From assembly GCA_016235085.1 (NCBI GenBank), contig JACRMA010000043.1, positions 7,327-71,326 of the forward strand: a DNA stretch of 64,000 nucleotides. The letters are read 5' to 3'. How positions within the stretch are numbered: the stretch's first letter is position 1; every line of letters begins with the position of its first letter. Positions 1-64,000 of this stretch are shown here, piece by piece. Under the pieces are notes generated by a model. It ran no database searches. It had not been told where the DNA came from and saw only the letters and a list, made by a program, of their open reading frames with translations. Source of the stretch: Candidatus Zixiibacteriota bacterium. Its GTDB lineage: Bacteria; Zixibacteria; MSB-5A5; WJJR01. A program made the translations under genes and the position numbers.

Positions 1-3000
1 TGTCTTGGCGCGGATCGAATCGAGTACCGGCGGCAGATTGACATTGGTCACCGTTATCGCGACAACTTCCGAATCAGACAGCGAGCCGTCCGTCGTGATG
101 AACGTGACGTTGAAGACTCCCGACTGGGTGAAGTCCGGATTGAACACGAACGACCCGGCGCCATTGAGGGAATCGACGAAAGTCGCATTGGGCGGAACAC
201 CGACTGCGATCAAGGATGGGATCGTTCCGTCCGGATCGGTGGCATGAGTGCGGAACGAAAGCGTCGAACCTTCCGCCACCGACTTCGCGCGGATCGAATC
301 GAGCACCGGCGGCAAGTTGGTGTTCGAAACCGTGATGACAACCAATTCCGAATCGGCCAGGGTGCCGTCGCTGGTGATGAACGTGACATTGTAGCTACCG
401 GACTGGTTGAAGCCTGGATTGAACACGAACGATCCGGCGCCATTCAGCGAATCGACAAACGTCGCGTTCAACGGCACGCCAAGCGCCGACAGGGTCGGGA
501 TGTTGCCATCCGGATCGCTGGCATGTGTGCGGAATGTAAGATTCCCGTTCTCCGCAACCGATTTCGGTCCGATCGGATCGAGGAGAGGCGCGCGGTTCGT
601 ATTGGTGACGGTGATCGTCACGACTTAGGAGTCGGCCAGCGAGCCGTCGCTGGGGATAAAGGTTACGTTAAAGACACCGGCTTGAGAGAAGTCGGGATTG
701 AACACGAACGATCCGGCACCGTTCAGCGAATCAACAAACGTTGCGTTCACCGGCACACCGAGGGCTGTCAATGTCGGGATGGCCCCGTCCGGATCTGAGG
801 CGTGGGTCCGGAACGTCAGGTTCGCATTCTCCGCTACCGTCTTGGCATGGATCGAATCCAGCACCGGCGCGCGGTTCGTGTTCGTGACGGTAATGACGAC
901 GAGCTCAGAATCCGCGAGCGTGCCATCACTGGTAACGAAGGTCACGTTATAGACGCCGGCCTGCGTGAAGTCGGGGTTGAAGACGAAAGAGCCCGCCCCA
1001 TTCAGGGAATCCACAAAGGCGGAGTTGAGCGGGGCGCCGGCCACAGCCAATGTCGGGATGGTCCCATCTGGATCGGTCGCATGCGTGCGGAAGGTCAGAT
1101 TCGCATTCTCAGCCACGGTCTTGGCGCGAATCGAATCGAGCACCGGCGGCAGGTTCGTATTCGTCACCGTGATCGTCACAACCTCGGAATCGGCGAGCGA
1201 TCCGTCACTGGCAATGAACGTAACGCTAAAGACACCCGATTGCGTGTAATCCGGATTGAACACGAGCGATCCGGCGCCGTTCAGCGAGTCAACGAAGGTT
1301 GCATTGAGCGGCACACCGACCGCGCTCAGAGACGGGATCGTCCCGTCCGGATCGGTGGCGTGAGTGCGGAAGGTCAGATTGGCGCCCTCGGCCACCGTCT
1401 TCGCACGAATCGAATCGAGCACCGGCGACAAGTTCGTGTTCGATACCGTGATGACGACCACTTCCGAGTCGGCCAGTGACCCGTCCGTTGTGATGAACGT
1501 GACGGGATAAGTGCCGGATTGCGAGAAGGCGGGATTGAACGTGAATGATCCTGCGCCATTGAGCGAATCCACGAACGTCGCATTGAGAGGCACACCGAGA
1601 GCGGCAAATGACGGGACCGTACCATCGGGATCGCTGCCATGCGTGCGGAAGACCAGCGTTCCGCCCTCGAGGACCGATTTGGCACCGATGGGATCGAGGA
1701 CCGGCGGACGGTTCGTGTTCGTCACCGTGATCGTGACGAGTTCTGAGTCGGCCAATGTTCCATCACTCGCGATGAAGGTCACGTTGTATACACCCGATTG
1801 CGAGAAATCGGGATTGAACACGAATGAACCTGCACCGTTCAGCGAATCCACGAATGTCGCGTTCAACGGCACGCCGACGGCGGTCAGTGTCGGAGTCGTT
1901 CCATCCGGATCTGTCGCCTGGGTCCGGAAGGTGAGATTCGCATTCTCCGCCACTGATTGCGCCCGGATCGAATCCAACACCGGCGCCCGGTCGGTATTCG
2001 TGACCGTGATGGTGACAAGTTCGGAATCCGCCAGGGTACCGTCGCTGGCGATGAAAGTCACATTATAGACACCCGTCTGCGTAAAGTCGGGGTTGAAGCT
2101 AAATGATCCGGCTCCGTTCAACGAATCCACAAACGTTGCATTCACCGGTACACCGAGCGCCGTCAGTGTCGGGATGGCTCCGTCCGGATCGGAGGCGTGG
2201 GTACGGAACGTCAGGTTCACGTTTTCGGCAACGGTCCTGGCGCGGATCGAATCGAGCACCGGCGGACGATTAACATTGGTGACGGTGATGACCACGATCT
2301 CGGAGTCGGCGAGGATGCCATCGCTGGCAATGAACGTCACATTAAAGACGCCAGCCTGAGTGAAGTCCGGATTGAACACGAGCGAGCCCGAACCATTCAG
2401 CGAGTCAACAAAAGTCGCATGCAACGGCACGCCCACGGCAGAAAGATTGGGGATATTGCCGTCGGGATCGGTCGCATGGGTGCGGAACGACAGATTCGCG
2501 TTTTCGGCCACCGTCCTGGCGCGGATCGAATCGAGCACCGGCGGCAGATTGGTGTTGGTGACCGTGATGACCACCAGCTCAGAATCTGCCAGTGAGCCGT
2601 CACTCGAAATGAACGTGACGTTATAGCTGCCGGCCTGCGTGTAGCTCGGATTGAACGTAAACGAACCGGCGCCATTGCCGGAATCTACGAAGACGGCATT
2701 CAATGGGAGATTGACAGCCGTGAGCGATGGTATGGTCGCATCCGGGTCGGTGGCATGAGCCCGGAACGAAAGTGTCGCGCCCTCGGCCACTGTCTTGGCG
2801 CGAATTGAATCGAGCACCGGTGCCAGGTTCGTGTTCGACACCGTAATCACGACAATTTCCGAGTCGGCCAGTGATCCGTCTGTTGTTATGAACGTGACGG
2901 GATAAGTACCGGATTGCGAGAAGGCGGGATTGAACGTGAATGAGCCGGCCCCATTGAGTGAGTCCACAAACGTCGCATTGAGGGGCACGCCAAGAGCTAC

Positions 3001-6000
3001 GAATGTCGGAATCGTACCGTCGGGATCGCTGCCATGGGTGCGGAAGACCAGCGTTCCCCCCTCGAGGACTGATTTGGCACCGATGGGATCGAGCACCGGC
3101 GGGCGATTCGTGTTCGTCACCGTGATCGTCACGACCTCTGAGTCGGCCAGAGTCCCGTCGCTGGTAATGAACGTGACATTAAAGACTCCCGACTGGGTGA
3201 AACTGGGATTGAAGACGAACGAACCCGCCCCATTCAGCGAATCGACGAAGGTCGCATTGGCCGGCACGCCGAGCGCCGTCAGCGTCGGAATCGTGCCGTC
3301 CGGATCGGTCGCATGGGTGCGGAACGTTAAGTTCGTGTTTTCCGCCACCGTCTGCGCGCGGATCGAATCGAGCACCGGCGCGCGGTTTGTGTTCGTGACC
3401 GTAATGACGACGAGCTCAGAATCGGCCAATGTGCCATCACTGGTGATGAAGGTCACGTTATAGACGCCGGCCTGCGTGAAGTCGGGGTTGAGGACGAAAG
3501 AGCCCGCCCCATTCAGCGAATCCACAAAGGTGGAGTTGAGCGGGGCGCCGACCACGGCCAACGTCGGGATGGTCCCATCTGGATCGGTCGCATGAGCCCG
3601 GAAGGTCAAATTCGCGTTTTCGGCAACGGTCTTCGCCCTGATGGAGTCCAACACCGGCGGACGATTCGTGTTCGTCACCGTGATCACAACGACTTCCGAG
3701 TCGGCCAAGGTGCCATCGCTGGTGATAAACGTTACATTAAAGACGCCCGACTGGGTGAAGTCCGGATTGAAGACAAACGAGCCGGCGCCATTCAGCGAGT
3801 CCACAAATGTCGCGTTGAGCGGCACGCCGATAGCGGTCAGGGTTGGGATATTGCCGTCTGGATCGACCGCATGAGTGCGGAACGTCAGATTCGCATTCTC
3901 CGCCACTGATTTCGCCCGGATCGAGTCGAGCACCGGGGCGCGATTCGTATTGGTCACCGTGATGGCGACGACTTCGGAATCGGCCAGGAAACCATCACTG
4001 GTGATGAATGTCACATTAAAGACACCCGACTGGGTGAAGTCTGGATTGAACACGAATGATCCAGCGCCATTCAGAGAATCTACGAACGCCGCGTTGACCG
4101 GCAATCCCACCGCGGACAGTGACGGGGCGTTGCCATCGGGATCGGTTGCGTGAACTCGGACGGAGAGATTCGCGCCCTCCGCGACTGTCTTCGCACGGAT
4201 CGAATCCAGGACTGGCGGCAGGTTCACGTTGGACACCGTGATGACCACGATTTCTGAATCTGCCAATGTGCCGTCGCTGGCTATAAACGTCACGTTGAAA
4301 GTCCCCGACTGCGTGTTGTCGGGCGTAAACGAGAAGGAGCCGGCGCCGTTGGTCGAATCCACGAACGTGGCATGCAGCGGCAGATTGACCGCGGTTAGAC
4401 TCGGGATCGTGGCATCAGGATCCGTGGCATGAGTCCGGAATCGCAGCAGTATCGATTCCTGGACAAACTTCGGTCCGATCGGATCGAGCACCGGACACTG
4501 GTTCCCGGCCTCGAGCACATTGATGCGCACCAGCTCGTTGTCGATCGCACCGGCGGGATCCTCGGCTGCAAACGAAATGAAGTACGTCCCTGATTGAACG
4601 AAACTCGGCTGGAATGTGAACAGGCCGGCACCGTTCCCGGAATCCACAAAGACAGCGTTTTGCGGCAGGAAACTCGTGAATAGCGTGATCAGATCACCAT
4701 CCGCGTCGACTGCGTGCACCCGAATCGAGAGTGTGCCGCCCTCGGTGATGGTCCGCGTCCGGATCGAATCCAAAACCGGGGTCCGATTCGTGTTGGTCAC
4801 CGTGATCGTTACCAACTCCGAATCAGCCAGCGTGCCGTCAGAGGCAATGAAGGTCACATTGAAGACACCAGACTGGTTGAAATCCGGGTTGAAGACAAAG
4901 GACCCAGCGCCGTTACCGGAATCGACCAGTGCTGCATTGGCTGGTACGCCGAGCGCTGTAAAGGCGGGAGCATTGCCGTCAGGATCGGTCGCATGAATCC
5001 GGAAGGTCAGATTCGCATTCTCGGCCACCGTCTTGGCACGAATTGAGTCGAGCACCGGGTCACGGTTCGTGTTGGTCACCGTGATCGCGACCACTTCCGA
5101 GTCCGCCAATGTTCCGTCACTGGCGATAAACGTCACATTGTAGACGCCAGATTGAGCGAAGCTCGGATTGAATACGAATGATCCTGCACCATTCAACGAA
5201 TCGACAAAGGTCGCATTCAGCGGAGCACCGACGGCGGTTAGGGTCGGGATGTTGCCATCCGGATCGGCTGCGTGTGTGCGGAATGTGAGATTCGCGTTCT
5301 CGGCAACGGTCTGAGCGCGGATCGAATCCAGCACTGGCGAACGGTTGGTGTTCGTGACCGTGATCGCGACCACTTCCGAGTCGGCCAGGGTTCCGTCACT
5401 GGTAATGAACGTCACATTGATGACGCCCGATTGCGTGAAGTCGGGATTGAAGACGAACGATCCGGCACCGTTGAGCGAGTCGACGAAGGTTGCGTTGAGA
5501 GGAACTCCCACCGCGGTCAAGGTCGGGATCGTGCCGTCCGGATCAGTCGCATGGGTGCGGAACGTGAGGTTCCCATTCTCCGCTACCGTCTTCGCCCGGA
5601 TCGAGTCGAGCACCGGTGGCAGGTTCACATTCGTCACCGTGATCGCGACGACCTCGGAGTCCGCCAATGTTCCGTCACTGCTGATGAAGGTCACATTGAT
5701 GGCACCCGACTGAGTGTAGTCCGGGTTGAACACGAAGGAACCGGCACCGTTCAGCGAATCGACGAAGGTCGCATTAGTCGGAATGCCGATCGCGGTTAGC
5801 GTCGGGACTGTGCCGTCCGGATCGGTCGCATGCACGCGGAAGGTCAGGTTCGAATTCTCGGCGACGGTCCGCGCGGAAGGTCAGGTTCGAATTCTCGGCG
5901 ACGGTCCGCGCCCGGATCGAATCCAGAACCGGCGGGAGACTTACGTTCGCAACTGTTACCGCCACCACTTCCGAGTCCGCCAGAGTCCCGTCGCTGGAGA

Positions 6001-9000
6001 TGAACGTCACGTTGTAGACGCCCGACTGCGTGAAGTCGGGATTGAAGACGAACGAACCGGCGCCGTTGAGTGAGTCCACGAACGTGGCATTGAGTGGCAC
6101 GCCAATGGCCGTCAAGGTCGGGATTGTGCCGTCCGGGTCAGTTGAATGAGTCCGGAAGGTCAGATTCGCGCCTTCGGCCACGGTCTTGGCTCGGATCGAA
6201 TCGAGCACCGGTGGCAGATTTACGTTCGTGACCGTGATAACCACGACTTCGGAGTCGGCTAGTGATCCGTCACTGGTAACGAACGTCACATTGATGACGC
6301 CCGATTGCGTGAAGTCCGGATTGAACACGAATGACCCGGCGCCATTTAACGAATCGACGAAGGTTGCGTTGGAAGGCACACCTACGGCAGTTAGAGTCGG
6401 GATGTTGCCGTCTGGATCGCTACCGTGGGTACGGAACGTGAGATTCGCACCTTCGGCGACAGTCTTGGCACGGATTGAATCCAGGACCGGTGAGCGATTC
6501 GTGTTCGTCACCGTGATGGTTACAACCTCACTGTCCGCCAACGAGCCGTCACTGGCGATGAACGTCACATTGATATCACCCGACTGTGTGAAGTCGGGAT
6601 TGAACACGAAGGAACCAGCGCCGTTCAGTGAATCGATGAAGGTCGCATTCGGGGGAACACCGATGGCACTGATAGTTGGTATGCTACCGTCTGGATCAGC
6701 GGCATGGGTCCGGATGGTCAGATTCGCATTCTCTGCTACCGACCTGGGACCAATCGCATCGAGAATCGGTGTCCGATTGGTGTTTGTCACCGTGATGACA
6801 ACCACCTCAGTGTCCGCCAGTGATCCATCGCTGGCGATCACGGTCAGATTGATCACGCCTGCCTGCGTGAAATCCGGATTAAACACCAGCGAGCCGGCAC
6901 CATTCAGCGAATCGACGAAGGTCGCGTTAGTCGGAATGCCGATCGCTGTTAGCGTCGGGATCGTGCCGTCCGGATCGGTTGCACGCGTGCGGAACGTGAG
7001 ATTGGCGCCTTCGGCAACTGACTTGGGTCCGATCGAATCCAGCACCGGGACCAGGTTCACATTCGTCACCGTGATCGTGACAACCTCGGAATCAGCAAGA
7101 GTCCCGTCCGTCGCAATAAACGTCACATTGATCACACCCGACTGCGTGTAGTCCGGGTTGAACACCAGTGAACCGGCACCATTCAGCGAATCAAAAAACG
7201 TCGCATTCGGAGGGACACCGAAAGCCGTCAGGGTCGGGATTGTGCCGTCGGCATCGGATGCTTGGGTCCGGAAGGTGAGATTGGCGCCTTCGGCGACAGT
7301 CCTCGCCCGAATTGAATCCAGCACCGGGGATCGATTCGTGTTCGTCACCGTGATGGTGACGACTTCGGAGTCCGCCAATGTGCCGTCAGTAGCAATGAAC
7401 GTCACGTTGATGACACCCGACTGCGTAAAGTCGGGGTTGAACACGAACAAACCCGCACCGTTCAGGGAATCCACGAACGTTGCGTTGATCGGCACGCCAA
7501 TGGCCGTCAGGGTCGGGATTGCGCCGTCCGGATCAGTCGCATTCGTCCGGAAAGTCAGATTGGCGCCCTCGGCGACACTCTTCGCCCGGATCGAGTCGAG
7601 CACCGGCGGCAAGTTTACGTTCGTGACCGTGATCGCCACAACTTCGGAATCCGCCAATGTCCCGTCACTGCTGATGAAGGTCACATTGATGACACCCGAC
7701 TGAGTGAAATCGGGATTGAACACGAATGAACCAGCACCATTCAAAGAGTCTACGAACACCGCATTGGGCGGAACTCCAACGGCGGTCAAGGTCGGGATCG
7801 TGCCGTCCGGATCGGTCGCGTGTGTGCGGAAGGATAGATTCGCGCCCTCAGTGACTGTCTTGGCACGGATCGAGTCGAGGACTGGCAGCAGGTTCACATT
7901 CGTCACGGTGATCGCCACGACCTCAGAGTCGGCCAATGTGCCGTCACTCGTAATGAACGTGACGTTAATCACACCCGACTGCGTGAAGTCGGGATTGAAG
8001 ACCAAGGAACCGGCGCCGTTGAGTGAATCGACGAACGTCGCGTTTGGTGGAACTCCGATCGCTGTTAGCGTCGGGATTGTGCCGTCTGGATCGGTCGCGT
8101 GCGCCCGGAAGGTCAGATTCGCGCCTTCGGCGACAGTCTTGGCACGGATCGAATCCAGCACCGGCGGCAGATTCACGTTCGTGACCGTGATCGCGACAAC
8201 CTCGGAGTCGGCCAATGTGCCGTCACTGGTGATGAACGTGAGATTGAAGACACCAGACTGCGTGAAGTCGGGATTGAAGACCAGGGAACCGGCACCGTTG
8301 AGTGAATCGACGAAAGTTGCATTCGGAGGAACACCAATCGCAGTTAGCGTCGGGACTGTGCCGTCTGGATCGGTCGCGTGCGTACGGAATGTCAGATTCG
8401 TGCCTTCGGCAACGGTTTTGGCCCGGATCGAGTCGAGTGCCGGCGGCAGGTTTACATTCGTCACCGTGATCGTGACGACCTCGGAATCCGCCAACGTCCC
8501 GTCACTGGTGATGAACGTCACATTGATGACACCCGACTGGGTGAAGTCGGGATTGAAGACGAAGGAACCAGCACCGTTGAGCGAATCGACAAATGCCGCA
8601 CTCAAAGGTACTCCGATCGCGGTCAACGTGGGAATTGTGGCGTCTGGATCAGTTGCGTGGGCGCGGAAGGTGAGATTAGCGCCCTCGGCAACGGTCTGCG
8701 CACGGATGGAGTCCAAAACCGGCGCACGGTTCGTGTTGGTCACCGTGATCACGACGACTTCGGAATCCGCCAATGTCCCGTCACTGCTAATGAACGTCAC
8801 ATTGAACACGCCCGCCTGAGTGAAGTCCGGATTGAAGACGAAGGAACCGGCGCCGTTCAGCGAATCGACGAAAGTTGCGTTGAGCGGAGCGCCTAGAACC
8901 GTAAAGGTCGGGACTGTGCCATCCGGATCGGTCGCCTGAGTGCGGAACGTCAAATTCGCATTCTCTGCTACCGTCTGGGCCCGAATCGAATCCAGGACCG

Positions 9001-12000
9001 GGGCACGGTTCGTGTTCGTCACCGTGATCGTGACGAGCTCGGAGTCGGCCAGGGCACCGTCACTGGTGATGAACGTTACATTAATGACACCCGACTGGGT
9101 AAAGTCCGGATTGAACACGAAGGAACCAGCACCGTTCAACGAATCGACGAAAGTCGCGTTGGGCGGTACACCAACCGCGGCCAGGGTCGGGATTGTTCCG
9201 TCCGGATCGGTTGTGTGAATCCGGAAGGTCAGATTCGCATTCTCCGCAACCGTCTTGGCGCGAATCGAATCAAGGACCGGCGGAAGGTTCACATTCGTCA
9301 CCGTAATCGTGACCACCTCAGAATCGGCAAGCGTGCCGTCGCTGGTGATGAAGGTCACGTTAATGCCACCCGCCTGGGTGTAGTCCGGATTGAACACGAA
9401 CGAACCGGCGCCGTTGAGCGAATCGACGAACACTGCATTGGCTGGCACACCCACGGCGGTTAGTGTGGGGATCGTGCTGTCGGGATCCGTCGCGTGTATC
9501 CGGAAAGTAAGATTGGCGCCTTCGGCGACAGTCTTCGCCCGGATCGAATCCAGAACCGGCGGTAGACTCACGTTCGCAACTGTTATCGCCACCACTTCCG
9601 AGTCAGCCAGTGTCCCGTCGCTGGTGATGAACGTCACGTTGTCGACGCCCGACTGCGTGAAGTCCGGATTGAAGACGAATGATCCGGCACCGTTGAGCGA
9701 ATCGACGAACGTAGCATTGAGTGGCAAGCCAATGGCCGTCAGTATCGGGATCGTGCCGTCCGGATCGGTCGCATGGGTGCGGAAGGTCAGATTCGCGCCC
9801 TCGGCCACGGTCTTGGCTCGGATCGAATCGAGCACCGGCGGCAAGTTCACGTTCGTGACTGTGATCGCCACAACTTCCGAGTCAGCCAGGGTTCCGTCGC
9901 TGGTAATGAACGTCACATTGATGACGCCCGACTGCGTGTAGTCGGGATTGAACACGAATGAACCAGCACCATTAAGCGAATCGACGAACACTGAGTTGGG
10001 TGGTGCCCCGACGACCACAAACGTCGGATTCGTGCCGTCCGGGTCAGTCGCATGCGTCCGGAAGGTGAGATTGGCGCCCTCTGCCACAGTCTTCGCCCGG
10101 ATTGAATCCAGGACCGGGGAGCGATTCGTGTTCGTCACGGTAATCGTGACGACTTCACTGTCGGCCAACGATCCGTCGCTGGCGATGAATGTCACGGTTA
10201 CATTGCCGGATTGGGTGTAGTTCGGGTTGAACACGAATGATCCCGCACCGTTCAGCGAATCGACAAAGGTCGCATTAGGGGGAACTCCGACGGCGCTGAG
10301 AGTCGGGACGGTACCATCTGGGTCAGAGGCATGTGTCCGGAACGTCAGGTTGGCATTCTCTGCCACCGTCTTCGCCCGAATTGAGTCGAGGACCGGCGGC
10401 AAGTTCACGTTTGTGACCGTGATCGTCACTAGCTCAGAGTCTGCCAGCGTTCCGTCACTGGTGATGAACGTCACATTAATCACGCCCGACTGCGTGTAGT
10501 CGGGGTTGAACACGAAGGATCCGGCGCCATTCAGCGAATCGACGAACACTGCATTCGGTGGAGCACCCACGGCGGTCAGTGTCGGAATCGTGCCATCCGG
10601 GTCAGTGCCATGCGCCCGGAAGGTCAGATTGGCGCCCTCCGCCACCGTCTTCGCGCGAATCGAATCCAGCACTGGTGAGCGATTCGTGTTCGTCACCGTG
10701 ATGGTCACGACTTCACTGTCCGCCAACGAACCGTCACTGGCGATGAACGTCACATTAATGGCACCCGACTGCGTAAAGTCGGGATTGAACACAAAGGAAC
10801 CAGCACCATTGAGTGAATCAACGAATGTGGCGTTCGCCGGAACGCCGACTGCCGTCAGGGTTGGGATTGTCCCATCGGCATCCGAGGCGTGCGTACGGAA
10901 CGTGAGGTTTGCGTTCTCGGCGACACTCTGCGCACCAATAGCGTCGAGGACAGGTACCCGGTTCGTATTCGTCACCGTAATGGCAACCACTTCGGAATCC
11001 GCGAGCGCTCCATCGCTGGAGATGAAGGTCACATTAATCACGCCCGACTGGGTGAAGTCGGGGTTGAACACGAATGACCCGGCACCGTTGAGCGAATCGA
11101 CGAACACCGCATTCGGTGGAACGCCGACGGCAGTCAATGTTGGAATCGTGCCGTCCGGATCGCTGGCGTGGGTGCGGAACGTCAGATTGGCGTTCTCGGC
11201 CACCGTCTTCGCCCGGATTGAATCCAAAGTCGGCGGCAAGTTCACGTTCGTGACGGTGATCGCCACAACCTCGGAGTCCGCCAGCGTGCCGTCGCTGGCG
11301 ATAAACGTCACATTAATCACGCCCGACTGGCTGTAGTCCGGATTGAACACCAGCGAACCCGCGCCGTTCAGCGAGTCGACAAACGTCGCATTCGGAGGGA
11401 CACCGAGAGCCGTCAGGGTCGGGACTGTGCCGTCGGGATCGGACCGGCGGGCGATCGGTGTTCGTGACCGTAATCGCCACCACCTCGGAATCGGCCAGAA
11501 TGCCATCGCTCGCGATGAAGGTCACGTTGATCACACCCGACTGCGTGAAATCGGGGTTGAAGACCAGAGAACCCGCACCATTGAGTGAATCCACGAACAC
11601 GGCGTTTGGTGGAGCTCCCACGGCCGTCAAAGTCGGGGTTGTCCCGTCTGGATCGGAGGCATGTGTCCGGAACGTCAGGTTGGCGTTCTCGGCGACCGTC
11701 TTCGCCCGGATCGAATCCAGAACCGGCGGCAGATTCACGTTTGTCACCGTGATCGCGACCACTTCCGAATCCGCCAGCGAGCCGTCCGACGTGATGAAGG
11801 TCACGTTGATCACGCCCGACTGCGTGAAGTCGGGGTTGAACACGAACGAACCTGCACCATTCAGCGAATCAACAAACACCGAGTTGGGCGGCGCACCGAC
11901 CACGGTGAAGGTGGGATTGGTGCCATCGGGATCGGTCGCGTGTGTTCGGAAGGTCAGATTCGCACCCTCGGCGACACTCTGCGCGCGGATCGAGTCGAGC

Positions 12001-12325
12001 ACCGGCACCCGATTCGTGTTGGTCACGGTGATGGCGACAACTTCGGAATCCGCCAGCGTTCCATCGCTCGCGATAAACGTGACGTTGATGACTCCGGCCT
12101 GCGTGTAGTCCGGATTGAAGACAAACGAACCGGCTCCATTGAGCGAATCGACGAAGGTCGAATTGAGCGGCGCACCAACGACGGTGAATGTCGGTGTCGT
12201 GCCATCGGCGTCGGTGGCATGCGTGCGGAAGGTGAGATTGGCGCCCTCCGCCACGGCCTGGGCGCGAATAGAGTCGAGAACCGGCGCCTGTCCGCCTGGG
12301 AATTGGATCGCAAACCAGGCAACGT
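1..12325. repeat. Tandem array of near-identical 279-bp coding repeats (~44 units), the body of the giant adhesin gene.
   Basis: Recurring blocks such as ttgaacacgaa.gaaccggc.ccgtt.agcgaatcgacgaa recur with 279-bp periodicity (for example plus-frame ORF starts at 10227 and 10506). Protein-level repeat identity is greater than 80%. Confidence 0.85.
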
Positions 12326-13460
12326 CGGCGGCCGAGCCTGTCCCGTCGCGCGTCACGCCCAGCGCGGTGGTGCTGGTCAAGTTGTGAGTGAAGGCGATTT
12401 CATCAAGACGGGAGGTGGAGGTGCCAGACCCCCCGCGCACATTAATGAGAGTGGCCGTGTTGGCAATTACGACCGGAGTCAGAGTTGCTGATCCGGTGGT
12501 GAGCGTGCTGCCAACCGCTATTGTCCCTGACTGCACGGTGGACGCATCGGTCAACGTCACGACTTCCCAGGCAACGTCCGCCGTGTTGGTTGTGGAGATA
12601 CGATCAAAGGTGAGCTGGGTTGCGGTCGTGATCCGGCCGCGAACGGAATATTGGGCTTCAATCCCATTTGTCGCAGCGGCACCGCGCCCGGACATGACGA
12701 GGAACGACTTGGCCAGATTGACTGATGTAATCGTGGCGGTAGCGGAACTGGCGCCCGAGGCAATCGTTGTCAGCCCGCGCTGGACCGATGCGCCAGTGTA
12801 CGAGACGACCTGCCAGTAGACATCGAGGGCGATCCCCGACTCGTTCCGGGTCAGTGCGAGATTGGTCGAGGTCGTCAATTGCGCGCGCACCGTCCACTGT
12901 TCATCAATCGTGCCACTCGCCGAGTTGGCTGCGACTGAAACCAGGACAAAGCTCTCGGCAAGATTCGCGGAAGTGATCGTCACGTTGACCGTCGTTGCGG
13001 CGGTCGAGAACGCAGCGGTGCCGCGCTGGACCGATACACCGGAAAGGAACTCGACCGCCTCCCAGTTGGCCGCGGTCGTTATCGCCGGAGAACCGAGACG
13101 TTGAAGATTGAGCGTTGTCCCGCTGGCGAGCTGGTAGCCGAAGCGGGTCGAATTGGCATTGGCGCTTGAGTTGCGTCCGCCGCCCCACTGAATCCCGCCC
13201 CAGACGATCGTCTTGGTGGCATCGACCGTGGTCAGAGTTACCGGGAGGGTATTCGCACCGGAAGTGAAAGTCGCGGTGCCGCGCTGAACCGATTTGATGA
13301 CCGCCGCGTGGACGGGATTGGCAGAGACGAGCAGGGCGAGAGCAGCAATCAAGAACAGAGCGCTCGCATTCACTCGGTACCCGGAACAACGCGAACCGCT
13401 GCGGAACGAAGATAGTCCCACAGTGGCCGTCGCCGCTTTCCTGATCGCCGGGGCGCGCAT
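1..13460 (-). CDS. Giant secreted tandem-repeat adhesin, 5' portion (N-terminal signal peptide at 13460; 3' end lies beyond the window start). Three ~100-aa 'VQRG' N-terminal repeats are followed by ~44 cadherin-like/He_PIG Ig-like 93-aa repeats. The reading frame is disrupted (see findings).
   Basis: Minus-strand ORFs 11313..13460, 5774..11506 and 625..5835 are contiguous pieces of one repeat-coding frame. N-terminus MRAPAIRK...ALFLIAALALLVSANPVHA is a signal peptide. The repeat unit ...PVLDSIRAKTVAENANLTFRTHATDPDGTIPTLTAVGVPLNATFVDSLNGAGSFVFNPDFTQSGV.NVTFI.SDGTLADSEVV.ITVTN.N... matches the He_PIG/dystroglycan-type cadherin-like pattern. Plus-strand ORFs in this span are antisense frames of the same repeat. 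Confidence 0.7.
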
Positions 13461-13503
13461 AGTTTGAATTGGCTCTGCGGGTTTCCCCGCAGAGCGTATT
13501 TCG

Positions 13504-16140
13504 CTACTTCATCAACACCATCTTCTTCGTTTCCGAATTGCCGCCGGTGGTCAGGCGATAGAAGTACAGCCCGCTGGCCATCGTTTGTCCGGCTTGATCA
13601 GTGCCATCCCATATGTATTCATATCGGCCGGGCCCCAGGGTCCCATCGAACAGGGTCTTCACCTGCTGGCCCAGGAGATTGTAGACGACGAGGTAGACGG
13701 CAACGGACGGACCGCTGCTGCCGAGATCGCCCAGAGTGAACGCAATCGTTGTGGTTGGGTTGAACGGATTCGGATAGTTCTGGTCCAGGACAAAGCTTCT
13801 CGGAACCGGACTGACTCCGGAAACTTCGATCTGGCTGGCGTCCGGCGCGGCGAGCTTAAGCTCCTGCAGGCGGACCGTTGGTTCGCCCAGTGCCGGCGCG
13901 GAAGACAACGGAATGCGCAACACATCATGCCGGCCGGTCCGCATGTTGGGTGGACCACCCATCAGATTAAAGAGGAGCGCGCGCAAGTGCCCCTGGCCAT
14001 CGTCACGGAACCGCAACTGCATGTTGGTCGCGACGGCAAGGGCCTCCGGAGAACCGAGTGTCACCGTCGCGGGATCGTAGGCCAGTTCGACTTGGGCGCC
14101 CGCGACGTCCGAAGGCAGATCGGCCGACAGGCGGAAGGCGCCGCTGGGACCATCGTTACGGTCATAAATGAACTGCACGGTGGCGGGTGTGCCACCCACA
14201 GGCGGCACTCCGGGAGCCGGAACCACCGGGGCGCCGAAGATGTGGTTGATAATCGCCTGGAGATCGAAGACGTCGACGAAATTGTCGGCGTTGGTATTCG
14301 CCGCGCCAAACTGTCTCGGGTTAAACGGGAATGTCCCGAGGATGTAACCGACGACCGTGACGATATCCGCGACGTCAATACGCGTGTCCAGGTTTGCATC
14401 GCCCAGATTGTCGACCATGATGACGCCGTCGGTGGTCGCGATCGATGCAGAAGGCTCGGTGGGATCGGGATCGATCGAACCCCAGGCATCTTCGAACATC
14501 ACCGGGTAGGCGCCCGGTGCAACCGCTGGATTGATCGAACCAATCACATTGAATAGAACGGTTGTTGTTCCGTTCGCCACCGACTGGCCGGTCAGTGAGA
14601 AAGCGACGATGCGAATTCGTCCGGCGGTGGTTCCCATGTTGTCGTATACCGTGAATCCGATGAGTCTGTCGCTGGTTTGGATGGCGCTCGGTGTGAAGAT
14701 CGTGGCATCGTAGACAAAATCGAACTGAACACCGTAGGAAGCCTTCACATTCAGAAAGTTGATCGGAATCACCACTCCGCCCGTGCCGGGGACTCCGCCC
14801 TGCGCCTCCTGGCCGGGAGCAGACGTGGAGAACAAGCGATCAACCTGTACTTGATTGACCGTGATGGTCACGTTGCAGATAACGCTGAGATTATTCGCTG
14901 TGTCCTTGGCCTGGAATCCGACCGAGAAAATTCCGGACTGCGTGAAGCTGGGCGTCCATTTGAACGTTCCGGACGCCGAACCGGTCCCGCTGACCGGATT
15001 CGCGGGGAGCAGGGAATAACCCGTCGGCGCGTTCACGGGATACAATTGAATCGGATCATTATTGGCATCCGAAGCGCTGATGTTGAACGAGACTTCCTGT
15101 CCCTGATCGACCGTATAGCTGGTGTTTGACGGGCAGATCACCACCGGTGCCACGTTTCCGGTCGGCTGGGTCACCGTGATTGTGACATTGCAAAAACCGC
15201 TGGAGAGACCACCGGGTTGATCCGTCGCCTGGAAACTGACCGTGAAGTTTCCCGTCTGCGAGCTCGTCGGAACCCACGAGAAGTTTCCCGTCGCGGATCC
15301 CGTACCGACTACCGGGTTTGAGGGCGAAAACGATGCGCCGGTTGGCAGGTTGGTCGCGAGGAGAGAAACTGTGTTTCCGTCGGGATCAGTCGCGGGAACA
15401 GCGAATTGCACCAACTGCCCGGCACTGACCGTCACAGGCGCAGGGCAACTTGTGATTGAAGGAGGGTTGTTCCCGCCTCCGGTGGTAATCGTGATCGTTC
15501 CATTGATGAGAACAGGACGCCAAATAAGCAAACCGCTGATTTGAGCAAAGGTGTTGTCCGTTTGCGGATAAACTGGGTCATTCTCAAATGCGATGCTGGC
15601 CGTCTGCGGGGACGCCGTGGACCGGATGAGCCAGCGCATACGAACCGTCGCTCCCGCACCCGGCAGGAAGATATCGGGAGCGGATTTTGGGGCCTGATCC
15701 AACGCGAGCAGTTTGTAGACACCCGATGACGGAAGGCCTTCCGACCAGATGTCCGCATCCATCGCAGGAGACACGGTGGAGAAAGCCGTGCCCCGGATTT
15801 CCGTTGAGCGCTCCGCGGCGATTACCGTGTCAACGCCTGTTATGACAGTATCCAGTAACGGCGAGATAACACTCGGGTCATAGCGAACGCGAAATGTGAA
15901 CGCTCCTAATGTGTCCGCGTTGCGAATGTACAGATCGACATTCACTGTATCGCCCGGGTGCGCGATGGTCACGTTCACGATCCGCATGGTGTCCAGGGTC
16001 GACGGAGTCTGTGCCCAGGCGGAGCCAGCCGATAGGAGCAGCGATGCCGCCGACACAATGGCAATGACCAGAATGATGCGGCACAGCCCTGACACGGGTC
16101 TTCCGCAGGATCTTTCTCGATTTGTTTTCATGGACTTCAT
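13504..16140 (-). CDS. T9SS-secreted modular scaffoldin-like protein: signal peptide, cohesin-like module, two He_PIG/Ig-like domains, second cohesin-like module, dockerin-like module, third cohesin-like module, Por/T9SS C-terminal sorting domain.
   Basis: ORF 13504..16230 with the likely start at ATG 16140 (MKSMKTNRE..., signal peptide ...LLSAGSAWAQ). Cohesin-like signatures: GDTVNVDLYIRNADTLGAFTFRVRYDPSVISPLLDTV, GVQFDFVYDATIFTP, AGAQVELAYDPATVTL. Dockerin-like pair: GDANLDTRIDVADIVTVVGYILG / NTNADNFVDVFDLQAIINHIFG. C-terminus LDQNYPNPFNPTTTIAFTL...SGLYFYRLTTGGNSETKKMVLMK is a typical T9SS CTD. Confidence 0.75.
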   Translation of the reverse strand: MKSMKTNRERSCGRPVSGLCRIILVIAIVSAASLLLSAGSAWAQTPSTLDTMRIVNVTIAHPGDTVNVDLYIRNADTLGAFTFRVRYDPSVISPLLDTVITGVDTVIAAERSTEIRGTAFSTVSPAMDADIWSEGLPSSGVYKLLALDQAPKSAPDIFLPGAGATVRMRWLIRSTASPQTASIAFENDPVYPQTDNTFAQISGLLIWRPVLINGTITITTGGGNNPPSITSCPAPVTVSAGQLVQFAVPATDPDGNTVSLLATNLPTGASFSPSNPVVGTGSATGNFSWVPTSSQTGNFTVSFQATDQPGGLSSGFCNVTITVTQPTGNVAPVVICPSNTSYTVDQGQEVSFNISASDANNDPIQLYPVNAPTGYSLLPANPVSGTGSASGTFKWTPSFTQSGIFSVGFQAKDTANNLSVICNVTITVNQVQVDRLFSTSAPGQEAQGGVPGTGGVVIPINFLNVKASYGVQFDFVYDATIFTPSAIQTSDRLIGFTVYDNMGTTAGRIRIVAFSLTGQSVANGTTTVLFNVIGSINPAVAPGAYPVMFEDAWGSIDPDPTEPSASIATTDGVIMVDNLGDANLDTRIDVADIVTVVGYILGTFPFNPRQFGAANTNADNFVDVFDLQAIINHIFGAPVVPAPGVPPVGGTPATVQFIYDRNDGPSGAFRLSADLPSDVAGAQVELAYDPATVTLGSPEALAVATNMQLRFRDDGQGHLRALLFNLMGGPPNMRTGRHDVLRIPLSSAPALGEPTVRLQELKLAAPDASQIEVSGVSPVPRSFVLDQNYPNPFNPTTTIAFTLGDLGSSGPSVAVYLVVYNLLGQQVKTLFDGTLGPGRYEYIWDGTDQAGQTMASGLYFYRLTTGGNSETKKMVLMK

Positions 16141-16866
16141 TGAGAAGCCCCCTTTCGGGACGGTTAATATGCCTGCAAGGTCTTGCATACTTTCGACTTC
16201 GTCATGGTCAGCCATTCTCTGCACCTGCATGTGGCTTCACCACATTCCGCACTGCATCCGTCGTCGCTGGCCGCCGCGCATCGCTTGGCGGTCAACAGGT
16301 TAGCCCCACTCTTCGGGGCCTCCGGGGAGGGGGGCATCCGGGCAATGACAGGCGGCGTTCAAACCGTTCGCAGTAAGTGCATTGCGGATTCCTGCTTCGC
16401 CAAGGCTTCGCAGGATTTAGGTGGAATGGCGTTCCGCGCCGGAGCCGATCACCGTCCTTTCGCGATGTGGGGGTGGGGTGAAAGTGGACAAAGCGGACGA
16501 GGTGGACGAAGTGGACGAGGACCAAGAGGCAAGTGTCGTCACACGCGTGGGCTCGCCGGCGACCGGGTGGACTGTGTCCACTGGGCGGGTGGGCTCAAGC
16601 TTGTGGCGAACAATGGTGGTCACTGGGCATCCTCTCTATCAACAAAAAACCCCGTCGCGAACAGATCATGCGCCCTAAACTGGGCGCAGCGGGCGGGGAT
16701 CAGCAGTACTTCAAGCAGCATAACTTGTTTCGACCTGCATTTGCTCCTGCCCGCCTGATTGACGGCAGGGGCGGCTTCATCGTTCTCAGTTGTGCAGTCT
16801 TTGTTCCTCCTCTCGTCCGCCTGGCACGCCGTTCCGTCGGCGCCTCGCATTTCTTGGTAAGCAGAT

Positions 16867-16894
16867 CCCGTCCCGTCCAAAAGGACGGGACGGG
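16867..16894 (-). terminator. Perfect 12-bp stem / 4-nt loop hairpin (CCCGTCCCGTCC-AAAA-GGACGGGACGGG) 20 nt downstream of the stop of the 16914..19862 gene; candidate transcription terminator without a U-tract.
   Basis: The inverted repeat is read directly from the sequence and sits immediately 3' of a stop codon. The lack of a U-rich tail lowers confidence. Confidence 0.45.
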
Positions 16895-16913
16895 ATTGCG
16901 TGAACTACAGACT

Positions 16914-19862
16914 TTACTTCATCAGCACCATCTTCTTGGTGGCGGTGAAGTCCTTGGCAGTCAGGCGATAGAAGTACATACCGCTGGCAACCGAGGAGCC
17001 GTTCTCGGAGCTGCCATCCCACGACACGCTCACAGGACCCTGGCCGTTACCGGAGAAGGTACGGACAACCTGACCCGCGATGTTGTAGATGGACAGATTC
17101 CAATCAGACTGGTCCTTCAAGGAGAACTGGATCACCGTGCCCGCGTTGAACGGGTTCGGGTAGTTCTGCAGGAGGGCGTAGCTGGTCGGGACTCTCGAGG
17201 AGGCGTTGACGGACAGAAGCGCACCGCTGGCATCCGACACCTGGGACTCAGCAAGCTCGACCGTGCCGTTGCCGGAGACCGGAACGGTGATCAGGTTGTT
17301 GAGACCAGCCGGGACCTTGGCACCCGCCGCAGTTCCGTAAACCAGAATGCGGAGTTCGCCGTTGGCCGAGGTGGACTTGACCTGGAGGTTGGTGCCCGAC
17401 ACGAGCGAGGGCTGGCCAACCGTCACGCCAGAGTAGTGGTACACGAACAGGGCACCGCCGAGATCGACGTTGGCGTTCGTGCGGATGTTCAACGTACCGT
17501 TGGTCACGTCAGAATTGACGGCCACCGAGTTGGCATAGGGCGACAGCTTGAAGCCCGAGCCCTGCGGCGGGAACGGCTGTGCGTCACCGGTGATGATGCG
17601 AATGAGGTACACCAGATCGGCGACGGTCAGAGGCATGCCATCGTTGTTGATGTCGCTGGCAAGAACCTGAACCGCACGCAGGTTGGCGTTGGACTCAAAC
17701 ACGTTGATGCCGGAGATGAAGTAGCGGCTGTACAGGACCGCGTCGCCGATTTCGTTGGCCACGCCGTTCAAGTTGAGGTCGCCACGATCATCGGGCGGAC
17801 GCTGGATGCAAATCGCACCTGAGCAGAAGTCGATGAACGGATTGACTTCGTGACCCGGCTTGTTGTTGCCGACACAGGTCCAATCCGGGCCCAGGGTGAT
17901 GTCAGGATCGGTCGTGGAAGGAACGTACAGCGTGTAACCGTCCTTGGACGACAGCGAGTTGTCGGTGCAGTCGAACGAGCAGAAGCCAACATGCGGACAG
18001 AGGCCGATGTTGTTGAGGTTGCCGTCTACCTGGAACGTGATCAGGGCAATCACACCGCCGAGGACAAACGCGCCCGGAGCGGGGGTGATGCCGTTGTTGA
18101 TGTCGGCAATACCGACGATCTTCACGTAGCCATTCGGGCATCCACCGCCGCAATTGCCGCCGAAGGCGCCAGTGCGATAGGTGAAATACTCGAAGGACGG
18201 ATCAAGGTTCGGACCACGGGCAACCTTCGAGAAGATCAGGATGCTTTGATCGTAGCAGATCAGGAATTCAAAGCCGCCTGTGCCGCCTGAAGGACCGGTT
18301 GCCGGGTTGACCCAGATACCGAGGGTCTTTTGCACGCCATAAAGGGACGGCGCGTAGGTCACAATGTGCCCGATGGCGGCGGAATCCGGATCCACGATGC
18401 AGATCTGATACGGGGATTCGAACAGCACGTCGACGCAGCACGGAGCCGAGGTGACACAACCATCAAAAGCGGTGAAGCACACGCTGTAAGGCGTGTTGTC
18501 GCCGGACGGACGAGCGCCGACGATCTGGTTGCCGGAGATGCTGAGCCATGACGGCCAAGTACCGGACGCGGCATAAGTCAGGGCATCGCCGTCAGCCTGG
18601 CTGGCCGGGCCCATGGTGATCGAGAGGGGCACGCCAGTCGGGGCGGTCACGGGAGCCGGATTCGAGCAGGTTGCCGGATCGTTGGTGACGGACAAGGTGA
18701 AGTTGCAAGTGGCCGATCCGCCAGTCGCATCCTGCACGGTGACGGTGATCGCATGGTCGCCGACTTGCTGGCAGTTGGACTCGTCTGTCCACACGCCATT
18801 CACATCGACGGAACCAGGAGCACCACCACTGAAGGTGTAAGGCGGGCAACCGCCGGTCACGCCGATCGTCTTGGAGGCAAGCTCGCCCCAATGGACGGAG
18901 ACGTTACCGCAGTTGCTGGTTACTGGAGCGGTTCCAGCCACATCAACGTGGAACGTGGCGGTGCCGCAATTGCCTTGACCGTTGGAATTGTAAACTTCGA
19001 ACACCACGTCAAAGCCGGGGTAGTCGGCGCATGTCGGGGTGTATGACCAGGTACCAGCACCAGCCGGCGGGCCAGGAGTTGTCGTGGAGACAACACCGGG
19101 GCCAGAGATCTTGGCGAAGGTATTGGCTTCGTCGTCCGAGGAAGAAAGAGCCTTGGACGCCGCGACGCCAACCGTCGCACTCACGGTAGCCAGATTGGTG
19201 GTGTTGGTCGGGCACGGGTTGCAAATGACATTGACGACGCCCTTGTTGAATACCGCAACGATCGGCGGTGTGCCGGAGGCTCTCACGAAAACAAAGTGAT
19301 TTGCCGGATCGGCGCAAGCGGTGTCAATCTCGAACGACCCGGGACAAATCGGGTTCGTCCCGGCGTTGATTGTGAACGAGGGCGAGGTGCCATCCGTACC
19401 GGCTGGCAGAGTCGCTCCAAGGATGATACCACGAACGATCATCATTCCAGCCGGAGACGAGCTAACCGGCATGGTGCTCACATCAAGACCTTCGTCTCCA
19501 GTAGACGGAGTCGCATCAGGACCCGGCCAAATCGTGCCGAATCCCGTGCCGCACGCGGCCGCATCGGGAGCCTGATAACCGTTGTAGATCATGACATCGG
19601 CGAGCTTGCCATTCATACGGCCCGAATTGACAGTGAGACCCAGGCTTGTGATGAATGATCCACCGCTAACGGTACGAATAGTCAACGGCGCGATGATGTA
19701 CTTGAGGGCCAGGTCGTTGGTGACGAACACACCGATGTTGGCAGTGCCACCAGCCCCGATCGTGAGCGACTCGACGGTCATTTGGTTGGCCGCAAAGATC
19801 GCCGCACTCGACAGGAAAACCAAACAGGCTGCCAGGCAAATTGTTAATGCAAAACGCTTCAT
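16914..19862 (-). CDS. T9SS-secreted large surface protein: signal peptide, Cys-rich regions, at least one cohesin-like module, a dockerin-like module and a Por/T9SS C-terminal sorting domain.
   Basis: ORF 16914..19925 with the likely start at ATG 19862 (MKRFALTICLAACLVFLSSAAIFA), preceded by GGAG 8 nt upstream. Cohesin-like GFEFLICYDQSILIFSKV. Dockerin-like DLNLNGVANEIGDAVLYSRYF...DINNDGMPLTVADLVYLIRIITG. C-terminus LLQNYPNPFNAGTVIQFSL...SGMYFYRLTAKDFTATKKMVLMK. Confidence 0.75.
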   Translation of the reverse strand: MKRFALTICLAACLVFLSSAAIFAANQMTVESLTIGAGGTANIGVFVTNDLALKYIIAPLTIRTVSGGSFITSLGLTVNSGRMNGKLADVMIYNGYQAPDAAACGTGFGTIWPGPDATPSTGDEGLDVSTMPVSSSPAGMMIVRGIILGATLPAGTDGTSPSFTINAGTNPICPGSFEIDTACADPANHFVFVRASGTPPIVAVFNKGVVNVICNPCPTNTTNLATVSATVGVAASKALSSSDDEANTFAKISGPGVVSTTTPGPPAGAGTWSYTPTCADYPGFDVVFEVYNSNGQGNCGTATFHVDVAGTAPVTSNCGNVSVHWGELASKTIGVTGGCPPYTFSGGAPGSVDVNGVWTDESNCQQVGDHAITVTVQDATGGSATCNFTLSVTNDPATCSNPAPVTAPTGVPLSITMGPASQADGDALTYAASGTWPSWLSISGNQIVGARPSGDNTPYSVCFTAFDGCVTSAPCCVDVLFESPYQICIVDPDSAAIGHIVTYAPSLYGVQKTLGIWVNPATGPSGGTGGFEFLICYDQSILIFSKVARGPNLDPSFEYFTYRTGAFGGNCGGGCPNGYVKIVGIADINNGITPAPGAFVLGGVIALITFQVDGNLNNIGLCPHVGFCSFDCTDNSLSSKDGYTLYVPSTTDPDITLGPDWTCVGNNKPGHEVNPFIDFCSGAICIQRPPDDRGDLNLNGVANEIGDAVLYSRYFISGINVFESNANLRAVQVLASDINNDGMPLTVADLVYLIRIITGDAQPFPPQGSGFKLSPYANSVAVNSDVTNGTLNIRTNANVDLGGALFVYHYSGVTVGQPSLVSGTNLQVKSTSANGELRILVYGTAAGAKVPAGLNNLITVPVSGNGTVELAESQVSDASGALLSVNASSRVPTSYALLQNYPNPFNAGTVIQFSLKDQSDWNLSIYNIAGQVVRTFSGNGQGPVSVSWDGSSENGSSVASGMYFYRLTAKDFTATKKMVLMK

Positions 19863-21511
19863 CTGTTTTGCTCCTTTAAAATTCCTCTCAGTTGACGTTT
19901 TCGAACTCCCCAAAGAGAGACACATTCTGTCGGGGAATCCACGCGATAGTCATTCCCCCTGATTTCGCGCTGAGCATTTGCTTTGTGCCTCAATACCGAT
20001 TTTCTCTAAACCTCACCTCCGTAGATGTCTAAATCGTTCACGGTTTCTGTTGGTTGAAGCGAGCGTTTAAAGACTCTTCGTTCGCAACACCTCCTTTCAC
20101 CGAAAATTGGTTGGGTTGATGGTTAACAACATCAATCATGGTTTTCAATCCCAGCCGGCGGCACAAGAGCGTGGGGCACCGGCGATTTTTTCAACAGAGG
20201 CTTGGGGCCCAAACGCCCGAAACACAGACACGAAAAGCGGCCGCATCAAGACACGGAGTCTCGACACCCAACCGCGTGCAGGACAAGAAACTCGAAGAAA
20301 TGTAAGGCGTGTGGACCATTCACGACCTCCCAATTCGCGTTTCCACTGTCACTTGCGTTCACCGAAGATCCTCTCAGGAGACATTCCCACACCGGGCCAC
20401 GCTCGTGAGCCGAATCGTCCGACTGCTGTCTGCCTTTCCATTTCCCGCTGCGAGCGGGTTGGTGAACTTGTCCGCGAACTTCGCGGTGTGACCTTGGTGG
20501 TTACTGCGCTTGCCGCCTCAGACCATGACTTCAATCCGTCCGACCAGCGCCGCCACCCGAGACTCTTGTAGAACTACCTGTGTTTCAGCTTTGTACCATA
20601 TCGCATGTGGTAACATCACTTGGCGAACTGAATATAGACCCCACCCCCCGATCTGTCAATACCCTAAATGGTTTTTTTTCTCTCATTTGTTGCATCAGCA
20701 GACCGGGCAAATCTGCTTGGGATGACAAGGAGTTAACGTGCGTGACAGTTTGGTGGAAGCGGGACCACCGCGCCTGCGGCGGGGGGCGGGCTGACGGGGA
20801 GGTCCCAACCGCAATACGATCCGCAGACGGGCGACCTCTGATCTACATAAGGTGAGGTCTGATTTTGACAGCCAGTTGAAGTTCTCAGAATTTGAATGGG
20901 GCGGGTTGCGGAGACAAGGTCCAGCTCACGCAATGGCGTGTTGTCAGACAGTGCCTCGTGAATTCGAGGCCGCATCAAGTTGTCCCACCTCCCACTTTCA
21001 CAGTCCGGGAAGAGGCCTGAATCTCGTCTGCGATTTCATCCTGTGCGCTCTCAAGTCGTTGATCCACAACACAATCTACTTCTCCATCCCGTGCGCACAT
21101 CACCTCCTCAGCAGGTGGGACTTTAGGAGCGGCGGGACCTCATGAGACCATCGGAACGGATGATGATCTGGAGAAGAAAGCGGACGATTATGGCGTGGCG
21201 GTAGAAGCGGAAGGGTGGTCTCAAGGGTGATCGTCCTTAAACCGGCGACCGCGCCTTAACCGACGGCATCCATTGGCTTCTTGACGAGGGATGCCCATGG
21301 GAAGCACCGGACGCAGTATGAGCAATTGTCCCCCCGGGGGATCGTATCTCGAAATGTAGTGATTCGGCAATACTACAAGGCCCCGCCACCCATGTTGGTC
21401 CCCGGCTCTTCGGTGGATTCTGGGATCCAACATGACGCGACGAGGGCGGAGAGTCAATCCCCCCACCCTCATCAACGCCAGGAACGAAAACTCGCTGCAA
21501 TCCCTAAGTGC

Positions 21512-22255
21512 TCAGCACGGAGGCTGTCCGTTGTTGAAGACGTACTCAATCAAGTAGATCAGGTCGAAGATGTCCGCCACATCATCGCAGTTGACATCGG
21601 CGAGCGTGGGCGGGCATGACGGACCATTATTGAAGAGATAGTCCTGAAGCGCGGTTATGTCAAATATGTCTGTGACCTGGTCTTGGTTTAAGTCGCCTCG
21701 GGAGGTCGGGCGCACCGTTACGCTCCCGCTGGTCCAGTCCACAGGTGAAATGAATGAGAAGGTGGGCGTCATGAACCAACTGCCAACGCCACCGGCCGTG
21801 AAGGAAACAGTACGATCTTGAAGGGTATCCGCCCAAGCGTCTGGACAGACCGTGTGGACAAGCAATTTGATCAAATTGCCGGATGTGTAGGCGGGAATGG
21901 CGGTTCCGTAACCGGTGATTTGTATGGCCGCGGGGCTGTAATATTGCAACCCCACAGACCAGCTGGCAGTCAGAGTTCCCGCACTGCTCCAGATCGCGAT
22001 TGAATCCCAGTAAGCCAGGTCGGGCCGACTCATGGTAACCAGGAGTTGAAAATATTCAATTGGCTCGTCCATGTTCTGAATGAAGACGGTAATGGTATCC
22101 TGCACATTCCAACCAGAGGTGGTATCACCTAGATCGACGTAAACCTTAGGGGTTTGCGCCCACAGAGATTTTGCACTCCCAGGGAAAGACGCGACGACAA
22201 TGCTGGTCATAAGCAGCAGAACACCACTCCAAACCTTCCGCCGATAGTTCTCCAT
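21512..22255 (-). CDS. Small secreted dockerin-domain protein (signal peptide plus ~150-aa unknown domain plus C-terminal double dockerin-like repeat).
   Basis: N-terminus MENYRRKVWSGVLLLMTSIVVASFPGSAKSLWAQ is a signal peptide. C-terminus DLNQDQVTDIFDITALQDYLFNNGPSCPP...DVNCDDVADIFDLIYLIEYVFNNGQPPC. AGGAGG lies 8 nt upstream of the ATG. The gene is lower-GC than its surroundings. Confidence 0.6.
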   Translation of the reverse strand: MENYRRKVWSGVLLLMTSIVVASFPGSAKSLWAQTPKVYVDLGDTTSGWNVQDTITVFIQNMDEPIEYFQLLVTMSRPDLAYWDSIAIWSSAGTLTASWSVGLQYYSPAAIQITGYGTAIPAYTSGNLIKLLVHTVCPDAWADTLQDRTVSFTAGGVGSWFMTPTFSFISPVDWTSGSVTVRPTSRGDLNQDQVTDIFDITALQDYLFNNGPSCPPTLADVNCDDVADIFDLIYLIEYVFNNGQPPC

Positions 22256-22637
22256 TAGGCACCCTCCTGTTAAGTGAGTTTGTTAGAGTTCTGGCTAGAC
22301 AGCATAACACCACCAACCTCAAGCATAGCAGCACAGAACTAACGTGTCAAGATGTGGGGGCTGATTACTTGCAATCTTGATGTTTTAATTTAGCGGAGCC
22401 TTGGCCCGCAGACGATAATTCTCGACCGTGTATGCCACTGTCCCAAAAGCGTGTTTGAAGAGACCGGACAGAATCGTCCGGACAACCAGATTGAAGCGAT
22501 ACCGGCAGGCCGGACACTTCTTTCCGGCCTCTCGAACTCACTAGGGTGACAGGTATTCCACGCACCCTTAAGTCAGTGGATCACACGAATGAACAACATC
22601 TGAACAACATTGTCGTGCTCTGGTCTTCTGGAGGTCG

Positions 22638-23507
22638 CTAACGGCGGCGCTGGACGGTCAGGATGCGTTCGATGTAGGCGAGGTCACGGTGAATCACTGG
22701 ATCTCCCCAGATCGGGCGGGTCCGCAGGAAGTCGCGGATTTCGTTCCCCTGCCCAAATCCGATTTCGCTGACGACCCATCCACCCGGTTTGAGAAGTATC
22801 TCAGCCCCCACCAGCAATTCGAAGAGGATTTCCAATCCCGAAGGGCCGGCGAAAAGTGCCACGTGTGGTTCAAAATCGACCACCGACCGGTCGAGGTTGG
22901 GATCACCCGGAACGACATAGGGCGGGTTCGAGACGATGAGGTCGAAGATCGCCGCCGGACGGAACATAGTCAGCGACCGTCCCCCGACAAGCTGGACGCG
23001 CGTTCCGAGATCCAGACGCCGGCGATTTTCGTCCGCGAGAATCAGCGCCTGGCGGTCGATGTCGGTGCCAATGATGTGCAGATCGGGGCGCTGGTTTGCC
23101 ATCGCCAACGCGATGTTGCCGGACCCGGTACCGATGTCGACAGCCAGCGGGCGAATGACGCTCCGTGGCTCCGGCAGGCAATCCAATGCGGCGGCAACCA
23201 GTTCCTCGGTTTCCGGACGCGGAATCAGGGCGCGCGGATCACAGAGCAGGTCCAAACCGTAAAACTCCACATGTCCGATGACATAGGCGAGTGGGCGGCC
23301 GGTCAGCCGGTCGGCCACGAACGTGGCCAGCTTCTCCTCGTCAGCCGATTGGATGGCGTTTCCGGCGCGCAGAGTGAGTTCGGTCGGCCCGCAGTTCATC
23401 AGGAAGCCGAGCATGCGGTCGCCTTCCAGTGCTGCCAAATCGCCGGCCACTGGCCGCAGGCGAGCGGTGGTCTGGCGCCGAATTTCGCCGATTGTCATCG
23501 AGTGCAA
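22638..23507 (-). CDS. prmC: Release factor glutamine N5-methyltransferase PrmC/HemK.
   Basis: AdoMet-MTase motifs (VDIGTGSGNIALA) and the substrate-binding NPPY motif (IVSNPPYV); the gene lies in a prfA neighbourhood. Confidence 0.85.
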   Translation of the reverse strand: MHSMTIGEIRRQTTARLRPVAGDLAALEGDRMLGFLMNCGPTELTLRAGNAIQSADEEKLATFVADRLTGRPLAYVIGHVEFYGLDLLCDPRALIPRPETEELVAAALDCLPEPRSVIRPLAVDIGTGSGNIALAMANQRPDLHIIGTDIDRQALILADENRRRLDLGTRVQLVGGRSLTMFRPAAIFDLIVSNPPYVVPGDPNLDRSVVDFEPHVALFAGPSGLEILFELLVGAEILLKPGGWVVSEIGFGQGNEIRDFLRTRPIWGDPVIHRDLAYIERILTVQRRR

Positions 23508-23524
23508 ACTCGGGGTGGAGCCGG

Positions 23525-23746
23525 TTAGAATTGGAGATCGGGCCAGCCGGAGACATCGGCCATCGCGGCGGCGCCTCGATAGCGGGCACAGTCGCGTCCG
23601 GCGGCACCGTAAAGCATTCTTGGCCGCTGGGCCTCGCGGTCGTCAGGTATGGATGTGGGCAGGGCCGGCCACACCGATTCAAGCGGCAGCAGCAGCACGC
23701 CCGCCGCGCAGGTCGTCAGAGTGAGGAATCGCCGCCGGTTCATCAT
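23525..23746 (-). CDS. Small (73 aa) predicted Tat-signal peptide or protein of unknown function, translationally coupled (ATGA overlap) to the upstream TldE-family gene.
   Basis: MMNRRRFLTLTTCAAGVLLLPL is a twin-arginine motif followed by a hydrophobic segment. It is the only support against the high-GC spurious-ORF background. Confidence 0.4.
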   Translation of the reverse strand: MMNRRRFLTLTTCAAGVLLLPLESVWPALPTSIPDDREAQRPRMLYGAAGRDCARYRGAAAMADVSGWPDLQF

Positions 23747-25086
23747 TCGGTATCCTCCACAAAGGTCATGCCGGCGATCTTCATCGCCGGGACATACATC
23801 GCGGCAGAGTACTGGGGATAGACCACCCGATCCTTCCCGATCTGGTCGGCCTTGGCAAAGGCCTCCAGAATCGTCGGCGTCGCCCGGAGATTGCGGACCG
23901 GTTTGGTGATGGCGCCGTTTTCAATCAGGAAGGTGCCGTCACGCGTGGATCCGGAAACCTGGGCCTTCATCGGGTTGAGGTAATTGATGTACCAGAAGTG
24001 GGTGATCAAAAGCCCCATCGAGGTGGATGCGATCATGTCATCGAGCGTCGCATCGCCGGGCGCCATGACCAGATTCTTGGGATAGGCACCCCGCGGATTG
24101 TCGGCGGGCAGCGCGTGCCCCGTCGATTCAACCCCGGCGAGCTTGGCCGATCGGGAATCATGGGCGACTCCCCGCGCGACACCGTTTTCGATCAACGCCA
24201 TTTTGCGCTTGGGTACGCCCTCATAGTCGAACGGCATGCCGGTGAATTCGGCCAGGAACGGATCATCATGGACCGTGATATTCGCGCCGGTGACGAGCTC
24301 GCCGATCTTGCCCGAGAAGATCCCGCGCCCTTCGGCAAACGATTTCCCCGAAAACGCGAGGAACCCGAGGAACAAGAGGAGCTGGCCGACCGCCGCTGGT
24401 TCCAGAATCACCGTGTATTCACCGGCGGGAAGCGTTTGGGGATTGCGCGAGCGGACCGCTTTGTCGATGGCAATCCGTCCCAGTTCCTTTGGGTCGAGTT
24501 GGTCGATCTTGTGGCTGACACCGGTCGACCACCCTTGCCCAAAAGTCGGATCATCGGAGGCCGACACGGATAACTCGGCGACGGTGTCTTGATGATATTG
24601 ACGCGTTCCGGCTGAATTGGCGATGGCAACACGGCTGGTTGTCAGGCGGAAGAGCCCGGAAGCCTGAACACCAGCCGGCTTGGCTTGATCCACAATGTGG
24701 GACACGGCTTGAGCACGGCGTTCCGGCGGACAACTGTCCATGGCCGGGTCGAACGCGTTGACCACCGGCGCTGTGTCGGATTTCACGAAGCCTGGAAACG
24801 CAGCGTCGGGCGCCAGGAAGGACGCGATCTCCAAGGCATCGGCGATGGCGCGGTCCAGGCCTGACACGGACAGATCATTCGTCGAGGAAACGGCAACGCG
24901 GCCGTCTTTCATCAACCGGACAATCACGCGCCCGTCGGATGAGAGCATGTTCTGATGGATGCCGTTTTCCGCAAACCGGGTCGTGGCATCACGAGTCCCG
25001 ACATACACCAGCTCGGTGGCATCGGCTGCCGACCGCTTGAGCGCGGCATCAAGGGATGATAAGATTTGGTCGCTTGGGTCGGGCAT
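23743..25086 (-). CDS. pmbA: TldE/PmbA-family metalloprotease component.
   Basis: 447 aa with PmbA_TldD family-like sequence; paired with the adjacent TldD-like gene, as is typical for TldD/TldE. Confidence 0.75.
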   Translation of the reverse strand: MPDPSDQILSSLDAALKRSAADATELVYVGTRDATTRFAENGIHQNMLSSDGRVIVRLMKDGRVAVSSTNDLSVSGLDRAIADALEIASFLAPDAAFPGFVKSDTAPVVNAFDPAMDSCPPERRAQAVSHIVDQAKPAGVQASGLFRLTTSRVAIANSAGTRQYHQDTVAELSVSASDDPTFGQGWSTGVSHKIDQLDPKELGRIAIDKAVRSRNPQTLPAGEYTVILEPAAVGQLLLFLGFLAFSGKSFAEGRGIFSGKIGELVTGANITVHDDPFLAEFTGMPFDYEGVPKRKMALIENGVARGVAHDSRSAKLAGVESTGHALPADNPRGAYPKNLVMAPGDATLDDMIASTSMGLLITHFWYINYLNPMKAQVSGSTRDGTFLIENGAITKPVRNLRATPTILEAFAKADQIGKDRVVYPQYSAAMYVPAMKIAGMTFVEDTE

Positions 25087-25099
25087 CGATATACCGTTG

Positions 25100-26560
25100 C
25101 TAGGCCGGCTGGCCGACTTTCACATTGCGAAAACGGGCGGGTGAGGCACCCTGGCCGGTGCGCATGTTCTGGCCGGGCTGACCCTTGCCGCACGAGGGTG
25201 TGCCCCAGATGCGATATTCCTCGGGACCGCAGATGCGGTCGCAGGAATTCCAGAAATCCACGGTTGAGCCGCTGTAGACAGCATTCTTGAAGATCTGGCC
25301 GCGTTTGCCGCCTTTGATTTCCCAGGCGATTTCGCCGCCAAGCTGGAAGTTCTCCCGGCGGTCGTCGATCGACCATTTGTCGGGCGTGGAGATCAGAACA
25401 CCATCCTCGGTGTCGGCGATGAGCTGCTCTAACGTGCCGCTTCCCGGCGTGAGATTGATATTGGTCATGCGCACCAGCGGCAGGTCGGTCCACGATTCGG
25501 CGCGCATCGCGCCGGTGGAGTCCTTGTTCACGCGGGCGGCGGTTTCGCGCGACGACAGGTAGTTGACCAGCAGCCCCTTGTCGATCAGAGTCGCAGCATG
25601 GGCCAGCACACCTTCATCATCAAAACCGAATGAACCGAGGCCACCGGGGGCGGTTGGGTCGGATTTGATGGTCACGATCGACGAGGCATACTTCAAGTTG
25701 CCGAGCTTCTCGGGAGTCGCGAAGCTGGTACCGGAGAAATTGCGTTCCGAACCAAAAACGCGGTCGAGTTCCAACGGGTGTCCGACCGACTCATGAAGCT
25801 GGAGGGAAACCAAATCTCCCGCCAGAATGAGATTGGTCCGCCGTTCGGTCAGACTCGGGGCATCCAGCAATGCCAGCGCCTGCTGTGCGATCTCCGGGCA
25901 GGCCGACTCCATTCCCAGCGCGGTGATGATCTCGTACCCGCCGGAGGCGTATTGGCCACCCGAAGTCGGGTACGACCGCTCCCCCACCTCACGCCGGCTG
26001 CGCTTCGCAGCCGCCGTGAATCCGCCACCCGAATGGACAATGTTCTGCGTGACAACCGACCCCGCCGAAGAGTAAAACCACTTCTCCTCGCGGCGGAAAT
26101 CGAGAAATGTTCCGGTGCTGTTGATCCCCTGAGTGGCCTTCAATAACTCGTCGAGGTGCTGGAGATACTGGACTTTTTCTTTTAGGGCCAGGGAGAACGG
26201 ATCGGTTTTGAGCGGTGTCTTGTAATCGCCGTGCACTGGCGACAAAGGAGCGAGTTGTGCCGGACGGGGTGCGAGCTGCGCCGAGGAGCGGGCGATTTGC
26301 ACCGCTTCCCGCAGGCTGTCCGATACGGAAGCTTTGGTGAGATCGGGCGTGGCCGCAAATCCCCAGGCGCCATCGGCCAGAGCACGGATGCCATAGCCAA
26401 AGGTCACTTTGCGATTGATGAGATCGGGCTTGCCATCCGAGAGACGGACCGCCTCGGCCGTGATGGCCACCGCCCGGAAGTCGGCATACGTGGCACCGGC
26501 CTTGCCCGCCTGCGCCGCTACATAGGATCCCGCTTCTTCGATGGCTTTGATATCGGTCAT
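25100..26560 (-). CDS. tldD: TldD-family metalloprotease.
   Basis: Family-level similarity across the ORF, including the conserved C-terminal HExxxGH-like region. The probable start is the internal ATG at 26560 (MTDIKAIEEAG...); the ORF extends upstream to 26761. Confidence 0.75.
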   Translation of the reverse strand: MTDIKAIEEAGSYVAAQAGKAGATYADFRAVAITAEAVRLSDGKPDLINRKVTFGYGIRALADGAWGFAATPDLTKASVSDSLREAVQIARSSAQLAPRPAQLAPLSPVHGDYKTPLKTDPFSLALKEKVQYLQHLDELLKATQGINSTGTFLDFRREEKWFYSSAGSVVTQNIVHSGGGFTAAAKRSRREVGERSYPTSGGQYASGGYEIITALGMESACPEIAQQALALLDAPSLTERRTNLILAGDLVSLQLHESVGHPLELDRVFGSERNFSGTSFATPEKLGNLKYASSIVTIKSDPTAPGGLGSFGFDDEGVLAHAATLIDKGLLVNYLSSRETAARVNKDSTGAMRAESWTDLPLVRMTNINLTPGSGTLEQLIADTEDGVLISTPDKWSIDDRRENFQLGGEIAWEIKGGKRGQIFKNAVYSGSTVDFWNSCDRICGPEEYRIWGTPSCGKGQPGQNMRTGQGASPARFRNVKVGQPA

Positions 26561-26913
26561 CGGGTCGTCTCGAAGTGGCAATTTGACGGAGAGAGGGGTT
26601 TGGGGCAATGGTTTTCTTGGGCATGCCGGACCCATGGCTGGCGGGCGTGTTGAAGAGCCTAGTTCACCAGCGGGGTGCCACGGACAAGCAGATTCTCCGG
26701 GTCTTTGGAGAATCTGCTTGTCCGTGTCTTCTTCTCGCAAACAGTAGAAAGACACGGACAAGGAAGACCGAGCAGAAAAGCCGCTCGGTCTTCCTTGTCC
26801 GTGGCACCCGAATTATCAGGCTTCGGCTTGATTGATCTGGGCTTTTCAACACGCCCTGGCGCCCTGGCGCCATGGGCTAACTTCCGTCGCCCCTCCGGGG
26901 CTGGGGTATCGTG

Positions 26914-28017
26914 TTATGCCTGTGGCGTGGTTAGGGCTTCAGCGCCGGCTTGGATGCGGCGGCGGCGGTCATCTTCGAGCAAGGCTTCGACAAGATCGCC
27001 GAGATCACCGTCGATGATCTGATCGAGCGATTGAAGCGTCAGCCCGATGCGGTGATCGGTGACCCGGTTTTGCGGAAAGTTGTAGGTGCGAATCTTGGCG
27101 GAGCGGTCGCCGGTGGAAACCATCGATTTGCGCTCGGCAGCGAGCTTGGCATTGCGGTCGGCCTCGGCGGCCGCGTAGAGACGGGCACGCAGAACCTTCA
27201 GGGCTTTGTTTTTGTTCTTAAGCTGCGATTTCTCGTCCTGGCAGGTCACCACGGTGTTGGTCGGAAGGTGCGTGATGCGCACAGCCGAATCAGTGGTATT
27301 GACCGACTGCCCTCCCGGTCCTGACGAGCGGTAGACATCGATTTTGAGCTCGTTGGGATTGATGTCGATTTCAACCGGATCGGCCTCGGGTAGGATCGCG
27401 ACGGATGCGGCCGAAGTGTGAATTCGACCGGAGGCCTCGGTGGCCGGCACGCGCTGGACGCGGTGGACGCCCGATTCGAATTTGAGCGTGCCGTAAGCGT
27501 GGGTGCCTTCGACCGAGAAGCTCGCTTCTTTGAAGCCGCCGACGCCGGTGGCGTTGGAGCCGAGCATTTCGACTTTCCAGCCACGCTTTTCGGCATAGCG
27601 GATGTACATGCGCATCAGGTCGGCGGCAAACAATGCCGCCTCTTCCCCGCCGGTGCCGGCACGGATTTCGACAATCGCCGCCCTGTCATCATTAGGATCG
27701 GCCGGGGTCATCAGCTCGCGGATTCGGTCTTCGAGCGTCGTCTTTTCGATTTCGAGACGGGCCCGATCCTCCTGCGCCAGGTCGACGAACTCCTCATCCT
27801 CGCCCTGATCGATGATTGCAATCGCTTCGTCAATCTGGGTCAGGGTCGTGCGATAACGCTCGGAAACTTCGAGGATGTCGGCCAGGCGATGATGCTCGCG
27901 TCCCAATTCCCGCATCCGGGCGGCGTCCTTGACCACGGCCGGATCGGCCATCTGGGTTTCAATGTCGGCCTGGCGGCGGGCAATGTCGTCCAAAATTCCG
28001 AGTAAGGGCAGCGTCAT
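26914..28017 (-). CDS. prfA: Peptide chain release factor 1.
   Basis: GGQ motif ([23 protein letters not shown]) and RF-1 family sequence throughout. Likely start [11 protein letters not shown] at 28017. Confidence 0.9.
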
Positions 28018-28024
28018 GGCCGGC

Positions 28025-28996
28025 TCAATTCTCCACCGATACGCTCTCGGGAAGAGGCATTCCCACAGAGGACCAGATCGCGATGCGGGCAACCTCGAGT
28101 TGGTCGGTATCCGGTGTCCGTGTCGTGATGTGCTGAATCCACAATCCCGGCGCGGCGAGGATCCGCCACCAGATACGGTCCACGTGGCGGGCAGAGGCCT
28201 TCAGCAATTCGAAAGATGAACCCGCAACAAATGGCAGCAAGAGAAAATGGACCAGAAACCGGTTGAGCAGCGGCGGGGGACTTCCAGAGATCACCTGATA
28301 GAGCGAATCGGAGATCGAGTAGACCAGGATCGCCGACAGGGCAACGATGAACAGAAAGCTGGTGCCGCAACGTGGATGAAAGGTCTCATACTTGCGAACG
28401 TTTTCGAGCGTCAGTTCCTCGCCATTCTCATAGGCGAAAATCGACATGTGCTCGGCGCCGTGGTATTCGAAGAGACGACGGAAATCGCGGAAGAAGCTGA
28501 GAGCCCAGACATAGCCCACGAACATGGTCATGCGGATCAGCCCGGCCATGAGATTGAATCCAATTGCCCCCTTCTGGAATCCGAGGACACGGACGATCCA
28601 GAGCGGGATAAAGAGAAAGAAGAAGATACCGACGGTCAGACCCACAACGGTGGTCAGAATCAGCGCGGGAGTCATCCCCGGCTTCTTGGCGTCCGCTTCT
28701 GCACCCGGGGCCGTTGGTCCCTGGTCCTTGGTCACATCGCCCTTGTCCTCACGCGTGGCCACTTCGGCGGAGAAATTGAGCGAGGAGATGCCGAGGATCA
28801 GCATTTCGAAAAACGAGATGGCGCCGCGGACAACCGGGATATTGAGCCAGCGCTTGCGTTTGGTCAGCGAGCGGTAGTCATGCCAGTGCACCACGATACG
28901 ACCCTTTTGATCACGCACCGCGGTGGCGATGCGCTCGGGGGACCGGATCATGACGCCTTCAATGACGGCCTGGCCGCCGACTTTGGTTTCAGACAT
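28025..28996 (-). CDS. DUF1385-family membrane protein.
   Basis: N-terminal [14 protein letters not shown] signature, several predicted TM helices, and the common prfA-adjacent placement of this family. Confidence 0.65.
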
Positions 28997-29029
28997 GGTA
29001 GTGGCTAATCTCCCGGTATTGTGGCGGTG

Positions 29030-29155
29030 TGCAAGGGGCTAAAAGCCTCTTGTCCGCGAGTGTGTCGTTTGCGCCGTTCGCAAGGGGCTAAAAGCCCCTT
29101 GTCCGCAATGGGTGCGCCATTCGTCGAGGACAACGGGCTTTCAGCCCCTTGCCGC
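29030..29155. repeat. Three tandem family B GC-hairpin elements (CAAGGGGCTAAAAGCCCCTTGTCCGC-type) downstream of rpmE; related copies at 32236–32262 and hairpins at 29263–29280 and 37228–37246.
   Basis: The same 8-bp stem / 5-nt loop hairpin plus the TGTCCGCAAT tail recurs. Confidence 0.7.
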
Positions 29156-29285
29156 TCGCGGCGCAATCTGCGTTGTCCTTCCGTTCCGGCAACCAACCCG
29201 CAACTCCTCAACTCCCGACAATACAAACGCGACGGGATGCTTGCGCACCCGTCGCGTGAACGCCCCTTGCGGGGCTGATGAATCG

Positions 29286-29534
29286 CTATGACTTCTGGCC
29301 GGCCTTCTCAGGAGCGGCGGCAGCCGGAGTCGCCTGAGTCATGCCGTATTTCTTCAGGAACTTCTCAACTCGTCCCGCCGTGTCGATGAGCTTCTGCTTG
29401 CCGGTAAAGAACGGGTGGCAGGCGGAGCAGATTTCGACGTGGAGGTCCTTCACGGTCGACCGGGTCGGAATCTCATTCCCGCAGGCGCAGTGGATCTTGG
29501 TGTCATAGTACTTCGGGTGGATTTCTGCCTTCAT
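29286..29534 (-). CDS. rpmE: 50S ribosomal protein L31.
   Basis: [27 protein letters not shown]...[13 protein letters not shown] with Cys motifs diagnostic of L31. GGAG lies upstream. The ORF track extends 5' to 29765, but the conserved start is MKAEIHP. Confidence 0.85.
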
Positions 29535-29656
29535 TGTCATCACTCCAATCAGTCTCCCTGCCTTTTGGGAGACGGATATATTACGCAGAATTTCCGGAAA
29601 TGACAACTGAAAATGTAGCCGAGACGTTAGCCGGTCGTTTCCCAGGCACTTGATGG

Positions 29657-31612
29657 TCAGGTGCCTGGGAGTTGCTTCTTCACCACATTCTCGGCCCCAC
29701 CGGCCACTACAAGTTCCTGTGCGACAGTGCTTAAAGGCGAAAACGGGAAATCGCGTCCGTCGCACTTGATCATCGACTTCTGGTAGTCCACATCGAGTGT
29801 CGGGCCGACGATGGTCGGGGCCTTGTCGTCACGGAACGTCTCGCGCAGGAAATCGACGAGAGTCGGGCACTCAAATACCACAAAGCCATTGTTGAAGGCG
29901 TTGCGCTTGTAAGTCTCGTTGAACGATGCGGCAATGACACACTGAATGCCGCGATAGTCGAGGGCAGTCGCGGCCTGTTCGCGCGAGGAACCCGTGCCAA
30001 AGTTGCGACCGGCGACAATGATGTCGCCCTTGACGGCGATAGCCTGGAAATTCGGGTCGTAGTTGAGCATGCAGGCGGCGGCCATCTCGTCACGTGTGAG
30101 ATTGTCTTTATAGGTAAAGGCGCCACCGTAGATGCCATCGGTATTGAGGTTGTCGACCGGCAGCCAGAGAGCACGGCCGTGAATGGCGGCCGGGAAACCG
30201 GCGACAATCTCGACCGGTTTCGCGGGACGCGGCGGGGCCGTATGCACGACCGCAGTGGATTGGCCGGTGATGTTCTCGAACCGTGTGGGCGATGCAATGT
30301 AACCGGCGATAGCCGAGGCGGCCACGACCGCGGGGCTGCCCAGATAGACCTGCGCATCGCGATGACCCATGCGTCCCTTGAAATTGCGGTTGGTGGCGCT
30401 TATGCCGACCTCGCCGGCGTCGAGCGTCCCCTCCCCCAACCCGATGCACGGTCCACAGCCGGATGGCAGCATGATGGCGCCGGCAGCCGAGAGCGACTGC
30501 CAATGGCCGGCCTCTTCCGCCTGCTTCTGGATATTCGCCGACGCGGCGGCGACATAGAATTTTACACCCTCGGCGACCTTCTTCCCTTTGACGATCTGCG
30601 CGGCTTCGGCCAGGTCCTCGAAGCGGGCGTTCACACAACTCAGCAGGTAGGCTTTGTGGATCTGAACCTTCTTCGCTTCGATCTCGGGAAGGGCAACCAT
30701 GGTCTTGACGTGATTCGGTCCGGAGACATGGGGGATCACGGTAGACAAATCCAGCGTCAGATCGATGGCATAGTGAGCGTCGGAATCCGCCATCGTCCGA
30801 TGCGTGTACCACTCATCAACTTTGGCCCGATTGTAGCGCGGTGTTCCACGTGACACAAGGAAATCTGCCCGCCCGTAAAGATAGTCGCGCAAGACAGTGT
30901 CGAACGGGAAGATGCCGGCGAGCGCGCCCCACTCGGTCGTCATGTTGGCAATGCTCATGCGCTGGTCCATCGACATGCCGGCGATTCCATCGCCGTTGAA
31001 CTCGATGGCCATGTTGAGTACTTCATCATGATTGAATAGACCGCAGAGTGCGATGATCACATCCTTGCCGACCACGCCGGGGCGCAATTCTCCGGACAGC
31101 GTCACACGCGCGACCGGCGGCACTTGCCACCAGGTCTGCCCGGTCGCCCAGATTGCGGCGGCGTCGGTGCGCACAACCGGAGTGCCGAGAGCGGCGGCGG
31201 CGCCATAGAGATTGGAATGAGAGTCGCTGCCGACTACCATGCTGCCCGGCGTCACGTAACCATACTCGACCATCACCTGATGGCTGATCCCGGTTCCGGC
31301 CGGGTAGAAATCGATGCCGTGCTGTTTGGCGAAGGCCTCGATCTTGGCGTACTTCGCCAGATTATCGGGTGTGGTGTTTTGGATGTCGTGGTCGATCGCA
31401 AACACCGGTTGGCGGGGGTCGGCAACCCTGGCAGCGCCAATCGACTTGAACTTGCTCATCACCGCGCTGGTGTTGTCGTGGGTCATGATGTGTTTGGGGC
31501 GGATACGAATAAAGTCTCCGGATACGACCTTCTCCCCTGGCTTCAGTCCCACAGCGTGGGCGGTCGCGAGCTTTTCGACTACTGTTTGACCCATGTCAAT
31601 ACCCCGTTCCAC
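29657..31612 (-). CDS. Aconitase-family hydro-lyase, fused large plus small subunit (LeuC/LeuD-type; 3-isopropylmalate/homoaconitate/aconitate hydratase).
   Basis: [15 protein letters not shown]...[11 protein letters not shown]...large-subunit region and a C-terminal LeuD-like swivel domain ([15 protein letters not shown]). Possible alternative start at ATG 31594. Confidence 0.8.
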
Positions 31613-31619
31613 AATGAAT

Positions 31620-31645
31620 GGTGGGCAGAGCCCACCCTACATTCG
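31620..31645. repeat. Family C hairpin element GGTGGGCAGAGCCCACCCTAC; an identical copy at 33271–33291. Both lie just 5' of gene starts (aconitase gene; ccl).
   Basis: Identical 21-mer at two loci, each immediately upstream of a start codon on the minus strand. Confidence 0.7.
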
Positions 31646-31646
31646 A

Positions 31647-32180
31647 TCAACCGCCAACGAGTTCGAAGTCGATGAAATCAGCGTGGTGGAGGACGATTCC
31701 CTCCGGTGTACGCTTGCCGCCGGCGGCTTCTTTGGAGTGCATCGCCACCACGTGAATCACGGATTCGGGAAGCCCCTGCTCCCAACAGAGTCCTACACCG
31801 CTGAACGGATGGCGGAGCAGACGGCCGTGCTCACTCTTGACGAATTGGCCGTCTTTCTTGGTAAACTCCAGCACTTTGCCGACGTCGGCGAGCATTGCGC
31901 CCGCAACCAGGATATCGCGGTCGACCACGTTGCGGTCACCGTAGGCCTTCTGCAACACATCCCAGCAGGCGATGCACATTTTGCACACGGTGCGCACGTG
32001 TTCCACGAAGGTCACGTTGACATTGGAAACCAGCAGCGTAAACGGCATGGTGCGCAGGTCGTCGTAGGATAGTGTGCTGCGCTTCATTGCGGCGGTCCAG
32101 GTCGCGGCGGTCTTGCTGCGCAGGGTCGCGTCCTTGATTTCGTTGATCTCGGGAAAGATGGAGAGGATTTCGTCGGGCAT
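31647..32180 (-). CDS. HD-domain-like protein; the canonical HD dyad appears degenerate (LADVGK instead of LHDIGK).
   Basis: Pattern H..R...(x)...ADVGK...H...H resembles HD/HDOD phosphohydrolase folds. The match is weak. Confidence 0.35.
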   Translation of the reverse strand: MPDEILSIFPEINEIKDATLRSKTAATWTAAMKRSTLSYDDLRTMPFTLLVSNVNVTFVEHVRTVCKMCIACWDVLQKAYGDRNVVDRDILVAGAMLADVGKVLEFTKKDGQFVKSEHGRLLRHPFSGVGLCWEQGLPESVIHVVAMHSKEAAGGKRTPEGIVLHHADFIDFELVGG

Positions 32181-32365
32181 GGGATTTTCCTCGCTATGGT
32201 CTACAATTGTCGCGAAGGATCACTCGGTTTGGGGTGACGTCAAGGGGCTGAAAGCCCCTTGTCCGCAATCGTGGCTATCAGCGCGATATGGGTACCTCAA
32301 TCGCCGCTCTGCTATTTACGGACTTTGTGGTCAATACTCTGCACCGTTGCCATTGAGCATGCCGC

Positions 32366-32432
32366 GAGGGCGAGGCCCCTGCCGAGCCTCTTTCCGCGCG
32401 GAAACATGGCTCGGCAGGAGCCTCGCCCTCCC
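32366..32432. repeat. Palindromic REP/MITE-like element, family A (GAGGGCGAGGCCCCTGCCGAGCC...GGCTCGGCAGGAGCCTCGCCCTCCC); copy 1 of 4.
   Basis: A near-perfect long inverted repeat read directly; related copies lie at 37795–37880, 43031–43102 and 45903–45938. Confidence 0.8.
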
Positions 32433-32468
32433 AGCCCGCGCCACCTGTCGGATTGTGGACACTCAGTA

Positions 32469-33248
32469 TCATTTAAGGTGGCGGATGGCTGGACCGTCGT
32501 AGGTCGTATCAGTCGGGTGAATCTGGCGCATTGGTTTTTGACGGGTTCGCTCTTCATGGGCATGCGCCACCAAACCGGGCAGACGCGCAATCATGAAGAA
32601 CGCATTCGCCAGGGCGGGCGGCACGTTCAGGTCGAGCAATACCGCTGCAATCGCACCGTCGACATTGAGGGGCAGCGGCTTTCCGGTCACCTTGGCAATG
32701 GTCGTCTCGAGCGCCCGCGCCATCGCCAGTCCGTCTTTCGCCTTGCCAAGGTCGTCGACCAGTTGCAGCAAGCGCGTCGTTCGGGGGTCTTTGGTGTGCA
32801 GGCGATGGCCAAACCCTGGCAAGCGCGCTCCGCGTGCCTTGTAGCTATCAAATGTGGCGAGGGCGGCATCTTCGAACGACAGGCCCTTGCTCTTTGCCGC
32901 AGCCACCGCTTCACTGATTGCCTTCATCGAATCTTCGATGGCGCCGCCGTGGAATTTGGAAATCGAGAGAATGCCGGCGGCAACCGCCGCACCGAGCGGC
33001 GCACCGGTCGAGGCGACGGTGACGGTTGAGAGGACAGATGGCGGCGAGGTGCCATGGTCCACCGATGAGACAAAGATCGCGTTGAGGATGGTGGCGGTCG
33101 CGGGATCAGGAAGTTCGCCAAGGAGGGCCAGATGGATGGCTTCGGCGAAGCTGATCTTGCCCATCAACTCTTCGACCGGGTATCCGCGGAGGCGGATGAC
33201 ATTGGGGCCGATCTCGGTAATTGCGGATGACCAGTTCATGTCGCCCAT
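32469..33248 (-). CDS. ccl: Short citrate-synthase-like protein, candidate citryl-CoA lyase.
   Basis: 259 aa carrying the citrate-synthase family motif GFGHRLHTKDPR and resembling the C-terminal citrate-synthase-like domain of ATP-citrate lyase. It lies immediately downstream of a succinyl-CoA-synthetase-like pair. AGGAG lies 6 nt upstream. Confidence 0.65.
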   Translation of the reverse strand: MGDMNWSSAITEIGPNVIRLRGYPVEELMGKISFAEAIHLALLGELPDPATATILNAIFVSSVDHGTSPPSVLSTVTVASTGAPLGAAVAAGILSISKFHGGAIEDSMKAISEAVAAAKSKGLSFEDAALATFDSYKARGARLPGFGHRLHTKDPRTTRLLQLVDDLGKAKDGLAMARALETTIAKVTGKPLPLNVDGAIAAVLLDLNVPPALANAFFMIARLPGLVAHAHEERTRQKPMRQIHPTDTTYDGPAIRHLK

Positions 33249-33286
33249 GATTGCTCCTGACGTACAAAAGGTGGGCAGAGCCCACC

Positions 33287-34213
33287 CTACTCGATTATGG
33301 GAATCTTCGCGGTCTCCATCGGCCGGATGATCGTCTTCACCGCGTCCGGGATATCGCCGAAGTTGTCGACGACCGTAGCACCGACTTCACGCAGACGCTT
33401 GACCTTGCCGTCGTGCGTGCCCCGGTCGCCTTCAATGATGGCACCGGCGTGGGAGAAGCGCGTTCCCGACTGCGCCCCTTTGCCGCCGATATACGCGACC
33501 AGTGGTTTGGTGAATTTGCCTGATGCGATGAGGTCGGCAACGCGTTCTTCCTGTGAGGTGCCGATTTCGCCAAACATCACGACGCAATCGGTATCGGGGT
33601 CCGATTCGAACAACTCCATGACCGCCGGATGATCGGTACCGATGATCCCATCGCCGCCGACATGGATGATGGTTGATAGCCCGATTCCGGCGCGCGAGAG
33701 GTAATACGCAATTGATGATGTGATACCACCGGAACGAGAGGTCACGCCCACGCGCCCGGGAAGGAACCAATCCTTTGCCGAAGAGGCCGATCCGCCGATC
33801 ATGCCGAATACCGCCCGGCCGGGTGACAGGAGTCCCAGCGTATTGGGACCGATGAAACGGGCACCGGCATCCTTGGCGGCAGCGGCGATCTCTAGAACAT
33901 CATAAATTGGGACACGGTCGGGCACGATTACGAGGAGTTTGATCCCCGCTGCGATGGCTTCGAGAGCCGCGTTCTTCACCAGCGGCGCGGGGACGAAGAT
34001 CGTGGAGACATCGATGGAACCCATCTTCTCGACAGCTTCCATGACGGTATCGAAGACCGGCACACCCAGGACATCCTGTCCCCCTTTGGCGGGTGTGCAG
34101 CCGGCGACAACCCGGGTGCCGTAGCGCTGCATGAGCTGGGTGCGCGCCATCCCCTCGCGGCCGGTGATGCCCTGCACAATGACTGTCTTGGTTTCGTCGA
34201 CGAGGATGCTCAT
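33287..34213 (-). CDS. ccsB: Succinyl-CoA synthetase alpha-like CoA-binding subunit (candidate citryl-CoA synthetase small subunit).
   Basis: VIVQGITGREG...TPAKGG...phosphohistidine loop RFSHAGAIIEG. Confidence 0.75.
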   Translation of the reverse strand: MSILVDETKTVIVQGITGREGMARTQLMQRYGTRVVAGCTPAKGGQDVLGVPVFDTVMEAVEKMGSIDVSTIFVPAPLVKNAALEAIAAGIKLLVIVPDRVPIYDVLEIAAAAKDAGARFIGPNTLGLLSPGRAVFGMIGGSASSAKDWFLPGRVGVTSRSGGITSSIAYYLSRAGIGLSTIIHVGGDGIIGTDHPAVMELFESDPDTDCVVMFGEIGTSQEERVADLIASGKFTKPLVAYIGGKGAQSGTRFSHAGAIIEGDRGTHDGKVKRLREVGATVVDNFGDIPDAVKTIIRPMETAKIPIIE

Positions 34214-34277
34214 ATGTTACCGTTGCGTGCATTCGGAGCCGGGCGCCCACATAGGGGCGCCCCTACGGAATCTGCGA

Positions 34278-35840
34278 CTAAGCCCCCATTATCTTTGCGC
34301 GGTATTCTTCCAGTCCGGGGATCGGGAGGATTACCCGGCCACCGGAATTGCCGCCGATACGGCACTCGACTTCGCACGCCAGACATTCGATGCACTTACC
34401 GGCTTTGGCGTCCTCTCGTGAGATGTTCAGGACAACAACGCCATCCTGATTCTTGAGGATTTGCGGCACACAGGTCTGAACGCAGCTCTTGGTCTGGCAC
34501 TCGCGGCACAGTGCGTGATCGAGCACGACTTTCCCGGTTGGTGTTTCAAACGAGTATGGATCTTTGGCGGTAAAGTCCGGAGTGACCGGCAGGGCCATCT
34601 GGCGCGGGGCGGCTTTGTCCGGTTGCGCCTCGAGCAGTTTCTGCATGCGCTGGGCGCAGAAATCAGCTGTGTCGTCCTTCTTGTAACCTTCCACCGGAGC
34701 CGGGAGATTCTTCGTGTATTCGGTGAGAATCTGGATCGCCTTGTCCTCACCATTGCCGCCAAGCCGGATCACGGCGGGAATCGAGAGATTCTCCTCCCAA
34801 AACGCCTTGACCAGGCCGCGTGCCGAATGGAACTGCTCCTGCGACGCAACACCCGAACCGGAACCGAAGTAGCCATCGATGTTGGGCTGGGAGAGAATAA
34901 TCTTGGCGGCACGATAGACCTTGGATGCCGGCGGATTTCCGGAGGTGTCGGTGAAATTGGCGATCGTGTACCCGCGTTTCACCAGTGCATCCATCGACAT
35001 CATCGAGCCGCCTCCGCCCGCACCATGGAAGCCGATGAATCCTTCGCCCTTCTTGTAGCCGCGCGCCATTTCAATGAAGTAGAAGGTGCCCCGGTAATCG
35101 TCCTTCTCGACAGACCAGGCGATCTTGTCCAGGGCGGTTGGCGGCCGGCCGAATTCACGGGCGATTTCGATTTTGAGCTCAGGATGGCGGAAGACCGCGC
35201 TGTCATCGACAGTGATCCGGCAGTCGCAGGCGACGAGCTTGCCATCGCCACGGAGCACAAGCGGATTGATCTCCGCCGAGCGGGCTTCCCATTGGCGGGC
35301 AACGCGATAGAGTGTCAGCAATGCCTTCGTCAACTCGTTTTGCAACGAGCCGGTCACACCGGTCTTGCGCACCGCCTCGCGCGCTTCGTACTCGCGCAGG
35401 CCGAAGCGCACATCAACCGGAGTCTTGGAAACATTCTTCGGGTATTTGCGCGCCAACTCCTCTATTCCGGAGCCACCGATGGAAGAGAAGATCACGACGG
35501 GGGTCTTGTTGGCATCATCGACGACGATGCCGGCGTAGAATTCACGGTTGATGTCGACCTTTTCTTCGATCAGGACTTCGGTGACATCGAAGCCGCCGAT
35601 CTTCAACGAAAGCATTCGTGCCGCCGCGGCGGTGACGTCACCAGCGTTGTCGGCGATGGCAATGGCGCCCTGAGCCGCTCGGGATGTGGTCCAGGCCTGC
35701 GCTTTGACCACGGCGGGAAGTCCACTGATTGCCAGGGCCGCCGGGACCTCACCTTGCGAGCGGACGACCTGCCCTTTGGGGACAGCAAATCCTGCTTCCC
35801 TTAGGAGCTGTTTGCCGTGATATTCGTGTAGACGCGCCAT
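34278..35840 (-). CDS. ccsA: Succinyl-CoA synthetase beta-like ATP-grasp subunit (candidate citryl-CoA synthetase large subunit) with a C-terminal 2x[4Fe-4S] ferredoxin domain.
   Basis: N-terminus MARLHEYHGKQLLREAGFAVPKG (SucC-like ATP-grasp). The C-terminal ~100 aa carry CRECQTKSCVQTC...CIECLACEVEC, two CxxCxxCxxxC clusters. Start at ATG 35840 with AAGGTGA upstream. Confidence 0.75.
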   Translation of the reverse strand: MARLHEYHGKQLLREAGFAVPKGQVVRSQGEVPAALAISGLPAVVKAQAWTTSRAAQGAIAIADNAGDVTAAAARMLSLKIGGFDVTEVLIEEKVDINREFYAGIVVDDANKTPVVIFSSIGGSGIEELARKYPKNVSKTPVDVRFGLREYEAREAVRKTGVTGSLQNELTKALLTLYRVARQWEARSAEINPLVLRGDGKLVACDCRITVDDSAVFRHPELKIEIAREFGRPPTALDKIAWSVEKDDYRGTFYFIEMARGYKKGEGFIGFHGAGGGGSMMSMDALVKRGYTIANFTDTSGNPPASKVYRAAKIILSQPNIDGYFGSGSGVASQEQFHSARGLVKAFWEENLSIPAVIRLGGNGEDKAIQILTEYTKNLPAPVEGYKKDDTADFCAQRMQKLLEAQPDKAAPRQMALPVTPDFTAKDPYSFETPTGKVVLDHALCRECQTKSCVQTCVPQILKNQDGVVVLNISREDAKAGKCIECLACEVECRIGGNSGGRVILPIPGLEEYRAKIMGA

Positions 35841-36099
35841 AATCACCTTCGACCGGTTGGTTGCCCGGCCGGGCGAGCCAATATCACAGTGGCACAGTGC
35901 GTTGTCAACCATGGTCCGACCGACCCGTTGTAATCGAACCACATTCTGACATCGAAGGTCAACGAGTCTGTGACTGTAGCGCACCGGCCGTGTGTGATTG
36001 ACCTACATTTTGTCCGAACCCAGCCGATTTCACTTGTCCAAGCCGGCAAACTCCGGCAATACTTGCGCCCGACTCAACCGATAGGAAGGAGAACCTACA

Positions 36100-37218
36100 A
36101 TGGCCAAGTATAAGATTGCGTGGATGCCTGGAGACGGGATCGGCAAGGATGTTCTGGATGCGGCACGGGTTGTGCTCGATTCGCTCAAACTTGACGCGGA
36201 CTACATTAACGCGGATATCGGCTGGGAGTTCTGGTGCGAGGAGGGCAATCCGCTCCCCGAGCGTACGCTGAAGATTCTGCGGGAAACCAGGTGTGCCCTC
36301 TTTGGCGCGATTACATCGAAACCCAAGGAGGAGGCCGAGGCCGAACTGGCAGCGTCGCTCAAAGGAAAAGGATTGAAATACTCCTCCCCGATTGTGGGTT
36401 TGCGGCAGGCGTTCAACCTGCACACGAATCTTCGTCCCTGCAAGGCGTACCCCGGCAATCCGCTCAACTATCGCGACGACATCGACCTGGTTGTCTTCCG
36501 GGAGAACACCGAGGATTTGTACGCCGGCGTGGAATTTCATCCGGTGGCCGACGATCTGCGCGCCAAGCTGATCGAGCACAACAAAAGCATGAAGAAGTTC
36601 GACAAGGTCAAGGCCGAAGACCTTGCGATCTCTTGCCGGATCATCACCAGACCGGCGAGCCGCACGATTGTGACCTCGGCATTTGAGTACGCCAAGAAGT
36701 ACAGGTATCCGTCAGTGACACTGGTGGAGAAGCCCAACGTACTGCGCGAGACCTCGGGCCTGATCACCCGTACCGCCCGGGAAGTGGCGAAGGGGTACCC
36801 CGGCATCCAATTCTATGAAGCCAACATTGACGCGATGTGCATGTGGTTGATCAAGAACCCCAAAGATTACGGTGTGATGGTAACCTCGAACATGTTCGGC
36901 GACATCATTTCCGATCTGTGCGCACAGTTGGTGGGGGGGCTTGGGTTTGCGTCATCGGGGAATATCGGCGACAACTACGCTGTGTTCGAACCGACCCACG
37001 GTTCGGCGCCGAAGTACGCCGGCATGTACAAGGTCAATCCGATGGCCACGATTCTCACGGTCAAGTTGATGCTCGATTGGCTCGGCGAGACAGTCATGTC
37101 ATCACGTTTGGAGAAGGCAATTGCCAAGGTCATCAAGGACGGCAAGGTCCGGACGTACGACATGGGCGGCAGCAACACGACGCTCGAGGTGGCCGAGGCG
37201 GTGGCGAAGGCGCTGTAG
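36100..37218 (+). CDS. Isocitrate/isopropylmalate dehydrogenase family (beta-decarboxylating dehydrogenase).
   Basis: MAKYKIAWMPGDGIGKDVL N-terminal motif and family-wide similarity. AAGGAG SD upstream. Subfamily (ICDH, LeuB or homoisocitrate DH) not resolved. Confidence 0.8.
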   Translation: MAKYKIAWMPGDGIGKDVLDAARVVLDSLKLDADYINADIGWEFWCEEGNPLPERTLKILRETRCALFGAITSKPKEEAEAELAASLKGKGLKYSSPIVGLRQAFNLHTNLRPCKAYPGNPLNYRDDIDLVVFRENTEDLYAGVEFHPVADDLRAKLIEHNKSMKKFDKVKAEDLAISCRIITRPASRTIVTSAFEYAKKYRYPSVTLVEKPNVLRETSGLITRTAREVAKGYPGIQFYEANIDAMCMWLIKNPKDYGVMVTSNMFGDIISDLCAQLVGGLGFASSGNIGDNYAVFEPTHGSAPKYAGMYKVNPMATILTVKLMLDWLGETVMSSRLEKAIAKVIKDGKVRTYDMGGSNTTLEVAEAVAKAL

Positions 37219-37260
37219 GTAGACCTGATACTCAAGCCCCTTCGGGGCTGATATTGAGTA

Positions 37261-37851
37261 TTAAAGTGAATCGGTGAGTTTCTTGGTGTCGGTGACTGTG
37301 CCGGTGACTTGGCGGCGCAGTTTGATATGAGTGAGTTCCGGGTCCGATTCGAAGCCGTAGCCGGCCATGACATCTTTGTCGCGGGTGATGACGACATAAC
37401 CGTCGGTGTGGATCACCCGGTTTGAATCGTTCCAGGCCAAATGATCAGACTTGAGTTTCGTGCCCTTGTCGGTGGTGATCCCGACATTCCCGAAGACTTC
37501 CAGGCCGCGGCGGCGTTCACGGAGAAGCGCAGAGTCGGCGCGCAACACCGATGAATGTTTCCCCTCGGCATCAAAGAAGTCCACCAGCAGGCCATGTGAC
37601 CACGCGGAATCGCGATCGGCATAGCTGACGATGCGCTCGCTCTTGATCTTGGTCGTTACGACGGCGCCGGTTAGAAAGACAGTCGTTGCGTTGGTGGCTT
37701 CAGAGGAAGGGAATGACTGTGGCGGCGGTTTGACCGTTGTCTCCTGCGTGCCGCAGGAGGAGATGACGAAAAGGAGAAAGAGTAACGTCAGGCGCGAGGG
37801 AGGGCGATCCGCCGCGGCGGACTGCCGAGCCCCTTTTGCGCGTGGATGCAT
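37261..37851 (-). CDS. lptC: LptC-like LPS export protein (lipoprotein-type signal ...LLFVISSCG).
   Basis: ~190-aa LptC/DUF1239-like beta-rich sequence following kdsD–kdsC, the canonical gene order. The only in-frame ATG (37851) lies inside a palindromic repeat element. Confidence 0.55.
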   Translation of the reverse strand: MHPRAKGARQSAAADRPPSRLTLLFLLFVISSCGTQETTVKPPPQSFPSSEATNATTVFLTGAVVTTKIKSERIVSYADRDSAWSHGLLVDFFDAEGKHSSVLRADSALLRERRRGLEVFGNVGITTDKGTKLKSDHLAWNDSNRVIHTDGYVVITRDKDVMAGYGFESDPELTHIKLRRQVTGTVTDTKKLTDSL

Positions 37852-37880
37852 GGCTCGGCGGGAGCCTCGCCCTCCCTCAT
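37795..37880. repeat. Family A palindromic element, copy 2 (with an inserted GATCCGCCGCGGCGGA sub-palindrome); overlaps the predicted lptC start.
   Basis: Shares both arms with the copies at 32366 and 43031. Confidence 0.8.
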
Positions 37881-37951
37881 TGGCCAAGTACATGTTCCTT
37901 CGGTCACACCATCTCATCATATTTATGGAGGATCGGCCTCACATCTTACTG

Positions 37952-38995
37952 CTACACCGCACCGGAGGTGAGGATGTCGTGCAGGTGGATAATCCCCTGA
38001 GGGCGTCCGTCGTCGGCCACGACAAAGAGGGTTGTAATCTTGAAGTCTTCCATGCGGCCCAAGGCAACGACTGCGAGTTCGGACTTACTGATCGTTTTGG
38101 GGTTTTTCGTCATCACATCGGCTGCGCTGAGGGCAAATAAGTCGCCCTGACGTTCGACGTGGCGGCGCAGGTCGCCATCAGTGAAAATTCCGAGCAACCG
38201 GCCCTCGGAATCCAGCACTCCGGTCGCGCCCAGACGTTTGCGGGTCATTTCGACCAGAACGTCCTTGAACGGCGCATCGATGCCCACCAGCGGGATTTGC
38301 TCGCCGCCATGCATGAGGTCCGCCACGGTCAAGAGCAGACGCCGTCCCAACGCGCCCTTGGGGTGGAGACGGGCGAATTGCTCGACGGTCAGGCCACGTT
38401 CGGAAAGCAATGTCACGGCCAGCGCATCGCCGAGGGCCAGTGTGGCGGTGGTTGAACAGGTCGGCACCAGGTCGTGAGGTTCGGCTTCGCCGTCGACGGC
38501 CGCATCGAGAACCACATCAGCCCGTTTCGCCAGTTCGCAGTCGAGTCTGCCGGTAATGAGAATGATGGGAGTGCCGAGCCGTTTGAATGCCGGCAGCAGG
38601 TCACCGATTTCATCCGAGGCGCCTGACTTCGAGATGGCCAGTACGACGTCTCCGGCACCGACGACGCCAAGATCCCCGTGGCCGGCTTCTGCCGGATGGA
38701 GAAAGAAGGCGGGAGTTCCGGTCGAGGACAACGTCGCGGCAATCTTTTGGCCGATCAAACCGGACTTGCCCATTCCGGTTACGATTACACGGCCTTTGGC
38801 TTTCAGGAGGAGTTCTACGGCGGCGTCGAAATGGTGATCGAGCCGGGCCGCGAGTGCGCCAACCGCATTCGCCTCGCGAATGATCACATCACGGCCGATC
38901 CGGCACCGTCGGGAGGTGTCTCCCAGCGGTGAATGGAGCAATGCGTCGGTCTCCTGCGCCGGGTCAGACCCGATTGGATTCCACTGGGTGGTCAT
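37952..38995 (-). CDS. kdsD: Arabinose-5-phosphate isomerase (SIS plus tandem CBS domains).
   Basis: VIVTGMGKSGLIGQKIAATLSSTGTP SIS motif and C-terminal CBS pair. Operon context with kdsC and kdsA. Confidence 0.85.
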   Translation of the reverse strand: MTTQWNPIGSDPAQETDALLHSPLGDTSRRCRIGRDVIIREANAVGALAARLDHHFDAAVELLLKAKGRVIVTGMGKSGLIGQKIAATLSSTGTPAFFLHPAEAGHGDLGVVGAGDVVLAISKSGASDEIGDLLPAFKRLGTPIILITGRLDCELAKRADVVLDAAVDGEAEPHDLVPTCSTTATLALGDALAVTLLSERGLTVEQFARLHPKGALGRRLLLTVADLMHGGEQIPLVGIDAPFKDVLVEMTRKRLGATGVLDSEGRLLGIFTDGDLRRHVERQGDLFALSAADVMTKNPKTISKSELAVVALGRMEDFKITTLFVVADDGRPQGIIHLHDILTSGAV

Positions 38996-39528
38996 TCGTT
39001 TCCTTCTGTGGGCGGAGGCCAGACATAACCACGCGCCGCGAGCACGGCGTCGATGGCCTCGCGCACGATCCCGCGTCCGCCGGGCGATTGCCCAACCCAG
39101 GCCGCGATCTTTTTCATTGCGGGATTGGCATCGCAGGGGGCCACACTGATCCCCGCCAATTCCAGGATGGGCCGATCCTGCACGTCATCGCCGATGACAA
39201 GGCATTCGGCATCGGTGACCTGGTGCTTCGCTTTCAATTCTTGGTAGGCGATCTTCTTGTCAAAGGCGCCTTGAAATACATCATCAATGCGCAGGAACTC
39301 AGCACGGGTGCGCGTCGTGCGATCCTGGTTCCCCGTGATGATGGCGAATTTGATTCCCGCCAGGTGACCCATAAAGATGCCCACGCCATCGGGCACCCAG
39401 AATCGCTTTATCTTCTCGCCGTCCTCTCCGACGAACACGAAATTGTCGGTCAGCACCCCGTCGAAATCGAAGATCATCAGGCGAATCTTCGCCAGCCGGG
39501 CTTTGCTGGGCTTCCGGTTGTTAGTCAT
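38992..39528 (-). CDS. kdsC: Kdo-8-phosphate phosphatase (HAD superfamily).
   Basis: IRLMIFDFDGVLTDN HAD motif I and a KdsC-like sequence. Start ATG 39528 overlaps the kdsA stop. Confidence 0.8.
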   Translation of the reverse strand: MTNNRKPSKARLAKIRLMIFDFDGVLTDNFVFVGEDGEKIKRFWVPDGVGIFMGHLAGIKFAIITGNQDRTTRTRAEFLRIDDVFQGAFDKKIAYQELKAKHQVTDAECLVIGDDVQDRPILELAGISVAPCDANPAMKKIAAWVGQSPGGRGIVREAIDAVLAARGYVWPPPTEGNE

Positions 39529-40357
39529 GGCGCCCTGCAATCGTGGGGTGCGGCGTACCGGCGATCCGGTCTGCGGCATCGAACAGCCATTGAGTGTCTT
39601 TATCGGAGAGCGCCCGTTCCGGATCGGGATGAACCTCACAGAAGACGGCATCGACACCGACGGCGAGAGCCGCCCGCATCAGCGGCAGTAGAAACTCCCG
39701 TTTCCCGCCGGACCGTCCCCCGGCGGAGCCAGGGGTCTGGACAGAGTGGGAGGCATCGTAGCAGACGGGGAAACCCGCCTGCCGCATGATCGGCAGCGAG
39801 CGGAAGTCCACCACGAGGTCGCCATATCCAAACGTGGTGCCTCGTTCGGTCAGGATCACCTTGCTGTTGCCGGCACCGATGGCTTTGTCCGCGATGTGCG
39901 CCATATCGGAAGCCGAGACGAATTGGCCCTTCTTGATATTGATGGGCTTCCCGGTGGACGCGGCCGCGACCACCAGATCGGTCTGGCGGCAAAGGAACGC
40001 GGGAATCTGCAAAAGGTCCACAACGCCGGCGGCGGTGCGGGCTTCCTCGGGAGAATGCACATCGGTGGTAAGAGCAAGACCCGACTCGGCGCGGACTTTT
40101 TCAAGGACCCTCAGGCCCTCATAGAGCCCCAGACCAGTGAACGAATCCGAACGCAGGCGGTTGGCCTTGGTGTAGGATGCCTTGAAGACGATGGACTTGC
40201 CCGTCATCATTCCCAACTGCGCGAGGTGTCGGGCAATATCCAAGGCCATCTGCTCACTTTCCAAGACACATGGGCCGAGTATCCAAAGAAGTGGACCGCC
40301 CCCAATGGAGGCTGGGCCGATGTGGAAGTGCCGCGCGGAGGTATTGGGCATATTCAT
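39521..40357 (-). CDS. kdsA: 3-deoxy-8-phosphooctulonate (Kdo-8-P) synthase.
   Basis: Family-wide similarity (LLWILGPCVLESEQ..., DVHSPE..., CYDASHSVQ). Confidence 0.9.
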   Translation of the reverse strand: MNMPNTSARHFHIGPASIGGGPLLWILGPCVLESEQMALDIARHLAQLGMMTGKSIVFKASYTKANRLRSDSFTGLGLYEGLRVLEKVRAESGLALTTDVHSPEEARTAAGVVDLLQIPAFLCRQTDLVVAAASTGKPINIKKGQFVSASDMAHIADKAIGAGNSKVILTERGTTFGYGDLVVDFRSLPIMRQAGFPVCYDASHSVQTPGSAGGRSGGKREFLLPLMRAALAVGVDAVFCEVHPDPERALSDKDTQWLFDAADRIAGTPHPTIAGRHD

Positions 40358-40521
40358 GATTGAGCCTTGTACCGATCAGACTGAAGATCGGTGGGCGGAA
40401 TATACGAAATCGCCTGGTGTAGAAGTAGCGGCAAGGCAAACTGAAAACTGCCTGGCAACGCCTTGCCCATCAGAGAACAAGGGGCGGGCATCAGGCCCAC
40501 CCCTTCGTAAGATCAAGATGA

Positions 40522-42946
<2,425 letters not shown>

Positions 42947-43030
42947 TAGTGGATGCCATTTCGCTGAGGAGTGCCGTCACCTTTCGCGGCTCTCCCGGGA
43001 GGAGAGATGAGAAACGAGACCAGAAATCGG

Positions 43031-43102
43031 GGAGGGCGAGGCTCCCGCCGAGCCTCTTTGTTTCCGCGCGGAAACCTGGCTCGGCAGGAGCCTCGCCCTC
43101 CC
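43031..43102. repeat. Family A palindromic element, copy 3 (between kdsB and gatC).
   Basis: GGAGGGCGAGGCTCCCGCCGAGCCTCTTTGTTTCCGCGCGGAAACCTGGCTCGGCAGGAGCCTCGCCCTCCC. Confidence 0.8.
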
Positions 43103-43191
43103 ATCTCCGAATATCTGCGGTCTCAAGCAAGACCTCTGGAACACTTGTAGTTCTGGAGGAGGAATATGATCTTCCTCTCGGAGCGATTTTG

Positions 43192-43485
43192 TCACCCGAT
43201 AACTTTCGGCACACGGAAGAACCCGTCCTTGGAATCCGGTGCCTGTGATAAGGCGGTCTTCTGATCAAACGATGGTACCACGACATCGTCCCGCAACGCT
43301 TGCGCGTTCTTGATTAGCGGGAGGACGGGCTCCGAAGGTTCATCCCCCGTGATCGCTTCGGACAATTGCGCCATGTACTCGGTGATGCGCCCCAGTTCTC
43401 GGCAGAATCGTTCGATTTCCGCCTCGGTCAGTTCCAATTGGGCAAGCTTGGCGGTGTGGGCGACGTCTTCGGGGGAGATCGGCAT
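43192..43485 (-). CDS. gatC: Glu/Asp-tRNA amidotransferase subunit C.
   Basis: MPISPEDVAHTAKLAQLELTEAEIERF... is a typical GatC. The ORF track extends 5' to 43557. Confidence 0.75.
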   Translation of the reverse strand: MPISPEDVAHTAKLAQLELTEAEIERFCRELGRITEYMAQLSEAITGDEPSEPVLPLIKNAQALRDDVVVPSFDQKTALSQAPDSKDGFFRVPKVIG

Positions 43486-43636
43486 GGACGCTCCTGGTAT
43501 TGTCACCAAACAGGTCAGCGACAATTCGATGATAACTCCGGGGATCGGGAGCGTCAATCACGATCAGTCGGAACTTGTTCTGAGCGGAAGCGTCACATTG
43601 ATTGTGCGCGATGATCTTCAGACCGATGGAGGCGAA

Positions 43637-44815
43637 ATGAAGATTCCCATACACGACATTCAACAGATGCTCGCGAAATCCAATCTCGACGGCTGGCTTT
43701 TGTACGACTTCCACGGTTCCAATCAGATTGCTCACAATATTGTCGGCGTCAAGGGCATGGTGACGCGGCGGTGGGCGTATTGGGTGCCGCGCACCGGACC
43801 GGGGCAGATTATCCGGCATGCGATTGAAAGCAGCCCCTTTGCGCATCTGGGCGGCAACCAGCGGACGTACAGTTCGTGGAAGGCATTGGATGCGGCGGTG
43901 CGCGAAACGTTGGGCAGCGCCAGGCGGATCGCGATGGAATATTCGCCCAATAACGCCATCCCCTATATCGCCTGCGTCGACGCCGGGACAATTGAGAAGC
44001 TTCGGGGCTGGGGGTTGGAGATTGTCTCCTCTGCCGATTTGGTGGCCCACTTCCTCGCACGCTGGACACCGGAACAGACCGCTGGACACCACCGCGCTGC
44101 GGCGGAACTGATTGACATCAAAGACCGGGCGTACGCGATGATCGCCGCCCGTGTCCGAAGCGGCGTCGAGCTGACCGAATACGAAGTCACCGAATTCATC
44201 AGGAACGAATTTGGCAATCGCGGTATGGTCACCGACGACGGTCCGATTTGTGCGGTCGATGCGAATGCGGGGAATCCGCATTACGAACCATCGGCCACAC
44301 ACTCGGCCCACATCGAGCGGAACCAACTGGTCCTGCTCGACATCTGGGCGAGACTGGACACCCCTGACTCCGTCTTCGCCGATATCACCTGGACCGCCTA
44401 CACGGGAGGCGACATTCCCACTAACGTCACCGATGTTTTCGAGATTGTCCGGCGGGCGCGGGATCGAGCAGTCGAGTTTGCGAATGAGAAGCTGGCCGCG
44501 GGGGCGCCGCTCTACGGATACGAAATCGACGACGCTTGCCGCGACGTGATCGCTAAGGCCGGGTACGGGGAATTCTTCATTCACCGTACGGGGCATTCGA
44601 TTGGAGGGACAGTTCATGGCATCGGCCCCAACATCGATAATCTGGAGACGCAAGATCAACGGCGGCTGGAAGACGGGATGTGTTTCTCCGTCGAGCCGGG
44701 AATTTATCTCCCGGAGTTTGGGATCCGCTCCGAGATCGACGTGCTTATCGAAAACGGACGGGCGGTGGTGACCACATTGCCGCTGCAAACGGAAGTCGGG
44801 CGGTTGGCGGTTTGA
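43637..44815 (+). CDS. M24-family metallopeptidase (Xaa-Pro aminopeptidase/prolidase-like).
   Basis: C-terminal pita-bread fold motifs (HRTGHSIGGTVHG, SVEPGIY). Start ATG 43637 with a GGAGG SD. The ORF track starts earlier in an antisense overlap with gatC. Confidence 0.65.
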   Translation: MKIPIHDIQQMLAKSNLDGWLLYDFHGSNQIAHNIVGVKGMVTRRWAYWVPRTGPGQIIRHAIESSPFAHLGGNQRTYSSWKALDAAVRETLGSARRIAMEYSPNNAIPYIACVDAGTIEKLRGWGLEIVSSADLVAHFLARWTPEQTAGHHRAAAELIDIKDRAYAMIAARVRSGVELTEYEVTEFIRNEFGNRGMVTDDGPICAVDANAGNPHYEPSATHSAHIERNQLVLLDIWARLDTPDSVFADITWTAYTGGDIPTNVTDVFEIVRRARDRAVEFANEKLAAGAPLYGYEIDDACRDVIAKAGYGEFFIHRTGHSIGGTVHGIGPNIDNLETQDQRRLEDGMCFSVEPGIYLPEFGIRSEIDVLIENGRAVVTTLPLQTEVGRLAV

Positions 44816-44825
44816 GCGTCAGATT

Positions 44826-45767
44826 ATGGGAAGAACGGGAAGTATGGGAAGCATGAAATCGCGCGGCGCGAGGAAGACACTCGCGCCAGCGCGGCGTCGG
44901 ATGTTGGTCGAGCGGATGGCGGGTGTGCCATTCCCGAATCTGCTGGGGATGAAGCTGGTCAAGCTGGTGCCGGGGGAGGCCAGGATCAGCATGGCCGGAG
45001 TGCCGAAGCTGCACCAGTACCAGAAGATCGTGCACGGCGGGGCGATCTCGTCACTGGCCGACACTGCCGCGACCTTCGCCGCACTGGCGAGCGTTCCTGA
45101 CGGGTTCGATGTCATCACGATTGAATTCAAACTCAACTTTCTAGCGCCGTTTGCGAGCGGCAAAGCGATTGCCACTGGACGGATTGTACATCTGGGACGG
45201 CGAACCTGTGTGTCCGAGGTCAGTATCAAGAAACCCGGCTCCGGCGAGACAATCGCGGTTTGTTTGTTTACGATGTTGTGCTTTCAAGTGGTTCCCTTCA
45301 TCAGCGGCAGCCAGAAGCATGGACGGCAGCATGACATCACATTGTATATCGAAGGGGATGGGCAGATCGCGGTGATTGCGAAGCCGTTCTACCCGCCCAG
45401 CCTGTATCGTGCCCCGTCGGGCGGGCTGGAACCCGGTGAAATACTGGAGACGGGTGCGGCAAGAGAGGCACACGAGGAGACAGGGCTCGATGTCAAACTC
45501 GCCAGTTATCTGCTTGTGGCAACGGTAGTCTTTACGTGTCCGGACAAACCTGCAATCGAGTGGCACACGCATGTGTTCTCGGCGACGACCTTTGATCGTA
45601 CACTTGCTCCCACCGATCACCACGAAATTCGCGAAGCCCGCTGGGCCGATCCGTCTGAATTCGCCACCTTCGGTGCCATCATGCGCGAATCGCAACGCGG
45701 CGGGCTGTTGTATCGTGCCGCGCTGCACGATCAAGTTGCGAAGATCCATCCGTTGTTCCAGCATTGA
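44826..45767 (+). CDS. Fusion protein: PaaI/4HBT hotdog thioesterase domain plus NUDIX hydrolase domain.
   Basis: N-terminal half carries IVHGGAISSLADTAA (hotdog/PaaI motif). C-terminal half carries the Nudix box GGLEPGEILETGAAREAHEETGL. Confidence 0.55.
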   Translation: MGRTGSMGSMKSRGARKTLAPARRRMLVERMAGVPFPNLLGMKLVKLVPGEARISMAGVPKLHQYQKIVHGGAISSLADTAATFAALASVPDGFDVITIEFKLNFLAPFASGKAIATGRIVHLGRRTCVSEVSIKKPGSGETIAVCLFTMLCFQVVPFISGSQKHGRQHDITLYIEGDGQIAVIAKPFYPPSLYRAPSGGLEPGEILETGAAREAHEETGLDVKLASYLLVATVVFTCPDKPAIEWHTHVFSATTFDRTLAPTDHHEIREARWADPSEFATFGAIMRESQRGGLLYRAALHDQVAKIHPLFQH

Positions 45768-45902
45768 TCCGGTCTTTGCAACCATTCCACGTAAGACCGG
45801 AAACTCGGTTGTGGCCGCGGCCCTGGTTTCCCGCTTTCACGGGAATGACGTGGGCATTGCGCCGGGTACCAAACGCATTCGCGATCGAGTTATATGCCCC
45901 GT

Positions 45903-45938
45903 GAGGGAGGGCGATCCGCCGCGGCGGATCGCCCTCCC
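45903..45938. repeat. Family A palindromic element, short copy 4 (GAGGGAGGGCGATCCGCCGCGGCGGATCGCCCTCCC).
   Basis: Perfect 17-bp arms shared with the insertion in copy 2. Confidence 0.75.
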
Positions 45939-46242
45939 ACTCGCGCTCTCTCCCGATTCAATCAGAGATCCAGATCAGGCCGCTTCACCTTCCAACTCTT
46001 TTTGGCACGATTGCCACAGTCTGTGGGTTTCATCCTACAACAGTCTGCCTCGCTCTTTGGGAATGCAGGGATGATCAGACGCTTTCTGGTTTCGCGAGCC
46101 CTCCATAATTCATTCCCGTTCAACGTATTACATCTCAACCGATAACCTCGCCAACAGAGAATTCATACCCGGCACCGTGCTTGCAATAGGGGACATCGAG
46201 CCGATGTGTGTCGGCTCTATTGCAGGCGAAAGGACGAGCCTA

Positions 46243-46497
46243 ATGCGTGTCCGGTACATTTTGAGCATGGAGAACCTTCGGGTTCATGGCGAGCTGATTG
46301 AGAGCCTCGTGGTCGATTGGGAAGACGACACGAGCCACGAAGAGATCATGAAGCAATCGCAGAAGTGGATCACGTCGCGGAATTTCCTGACCGACCGGAT
46401 GAACGGTTTGACGGAAGTTGGGGAATCGTCGCTGACAATTGAGCCGATCGATGCGGAAGCGGTCAATGGGATTCAAGAGTTGAGCACATCACCATGA
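46243..46497 (+). CDS. Hypothetical small acidic protein (84 aa), first gene of a three-gene translationally coupled cluster.
   Basis: ORF with AAGGA upstream, preceded by a nested hairpin, in a lower-GC region. Confidence 0.3.
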   Translation: MRVRYILSMENLRVHGELIESLVVDWEDDTSHEEIMKQSQKWITSRNFLTDRMNGLTEVGESSLTIEPIDAEAVNGIQELSTSP

Positions 46498-46826
46498 TTG
46501 CAGGGTTACTCGCCTATATTCTGGGCAATGTTCAGGTTTTCCTGGCGGCGGTGTGGATGCGTGTGGCGGCTCTGGATCAGTTGATTCAGGGCCGCTTTGG
46601 CATTATAGGCAAATTCCTCTTTTGGCTGACGGTGGCGTTCCTGGTCTTGTTTCTGATCACCAAGGCTGCGGGTTTCATCTTTCGAGTTCTCACGCTGGTT
46701 CTGATGCCGGCGGCGGTCCTCAGCATCGTGCTATTGATGCTGATGCCCTGTTGGTCACCGATGAAGACATTTCCCATTCTCACCGGGGCCTGCGCCCTGG
46801 TCACTTTGACACGACGGGCCATGTAA
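46494..46826 (+). CDS. Hypothetical small membrane protein (~3 TM helices).
   Basis: Hydrophobic segments; 4-nt ATGA overlap with the previous ORF. Confidence 0.35.
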   Translation: MIAGLLAYILGNVQVFLAAVWMRVAALDQLIQGRFGIIGKFLFWLTVAFLVLFLITKAAGFIFRVLTLVLMPAAVLSIVLLMLMPCWSPMKTFPILTGACALVTLTRRAM

Positions 46827-46838
46827 GGAGGATCTGGC

Positions 46839-47021
46839 GTGATCAAATTCCGGCGAAAACCCCGCCAATGCCCGATGTGCCGGGCGAAACTGGAACTTCT
46901 TGAGAAACGGTCCCGCGTTTTGGTGTGCCGGCATTGCCTGCTGGTCTGGCACGGTGACACGTTCGAACCGATCACCCAGAACGCACTGGGCTGGTCACAT
47001 TTCTACGACCTGTTCGCTTAA
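46839..47021 (+). CDS. Hypothetical 60-aa zinc-ribbon protein (CPMC...CRHC).
   Basis: Two CxxC pairs spaced for a zinc ribbon. Confidence 0.35.
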   Translation: MIKFRRKPRQCPMCRAKLELLEKRSRVLVCRHCLLVWHGDTFEPITQNALGWSHFYDLFA

Positions 47022-48160
47022 TCGGTGATGGTGTCGATGGTGCCGCCGCCAATAACGCGGTCGGCATCGTAAATGACCGCTGACTGTCCGCGTGTGATGG
47101 CGCGTTGGGGAGTTTCGAATTCCACTTCGGCGCCCTCGCTCGTCGGCAGAACGCAGGCGCGCGCGGCCTCATGCCGGTAGCGAATCTGCACCCCAGCGGG
47201 GAACGCGTCCGTTGGCGGCGGATTGATCCAGTTCAAGTTTCCCAGGAGACAGCGGCGCTTGTACAGGTCGGCATCATCGCCAATGGTGACTGTTCCTGAA
47301 TCCGGGTCGATGCCAGTGACATACTGCGGACGTCCGAGGGCGACGCCGAGGCCATTGCGCTGCCCGATGGTCAGGTACTCGATGCCGTCATGCTTCCCAA
47401 CGGTCTGTCCGGAGCGATCAACGATTGGTCCCGGCGTGCGCTCAACATGATCGCGCTGGGCGCGCTCCGCCATGAATCGTCCGAGGTTTCCATCGGCAAT
47501 GAAACAGATATCCCTGCTTTCTGGAGTCTCGGCATTGGGGAGTCCAAGCTCGGCGGCGATTTTACGAACATCGGACTTCAGCATCGCACCCAGCGGGAAG
47601 ATCGTTCGCGCCAGGTAATCGTGCGGCACGCCCCAGAGAAAGTACGACTGATCGCGCGTGGAATCCATCCCACGCAGGAGCGCCACGTCCCCATCTCCCG
47701 AGACGGATACCTGCGCGTAGTGTCCGGTGGCGATAGCCTCGCAGCCGAAGGCACTGGCCTTCTCCCACAGCGCCGGCCACTTGATCTGGATATTGCAGAC
47801 GGCACAGGGATTGGGAGTTCTCCCCGCACGGTATTCGGAGACGAAATTGCCGATGACTGTTTCCTCGAAACGTGCCGCGAAGTCTATTGCGTAATGGGGA
47901 AAGCCAAACTGATCGGCAACGGCGCGGCAGTCGGCGAAGGATTCCAGCGTACAGCATCGTCCGTCTTTCGCGTTGTCACCGCCGACACTCGCATGATCCC
48001 AGAGCTTCATGGTAATGCCGACAACCTCGCACCCGGCCTTGGCCAAAAGTACCGCCGCCACCGAGGAGTCAACCCCGCCGGACATGGCCACCGCGACCCG
48101 TCGCCCAACCCAACGCGCGCCGACAATCTCCCGGCACATTTCAGAAGTGACGGCCATCAC
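47018..48160 (-). CDS. mnmA: tRNA-specific 2-thiouridylase.
   Basis: PP-loop VAVAMSGGVDSS and GRTPNPCAVCN motifs. Confidence 0.85.
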   Translation of the reverse strand: MMAVTSEMCREIVGARWVGRRVAVAMSGGVDSSVAAVLLAKAGCEVVGITMKLWDHASVGGDNAKDGRCCTLESFADCRAVADQFGFPHYAIDFAARFEETVIGNFVSEYRAGRTPNPCAVCNIQIKWPALWEKASAFGCEAIATGHYAQVSVSGDGDVALLRGMDSTRDQSYFLWGVPHDYLARTIFPLGAMLKSDVRKIAAELGLPNAETPESRDICFIADGNLGRFMAERAQRDHVERTPGPIVDRSGQTVGKHDGIEYLTIGQRNGLGVALGRPQYVTGIDPDSGTVTIGDDADLYKRRCLLGNLNWINPPPTDAFPAGVQIRYRHEAARACVLPTSEGAEVEFETPQRAITRGQSAVIYDADRVIGGGTIDTITD

Positions 48161-48166
48161 GGGAAC

Positions 48167-49159
48167 TCAGACTCTCACCGGAGACATTTTGCGCAACCGT
48201 TGCACCTCCGCAATCACCGTATCGGCGATTGCGGCGCTATCGGTCGGAACATTCTCGCGACCAAAGGAGAATCGGATCGACCCACGCAGGTATCTCTCCG
48301 AAACGCCCATCGCCTGGAGCACATGGGATGGCATGGCGGCGCCGGTCATGCAGGCGGAACCGGTTGACACACAGATGCATTTCAAGTCGAGTGCAATCGC
48401 CAGCGATTCACCATCCACACCGCCGAAACCCACACCAACCGTGTTGGGCAGGCAATTGTCCGGGTCGCCGAAGAACTCGATGTCATCGAGTTGGTGGGCC
48501 AGACGATACCGCAGGTCCTTTGCCATCGCGCCAACACGGGCCGCCTCCTGGGGCGCCGCCAAAGAGAGCAGGTCGACTTTGAGGTCGTCCACATTCACCG
48601 GGATTTTCCCCATCGCCTGAACCGCATCGGTATGGAAAAGCACGCCGCGCTCGCGGGCGATTGTGGCGAGTTGCGCGATCGGATGGATGGTCCCGACTTC
48701 GTTGTTGGCGAGCATGACGGATGCGAGCCGTGTAGTCGGCGTAAGCGCGCGGGCGAAGTCATCCGGGTCAACGTGACCGCGGCTGTCGACCGGGAGGATG
48801 GTCACCTCAAAGCCGTGCCGCTGCGCCCAATCGGCAGAATGGGTGATCGCATGGTGCTCGGTCGCCACGGTTAGGAGATGGCGGCCGGTGGCGTCAGGGG
48901 CATAGAGGCTCCCGAAGATTGCGAGATTGTCCGACTCGCTGCCGGTGCCGGTCAGGATGATCTCCGACGGCTTGGCGCCGATGTACGCAGCAATCTGGCT
49001 GCGCGATTTATCGAGGAGGGCACGTGCCTGCTGGCCAAAGCGGTGGCCCGATGAGGGATTGCCGAAGACCTCGACGGCCGCTTGATGCATGACATCGGCA
49101 ACCCGTGGGTCGGTTCGGGTCGTGCTGTTGTGGTCACAGTAGATGATGCGCTGACTCAT
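48167..49159 (-). CDS. iscS: Cysteine desulfurase (IscS/NifS family) that appears to lack the PLP-binding lysine segment.
   Basis: Class V aminotransferase fold with the catalytic Cys loop STGSAC present. After KVDLLSL the expected SGHK...(~55 aa) is absent in frame. Paired with mnmA. Confidence 0.65.
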   Translation of the reverse strand: MSQRIIYCDHNSTTRTDPRVADVMHQAAVEVFGNPSSGHRFGQQARALLDKSRSQIAAYIGAKPSEIILTGTGSESDNLAIFGSLYAPDATGRHLLTVATEHHAITHSADWAQRHGFEVTILPVDSRGHVDPDDFARALTPTTRLASVMLANNEVGTIHPIAQLATIARERGVLFHTDAVQAMGKIPVNVDDLKVDLLSLAAPQEAARVGAMAKDLRYRLAHQLDDIEFFGDPDNCLPNTVGVGFGGVDGESLAIALDLKCICVSTGSACMTGAAMPSHVLQAMGVSERYLRGSIRFSFGRENVPTDSAAIADTVIAEVQRLRKMSPVRV

Positions 49160-49186
49160 GAAATCCTTTCCGGGATGTGCTCATTC

Positions 49187-49951
49187 TCAGGGCCGCCGGG
49201 CTCCGGCGAATTGCCGGCAGGCATCGATGAATGCGGCGAACAGTCGAATCGTTTCCGAATCCTGCGCACGCACCTCAGGATGCCATTGGACACCGACGAC
49301 GAATCGGTCGCCCGGTTCCTCGACGGCTTCGATGACGCCATCCTCCGGCGAACGGGCAACGACTTTCAATCCCCGGCCGATGTCCTTGATCGCCTGATGG
49401 TGGCTGGTCGCGGCCTGGAAGCGGGCTTTGGCGAGAACGGAATCGAGCCGGCAATTTCCAGAGACTTCAACTTCGTGAGTTTGCACGAAGAATCCGTCGG
49501 GACCACGCGAGTGGTCGCGCGGTTTCTGCGGCATTTGCTGATCGAGATCCTGGTAGAGTGTGCCGCCGCGCGCCACGTTGAGCACCTGTATGCCGCGGCA
49601 GACACCGAGAATCGGCAGGCCGACTTCATCGGCGGCCTTGATGGCGGCGAGTTCCACCGCATCGCGGGACGCATTGACCGTCAGATTGCCGACGGTGTCG
49701 GATTCGCCGAAATATTCGGGCGCGACATCCTCGCCGCCGGTGAGAAACAGGCCATCACACCTCTTGATGGCAAGCGGGACGAACTGCGGGGCACACTCGT
49801 TCGACAGCAAGACGGGGATGCCGCCGGCACGTGTGATTGCGGCGCCGAATGATGACGGGGACCATTCGAAGGGATACGGCGTCGGCTGGCGGCGCGCATC
49901 ATCGGCCGGTTTGCCACGCAGGGTCAATAGGATGATCGGTGATTGGCTCAT
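49187..49951 (-). CDS. Class I glutamine amidotransferase-like / peptidase C26 (gamma-glutamyl-GABA hydrolase family).
   Basis: GVCRGIQ catalytic Cys motif and VQWHPE. Confidence 0.7.
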   Translation of the reverse strand: MSQSPIILLTLRGKPADDARRQPTPYPFEWSPSSFGAAITRAGGIPVLLSNECAPQFVPLAIKRCDGLFLTGGEDVAPEYFGESDTVGNLTVNASRDAVELAAIKAADEVGLPILGVCRGIQVLNVARGGTLYQDLDQQMPQKPRDHSRGPDGFFVQTHEVEVSGNCRLDSVLAKARFQAATSHHQAIKDIGRGLKVVARSPEDGVIEAVEEPGDRFVVGVQWHPEVRAQDSETIRLFAAFIDACRQFAGARRP

Positions 49952-50035
49952 ATGTCTGGCTGCTCTCCCAGTAGGACAAGATCACACTCGTTTACGTGGC
50001 CCGATGATGGATGGTTGGCGGGACAATCAACCGGA

Positions 50036-51949
50036 TTAGAAGGCAAATAGGATCGACAGGTGTACGCGATCCGAACGTGGATAGCCCGGATGGATGACAC
50101 GGCGGGCATAATCGAGACGAAGCGGCCCCACCGGAGCGACATATTGCACGCCGACACCCAGCGAAATCAGCATATCCTTGAGAGTCACATCATGAAAAGA
50201 GTCCCAATTGTTGCCGGCATCGCCAAACAGGGTAAACCAAAACTTGCCGGTCATTGGAGTCCTCAGCTCAAAATTCGCGAGGGCGATCACGAGACCACCG
50301 GTGGGATTGCCCAGCGTATCGGCCGGACCAACGGAGTTCTCGGAGTAACCACGAATCGAATTCGCACCGCCCAGATAGAATCGGTCGGCCGTCGGGATGA
50401 GCTTGCCGCCGGAGTGCAGGCCGGCCCAGCCGGCACGCAACCGTGTGGCCATGATCGTCGGTGCGCTGATCACCTGATACCGCGCCCACGAGAAATCGAG
50501 CTTATAGAAATCGATGGCGCCGCCAAGGATTCCGCCGACGTAGTCGAAATCGATTCGCGTGCGGGCGCCGGACGAGGGCAGAAACAAATTGGGCCGGGTG
50601 TCACGTTCAAGGGCCAATGTCCCGCGCCGTTTGATCGTGATGCCGGCTTCATCGAGGAGTGATTGTCGCTGGTCTGCGGGAATCCCGTAGATGTTCACGC
50701 GCTCATACACCAGCGCCGACCAGACGCGATTGTACTTCCGGAAACGCCGTGTCACGTTCAGTTCCCCGGACATTTTCTCGATGCGGTAATTCTGCGTGGG
50801 CGACCGCACACCCGGCTCATAGGCCAGCGTCAGCGTGGTCGGCAGCCGGAGTCCGAATATCCAAGGCTCGGTGTAGCGGCCACTGAAACGGTGGTGAAGG
50901 ACGCGCCATTCAGTGATGATCACGAAGCCGGACTGCGCCGTAAGCGCCCATCGCCGCCCGGTGCCGAGCCAGTTGCGTGAACCCCACTCGACCGCATAAT
51001 CGAGCGTCAGGTCGCGGTCGGGATCCTGGCCGGCGCCGGTGTGGAAACCGATGTACGATGGCGGGCGTTCGACCAGCCGCACGTTCAGGTCGGCCACCCG
51101 CGAGGCGGCGCCGGAATTGGTGTCGGTGTACTCCGGGGAAATCCGAACCAGAGCGAACAGCCCGGTGCTGTACAAATCCTGCTGCTTCTCCACAAGGCGC
51201 GTACGTGAGTAGAGCTCGCCCGGCTTGAAGCGCAACTCGCGCATCACCACATTCAAACGCGTGCCCTTTAGTCCGTCGATGCTGACCTTGCCGATGCTGA
51301 TTTCCGAGCCGGATTCCAGTGTGAATGCCACGTCAATTGTGTCGGCGCGATGTGCGACTGTCGCCGCAATGTGCGCCAGCGGATGGCCCCTGTCGGCGCA
51401 CTCTGCCTGCATCTGCACGACAATGAGGGCCAGGAGAAGGGAGTCGGCCGGTTTCCCCCGAACCAGTTCATCGGAATATCGATGGAGCCGCGCCGCCAGT
51501 TCGGGAGGCGTGCCTGTTATGACCATCCCCCCCCAAAACGAACGCATCCCCTCTTCGACGAACACACGCATAACGGCGTGTCCGTCGTCACGGTACGGGC
51601 GGGCCATGACACTGACTCTGGCATCCCAATATCCCTGACGCCGGTACTCGCGCTGGATATTCGTCTCTTCACGCCTCAGCATGGTGGGGTGCAACAGTGG
51701 CTGGGACTTCAGGCGCAGCCGCGACCAGAAACCGGCCGGCACCACCTGCATCACGGCGCGAAGGCCCTTGGTCTTGATCGCTTTGTTGCCGCTCATTTCA
51801 ATGCGCGACAAGACGGGCCGCTTGCGCACCCATTGAGACAGCCACACCGCAGAGGTGTCCTGCGTCTGTGCCCACGCAGGGACGTTGGCCAGAAGTATCA
51901 GCACCGCGAGCACGGCGCTCATCGGGTATGAGCGTCTCAATAGTCCCAA
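50036..51949 (-). CDS. tamA: Omp85-family outer-membrane protein (TamA/BamA-like; POTRA plus 16-strand barrel).
   Basis: Signal peptide and a C-terminal bacterial surface antigen (D15) barrel ending ...HLSILFAF. Adjacent to a TamB-like gene. Confidence 0.75.
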   Translation of the reverse strand: MGLLRRSYPMSAVLAVLILLANVPAWAQTQDTSAVWLSQWVRKRPVLSRIEMSGNKAIKTKGLRAVMQVVPAGFWSRLRLKSQPLLHPTMLRREETNIQREYRRQGYWDARVSVMARPYRDDGHAVMRVFVEEGMRSFWGGMVITGTPPELAARLHRYSDELVRGKPADSLLLALIVVQMQAECADRGHPLAHIAATVAHRADTIDVAFTLESGSEISIGKVSIDGLKGTRLNVVMRELRFKPGELYSRTRLVEKQQDLYSTGLFALVRISPEYTDTNSGAASRVADLNVRLVERPPSYIGFHTGAGQDPDRDLTLDYAVEWGSRNWLGTGRRWALTAQSGFVIITEWRVLHHRFSGRYTEPWIFGLRLPTTLTLAYEPGVRSPTQNYRIEKMSGELNVTRRFRKYNRVWSALVYERVNIYGIPADQRQSLLDEAGITIKRRGTLALERDTRPNLFLPSSGARTRIDFDYVGGILGGAIDFYKLDFSWARYQVISAPTIMATRLRAGWAGLHSGGKLIPTADRFYLGGANSIRGYSENSVGPADTLGNPTGGLVIALANFELRTPMTGKFWFTLFGDAGNNWDSFHDVTLKDMLISLGVGVQYVAPVGPLRLDYARRVIHPGYPRSDRVHLSILFAF

Positions 51950-54900
51950 TTGAAGTGCACGTTGAGGCGATAGAGGTTGTCTTTGTCGCGGCTGCCGTCA
52001 AGGTACATGCGGCGGCTGAATCGGTATTCGAAACCGACTTCCTGGCCGGCGCCGACATCCAACGGGCTGCTGCCATAGAGATACAGATGAGGCGAAAACG
52101 AATGGCCCACGAGCACTTGAGTCATTTTGGGATCGGCGCTGGATGATATCTCGAGAGTCTCGATACCAAGCCTGCGGGCGGCGAGCCGCTGGACTTCGGA
52201 AAATAGAACATTGGTGGCCGCAAAACGCAGGCGGTCCGCCCAGGGATCCCGGGCGGTTGTCGTGTCTCCACTGCCGTAGGTCGTGTTGGCAAGCATGAGT
52301 GAGACGACATCCTGCTGGTTGTAAGGCGGCTGGGGCTGAATTAGAGGTTCTGACGCCTTACCGGACACAGTCAAGTTCAGGTCGATGACGTCACGTCCTC
52401 TCCCGGCCGACGCCTGTTCGAGCCGTGGCTGATTGATCCGGAAGGTGACGGCGATGTCCAGAGTGGGATCGGGAGCGTTCGGGTTGTCGAATGTCAGCAC
52501 GCCACGCGTGATGGTTCCCACTTTGTCGTACAGATAGACCTTGCCGCGGATAAACTCAGCGGTGCCAAGGTACACGGGCCGGCCGCGGTCCCGCATCACG
52601 CGCAGGTCCGCCGAGAGTTCGGCATCCATTTGATCATTGTGCAACCAGTAGTTCCCCGGCAGATCGATGGTCATATCCCAATTCCACAGGGACGTGTCGC
52701 TGACCGCCTCCACCTGTTCGCCGGAGAATGGCTCGCGGTCTTCGATGCGTTTCGGCGCGAAATGCCCGCGAACGGTCGGAGGGTTGATTCCGGTGACCGT
52801 CAAGTCGCAGTCTGTTTCCACGTAGAAGTCCTGGAATTCGAAACGTGCCGGGACGTTTCTCCCGGTCAGTTTGAGATTGTAGTCGAACACATTGTAGGCC
52901 AGCAGGCGGATGTAGCCACTGATTTGAATCTGCCCGCTGCGATTCTTGTCGCGGATCGTGGCGACGCCGCGCGTGACTTCGATCGTATCCTGGCGCAGGG
53001 ACAAATCGACTTGCACATCTTCAATGGGATTGGCGATTTCCACGGCTTTGATCGTCGCACCCCGCAGGAATGCTTCTCCCCGAATCAGTGGGACACGCGG
53101 TGTCCCACTCAGGATCGCGGAGATCGAAAATTGTCCGCGGACAGATTCGATTGTCTCCGGCAGATACCGTGACACAATGTCCAGTGAGGTCCCTGTGGCC
53201 GTCAGGCGCCCGGACAATGGCTGATCGAGAATACGGGCGGTCGGTTTGTCGAACCGCAACTCCATTGGGAGACTGCCGGCCACCTGGACCCGGTAGGCGG
53301 AATGAGTCAGTTCCAACTGGTCGGTGCTCAGTTGGCCGTCCTCGTATGACAGCGTACCCGACAGGTTGCCCAGCTGGTCACCCTGGTAGCTGAGCCCAGT
53401 GATGTGGCCATCGAGATCGAACTTGGGCGCCGCCATACTGCCCCGCACTCGTCCGGTACAGGCGAGTTGCCCCTCCACGTCGAACCTCGGATAGAAGCGC
53501 TCCCAGATATCGGCCACCGGCACACCTTCGACCTCCAGAACCATGTTGAGCGTTTGATCGTAGTTAAGACGCCCGTAAGTCTGCAGTGTCCCCCACTCAC
53601 TCTTAACTGAAAGATTCGAGAAGTTGAATCCCAGCGAGTCGGCCACGACGGCAACGGTATCGTTGGCGCTCAGCGTCTGGTCCTGGATGCGCGCAGTGAC
53701 CGGATACAGCCAGATCGGGATCGTGTCGGCTGACCAGTCGAGACGTCCCCGGCCATTAATGACTGCTTGCGCCGAATTCCACGCGAGCGAATCGAACGTG
53801 ATCATGTGTCCCGCCAGGGCCGCTTTGACCATGATCGAATCGACCTCCCATCCCCAGGCGTTGGAATTGCCAAAGCGCGCCTGCACGGTCCCGGTCGGAT
53901 GGGATCTAAAGTGAGGGACAAAGAAACTGGCGGTGAGCTGGCTCGTTCGCAGGTCGAATAGGCGTAGGGAATCGGACGTCAGGCGTCCCGCGACATCCGG
54001 GTCGGCAGTCAATCCGGACAGGTAGATGTATCCTTCGGTACGCCCCGCGAGCGAATCCACAAACACCAGCGAGTCCCAGGGACGCAGATCGTCACACCAG
54101 ACATTGAGCAGCAAATCGAGCGAATCGCTGTACGTGATCCCTCCCCCGCCGATCACGCGCGATGCGCCCCGTGCCATATAGAAGTCCTGCGCGATCACGG
54201 CATTGCGGGGAGTGACGTGGAGCAGACCGGCCGCGGTGTCGAAGGCGACATGGTTGACGTGCCCGGCATGGAGAGCCACGGTCAGGTCCATCGCGAGTGT
54301 GGCGTTGTTGAGCCCCTCCCCTGTCATGCGCACATAGCCGGAAAGATCGCTGGGGAGAGTCTCGGGTGCGAACTCGTTCAAATCGAAATGTTCGACCGTG
54401 CCGGTGTACTCGTACTTCGGTGGTGATGGTCCCAAATCAACTTTGGCCGCTCCGTGCCAGTTGACGCCGTTGATGGCGCCATCCAGCGTGTCGATGGTCA
54501 ACCGTGATCCGTTCAACATGAGGCGGAGTCTGACATCGGCGAGATTGAATCCTTCGAAGGTACCTGAGACGCTTCCGTTGGCCGTTGCGCCTGATTGGGA
54601 GTCCGGCAGTTTGATTGCGCCGTGGTAATCGAGCCGGCCGGTGAGCTTGCCATTGATGTACGGGTTGATGTCCGCAAGGTCCATGGGGGCTGTCTGCACG
54701 ATCCATCCCGTCGGCCCGCCGCTTCCGGACACATGGGATCGCCTGGTGGCCACCGATGCGGAGTCGACGGTCCAGGCGTCCCCGACACTCGTCAATAGTC
54801 CCGAGATCAGGATTGGGCCAATGTCCGGCAGTGAGGCTCTGATCTGATCAATACGGGCATCGAGCCGTTCGCTGGCGCGGTAGGCGGAAAGCTGCAAGTG

Positions 54901-55497
54901 AATCGAATCAGCAAGGGGAATCGAATCGTGACCGCGCAGAATCGTCCCACCGTTCAGTATCAGCGAATTCAGCCGGAATTCAAACAGTGTTGGATGAGAC
55001 ACCTTGTCGTCCACGGTCGCGCGAACGAACGAGCGAATCGTTTTGGTGATGGAATCGCGCGGGAGGTAGACGCGGAGCGAATCGATCAGCATGTTCTCGA
55101 CAATCCAGTGCCGCTTCCAAAGGTCGGAGATGTTGTATTGAACGGAAAAGTGCTTGATGGTTGCGAGCGTGTCCGGCTGGCCCCCCGTGGTCCGAATCAC
55201 AATCTCGTCCGCCACGATACCGGAGAAAGGATTGCCGCTGAGTTCGCCGATATCGACGGCGAGCGTGGTCTTAACAGCCAGCGCCTGATTGACATAGGCC
55301 ATCACGCGGCGCTGGAGCCATCCGGAGCGGAGGACCCAGATGACCGAACCCGCGATTACCAAAATCAGAAACGCGAGGGATAGAAGCGGGATTTTGAATC
55401 TCTTGCGCACGAATGAATTCCACTTTGGAGGACGGGGGCCGGGCCTCGCCCAACCAATCCAGAATACCAAGTGCCGGGCGGCAGTGCAAGCCGCCAA
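51937..55497 (-). CDS. tamB: TamB/AsmA-like translocation-and-assembly-module protein (N-terminal TM anchor, long beta-rich periplasmic domain).
   Basis: 1186 aa with an N-terminal hydrophobic anchor (IPLLSLAFLILVIAGSVIWVL); 13-nt overlap with the downstream Omp85 gene. Confidence 0.6.
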   Translation of the reverse strand: MAACTAARHLVFWIGWARPGPRPPKWNSFVRKRFKIPLLSLAFLILVIAGSVIWVLRSGWLQRRVMAYVNQALAVKTTLAVDIGELSGNPFSGIVADEIVIRTTGGQPDTLATIKHFSVQYNISDLWKRHWIVENMLIDSLRVYLPRDSITKTIRSFVRATVDDKVSHPTLFEFRLNSLILNGGTILRGHDSIPLADSIHLQLSAYRASERLDARIDQIRASLPDIGPILISGLLTSVGDAWTVDSASVATRRSHVSGSGGPTGWIVQTAPMDLADINPYINGKLTGRLDYHGAIKLPDSQSGATANGSVSGTFEGFNLADVRLRLMLNGSRLTIDTLDGAINGVNWHGAAKVDLGPSPPKYEYTGTVEHFDLNEFAPETLPSDLSGYVRMTGEGLNNATLAMDLTVALHAGHVNHVAFDTAAGLLHVTPRNAVIAQDFYMARGASRVIGGGGITYSDSLDLLLNVWCDDLRPWDSLVFVDSLAGRTEGYIYLSGLTADPDVAGRLTSDSLRLFDLRTSQLTASFFVPHFRSHPTGTVQARFGNSNAWGWEVDSIMVKAALAGHMITFDSLAWNSAQAVINGRGRLDWSADTIPIWLYPVTARIQDQTLSANDTVAVVADSLGFNFSNLSVKSEWGTLQTYGRLNYDQTLNMVLEVEGVPVADIWERFYPRFDVEGQLACTGRVRGSMAAPKFDLDGHITGLSYQGDQLGNLSGTLSYEDGQLSTDQLELTHSAYRVQVAGSLPMELRFDKPTARILDQPLSGRLTATGTSLDIVSRYLPETIESVRGQFSISAILSGTPRVPLIRGEAFLRGATIKAVEIANPIEDVQVDLSLRQDTIEVTRGVATIRDKNRSGQIQISGYIRLLAYNVFDYNLKLTGRNVPARFEFQDFYVETDCDLTVTGINPPTVRGHFAPKRIEDREPFSGEQVEAVSDTSLWNWDMTIDLPGNYWLHNDQMDAELSADLRVMRDRGRPVYLGTAEFIRGKVYLYDKVGTITRGVLTFDNPNAPDPTLDIAVTFRINQPRLEQASAGRGRDVIDLNLTVSGKASEPLIQPQPPYNQQDVVSLMLANTTYGSGDTTTARDPWADRLRFAATNVLFSEVQRLAARRLGIETLEISSSADPKMTQVLVGHSFSPHLYLYGSSPLDVGAGQEVGFEYRFSRRMYLDGSRDKDNLYRLNVHFNWDY

Positions 55498-55519
55498 ACG
55501 GATCTGGCAAGGACATGGC

Positions 55520-56899
55520 TTACCGAGGGGTATTGCCGCGCAGCCGGGATAGTTCCTGCCGGAGCGAATCGGCCACGCGCTGCAGCTCTTGCAAACGGCG
55601 GTCGAAGTCTGCCGCCTGGAGTCCGGAGACGGTTGCCGGATCGACAGACCGGGGCCGGTTGGCAGCGTCGGCCGAAGGGATAAACGGTGTCCCGCTGCTT
55701 CCCGAACGGGGCTGCTCGGCCGGTGAACTGGTCAGACGTGGTGACGCCTCGTTCGTAACGGCGCTCAAGTTTGGCGCGTCGGCACGTCCCAACTCGATCA
55801 CCATTTTGAGCGGGACGCCCCCCCGGATGAGATCAAACAGCATGCGCTGGCCCGGCCGTGCCTGGCTGACGACCTGGCGGAAGTGACGCACCGACCGGAT
55901 TCGCTCCCGGTCGACCGCCGTAATGACATCGCCATCGAGCATCCCCGATTTCTGAGCCGGGGTCTTTTCGACTACATCCGACACCAGCACGCCTTCGCTG
56001 GTCTTGAAATGTGTGACATACCATCCGGTCAGGTCCTCAACGTAGACACCGACATAAGCACGTGGGACGGCTCCGGAGGCAATCACCCGTTCGGCGGCGC
56101 GCAGTGCGGCCTGGATCGGCACCGCCAATGACACGGATGAGGTCGGCAGTTCCAGGCGGCGGCCCGGGACCGTAATGCTGCCCCCCTCCTTCCCTGCGGG
56201 ACATTGGAGCGGATCAAGATAGAACGGTTCGGAAATCTTGGCTTTGATCAGGCCGACAACCTCGCCACGGCTGTTCACCAGCGCTCCACCCGTGCTGCCG
56301 GGCGCGACGCCCAGCGAGAGCTGGATCGTACCATCCGGGCGAAAGCCGTTGACCTCTCCCCAAGAGACGCCGCCGGAGTAACCGTACGAGTTTCCAATCG
56401 CTCCAACAAAGGATCCGACACCCAGTTCCACCGCCTCTCCAAAGCGCGGCGGTCTGAGGCCCTGAACCTTGATCTGGAGCACGGCCACTTCGTCGCTCGA
56501 CCCGAGCAGAGCCGCCTGGAACAGCCGTCCATCGGCGGTCTCGACCCAGAAATCGTCTGAGCCCTCGACAACACGGCTGCAGGTGAGAATTATGCCAGTT
56601 GTATCCAGCACAATGCCGGAGCCAACGAGCATGGACGGGTTGGGTACTCCACGGGTGATGCGGGTGCGTTCGGCGCTCTGTGTTCCGCGCACGGTGACCA
56701 TGGACGGTCCGACCGTGCTGACGATCGCGCGCAAATCACGCTCGTACATCTGGAGCACGCTGAGTGGACCGATCGAATCTGTCTGGGCACGGACGCTTGC
56801 GGGCGACGCGGCAAGCGTGGCGAACACAGCGAACAGCGCGACGGCGCGTCGGATCGGTTGGACTCTGTATTTTTGGTGTGCTGACAACCCGTTTCTCAC
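55520..56899 (-). CDS. HtrA/DegP-family trypsin-like protein with a PDZ domain; catalytic His and Ser appear substituted (pseudo-protease).
   Basis: Aligns to the DegP protease core, but TNNHVV becomes TCSRVV and GNSGGAL becomes GSTGGAL. Has a signal peptide, a PDZ-like region and a C-terminal coiled-coil-like tail. Confidence 0.65.
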   Translation of the reverse strand: MRNGLSAHQKYRVQPIRRAVALFAVFATLAASPASVRAQTDSIGPLSVLQMYERDLRAIVSTVGPSMVTVRGTQSAERTRITRGVPNPSMLVGSGIVLDTTGIILTCSRVVEGSDDFWVETADGRLFQAALLGSSDEVAVLQIKVQGLRPPRFGEAVELGVGSFVGAIGNSYGYSGGVSWGEVNGFRPDGTIQLSLGVAPGSTGGALVNSRGEVVGLIKAKISEPFYLDPLQCPAGKEGGSITVPGRRLELPTSSVSLAVPIQAALRAAERVIASGAVPRAYVGVYVEDLTGWYVTHFKTSEGVLVSDVVEKTPAQKSGMLDGDVITAVDRERIRSVRHFRQVVSQARPGQRMLFDLIRGGVPLKMVIELGRADAPNLSAVTNEASPRLTSSPAEQPRSGSSGTPFIPSADAANRPRSVDPATVSGLQAADFDRRLQELQRVADSLRQELSRLRGNTPR

Positions 56900-57080
56900 T
56901 TAAGCATCCGCCTCCTTCGGCATTCCCCCAAGCATTGTACCCCGGTTCCGGCAATCGGCGCCAGCAAGATCATTGTCCCGCATTGGCCTAAACGGGGGGA
57001 TGCTGGATTTGTGGCTCACCCCAGAAATGAAATCGGCCGCTGGGGGTAGCGGCCGAGATCACCACGCAAGTTATTTATGG

Positions 57081-57734
57081 TCAATAACTTACTTTGCGTG
57101 CCATGTCATCGGAGCGCACCACCGGCATGACGTAATTCGCCCCCGGTTTGGCGGCATTGGAATCGTCCAGTCCAACTGTCTGACTCACATAATCGTTCGG
57201 ACCCTGACTGGCATTCAGATAGAGACTTTGTAGACGGCGGGATTCAGGCGAGCTTCCATCCACGGCGAGCCAACCCGAAGGCATACCAGCCGGACGGGTT
57301 CCCGACACGAGGGTCCCGAAATATTCCAGAGTTGACTTGGGGTCGGTCGGTGCCTGCGCCTGCAAAACGTTGCTCGGGCTGCTATTGGTGCTGGCGCGAT
57401 ATGCACCGTATGAAAGCCCCAGCACAAGAATCATCGAACACACCGCCAAGACCGGGCGCCATGGACGAGAGATCATCAGTTGATACCAGGATTGGGTACG
57501 GGACGGCGCAGTCTCGGCACGGTGAATTGCCGCGCGCAATCGAAGATCGAAATCAGGACGCACCGAAACGGATTCCATCCGGCCGGCGGAGGCGGCGATC
57601 TCCGAGAAATAGAACGCCTCCCGACGGCACTCGGAGCACGAAGCGAGATGGTCATCCAAGCGCCCGCGCTGGCGCTCGGAGAGGGTACCGTCACAACGAG
57701 CGGACAGGTACCAGCGAGCCTTGCGACAACGCAC
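57081..57734 (-). CDS. Anti-sigma factor (zf-HC2 N-terminal domain, single TM, periplasmic C-terminal domain).
   Basis: HLASCSECRREA zinc-finger anti-sigma motif at the N-terminus. Lies immediately downstream of, and overlaps, the ECF sigma gene. Confidence 0.6.
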   Translation of the reverse strand: MRCRKARWYLSARCDGTLSERQRGRLDDHLASCSECRREAFYFSEIAASAGRMESVSVRPDFDLRLRAAIHRAETAPSRTQSWYQLMISRPWRPVLAVCSMILVLGLSYGAYRASTNSSPSNVLQAQAPTDPKSTLEYFGTLVSGTRPAGMPSGWLAVDGSSPESRRLQSLYLNASQGPNDYVSQTVGLDDSNAAKPGANYVMPVVRSDDMARKVSY

Positions 57735-58287
57735 GGGATTGCTCCAGTTTCGGTTTGAGTTGTTCTTTCAGTTCCGCCCGCGCGCGGTTCACACGCGACT
57801 TGACGGTGCCGAGTGGGACACCCAATATCTGGGCGACTTCCTCGTAGGACATCTGCTCGACGTCACGCAGCAGGAATGCCGTCTTGTATTTGGCCGGCAA
57901 ACCGGAAATGGCCTGTTGCAGCATGTGGCCCAGCGCGGATGGCCCCATTTTCGGATCGGGGAGCTCCACGCCCTTGCTGGCCAGATCGAGCATATTGATG
58001 AACTTGAACTTGCGATAGCGGCGCAGTTCGTTCTTCGCCAGGTTTAATGCGATTGTGTAAATCCAGGTCGAAAGACAGTACGAGAAATCGTAGTCCTGAC
58101 GGTGAGTCCAGACACGCAGGAAAGTCTCCTGCACCAAATCCTCGGCCTCACTCTGATCGTTGAGCATTCTGTAGATGAGATTGACCAGGCGGGACTTGTA
58201 GCGCCCCACCAGTTCTTCGAAAGCATCGTAATCGTCCTGTTGGACGCGCCGCATTAGGGCATGGTCGACTGCTTTTTGGGTATCCAT
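57691..58287 (-). CDS. ECF (sigma-24 / RpoE-like) RNA polymerase sigma factor.
   Basis: Region 2 (LVQETFLRVW) and region 4 (MSYEEVAQILGVPLGTVKSRVNRAR) motifs. Start ATG 58287 with GGAGAA upstream. Confidence 0.85.
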   Translation of the reverse strand: MDTQKAVDHALMRRVQQDDYDAFEELVGRYKSRLVNLIYRMLNDQSEAEDLVQETFLRVWTHRQDYDFSYCLSTWIYTIALNLAKNELRRYRKFKFINMLDLASKGVELPDPKMGPSALGHMLQQAISGLPAKYKTAFLLRDVEQMSYEEVAQILGVPLGTVKSRVNRARAELKEQLKPKLEQSRALSQGSLVPVRSL

Positions 58288-58640
58288 CGGGTTCTCCAAT
58301 GAGACCTGATCGCCAACGTTCTTGCTAATATACACGGCAACCCTCGTTCCGTTCCGGAGTACTCTACGGAGAATTCTAACAATTTCAATGGGATTTTGTG
58401 CCTGGGAATCCGGGCATTACGTACAATACGCTGTCGTCCAACATGTTACGCATGCCTGCCATCGACCTCGCCGAGGAGTGCGGATTGACATCTATTGAGG
58501 CTTTCGGGTGATCTCCAAACTGCCATTGCATCAATTTGAGGCGTTTTCGATTTCGAATTGTGCGTAGACTGGGGCTCCGGGGATGCTCCCCACCGGTCCC
58601 TTGAGCAACGGGGGACGGATTATCAGGAGTTTTCGGACCA

Positions 58641-59978
58641 GTGTCGATAGATCAAGCCCTTGCATTGAATTCTGCCCGAGCCGGCTTGTCCGGGGCCACT
58701 GCGTTGCTACAGAGCCGTTGGCCGAGGCACGGCCTCGGGGTCGCGGACATTGTGACCGGGGCGTGTCTGATGCGATTTGCCGCAGCTGGAAATCGCTGGG
58801 TATGCGAGAGGCGCGATGGAGCGATCTGTGAGATTGAAACCGGGGAGCCGCTCGAAGGCCTCGAGCGAATCCTGGGCAACGTATCGAGGCACCACCCGGA
58901 AGCAGGCGCCATCGGCTACATCTCGTACGAGGCGGGATACCGGTGGGTCGGATTATCACTGCCTGAATTTCGCGCCGGCGCCTTCCCGATTCCGGAGATG
59001 CAGTTTCTGGTGTTCGACTGCATTCGGTCAGACACCCGTTCCCGCAATCCGGAGTTCGCAACAGCAGGCAAAGCGGTTTACGCTGAACACGACCTGCTGG
59101 CGATGGCCCGCGCCGACAAGGTCCAACCGATCGTTGATCGCATGGCATACGTGGACGCAATCACACGAATCAAGGAATACATCAGCGCCGGGGACATCTA
59201 TCAGGCGAATTACACGCAGGCGTTCGATGTGCAAACCGACCGCGATGGACTCGAGATCTACGAGGACCTGGCGGCATCGAATCCGGCGCCGTTCGCGGCG
59301 TATCTGCGATTTCCCCCCCTCCATTGGATATCAGCCGATGGCGCTGGTTGGGACTTCCCCGCATGCGAGATCATTAGCAACTCACCGGAGCGATTCTGGA
59401 AGAAGAGTGGTTCGGTGGTCGAGACGCGGCCAATCAAGGGGACAATCGCACGCGGACGAACTGGCACTCTGGATCGGGAAAACCTGCGCATCCTTATGTC
59501 GAGCGACAAGGATCGGGCAGAACTGCTGATGATCACTGATCTGGAGCGCAACGATTTGGGGCGGGTGGCCCAGACGGGATCGGTCAAAGTGGAGGCGCTG
59601 CGCCGGGCACGAGCCTGCCCATCGATCTGGCATCTGGAATCAATTGTCACCGCGCAAGTCGGGCCGGAAGTGAAGTGGCCGGAGATTATGCGCGCGATGT
59701 TCCCTGGCGGGTCGATCACGGGTGCCCCGAAACGCCGTGCGATCGAGATTCTGCGCGGGCTTGAGCCGGTCCCGCGCGGAGTTTACTGCGGCGCGATTGG
59801 GTGGATCGGCGCCAAGGGCGACGCGGACTTTTCCATTGCGATTCGCACGGCCCTGAAAGTCGGCCGGCACGTTCGTGTGCACGGTGGTGGCGGGATCGTG
59901 GCAGACTCGGATCCTTTGGCAGAATATCACGAGTCATTGATCAAGATCGCGCCACTCCTGGAGTGTCTCTGCCGATAA
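58641..59978 (+). CDS. pabB: Aminodeoxychorismate synthase component I (chorismate-binding enzyme family).
   Basis: Chorismate-binding C-terminal motifs (TGAPKRRAIEIL, GVYCGAIGW) and the adjacent pabC. Confidence 0.75.
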   Translation: MSIDQALALNSARAGLSGATALLQSRWPRHGLGVADIVTGACLMRFAAAGNRWVCERRDGAICEIETGEPLEGLERILGNVSRHHPEAGAIGYISYEAGYRWVGLSLPEFRAGAFPIPEMQFLVFDCIRSDTRSRNPEFATAGKAVYAEHDLLAMARADKVQPIVDRMAYVDAITRIKEYISAGDIYQANYTQAFDVQTDRDGLEIYEDLAASNPAPFAAYLRFPPLHWISADGAGWDFPACEIISNSPERFWKKSGSVVETRPIKGTIARGRTGTLDRENLRILMSSDKDRAELLMITDLERNDLGRVAQTGSVKVEALRRARACPSIWHLESIVTAQVGPEVKWPEIMRAMFPGGSITGAPKRRAIEILRGLEPVPRGVYCGAIGWIGAKGDADFSIAIRTALKVGRHVRVHGGGGIVADSDPLAEYHESLIKIAPLLECLCR

Positions 59979-60004
59979 TGACTGGAGAAGGGGTGGCGTA
60001 ATCC

Positions 60005-60895
60005 ATGGCATCAGTAGCGACTTTGAAGTCCAAGCGACGGACCGTTGTTTCCATCGATGGGCGGTTGGTGGCAGGCGGACAAGCTCGCATCGGCATTGAC
60101 GACTGGGGATTCCGCTACGGCTGGGGCGCGTTTGAGACCATTCGCGTTTCCGGCGGCCAACCGGTCTTCCTGGAACGCCATCTGGAGCGTTTTGGCAGGA
60201 CAGCCAGAGCACTTCTGCTCACCGGGGAGGACGAAGCCAAGTGGTGGCGTCGCTCAACTGTAACGGTACTAAGCCACGCGGGCCGTGGGGAACGAGTTCT
60301 GAATCTGTATTGGACGCGCGGTGAGGCCCCCCTGTTCCACGGGCGGCGAATCCTATGTCTTCGCCCATTGTCAGCGCCGAGCCATGCCGAAGCACGAATT
60401 TGGATTGCACCCTGGCGGATCGGTGCGGGTGTTCCGGGAATCGGCGCCAAGACGCTGGCGTATCTCCCTTACACGTTTTCGAGCATCTGTGCAGCAGAGG
60501 CTGATTGTACCGACGCCATCTTGTTGAATAGCAGGGGCAAGGTCGCGGATGGTTCCTCGGCCTCTGTCTTCCTGATTGCCGAGGGCCGGCTGCTCACGCC
60601 ACCGCTCACAGACGGAGCATTGCCGGGGATCACTCGGGGTGTGGTCATGGAGTTGGCCAGTCAGTCCGGGATTCCAGTGCGGCAGATCTCACTGACTCAG
60701 AAAAGACTCGAGAGCGCGGATGGGATTTTCCTGACGTCGTCGCTACGCGGCCTGCGGGCGGTGACGCGAGTCAATGAACAGAAAGTGTCGATGTCCGCGG
60801 ATGCCCGGCGAATATTCCTGCGAATCAAGAGAGCCTACGCTGCCGAAGTTGCCAGGGATGTAGCGCTGTTCCGCAATCAGGGAGCAACGGCGTAG
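60005..60895 (+). CDS. pabC: Aminodeoxychorismate lyase (class IV aminotransferase fold).
   Basis: Family-level similarity; 27 nt downstream of pabB. Confidence 0.7.
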   Translation: MASVATLKSKRRTVVSIDGRLVAGGQARIGIDDWGFRYGWGAFETIRVSGGQPVFLERHLERFGRTARALLLTGEDEAKWWRRSTVTVLSHAGRGERVLNLYWTRGEAPLFHGRRILCLRPLSAPSHAEARIWIAPWRIGAGVPGIGAKTLAYLPYTFSSICAAEADCTDAILLNSRGKVADGSSASVFLIAEGRLLTPPLTDGALPGITRGVVMELASQSGIPVRQISLTQKRLESADGIFLTSSLRGLRAVTRVNEQKVSMSADARRIFLRIKRAYAAEVARDVALFRNQGATA

Positions 60896-60962
60896 CGAGA
60901 CCATCCTGGAGTTTCGTTTAGTTCGCTACGCCACCGCGCGCCTTCGCAGGATCAGTCCGGCC

Positions 60963-63900
60963 CTACCAACACGGAGCCGGACCATTCTGGAAGGCGTAAC
61001 TGATCAGATGGATTATGTCGAGGAGATCGACATTCCCGTCACAGTTCACGTCGGCACGGTCCGCCGGTTCGGGAGACGGTGCACCATTGTAGACGATTTC
61101 GATCGAGGCAATCACGTCGAGTACGTCGATGATCCAATCGTCGTTCAGTTCACCTCGCGTTGGTGGCGCCAGACGGAAAGACGACGTGTCCGCCGCACCC
61201 CCGAATTTTAGCGCAGACGAACTGAAGCTGATTCGATGGCGAACTTCCGCGTGACCGTCGATTCCGATTCCGGTCAGGTAGCTGCCAGGGTCACCGATGA
61301 GCACCCAGGTGATCCTGTATGTGCCGGTGTCGGGCGAGGCAATGATGACACGCGAATCAGGCAATCCACCCCCGTCCCAGTCGGTCAAGGAGTCATAGAC
61401 AGCCCGTGACCCAAAAGTATTGATCGCTGGTCCGATCGTGTCCCTTTTGCCCTGCGCATTCGCCGGGCTGATGACTATCACCTGCAGGGCGGGAGACAAA
61501 GCACCGAACCCACTGGTTTTGATCCCGACCGGGACCAACTCGCTGTAAGCGGTGATCCGCAACGGATCGGGAGTGAGGAGTTTGTTGACCGAGAATTCCG
61601 ACGTGTTCCCCGCGGAATCGGTCGCCGTCGCCGTAACTTGCGACCATTCCGGTCGTGCGACTGAACCGAATTGGAACTTGCCGAAGCCGTCCGCGGTCGC
61701 CGATCCAAGGAATTGGTACGCAGGACCGTGGTTCAACGAGCCCGGTTGGAGTGAGGGGTTCCCGAATTCGGCGGCCAGGTACAACTCCACTTTTGCGCGA
61801 GGATGGGCGGTGCCAAACACAGTGAAAGTATCCGCGCCGACTTGAAAGACGGAATCAAACTCGGGGTAGTTGAGCCGGGCATTCGGCCCGCTGTCGAGAT
61901 CACCCGTATCATTGATTGTCGTGCCGTCGTTTCCGATGTCGATCCAAGGTACCGATTTTTGCGCAAGCAGACCCGAGTGAGCGTAGAATCTGCACCTCGT
62001 GATTGTGTTCGAGTCGGAACCTGAACCGGACACCGCCACCGAGGGCCCGATGAAGTTTGCCATTGCCAGCCCAACGATGCGATTGTTCGAAGACTGGATG
62101 TGTAGTCCGGGGACCGTATCCCCCCAGGCATAGGAGAAGTAGCCCCACAAAATCACACTCGGTTTCGACGGTGGCAGCGCTCCAGGGGCGCTGAAGCCAT
62201 CGATTACTGTTCCACCCGACAGGTCCGTCAATGGAGGAAGGGGTGTTTCCGGCTGAATGATCCCGGACGCGGTGAACGTGATGGTGTCGACGCCCTCATG
62301 CGCGTTTGCGGCCAAGATCGCCCACCGAAGGGAGCCATCGCCGGTGTCGGCTGTGTTGGAAACGACCAGCGAGGAGGTCGACATTAGCGTCAAATCGGCA
62401 GAGAACTCCGATGTATTTCCTGAGGTGTCGGTCGCGGTCGCCTCAACAACCAGTGGCCATGGCGCAGGGACTGAGTCGATGCGGAACTTGCCGGCGACAT
62501 CTGCAGATACCGAATCGATGAACTGACAAGACACACCACGATTGGTGAGGGCAGGCGGACACGTATGACCGTCGTAGAAACCGCGGGCCGCATACAATTC
62601 GACTCGCGATAAGGGCGGGGCCGTTCCAAAGATCGAGAAGATGTCCACGTCGAATTCGACCAACGAATCGAACACCGGATGATTGACCAGCATGTTGGGG
62701 CCAATGTCCGCATCACCGGGATCGTTCGGAGTCGGCCCGTCATTCGAAAGGTCTATTCCCTGACCCGTGTTGTTGAACAGGCATCCCATGATCGTGTTGG
62801 AGATCGCGTGAGGACCCGTAATCGCAATGCCAGGGCCGTCCAATCCGCCAATCACCAGGCCCTCGATTCGATTCTGTGAGGATTGCACGACCAATCCGGG
62901 ACCAGAGACTGGAGCGGCATTCCCATCTCCCCGGATTTCAAAGCCCGGAGACATCGGACTTCCGGTTCCAGGTGGTTTCAATCCGAGAATGGTTGTCCCG
63001 CCCGTCAGGTCGGACAATGGGGGAAGGGGACGGTCCAACTGGAGCGAAAAGGATGATGCAGAAAAGGTGATCGTATCGGGACCCGGATTCGCGTTAGCGT
63101 AAGCAATGGCAGACCGGAGTGAACCGATCCCCTTATCATCCTCCCTGTCCACGGCATCAAGAGCGGCGATGCACGAGTTCAATCGGATGGAGATGGTATT
63201 GTCACCGGAGTTGGCGATAACGAGATCGGGACTCCCACTCACATCGAAATCGGCGACCGCCACCGCTGATGGCAGGGAGCTGGTCAGGGAATTCACAGTT
63301 GTGAAGAAGTTCCCACAGCAGTCGTTCTGCAAAATTACGAGTCTATTACTGCCACGATTGGTGATCGCCAGATCAAGGTAGCCATCACCGGTCAGATCGG
63401 CTGCACTGATCGAGGCGGGCATCGAATCTGCCGGAAAATTCTGAGGGGCGTCAAATGTCCCGTCTCCCCTGTTCCGGAGGATTGAAACGTCGTTGCTTCC
63501 CTCATTGGCCACCGCCAGATCAATATCCAGATCAAAGGTCAATTGCGCAGCAACAAGTGCGATGGGGTTCGCGCCAGCACTATAGTGGACGGCGGCGCTG
63601 AACGTGGCATTGCCATTATTGATCAAAACCGTCACATCCCCGCCGCCGTGATTCGAGACGACCAAATCGAGGTAGCCATCGCGGTCGACATCCGCAACTA
63701 CGACACCACTTGGATTGATTCCCGCTGTGTAGCTAACTGAGGAGGCGAAAGTACCGTTCTGATTGTTCGTGAGGACAGAGACATTGTTGCTGCCGGAGTT
63801 GGCAACAGCGAGGTCGAAATAGCCATCGGCGTCAAGATCGGCCACGCAGGTGGCCGCGGGACCGGAGCCTGCAGGGCAGTTAACCGGCGAGAGGAAGGTG

Positions 63901-64000
63901 CCGTCTCCGTTGTTGTGCAGCAGGGAGACGTTGTCACTGCCCTTGTTGGCGACTGCCAGATCGACTGCCCCATCGCGATCGAGGTCCGCAGCCACGATGG
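60963..64000 (-). CDS. FG-GAP/VCBS-repeat beta-propeller protein with a C-terminal double dockerin-like module; partial, N-terminus beyond the window end.
   Basis: Repeated DLDxDGYxDLAVANxGSNNVSVL FG-GAP-like units. C-terminus ELNDDWIIDVLDVIASIEIVY...DVNCDGNVDLLDIIHLISYAFQNGPAPCW. Confidence 0.65.
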   Translation of the reverse strand, partial: IVAADLDRDGAVDLAVANKGSDNVSLLHNNGDGTFLSPVNCPAGSGPAATCVADLDADGYFDLAVANSGSNNVSVLTNNQNGTFASSVSYTAGINPSGVVVADVDRDGYLDLVVSNHGGGDVTVLINNGNATFSAAVHYSAGANPIALVAAQLTFDLDIDLAVANEGSNDVSILRNRGDGTFDAPQNFPADSMPASISAADLTGDGYLDLAITNRGSNRLVILQNDCCGNFFTTVNSLTSSLPSAVAVADFDVSGSPDLVIANSGDNTISIRLNSCIAALDAVDREDDKGIGSLRSAIAYANANPGPDTITFSASSFSLQLDRPLPPLSDLTGGTTILGLKPPGTGSPMSPGFEIRGDGNAAPVSGPGLVVQSSQNRIEGLVIGGLDGPGIAITGPHAISNTIMGCLFNNTGQGIDLSNDGPTPNDPGDADIGPNMLVNHPVFDSLVEFDVDIFSIFGTAPPLSRVELYAARGFYDGHTCPPALTNRGVSCQFIDSVSADVAGKFRIDSVPAPWPLVVEATATDTSGNTSEFSADLTLMSTSSLVVSNTADTGDGSLRWAILAANAHEGVDTITFTASGIIQPETPLPPLTDLSGGTVIDGFSAPGALPPSKPSVILWGYFSYAWGDTVPGLHIQSSNNRIVGLAMANFIGPSVAVSGSGSDSNTITRCRFYAHSGLLAQKSVPWIDIGNDGTTINDTGDLDSGPNARLNYPEFDSVFQVGADTFTVFGTAHPRAKVELYLAAEFGNPSLQPGSLNHGPAYQFLGSATADGFGKFQFGSVARPEWSQVTATATDSAGNTSEFSVNKLLTPDPLRITAYSELVPVGIKTSGFGALSPALQVIVISPANAQGKRDTIGPAINTFGSRAVYDSLTDWDGGGLPDSRVIIASPDTGTYRITWVLIGDPGSYLTGIGIDGHAEVRHRISFSSSALKFGGAADTSSFRLAPPTRGELNDDWIIDVLDVIASIEIVYNGAPSPEPADRADVNCDGNVDLLDIIHLISYAFQNGPAPCW

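What the first reader, a model, noticed from the sequence alone, without database searches (positions are those of the whole stretch)
34278..34590. C-terminal 2x[4Fe-4S] ferredoxin domain fused to the SCS-beta/CcsA-like ATP-grasp subunit
The last ~100 aa contain CxxCxxxxCxxxC and CxxCxxCxxxC cluster motifs (CRECQTKSCVQTC...CIECLACEVEC). I do not know of a ferredoxin domain on succinyl-/citryl-CoA synthetase large subunits. It could couple citrate cleavage to redox sensing or electron transfer, or it may be a novel domain architecture.
Basis: seen in the sequence. Interest (0 to 1): 0.6.

Follow-up and report, generated by a model that had tools for sequence, protein, structure and literature searches.

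The report
Ferredoxin-like tail on citryl-CoA-synthetase-like enzyme
The large subunit of a succinyl-/citryl-CoA-synthetase-like enzyme really does end in a small domain built to hold two iron-sulfur clusters; this undescribed add-on is conserved in hundreds of mostly uncultured bacterial species and hints that an ATP-dependent step at the citrate node is tied to iron-sulfur or redox status.

Summary

In some relatives the module is a separate 98-aa gene between the beta and alpha genes, so it behaves as a third component of the ligase. It also occurs next to other lyases (CCL-like, HpcH-like), and a rare clade keeps the domain without most of its cysteines.

Here the operon is beta-Fd, alpha, citryl-CoA lyase, an HD protein, an aconitase-family hydratase and a divergent IDH-like gene. 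My best reading is a non-catalytic structural or redox-/O2-responsive Fe-S module; this is inferred, not shown. I found no paper, solved structure or curated family describing it. It is a new variant of a known kind.

The parts
34278..35840 (-). Gene for the 520-aa large (beta) subunit of an SCS/CCS-like ADP-forming acid-CoA ligase with a C-terminal ferredoxin-like domain (stop codon 34278-34280)
   Evidence: ORF and translation. Pfam ATP-grasp_2 at aa 3-195, E=1e-44, and a weak Citrate_bind hit at aa 267-321. NCBIfam SucC 232 bits, below the 370 cut-off. PDB SCS-beta 3ufx_B 4.8e-57 and CcsA 6hxq_B 1.2e-33. AF2 pLDDT 90.8.
34281..34559 (-). Ferredoxin-like domain, aa 428-520: an N-terminal beta-hairpin, the di-cluster core and a C-terminal helix
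34470..34508 (-). Cys motif 1: C445-x2-C448-x4-C453-x3-C457 (CRECQTKSCVQTC)
   Evidence: Translation; invariant in alignments A1-A3.
34362..34394 (-). Cys motif 2: C483-x2-C486-x2-C489-x3-C493 (CIECLACEVEC)
   Evidence: Translation; invariant in A1 and A2. Across the wider family the losses follow the canonical cross-ligation sets.
34560..34628 (-). Variable, low-confidence linker (aa ~405-427) between the SCS-beta core and the ferredoxin-like domain
   Evidence: Alignment gaps and no consensus in this stretch; the pLDDT block for aa 411-420 is 66.
35843..35908 (-). Ribosome-binding site AAGGTGA (35843-35849) and a sigma70-like promoter match (35880-35908) upstream of the ATG at 35840
   Evidence: These are consensus matches only.
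33287..34213 (-). Small (alpha) subunit, 308 aa, with CoA-binding and CoA-ligase domains and the phosphohistidine motif SHAGAI
   Evidence: Pfam CoA_binding, Ligase_CoA and Succ_CoA_lig. NCBIfam SucD 288 bits, below the 336 cut-off. PDB SCS-alpha 4e-79 and CcsB 1e-46. Follows beta in 48 of 48 loci with enough downstream DNA.
32469..33248 (-). Citryl-CoA lyase (a truncated citrate-synthase fold), 259 aa, with the catalytic His/His/Asp motifs present (KFHGG, GFGHRL, NVDGA)
   Evidence: NCBIfam NF004869 citryl-CoA lyase 233 bits, above the 212 cut-off. PDB H. thermophilus CCL 6hxp_A 3.7e-47 over the full length, against ~1e-16 for citrate synthases. Order beta<alpha<CCL in 47 of 48 loci.
31647..32180 (-). 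Conserved HD-domain protein of unknown role, 177 aa; a fourth operon member
   Evidence: Pfam HD E=6e-5; present after CCL in 36 of 48 loci.
29657..31612 (-). Fused aconitase-family hydratase, 651 aa
   Evidence: Pfam Aconitase plus Aconitase_C. NCBIfam TIGR00139 'homoaconitase' 743 bits, above the 530 cut-off. PDB HACN large subunit 4kp2 5e-73.
36100..37218 (+). Isocitrate/homoisocitrate-dehydrogenase-like gene, 372 aa, divergently transcribed
   Evidence: Pfam Iso_dh 8e-85. Equidistant from NAD-IDH and HICDH in the PDB. Present in the neighbourhood of 27 of 48 loci.

Best explanation
The tail is a genuine bacterial-type di-cluster ferredoxin domain. It most likely binds two [4Fe-4S] clusters in the canonical cross-ligated way: Cys 445/448/453 plus Cys 493 for one cluster, and Cys 483/486/489 plus Cys 457 for the other. 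It is a dedicated accessory module of a distinct clade of succinyl-CoA-synthetase-like, ADP-forming ligases for hydroxy- or branched di- and tricarboxylates. The module is either fused to the beta subunit through a flexible linker, as here, or encoded as a ~98-aa third subunit between the beta and alpha genes.

In this window the ligase is paired with a citryl-CoA lyase. Together they would interconvert citrate + CoA + ATP and acetyl-CoA + oxaloacetate + ADP + Pi, in an operon with an aconitase-family hydratase and an IDH-like dehydrogenase.

The ligase and lyase chemistry is redox-neutral, and a rare clade keeps the domain after losing most Cys ligands. I therefore infer that the module is not catalytic and not an obligatory electron carrier. 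I infer that it is an architectural element docked on the ligase, and that in most lineages its clusters make enzyme stability or activity depend on Fe-S, oxygen or redox status. Known parallels are the Fe-S domains of ABCE1, archaeal RNA polymerase subunit D and B. subtilis PurF.

Shown: the fusion, its conservation, the fold, the ligand pattern, the separable-subunit variants and the synteny. Inferred: actual cluster binding, the citrate substrate, and the structural/regulatory role.
For: - The frame is continuous and the Cys motifs are present.
- Eight Cys are invariant in 72 homologues, and the full motif is present in 79 of 80 GTDB loci.
- At least 517 species representatives encode a relative, across Zixibacteria, Calditrichia, KSB1, Marinimicrobia, Anaerolineae, Acidobacteriota, Gemmatimonadota and Aminicenantes.
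- Among 233 tails, 176 keep all eight Cys. Six representatives lost exactly C1a-C3a plus C4b while keeping C4a plus C1b-C3b, which is the canonical one-cluster ligand set.
- About eight representatives, including the near-full-length P0349, keep the domain on the same beta core with only 2-3 Cys left.
- A stand-alone 93-98-aa version lies between a tail-less beta gene and the alpha gene in four independent contexts. Those contexts include CCL-like and unrelated HpcH-type lyases, so the partner is the ligase itself.
- The tail is almost private to this clade: only 116 of 1.84 billion cluster representatives match at E<=1e-3.
- The order beta-Fd, alpha, CCL holds in 47 of 48 loci. The CCL matches H. 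thermophilus CCL at 3.7e-47.
- No redox enzyme is encoded near the gene in this window.
Against: - No Pfam Fer4 model reaches its gathering score on this sequence, and Foldseek E-values are weak (>=0.075).
- Cluster binding is not demonstrated.
- The nearest structural relatives (PorD, OorD, FwdG, FixX) are electron-conduit subunits, which favours an electron-transfer role.
- 2-oxoacid:ferredoxin oxidoreductase genes (5 loci) and HdrA-like genes (10 loci) recur next to the operon in some Anaerolineae.
- Where the domain docks is unknown, because no coordinates or multimer model were available.
- The cluster-less variants are rare metagenomic singletons.
- Substrate identity is not settled. The beta and alpha subunits are closer to SucCD than to Hydrogenobacter CcsAB, and the hydratase scores as 'homoaconitase'.
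Confidence: 0.55

Rival explanations
1. Tethered electron carrier. The domain is a working ferredoxin that accepts or donates electrons for ferredoxin-dependent enzymes of the same pathway (2-oxoglutarate:ferredoxin or pyruvate:ferredoxin oxidoreductase, Hdr-like complexes). This would form a TCA/rTCA metabolon at the citrate node.
Against: The ligase and lyase reactions transfer no electrons. No redox partner is encoded near the gene in this window or in most loci. The same module accompanies ligases in unrelated catabolic clusters. A clade keeps the domain without clusters. Fixing a carrier to an abundant non-redox enzyme is an unusual design.
Confidence: 0.17
2. Lyase-docking scaffold. The tail tethers the synthetase to the citryl-CoA lyase so that labile citryl-CoA is channelled, mimicking the covalent fusion found in ATP-citrate lyase.
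For: The beta-Fd, alpha and CCL genes are contiguous in 47 of 48 loci. The tail sits at the beta C-terminus, where ACLY continues into its linker (established ACLY domain order; the core aligns to ACLY).
Against: The stand-alone module also occurs with an HpcH/HpaI-type lyase of unrelated fold, and in loci with no lyase nearby. A simple docking peptide would not need eight conserved Cys.
Confidence: 0.1
3. A cysteine-rich domain that binds Zn, or forms disulfides, rather than binding Fe-S clusters.
For: Fer4 HMM scores are sub-threshold. Some ferredoxin-like domains are known to lack clusters (for example some archaeal RNAP D subunits; from my own knowledge). Cluster-less variants of the tail exist.
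Against: The motif spacing is the classical di-cluster one. The predicted fold matches Fe-S ferredoxins only. The loss pattern follows Fe-S cross-ligation sets, not Zn-finger pairs.
Confidence: 0.05
4. Assembly or annotation artefact: a chimeric join, or a frameshift that merges a separate ferredoxin gene onto sucC.
For: In some relatives the module is a separate gene.
Against: The identical 520-aa protein occurs in an independent record. All 80 best genome loci from different species have the fused form. The linker is in frame with no stop.
Confidence: 0.01

Closest known systems
Citryl-CoA synthetase CcsA/CcsB plus citryl-CoA lyase Ccl of Hydrogenobacter thermophilus (PDB 6hxq, 6hxp)
   Same: A two-subunit SCS-type ligase encoded next to a ~260-aa truncated citrate-synthase-fold lyase. 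The CCL matches 6hxp_A over its full length at 3.7e-47. The beta core aligns to 6hxq_B (1.2e-33; TMt 0.68).
   Different: CcsA (429 aa) has no ferredoxin domain. Here beta and alpha are closer to SucC/SucD than to CcsA/CcsB. The known distribution of CCS/CCL is Aquificaceae and Leptospirillum (PMC13147460; PMC3578206), whereas this family is in many mostly heterotrophic or anaerobic uncultured phyla. Activity was not tested.
Succinyl-CoA synthetase SucC/SucD
   Same: The best sequence and fold match for the core (3ufx_B 4.8e-57; TMt 0.87). The alpha subunit carries the phosphohistidine motif.
   Different: Both subunits fail the NCBIfam equivalog cut-offs (232.6 against 370, and 287.9 against 336). 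There are weak ACL-type Citrate_bind hits, a different motif (GSGSGVASQEQFHSARG) in the C-terminal domain, an extra ~120 aa of linker plus ferredoxin domain, and an obligate CCL neighbour.
ATP-citrate lyase (AclB/AclA; ACLY)
   Same: The same overall chemistry if CCS and CCL act together, and the same domain families.
   Different: The components are not fused to each other, identity is lower (about 19%), and ACL has no Fe-S domain.
Small di-cluster ferredoxin subunits or domains of oxidoreductases (PorD/OorD delta subunits, FwdG, FixX, PsaC)
   Different: Those modules wire a redox active site, whereas here the host enzyme has none. The first motif has CX4C in place of CX2C. The sequence family is nearly private to SCS-like ligases.
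Non-redox Fe-S domains on ATP-using or nucleic-acid enzymes (ABCE1 N-terminal 2x[4Fe-4S] domain, Sulfolobus RNAP subunit D, B. subtilis PurF)
   Same: A conceptual analogue: a ferredoxin-like Fe-S module with a structural, mechanical or O2-sensing role on an enzyme whose chemistry is not redox. RNAP subunit D appears among the fold hits (2pa8_D). The other two are from my own knowledge.
   Different: No sequence relationship, and the role here is only inferred.

Membership tests
Bacterial-type 2x[4Fe-4S] ferredoxin domain (Pfam 4Fe-4S clan: Fer4_9, Fer4_10, Fer4_7) | Two Cys motifs of the CX2CX2CX3C(P) type spaced ~20-35 residues apart | tested here: met
   CX2CX4CX3C-V-P and CX2CX2CX3C, 25 residues apart. 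The first motif has a 4-residue second spacer. Conserved in 79 of 80 loci.
Bacterial-type 2x[4Fe-4S] ferredoxin domain (Pfam 4Fe-4S clan: Fer4_9, Fer4_10, Fer4_7) | HMM match at or above the curated gathering score | tested here: not met
   Fer4_9 18.8-19.3 bits against 27, and Fer4_10 17.3-17.9 against 25.5. Nothing is reported for the full-length protein at E<0.01. Other family members reach E=8.9e-6.
Bacterial-type 2x[4Fe-4S] ferredoxin domain (Pfam 4Fe-4S clan: Fer4_9, Fer4_10, Fer4_7) | Ferredoxin (beta-alpha-beta)x2 fold superposable on solved di-cluster ferredoxins | tested here: met
Bacterial-type 2x[4Fe-4S] ferredoxin domain (Pfam 4Fe-4S clan: Fer4_9, Fer4_10, Fer4_7) | Cross-ligation: each cluster is held by three Cys of one motif and the fourth Cys of the other | tested here: met
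   Indirect evidence. Six representatives lost C1a-C3a together with C4b and kept C4a plus C1b-C3b.
Bacterial-type 2x[4Fe-4S] ferredoxin domain (Pfam 4Fe-4S clan: Fer4_9, Fer4_10, Fer4_7) | Actual binding of Fe-S clusters and redox activity | not testable with these tools
   Needs anaerobic purification, UV-vis and EPR spectroscopy, and Fe/S analysis.
Citryl-CoA synthetase large subunit (CcsA, EC 6.2.1.18) | ATP-grasp plus SCS-beta C-terminal domain, with a partner small subunit carrying the phosphohistidine | tested here: met
   The alpha subunit has SHAGAI.
Citryl-CoA synthetase large subunit (CcsA, EC 6.2.1.18) | Functional pairing with a citryl-CoA lyase | tested here: met
   By synteny only: the CCL gene is adjacent in the window and in 47 of 48 loci.
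Citryl-CoA synthetase large subunit (CcsA, EC 6.2.1.18) | Closer to the characterised CcsA than to SucC (orthology) | tested here: not met
   SucC 3ufx_B 196.8 bits against CcsA 6hxq_B 119.7 bits; TMt 0.87 against 0.68.
Citryl-CoA synthetase large subunit (CcsA, EC 6.2.1.18) | Citrate- and CoA-dependent ATP turnover | not testable with these tools
   An enzyme assay is needed. There are only weak Citrate_bind Pfam hits (25.7 bits against 26.8), although PF16114 is precomputed on most homologues.
Succinyl-CoA synthetase beta subunit (SucC, NCBIfam NF001913 / TIGR01016) | Score at or above the curated equivalog cut-off | tested here: not met
   232.6 against 370, and 229.8 against 375.55.
ATP-citrate lyase beta subunit (AclB) | Closest relationship to AclB/ACLY, with the partner alpha subunit fused to the CCL domain | tested here: not met
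   AclB 6hxj_A scores only 2.1e-24. Alpha and CCL are separate genes.

The most novel reading that the evidence does not exclude
The Fe-S module is a built-in redox/O2 gate on a reversible, ATP-coupled citrate-forming/cleaving enzyme. The oxidation state or integrity of its two [4Fe-4S] clusters, in equilibrium with the cellular ferredoxin pool or with oxygen, would switch the ligase on or off. It would thereby set whether carbon flows oxidatively (acetyl-CoA + oxaloacetate to citrate with ATP gain) or reductively (citrate cleavage) in a very large set of uncultured anaerobes. More broadly, this would define a three-component (beta, Fd, alpha) class of redox-controlled acid-CoA ligases.
Probability: 0.2. 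Interest if true: 0.8.

Novelty: new variant of a known kind. Interest (0 to 1): 0.6.

Why it matters
SCS, CCS and ACL enzymes are textbook redox-neutral enzymes, and none is known to carry Fe-S clusters. A conserved di-cluster module on this clade, present in hundreds of species from Zixibacteria, Anaerolineae, Calditrichia, Marinimicrobia, Acidobacteriota and others, would add a new cofactor-bearing component to the family. It also suggests an unrecognised control point at the citrate node.

The finding exposes a widespread CCL-containing operon whose ligase subunits are annotated as SucCD, 'ATP-grasp' or 'acetate-CoA ligase family'. Marker-gene surveys of the rTCA cycle therefore see ccl without ccsAB; a 2026 survey discarded ccl for exactly that reason. 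Recognising this family would change how citrate synthesis and cleavage potential is scored in metagenomes. It also offers a possible ATP-conserving alternative to citrate synthase in anaerobes.

Tried and rejected
- Pfam on the full protein gave no Fer4 hit at E<0.01. Sequence search of the tail against the PDB gave nothing meaningful. I therefore used a family profile and fold comparison.
- The AFDB Foldseek library was unavailable.
- Literature searches and reading PMC5317091, PMC6137239, PMC5459899, PMC3578206, PMC13147460, PMC9560492 and bioRxiv 10.64898/2026.09.02.748891 found no description of an Fe-S or ferredoxin module on CcsA/SucC-type subunits.
- I considered that the operon makes 2-oxoadipate for lysine (AAA pathway), because the hydratase passes the 'homoaconitase' model. 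This is not supported: no Lys/AAA genes recur in 80 flanks, while PrpD, KorAB, LipB and Lpd do. It is not excluded either.
- I considered the ligase to be ordinary SucCD. I rejected this as the main reading because both subunits fail the equivalog cut-offs and the CCL needs a citryl-CoA-forming or -consuming partner.
- I considered the tail to be a CCL-docking element. This is weakened by the stand-alone modules found next to HpcH-type lyases or with no lyase nearby.
- Cluster-member look-up of the Cys-less variants gave no taxonomy, so a link between cluster loss and an aerobic lifestyle could not be tested.
Full report
**Observation.** The ORF covering the finding is on the minus strand, at 34278..35984. 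Its translation from the ATG at 35840 is a 520-aa protein ending ...LCRECQTKSCVQTCVPQILKNQDGVVVLNISREDAKAGKCIECLACEVECRIGG...IMGA*. The two motifs are C445-x2-C448-x4-C453-x3-C457 and C483-x2-C486-x2-C489-x3-C493. They lie in the same uninterrupted frame as the N-terminal ATP-grasp domain. The true start is the ATG at 35840, not the upstream GTG. All homologues start MARLHEY, an AAGGTGA ribosome-binding site precedes the ATG, and a TTGACA-17-GATATT match lies at 35908..35880.

**Not a chimera, not chance.** A 100% identical 520-aa protein is on record from a Zixibacteria MAG. Thousands of ~510-520-aa homologues cover 98-100% of the query (5590 hits at E<=1e-10). In 72 homologues of 59-90% identity, all eight Cys are invariant. 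A scan of one genome per GTDB species found at least 517 species encoding a relative. The best 80 all align through residue ~510-519, and 79 of those 80 carry the full eight-Cys pattern. The taxa are Zixibacteria, Calditrichia/Caldithrix, KSB1, Marinimicrobia, many Anaerolineae, Acidobacteriota, Gemmatimonadota, Aminicenantes, Hydrothermota and Sumerlaeota.

**Is the tail a ferredoxin domain?**
- Pfam reports no Fer4 family for the whole protein at E<0.01. On the tail alone, Fer4_9 (E=1.2e-3 to 1.7e-3, ~19 bits) and Fer4_10 are found, both below their gathering scores.
- Across 31 family tails, 21 hit Fer4_9 at E<0.01, with a best E-value of 8.9e-6.
- A profile of the family hits the OorD subunit of 2-oxoglutarate:acceptor oxidoreductase (8ys5_D) at E=2.9e-4. 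The matches below it are weaker (only three more at E<0.01) and are all Fe-S ferredoxin-type proteins.
- AlphaFold2 models are confident: full length pLDDT 90.8 and pTM 0.83; tail alone pLDDT 95.9.
- The best Foldseek hits are of the same kind, but with weak E-values of 0.075 or more.
- No solved SCS, CCS or ACL chain covers the tail. The core aligns over ~405-425 columns only.

**Ligand covariation.** I aligned 233 tails from the searches to a family HMM and read the eight positions. All eight Cys are kept in 176 of them. Six cluster representatives (P0170, P0172, P0158, P0159, P0161, P0167) have lost Cys 1-3 of motif 1 together with Cys 4 of motif 2. They keep Cys 4 of motif 1 plus Cys 1-3 of motif 2. 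That is exactly the ligand set of one cluster in the canonical cross-ligated 2x[4Fe-4S] topology. This is the strongest sequence-level evidence that the cysteines act as cluster ligands. A second small group (P0235, P0193, P0210, P0233, P0230 and the near-full-length P0349) retains the domain on the same beta core but has only 2-3 Cys left. The fold can therefore persist without clusters.

**A separable module.** A search of 1.84 billion cluster representatives with the tail found only 116 at E<=1e-3. The domain family is thus almost private to these ligases. Among the hits are ~93-98-aa proteins that begin with Met and span the whole tail. Their genes lie between a tail-less beta gene (412-420 aa) and the alpha gene in four independent contexts:
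- short contigs L081-L083;
- a Desulfotomaculum-type cluster with GntR, a TRAP transporter, an ICL/PEP-mutase-family gene, a CCL-like gene, PrpD, a flavoprotein and fumarase (L087);
- a cluster with two methylaspartate ammonia-lyases and an HpcH/HpaI C-C lyase (L089);
- L091.

Divergent fused versions sit in PrpD/aconitase/PrpF/GntR clusters (L084 and L085). The ferredoxin-like unit is therefore a third component of a whole clade of SCS-like ligases for citrate-like acids. Because it accompanies different lyases, or none, its partner is most likely the ligase itself.

**What the host enzyme is.** The core is an SCS-beta fold: ATP-grasp_2 at E=1e-44 and Thermus SCS-beta at 4.8e-57 with TMt 0.87. 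It fails the SucC equivalog cut-off (232.6 against 370) and shows weak ACL-type Citrate_bind similarity. The next gene is an SCS-alpha-like subunit with the phosphohistidine motif. It also falls below the SucD cut-off. The third gene is a 259-aa citryl-CoA lyase. It passes NF004869 (233 against 212), matches H. thermophilus CCL over its full length at 3.7e-47, and has the catalytic His, His and Asp motifs. The order beta-Fd, alpha, CCL holds in 47 of 48 loci with enough downstream DNA. An HD-domain protein follows in 36, an aconitase-family hydratase in 33 and an IDH-like gene in 27. A CCL cannot release citrate by itself (established for CCL and ACL), so the adjacent ligase is the natural citryl-CoA-forming or -consuming partner. 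This is an inference from synteny. By sequence the ligase is nearer to SucCD than to Hydrogenobacter CcsAB, so I do not file it as an orthologue of CcsA.

**Substrate caveat.** The window's hydratase passes the 'homoaconitase' equivalog (743 against 530), and the dehydrogenase is equidistant from NAD-IDH and homoisocitrate dehydrogenase. A census of flanking genes in 80 loci found no lysine (AAA pathway) genes. It did find recurrent PrpD, KorA/KorB, LipB, Lpd and HdrA-like genes. This favours a TCA-type (citrate) role but does not prove it.

**Mechanism.** The following are shown: the fusion, the fold, the ligand pattern, the separability and the synteny. The rest is inferred. The module binds two [4Fe-4S] clusters and docks on the ligase. 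The ligase and lyase reactions are redox-neutral. No redox partner is encoded nearby in this window, and a clade keeps the domain without clusters. I therefore favour a non-catalytic architectural role in which the clusters couple enzyme stability or activity to Fe-S, O2 or redox status. From my own knowledge, parallels are ABCE1, archaeal RNAP subunit D and PurF.

The main rival is a tethered electron carrier for OGOR/PFOR-type enzymes. It is supported by the identity of the nearest structural relatives and by occasional KorAB and HdrA neighbours. A CCL-docking role is weakened by the HpcH-associated and lyase-less loci.

**Novelty.** The literature searches and the papers I read describe CCS/CCL as confined to Aquificaceae and Leptospirillum and mention no Fe-S component. 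A 2026 survey even discarded ccl as a marker because it is detected far more often than ccsA and ccsB. That is what this SucCD-like partner family would produce. Source annotations call the protein 'acetate--CoA ligase family', 'ATP-grasp domain-containing' or 'succinyl-CoA synthetase beta', and call tail fragments 'ferredoxin-like protein FixX'. No NCBIfam model is specific for it. I rate it a new variant of a known kind, with interest 0.6.

Noticed in passing
window 31647..32180 (-): A 177-aa HD-domain protein (Pfam HD E=6e-5) whose canonical HD doublet appears to be replaced (…GAMLADVGK…). It follows the citryl-CoA lyase gene in 36 of 48 related loci, so it is a conserved fourth member of the operon with unknown function.
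   Followed up: partly
window 29657..31612 (-) and 36100..37218 (+): The fused aconitase-family hydratase passes the NCBIfam 'homoaconitase' equivalog (743 bits against 530), and its closest solved relative is the M. jannaschii homoaconitase large subunit. The IDH-like gene is equidistant from NAD-isocitrate and homoisocitrate dehydrogenases. In other phyla the hydratase is replaced by a split LeuC/LeuD-like pair. Whether the operon handles citrate or homocitrate is therefore not settled by sequence.
   Followed up: partly
L087:5763-8180, L089:5742-8174, L091:5708-7748, L081-L083: In some lineages the ferredoxin-like module is a separate 93-98-aa gene between tail-less beta and alpha genes. 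These lie in catabolic clusters (TRAP transporter/ICL-family/CCL-like/PrpD/fumarase, or methylaspartate ammonia-lyase with an HpcH-type lyase). This suggests three-subunit ligases for citramalate-, mesaconate- or methylcitrate-like acids.
   Followed up: partly
proteins P0170, P0172, P0158, P0159, P0161, P0167; and P0235, P0193, P0210, P0349: Natural variants of the tail: a one-cluster form (the ligand set of one cluster lost as a unit), and a nearly Cys-free form still attached to the same beta core. Stand-alone forms often have Asp or Gly at the first Cys of motif 2.
   Followed up: partly
loci L013, L027, L049, L062, L079 (KorA/KorB-like) and about 10 Anaerolineae loci (HdrA-like): 2-oxoacid:ferredoxin oxidoreductase subunit genes and HdrA-like flavo-Fe-S protein genes recur immediately upstream of the operon in some Anaerolineae. 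PrpD/MmgE follows the IDH-like gene in 13 loci. LipB and Lpd are neighbours in KSB1, Calditrichia and Marinimicrobia loci.
   Followed up: no
window 34278..35984 (-): The mechanical ORF is over-extended by 48 codons. The real start is the ATG at 35840, with an AAGGTGA ribosome-binding site and a sigma70-like TTGACA-17-GATATT match at 35908..35880.
   Followed up: yes
window 625..19925 (-): A run of giant surface-protein genes with cadherin-like, Big_9, PKD and cohesin repeats (1736, 1910, 715 and 908 aa), plus a 1003-aa protein with a type IX secretion C-terminal sorting domain. A dockerin-containing protein lies at 21512..22255. This is consistent with an FCB-superphylum (Zixibacteria) origin.
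   Followed up: no
literature: bioRxiv 10.64898/2026.09.02.748891: A global carbon-fixation survey excluded ccl as an rTCA marker because it was detected much more often than ccsA and ccsB. The SucCD-like, ferredoxin-bearing partner family described here would explain that discrepancy.
   Followed up: partly

What the first reader, a model, noticed from the sequence alone, without database searches (positions are those of the whole stretch)
55520..58287. ECF sigma / zf-HC2 anti-sigma / catalytically dead HtrA-like protein module
The HtrA/DegP homologue downstream of the sigma–anti-sigma pair has His replaced by Arg (TCSRVV, ~56573–56575) and the nucleophilic Ser by Thr (GSTGGAL, ~56291–56293). 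An intact PDZ domain and a signal peptide are retained. A pseudo-protease in the position normally occupied by MucD/DegP or RseB suggests a non-proteolytic regulatory role: a sensor or anti-sigma-binding partner rather than the usual envelope protease.
Basis: partly seen in the sequence, partly recalled or inferred. Interest (0 to 1): 0.55.

Follow-up and report, generated by a model that had tools for sequence, protein, structure and literature searches.

The report
Sigma/anti-sigma module with dead HtrA partner
A stress-signalling gene trio in an uncultured Zixibacteria genome pairs a sigma factor and its membrane anti-sigma factor with a secreted HtrA-type "protease" that has lost its catalytic residues, and this trio recurs across several candidate phyla, so the dead protease probably works by binding rather than cutting.

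Summary
The 459-aa HtrA-like protein (55520..56899, minus strand) has Arg109 for the catalytic His and Thr203 for the Ser. It also has Glu137 at the Asp position. It keeps an N-terminal signal-like segment and one PDZ domain. It is not a decaying gene: dN/dS is 0.06 overall and 0.01 in the protease domain.

All 53 scorable close relatives lack the His, while 46 of 46 canonical HtrA hits keep His-Asp-Ser. In all 20 distinct genomic contexts examined (Zixibacteria plus more distant lineages), the gene directly follows an ECF sigma gene and an anti-sigma gene (zf-HC2 in all but one). Other neighbours differ in the distant lineages. A GGAAC-N17-GTAT promoter motif sits upstream of the sigma gene throughout.

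All 78 anti-sigma homologues end in Tyr or Phe. Most carry a YVMP box exactly 17 residues from the C-terminus, and the periplasmic part is predicted to be largely unstructured.

My best reading is inferred, not shown: the dead HtrA binds this substrate-like tail and gates anti-sigma proteolysis. A chaperone or output role is not excluded, because in Zixibacteria the gene heads a TamB–Omp85 operon behind its own terminator. I rate this a new variant of a known kind.

The parts
58330..58355 (-). ECF-type promoter motif upstream of the sigma gene: -35 GGAAC (58355..58351), 17-nt spacer, -10 GTAT (58333..58330)
   Evidence: This is the only GGAAC-N17-GTAY match in the window. By itself that is not significant: 0.51 matches are expected by chance. 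Its weight comes from position: GGAAC-N17-GTA[T/C/G] (N18 in L005) sits about 45-70 nt upstream of the sigma start in all 12 Zixibacteria-type loci, L029 and L030. Four of six distant loci have GTAT, and the other two have GTTT or GTCT.
57691..58287 (-). ECF sigma factor gene (198 aa from ATG 58287)
   Evidence: Pfam Sigma70_r2 and Sigma70_r4_2 are the only sigma domains found. NCBIfam sigma70-ECF scores 110 bits against a cut-off of 42.9. The best specific models (SigW, RpoE) fall below their cut-offs. Orthologues are 71-100% identical and align over residues 1-198 from this ATG.
57081..57734 (-). Single-pass zf-HC2 (ZAS-type) anti-sigma factor gene (217 aa); overlaps the sigma gene by 44 nt
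   Evidence: Pfam zf-HC2 matches residues 3-37. The HxxxCxxC motif HLASCSEC lies at 57627..57650, and the TM segment (residues 91-112) at 57399..57464. In the AF2 model the cytoplasmic domain and TM helix are confident, while the periplasmic residues 118-217 are mostly below pLDDT 60.
57084..57134 (-). Conserved 17-residue C-terminal tail of the anti-sigma factor, YVMPVVRSDDMARKVSY-COOH (candidate PDZ/cleft ligand)
   Evidence: All 78 homologues end in Y or F (VSY in 52). The Y[VIL][LMIN][PT] box starts exactly 17 residues from the C-terminus in 70 of 78. Of the six distant lineages read, five end in Y or F and five carry a Y[VF]LP box.
57023..57056 (-). Intrinsic-terminator-like hairpin (9-bp stem, 7 G-C pairs) followed by a T-rich tail, just after the anti-sigma stop codon
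   Evidence: Found by the terminator scan. A GC-rich hairpin plus T-run with a different stem sequence sits at the same place in the 13 Zixibacteria-type loci read. It is absent from the distant loci, where the gap to the HtrA-like gene is only 1-63 nt.
56934..56962 (-). Conserved promoter-like element ahead of the HtrA-like gene: GGCGCC (56962..56957), 16 nt, GTACAAT (56940..56934)
   Evidence: A GTA[CG]AA box preceded by a G[CG]CG[TC]CC-like hexamer is conserved in Zixibacteria loci. In L005 and L030 the same position holds a perfect GGAAC-N17-GTAC. Which sigma factor uses it in this window is unresolved.
55520..56899 (-). HtrA-family pseudo-protease gene (459 aa): signal-like N-terminus, protease-fold domain, one PDZ, disordered linker, C-terminal helix
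   Evidence: Pfam hits. PDB phmmer matches DegP-like and DegQ structures at E of about 1e-35. The AF2 model has pLDDT 78, and Foldseek returns DegQ, DegP, AlgW, MucD and DegS at E of about 1e-25. dN/dS against L006 is 0.058.
56573..56575 (-). Arg109 codon at the catalytic His position
   Evidence: In the family this column reads R 42, S 6, L 2, G 2, N 1 and H 0.
56489..56491 (-). Glu137 codon at the catalytic Asp position (Asp136 is adjacent)
   Evidence: In the close family this column is D or E, with one Q and one N; in distant members it is mostly N or G.
56291..56293 (-). Thr203 codon at the nucleophilic Ser position
   Evidence: It is T in the window's clade and neighbouring clades and S in the other Zixibacteria clades.
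56132..56236 (-). Family-specific insertion in loop L2 (residues 222-256, ISEPFYLDP...PGRRLELPTSSV)
   Evidence: The insertion is absent from canonical HtrAs in alignment A1. L251, P252 and T253 are invariant, and E224, P225, Y227, R247, R248, E250, S254 and V256 are nearly invariant, in A2. It is modelled as a beta-hairpin at moderate confidence.
55793..56056 (-). PDZ domain (residues 282-369) with invariant carboxylate-binding loop YVGV
   Evidence: Pfam PDZ_2, PDZ_6 and PDZ all match. Y282, G284 and Y286 are invariant. dN/dS is 0.03.
55532..55639 (-). C-terminal amphipathic helix, conserved as D..RL..L.R..DSL..E...L, standing where DegP/DegQ carry a second PDZ
   Evidence: AF2 models a helix at 421-456 after a disordered stretch at 377-420. 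D444, S445, L446 and E449 are nearly invariant. Most of the distant relatives read also end in a K/E/L-rich helix.
51937..55497 (-). TamB-like gene, 22 nt downstream of the HtrA-like gene
   Evidence: Pfam TamB at E 2e-34. It follows the HtrA-like gene in every Zixibacteria locus with enough flank. It is not adjacent in five of the six distant lineages.
50036..51949 (-). Omp85/POTRA (TamA-like) gene whose start overlaps the end of tamB
   Evidence: Pfam Omp85 at E 1e-51 and POTRA. It is conserved after tamB in Zixibacteria loci.

Best explanation
This is a conserved three-component envelope-signalling module: an ECF sigma factor, a single-pass zinc-finger anti-sigma factor, and a secreted HtrA-family pseudo-protease.

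What the data show:
- The sigma gene carries an ECF-type GGAAC-N17-GTAT motif, conserved in position, which implies autoregulation.
- The anti-sigma periplasmic part is mostly unstructured. It ends in a conserved, fixed-length 17-residue tail with an aromatic C-terminus.
- The HtrA-like protein keeps the protease fold and a PDZ domain with an intact carboxylate-binding loop.
- Across the whole family it has lost the catalytic His, and here also the Ser and Asp. It is nevertheless under strong purifying selection.
- The three genes travel together across lineages.

What I infer:
- The pseudo-protease acts as a non-cleaving receptor for the anti-sigma tail. The aromatic C-terminus would sit in the PDZ groove, and the YVMP box would reach the dead substrate cleft, as a trapped pseudo-substrate.
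- Binding would shield the anti-sigma factor from the proteases that start its regulated degradation, as RseB or MucB do.
- Exposed C-termini of unassembled outer-membrane proteins would compete for the PDZ and free the tail. The sigma factor would then be released after site-1 and site-2 cleavage by enzymes encoded elsewhere.
- In Zixibacteria the pseudo-protease gene sits behind a terminator and is co-transcribed with tamB and a tamA-like omp85. This would couple the sensor's abundance to outer-membrane biogenesis.
For: Loss of catalysis:
- R109, E137 and T203 align to the His, Asp and Ser of solved DegP/DegQ structures.
- 0 of 53 close relatives has His, against 46 of 46 canonical HtrAs. 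The replacement residue varies (R/S/L/G/N), so no substitute base is conserved.
- Distant relatives have mostly lost both His and Asp, and some have also lost the Ser.

The protein is still functional:
- dN/dS is 0.058 overall and 0.011 in the protease domain.
- There are 48 invariant columns, including the remodelled L2 and L3 loops and the PDZ carboxylate loop.
- The AF2 model is confident and has an HtrA fold.

Link to the sigma/anti-sigma pair:
- The order sigma, anti-sigma, HtrA-like holds in all 12 Zixibacteria-type loci with enough upstream flank (two further partial loci are consistent).
- It also holds in all 6 distant cluster representatives and both reverse look-ups from anti-sigma homologues.
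- In the distant loci the gap to the HtrA-like gene is 1-63 nt and the flanking genes are otherwise unrelated.
- The GGAAC-N17-GTAT motif is conserved upstream of the sigma gene throughout. The same motif lies directly upstream of the HtrA-like gene in L005 and L030.

The tail as a ligand:
- 78 of 78 anti-sigma homologues end in Y or F.
- The Y[VIL][LMIN][PT] box sits exactly 17 residues from the C-terminus in 70 of 78.
- Five of the six distant lineages read end in Y or F, and five carry a Y[VF]LP box.
- The periplasmic region is predicted to be largely unstructured.

Established knowledge: HtrA PDZ domains bind C-terminal aromatic or hydrophobic residues, as DegS does with OMP YxF (reviewed in PMC8103513). 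DegP engages substrates through a PDZ1-bound C-terminus plus a cleavage-site segment a fixed distance away. This 'molecular ruler' model is my own knowledge; it is mentioned in PMC3169616.
Against: - No physical interaction was shown or modelled.
- In this window and the other Zixibacteria loci read, a terminator separates the gene from the anti-sigma gene. Its own promoter-like element lacks a GGAAC -35 at the right spacing in most loci, and it is co-transcribed with tamB and omp85. That fits an output or biogenesis factor at least as well as a regulator.
- Two family members (P0121, P0123) keep His-Asp-Ser within the same module. The module is therefore compatible with an active protease, and the ancestral role may have been quality control as in MucD.
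- The tail is not universal. The L021 anti-sigma ends in FSP, and P0351 lacks a clear YVMP box.
- The site-1 and site-2 proteases the model needs were not found. Only 64 kb of the genome could be searched.
Confidence: 0.5

Rival explanations
1. Protease-independent chaperone or holdase that is an output of the stress response, not a regulator. The protein would bind unfolded outer-membrane proteins or TAM substrates, as protease-dead DegP(S210A) still does. It would sit next to the sigma/anti-sigma pair because it belongs to their regulon, as MucD does in algU-mucABCD.
For: - In every Zixibacteria locus the gene is followed directly by tamB and a tamA-like omp85 (22 nt in the window) and lies behind a terminator that ends the sigma/anti-sigma unit.
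- L005 and L030 have a full GGAAC-N17-GTAC motif in front of it, which makes it a likely direct sigma target there.
- Family members with an intact triad exist.
- Established knowledge: the chaperone function of DegP does not require its catalytic Ser.
Against: - Outside Zixibacteria the TamB link disappears while the sigma/anti-sigma link stays. Gaps there are 1-63 nt and there is no terminator.
- This reading does not explain the co-conserved, fixed-length tail of the anti-sigma factor that ends in an aromatic residue.
- The protein lacks the second PDZ domain that DegP and DegQ use to build chaperone cages.
Confidence: 0.3
2. MamO-like allosteric partner. The pseudo-protease would form mixed oligomers with an active HtrA paralogue encoded elsewhere, or would activate it. 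That paralogue would then carry out site-1 cleavage of the anti-sigma factor.
For: - MamO is a bacterial HtrA-family pseudo-protease with Thr at the nucleophile position. It promotes proteolysis by the active paralogue MamE without using its own active site (PMC4794232).
- The protease-domain surface of this protein is extremely conserved.
Against: - No active HtrA paralogue lies in the window or next to any of the contexts examined.
- There is no evidence for hetero-oligomers.
- The MamO architecture is different. It is fused to a TauE-like membrane domain (own knowledge), and its H116 and D149 are retained.
Confidence: 0.1
3. The protein is still an active protease that uses a non-canonical mechanism, with a Thr or Ser nucleophile and some other general base.
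For: - The nucleophile position is always Ser or Thr in the Zixibacteria family, and the GxxGG oxyanion-loop motif is kept.
- The Asp/Glu position is mostly acidic.
Against: - The residue at the His position is not conserved (R, S, L, G, N).
- Some distant members also lose the nucleophile (V, M, G, A) and most of them lose the acid (N or G).
- Established enzymology: the chymotrypsin fold needs the His as general base, and a Thr nucleophile is poorly tolerated. MamO, which has Thr, is inactive (PMC4794232).
Confidence: 0.04
4. A decaying pseudogene, or an assembly or annotation artefact of one MAG.
For: None beyond the loss of catalytic residues.
Against: - The ORF is intact in more than 50 orthologues from independent samples.
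- dN/dS is 0.06.
- There are 48 invariant columns.
- The same substitutions occur in a 96%-identical orthologue from another MAG, L006.
Confidence: 0.01

Closest known systems
algU-mucA-mucB-mucC-mucD operon of Pseudomonas aeruginosa (MucD is an HtrA/DegP homologue)
   Same: An ECF sigma gene and its single-pass anti-sigma gene are followed in the same locus by a gene for a periplasmic HtrA-family protein. The solved MucD structure (8k2y) is among the top sequence and fold matches.
   Different: MucD has an intact His-Asp-Ser triad and works as a protease/chaperone (own knowledge). Here the triad reads Arg/Glu/Thr. There is a single PDZ domain followed by a C-terminal helix, and there is no MucB/RseB homologue in the locus.
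DegS-RseA-sigmaE and AlgW-MucA site-1 proteolysis
   Same: Both involve a single-PDZ HtrA-family protein, envelope-stress ECF signalling and PDZ recognition of aromatic C-termini (YxF; PMC8103513). DegS and AlgW structures are strong fold matches.
   Different: DegS and AlgW are active, membrane-anchored enzymes that cleave the anti-sigma factor. This protein lacks the catalytic His. Its L3 sensor loop is about 8 residues shorter and its L2 loop about 25 residues longer. The aromatic C-terminus sits on the anti-sigma factor itself.
RseB / MucB (periplasmic co-anti-sigma proteins)
   Same: This is the proposed working analogy only. RseB and MucB are periplasmic proteins encoded right after the anti-sigma gene; they bind its periplasmic part and block site-1 cleavage until a signal displaces them (PMC8103513).
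   Different: The fold is unrelated. No MucB_RseB domain was found; this protein is an HtrA homologue. Binding has not been demonstrated here.
MamO (magnetosome HtrA-family pseudo-protease)
   Same: MamO is a bacterial HtrA-family member with a degenerate active site, including Thr at the nucleophile position. It is retained under selection for non-catalytic roles (PMC4794232).
   Different: MamO keeps its His and Asp, binds transition metals through a di-His motif and activates MamE. Its context is the magnetosome island, with no link to a sigma/anti-sigma pair.
Mycobacterial sigE-rseA-htrA-tatB locus (own knowledge, not checked here)
   Same: The gene order is the same: ECF sigma, anti-sigma, HtrA-family gene.
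   Different: The mycobacterial HtrA has an intact triad and is a membrane-anchored active protease.

Membership tests
HtrA/DegP family (MEROPS S1C serine endopeptidases) | Chymotrypsin-fold protease domain | tested here: met
   Pfam Trypsin_2 at E 1e-17. PDB phmmer matches DegP-like and DegQ structures at E of about 1e-35. Foldseek on the AF2 model returns DegQ, DegP, AlgW, MucD and DegS at E of about 1e-25.
HtrA/DegP family (MEROPS S1C serine endopeptidases) | At least one C-terminal PDZ domain | tested here: met
   PDZ_2, PDZ_6 and PDZ all match residues 282-369. The carboxylate-binding loop YVGV is invariant.
HtrA/DegP family (MEROPS S1C serine endopeptidases) | Catalytic triad His-Asp-Ser | tested here: not met
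   R109, E137 and T203 occupy the triad columns. 0 of 53 family members has His, against 46 of 46 canonical hits with H/D/S. NCBIfam Do-family, DegS and DegQ models all score far below their cut-offs, for example 160 against 416 bits. The protein is therefore a structural homologue, a pseudo-enzyme, and not an enzyme member.
HtrA/DegP family (MEROPS S1C serine endopeptidases) | Trimer-based oligomer | not testable with these tools
   Only monomer prediction was available.
DegS-type site-1 protease | N-terminal membrane anchor and active triad, with cleavage of the anti-sigma periplasmic domain | tested here: not met
   The triad is absent. The N-terminus looks like a cleavable signal peptide (VRA|Q) when read by eye. 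Whether it is a signal peptide or a signal anchor is not resolved.
RseB/MucB co-anti-sigma proteins | MucB_RseB fold | tested here: not met
   There is no MucB_RseB Pfam hit, and the fold is HtrA. Only the gene position (directly after the anti-sigma gene) and the proposed function resemble RseB.
ECF (group 4) sigma factor with cognate anti-sigma | Only sigma regions 2 and 4 are present, and the family-level model is passed | tested here: met
   Sigma70_r2 and Sigma70_r4_2 match. TIGR02937 sigma70-ECF scores 110.5 bits against a cut-off of 42.9. No equivalog-level model is reached; SigW scores 135 against 209 and RpoE 122 against 236.
ECF (group 4) sigma factor with cognate anti-sigma | Adjacent, co-transcribed anti-sigma gene with an anti-sigma domain (ZAS HxxxCxxC) | tested here: met
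   zf-HC2 matches at E 7e-8, and the motif HLASCSEC is present. The 44-nt gene overlap is conserved in many loci.
ECF (group 4) sigma factor with cognate anti-sigma | Autoregulated promoter with an AAC-containing -35 element | tested here: inconclusive
   GGAAC-N17-GTAT is conserved in position upstream of the sigma gene in all lineages examined. There are no transcription data, so its use as a promoter is inferred from sequence only.
MamO-like pseudo-proteases | Degenerate HtrA active site retained under selection | tested here: met
   Thr sits at the nucleophile position, as in MamO T225.
MamO-like pseudo-proteases | Di-histidine metal-binding motif, magnetosome context and partner MamE | not tested
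   There are no magnetosome genes in the window. The metal-site positions were not mapped. This protein is not filed as a MamO relative.

The most novel reading that the evidence does not exclude
A previously undescribed mode of ECF signalling, in which a dead HtrA protease acts as a periplasmic receptor. It would hold the anti-sigma factor's 17-residue tail as an uncleavable pseudo-substrate, with the aromatic C-terminus in the PDZ groove and the YVMP box in the defunct cleft. Stress would be sensed by competitive displacement of the tail by C-termini of unassembled outer-membrane proteins. The module is conserved in Zixibacteria and has relatives in candidate division TA06 and Gemmatimonadota. 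It probably derives from an active HtrA/anti-sigma pair that still exists in a few lineages (P0121, P0123).
Probability: 0.35. Interest if true: 0.75.

Novelty: new variant of a known kind. Interest (0 to 1): 0.6.

Why it matters
ECF sigma/anti-sigma pairs are among the most abundant bacterial signalling devices. For most groups the periplasmic sensing step is unknown.

Here a whole family of "serine protease Do / S1C" annotations turns out to be pseudo-enzymes locked to one ECF group. The anti-sigma factor carries a matching, fixed-length peptide tail.

If the tail-capture model holds, it would show how a protease–substrate pair can evolve into a receptor–ligand pair. It would also add a bacterial HtrA pseudo-protease besides MamO. 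The binding interface is simple and directly testable with peptide, PDZ and reporter assays, which matters in phyla that have no cultured representatives.

At the least, the automatic annotation of these proteins as active proteases is wrong. Metabolic or proteolytic inferences drawn from it for Zixibacteria and related MAGs should be corrected.

Tried and rejected
- **Complex modelling.** I built 14 paired fusions of HtrA core, Gly-Ser linker and anti-sigma tail (alignment A3) to model the complex.
- **ECF literature.** I looked for a described ECF group with an HtrA-like neighbour. The ECF re-classification paper has no mention of HtrA, trypsin, PDZ or Zixibacteria in its main text, and no supplements are held. 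Full-text searches for HtrA with pseudoprotease, anti-sigma and catalytically inactive returned only MamO and unrelated work.
- **A second protease in the window.** I looked for an active HtrA, DegS or RseP. None is present among the 34 large ORFs scanned.
- **The GGAAC upstream of the HtrA-like gene.** I tested whether the GGAAC in the 56941..56950 stretch is an ECF -35 element. It lies only 4 nt from the GTAC box, so it is at the wrong spacing and I rejected it. The conserved hexamer at the correct spacing is GGCGCC.
- **The sigma-70 consensus scan.** It gave no more hits than shuffled sequence.
- **Rfam.** No RNA family matches 55400..58800, so the conserved intergenic element is not a known riboswitch or sRNA.
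- **Zixibacteria synteny.** I considered that synteny within Zixibacteria alone proves nothing, because the downstream housekeeping genes (Peptidase_C26, Aminotran_5, MnmA) are syntenic too. That is why I examined distant cluster representatives with unrelated flanks.
- **Cultured hosts.** All named family members are MAGs.

Full report
**What is in the sequence**

On the minus strand of the window lie three consecutive genes.
- An ECF sigma factor gene at 57691..58287. It encodes 198 aa from the ATG that every orthologue uses. The mechanical ORF extends to a GTG at 58335, which lies inside the promoter.
- An anti-sigma factor gene at 57081..57734 (217 aa). It overlaps the sigma gene by 44 nt.
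- An HtrA-like gene at 55520..56899 (459 aa).

Pfam finds only sigma regions 2 and 4 in the first protein. It finds zf-HC2 at residues 3-37 of the second, and Trypsin_2 (93-217) plus one PDZ (282-369) in the third. NCBIfam places the sigma factor in the ECF superfamily but under no specific equivalog. It scores the HtrA-like protein far below every curated HtrA, DegS or DegQ cut-off.

Directly downstream are a TamB-like gene (51937..55497, 22 nt away) and an Omp85/POTRA gene (50036..51949). The window derives from a Zixibacteria MAG: a 100%-identical protein is deposited as [quoted passage not shown].

**Checking the observation**

phmmer alignments to solved DegP-like and DegQ structures place TCSRVV opposite TNNHVI, GSTGGAL opposite GNSGGAL, and DEVAV opposite SDLAV/SDVAV. 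The triad positions are therefore:
- Arg109, codon 56573..56575
- Glu137, codon 56489..56491
- Thr203, codon 56291..56293

The codons were verified. Asp136 is adjacent, so a one-residue bulge cannot be excluded.

An AlphaFold2 model built on the family alignment is confident over the protease and PDZ domains (mean pLDDT 78). Its best structural matches are DegQ, DegP, AlgW, MucD and DegS.

**The loss of catalysis is a family trait, not an accident**

A protein search returned 56 close relatives (E of 1e-63 or better). These are sharply separated from canonical DegQ-type hits, which start at E of 1e-31. In a joint alignment of 140 sequences:
- All 46 canonical hits carry H/D/S.
- None of the 53 scorable family members has His. 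The column reads R 42, S 6, L 2, G 2, N 1.
- The Asp column is D or E, with one Q and one N.
- The nucleophile column is Thr in the window's clade and its neighbours and Ser in the rest.

Because the residue that replaces His is not conserved, no substitute general base has been fixed.

A profile search of 1.84 billion representatives found further full-length relatives. Most lack the His (S, G, A, L, D, N, T) and most also lack the Asp (N or G). Some also lack the Ser (V, M, G, A). Only two, P0121 and P0123, keep His-Asp-Ser.

The gene is under strong purifying selection. Against a 96%-identical orthologue, dN/dS is 0.058 overall, 0.011 in the protease domain and 0.032 in the PDZ.

Relative to canonical HtrAs the family has:
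- a short LA loop;
- an L3 loop about 8 residues shorter but nearly invariant (NGFRPDGT);
- an insertion of about 25 residues in L2 with conserved motifs (KAKISEPFYLDP, PGRRLELPTS), modelled as a hairpin;
- a single PDZ with an invariant YVGV carboxylate loop;
- a disordered linker followed by a conserved C-terminal helix, where DegP and DegQ have a second PDZ.

**The three genes form a unit**

Within Zixibacteria, every locus with enough flank shows sigma, anti-sigma, HtrA-like, TamB and Omp85 in that order. Several also show the same downstream housekeeping genes. Conserved gene order within one phylum is weak evidence, so I examined distant cluster representatives.

All six distant representatives (P0105, P0113, P0117, P0146, P0123, P0130) sit directly after an ECF sigma gene and an anti-sigma gene. 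The anti-sigma gene has a zf-HC2 hit in all but L021. Gaps are 9-63 nt and flanks are otherwise unrelated. TamB is not adjacent in five of the six.

Two reverse look-ups that started from distant anti-sigma homologues again found an HtrA-like gene immediately downstream. One of these, L029, has Arg at the His column and no Ser.

Named members come from several Zixibacteria clades, candidate division TA06 and Gemmatimonadota. All are MAGs, and all are annotated generically.

**Regulatory signals**

A GGAAC-N17-GTA[T/C/G] motif (N18 in L005) lies about 45-70 nt upstream of the sigma start in all 12 Zixibacteria-type loci, L029 and L030. Four of the six distant loci have GGAAC-N17-GTAT; the other two have GTTT or GTCT as the downstream element. 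In the window it spans 58355..58330 and is the only such match. One match is not significant by itself, since 0.51 are expected by chance. The conserved position is the evidence.

In the distant lineages the short gaps imply a three-gene operon driven by this promoter. In Zixibacteria, a GC-rich hairpin with a T-run follows the anti-sigma stop codon in the 13 loci read, with a different stem sequence in each (window 57056..57033).

After the hairpin comes a conserved element, G[CG]CG[TC]CC-N16-GTACAAT (window 56962..56934). In the deep-branching loci L005 and L030 this element is a perfect GGAAC-N17-GTAC. The HtrA-like–TamB–Omp85 unit is therefore probably a separate transcript in this genome. 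It is, or once was, a direct target of the same sigma factor. Which sigma factor reads the window's version is unresolved. Rfam finds no known RNA in the region.

**The anti-sigma tail**

The cytoplasmic zinc-finger domain (HLASCSEC) and the single TM helix are conserved and confidently modelled. The periplasmic part (118-217) is mostly of low confidence, with one short helix. Its end, however, is highly conserved.
- All 78 homologues terminate in Tyr or Phe (VSY in 52).
- In 70 of 78 a Y[VIL][LMIN][PT] box begins exactly 17 residues from the C-terminus.
- Five of the six distant lineages read end in Tyr or Phe (RSY, GPY, VVF, ATY, VSY), and five carry a Y[VF]LP box 17-22 residues from the end. 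L021 ends in FSP.

A fixed distance to a free aromatic C-terminus is what a PDZ ligand looks like. HtrA PDZ domains are known to bind such termini, as DegS does with OMP YxF (PMC8103513). DegP engages substrates through a PDZ-bound C-terminus plus a cleavage-site segment a set distance upstream. This "molecular ruler" idea is my own knowledge; it is mentioned in PMC3169616.

**Most likely mechanism**

Shown:
- The HtrA homologue is a secreted, selected pseudo-enzyme tied to an ECF sigma/anti-sigma pair.
- The anti-sigma factor carries a conserved, substrate-like tail.

Inferred:
- The pseudo-protease captures that tail without cleaving it. The C-terminus would sit in the PDZ groove and the YVMP box would reach the dead cleft.
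- Capture shields the anti-sigma factor, as RseB or MucB do.
- Competing C-termini from unassembled outer-membrane proteins release the tail. Regulated proteolysis by enzymes encoded elsewhere then frees the sigma factor.

I give the overall statement about 0.5. The non-catalytic nature and the functional link to the pair are much more secure (about 0.8) than the specific tail-capture step (about 0.35-0.4).

**Rival explanations**
- A protease-independent chaperone or output factor (0.3). This is favoured by the terminator, the TamB–Omp85 co-transcription and the two members with an intact triad. It does not explain the tail, and the TamB link disappears outside Zixibacteria.
- A MamO-like activator of an active paralogue (0.1; PMC4794232).
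- Residual non-canonical proteolysis (0.04).
- A pseudogene or artefact (refuted).

**Comparison with known systems**

The closest known arrangements are algU-mucABCD (with MucD) and the mycobacterial sigE-rseA-htrA locus. Both carry an active HtrA gene beside a sigma/anti-sigma pair. DegS and AlgW are the closest single-PDZ enzymes, RseB and MucB the closest functional analogy, and MamO the closest bacterial HtrA pseudo-protease.

The protein meets the fold and PDZ criteria of the HtrA family but fails the catalytic-triad criterion, so it should be called an HtrA-family pseudo-protease and not a serine protease. I found no description of an ECF-linked pseudo-HtrA in the searchable literature, and no curated family model covers it. 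I rate it a new variant of a known kind.

**Limits**
- No transcription data are available.
- Only 64 kb of the genome was available to look for active HtrA, RseP or tail-specific proteases.
- The signal peptide was judged by eye.
- No named member comes from a cultured organism.

Noticed in passing
window 57691..57734; also L001, L003, L005, L016, L023, L025, L029, L030: The sigma and anti-sigma genes overlap by exactly 44 nt. The same 44-nt overlap recurs in Zixibacteria and in several distant lineages, so both reading frames of this stretch are conserved. L018 has a 4-nt overlap and L021 has none.
   Followed up: partly
window 56934..56962 (minus strand); L005 ~3636..3661; L030 ~5710..5735: A conserved G[CG]CG[TC]CC-N16-GTACAAT element lies ahead of the HtrA-like gene in Zixibacteria. 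Only the deep-branching loci L005 and L030 have a perfect GGAAC-N17-GTAC there. This suggests a promoter that has drifted away from the ECF consensus, or one that is read by another sigma factor.
   Followed up: partly
window 50036..55497 (minus strand): The gene order is tamB followed by an overlapping omp85/POTRA gene. That matches the Bacteroidota tamB2-tamL2 order and not the proteobacterial tamA-tamB order (PMC12045153). The Omp85 N-terminus shows no lipobox Cys by eye, so it looks more like TamA than TamL.
   Followed up: no
L025 6001..7311 (P0123) and P0121: Two family members keep a complete His-Asp-Ser triad while sitting in the same sigma/anti-sigma/HtrA-like module. They may represent the active ancestral state. 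In L025 and L029 a CMD-family gene separates the HtrA-like gene from tamB; in L025 a radical-SAM gene on the opposite strand also intervenes.
   Followed up: partly
window 625..5835 and 5774..11506 (minus strand): There are two adjacent giant proteins of 1736 and 1910 aa, built from cadherin-like, Big_9 and PKD repeats. A 715-aa protein with the same domains follows at 11313..13460.
   Followed up: no
window 13504..16230, 16914..19925, 21512..22255, 60963..63995 (minus strand): This is a set of surface proteins. Their domains include He_PIG and Big_9 Ig domains, FG-GAP repeats, cohesin and dockerin modules, and T9SS-type C-terminal sorting domains (Por_Secre_tail, CHU_C).
   Followed up: no
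window 29657..35984 (minus strand): An aconitase gene lies near genes resembling ATP-citrate lyase or citryl-CoA synthetase/lyase. Their domains are ATP-grasp_2 with Citrate_bind, CoA_binding with Ligase_CoA, and the Citrate_synt C-terminal domain. Together these suggest a reductive TCA module.
   Followed up: no
window 37261..40357 (minus strand): There is an envelope-biogenesis cluster: an LptC-related gene, a KdsD-like gene (SIS plus CBS), a KdsC-like HAD phosphatase and a KdsA-like DAHP_synth_1 gene. A CTP synthase gene lies next to it at 40522..42186.
   Followed up: no
window 23743..26761 (minus strand): An adjacent pair of PmbA/TldD-family metallopeptidase genes (447 and 553 aa).
   Followed up: no
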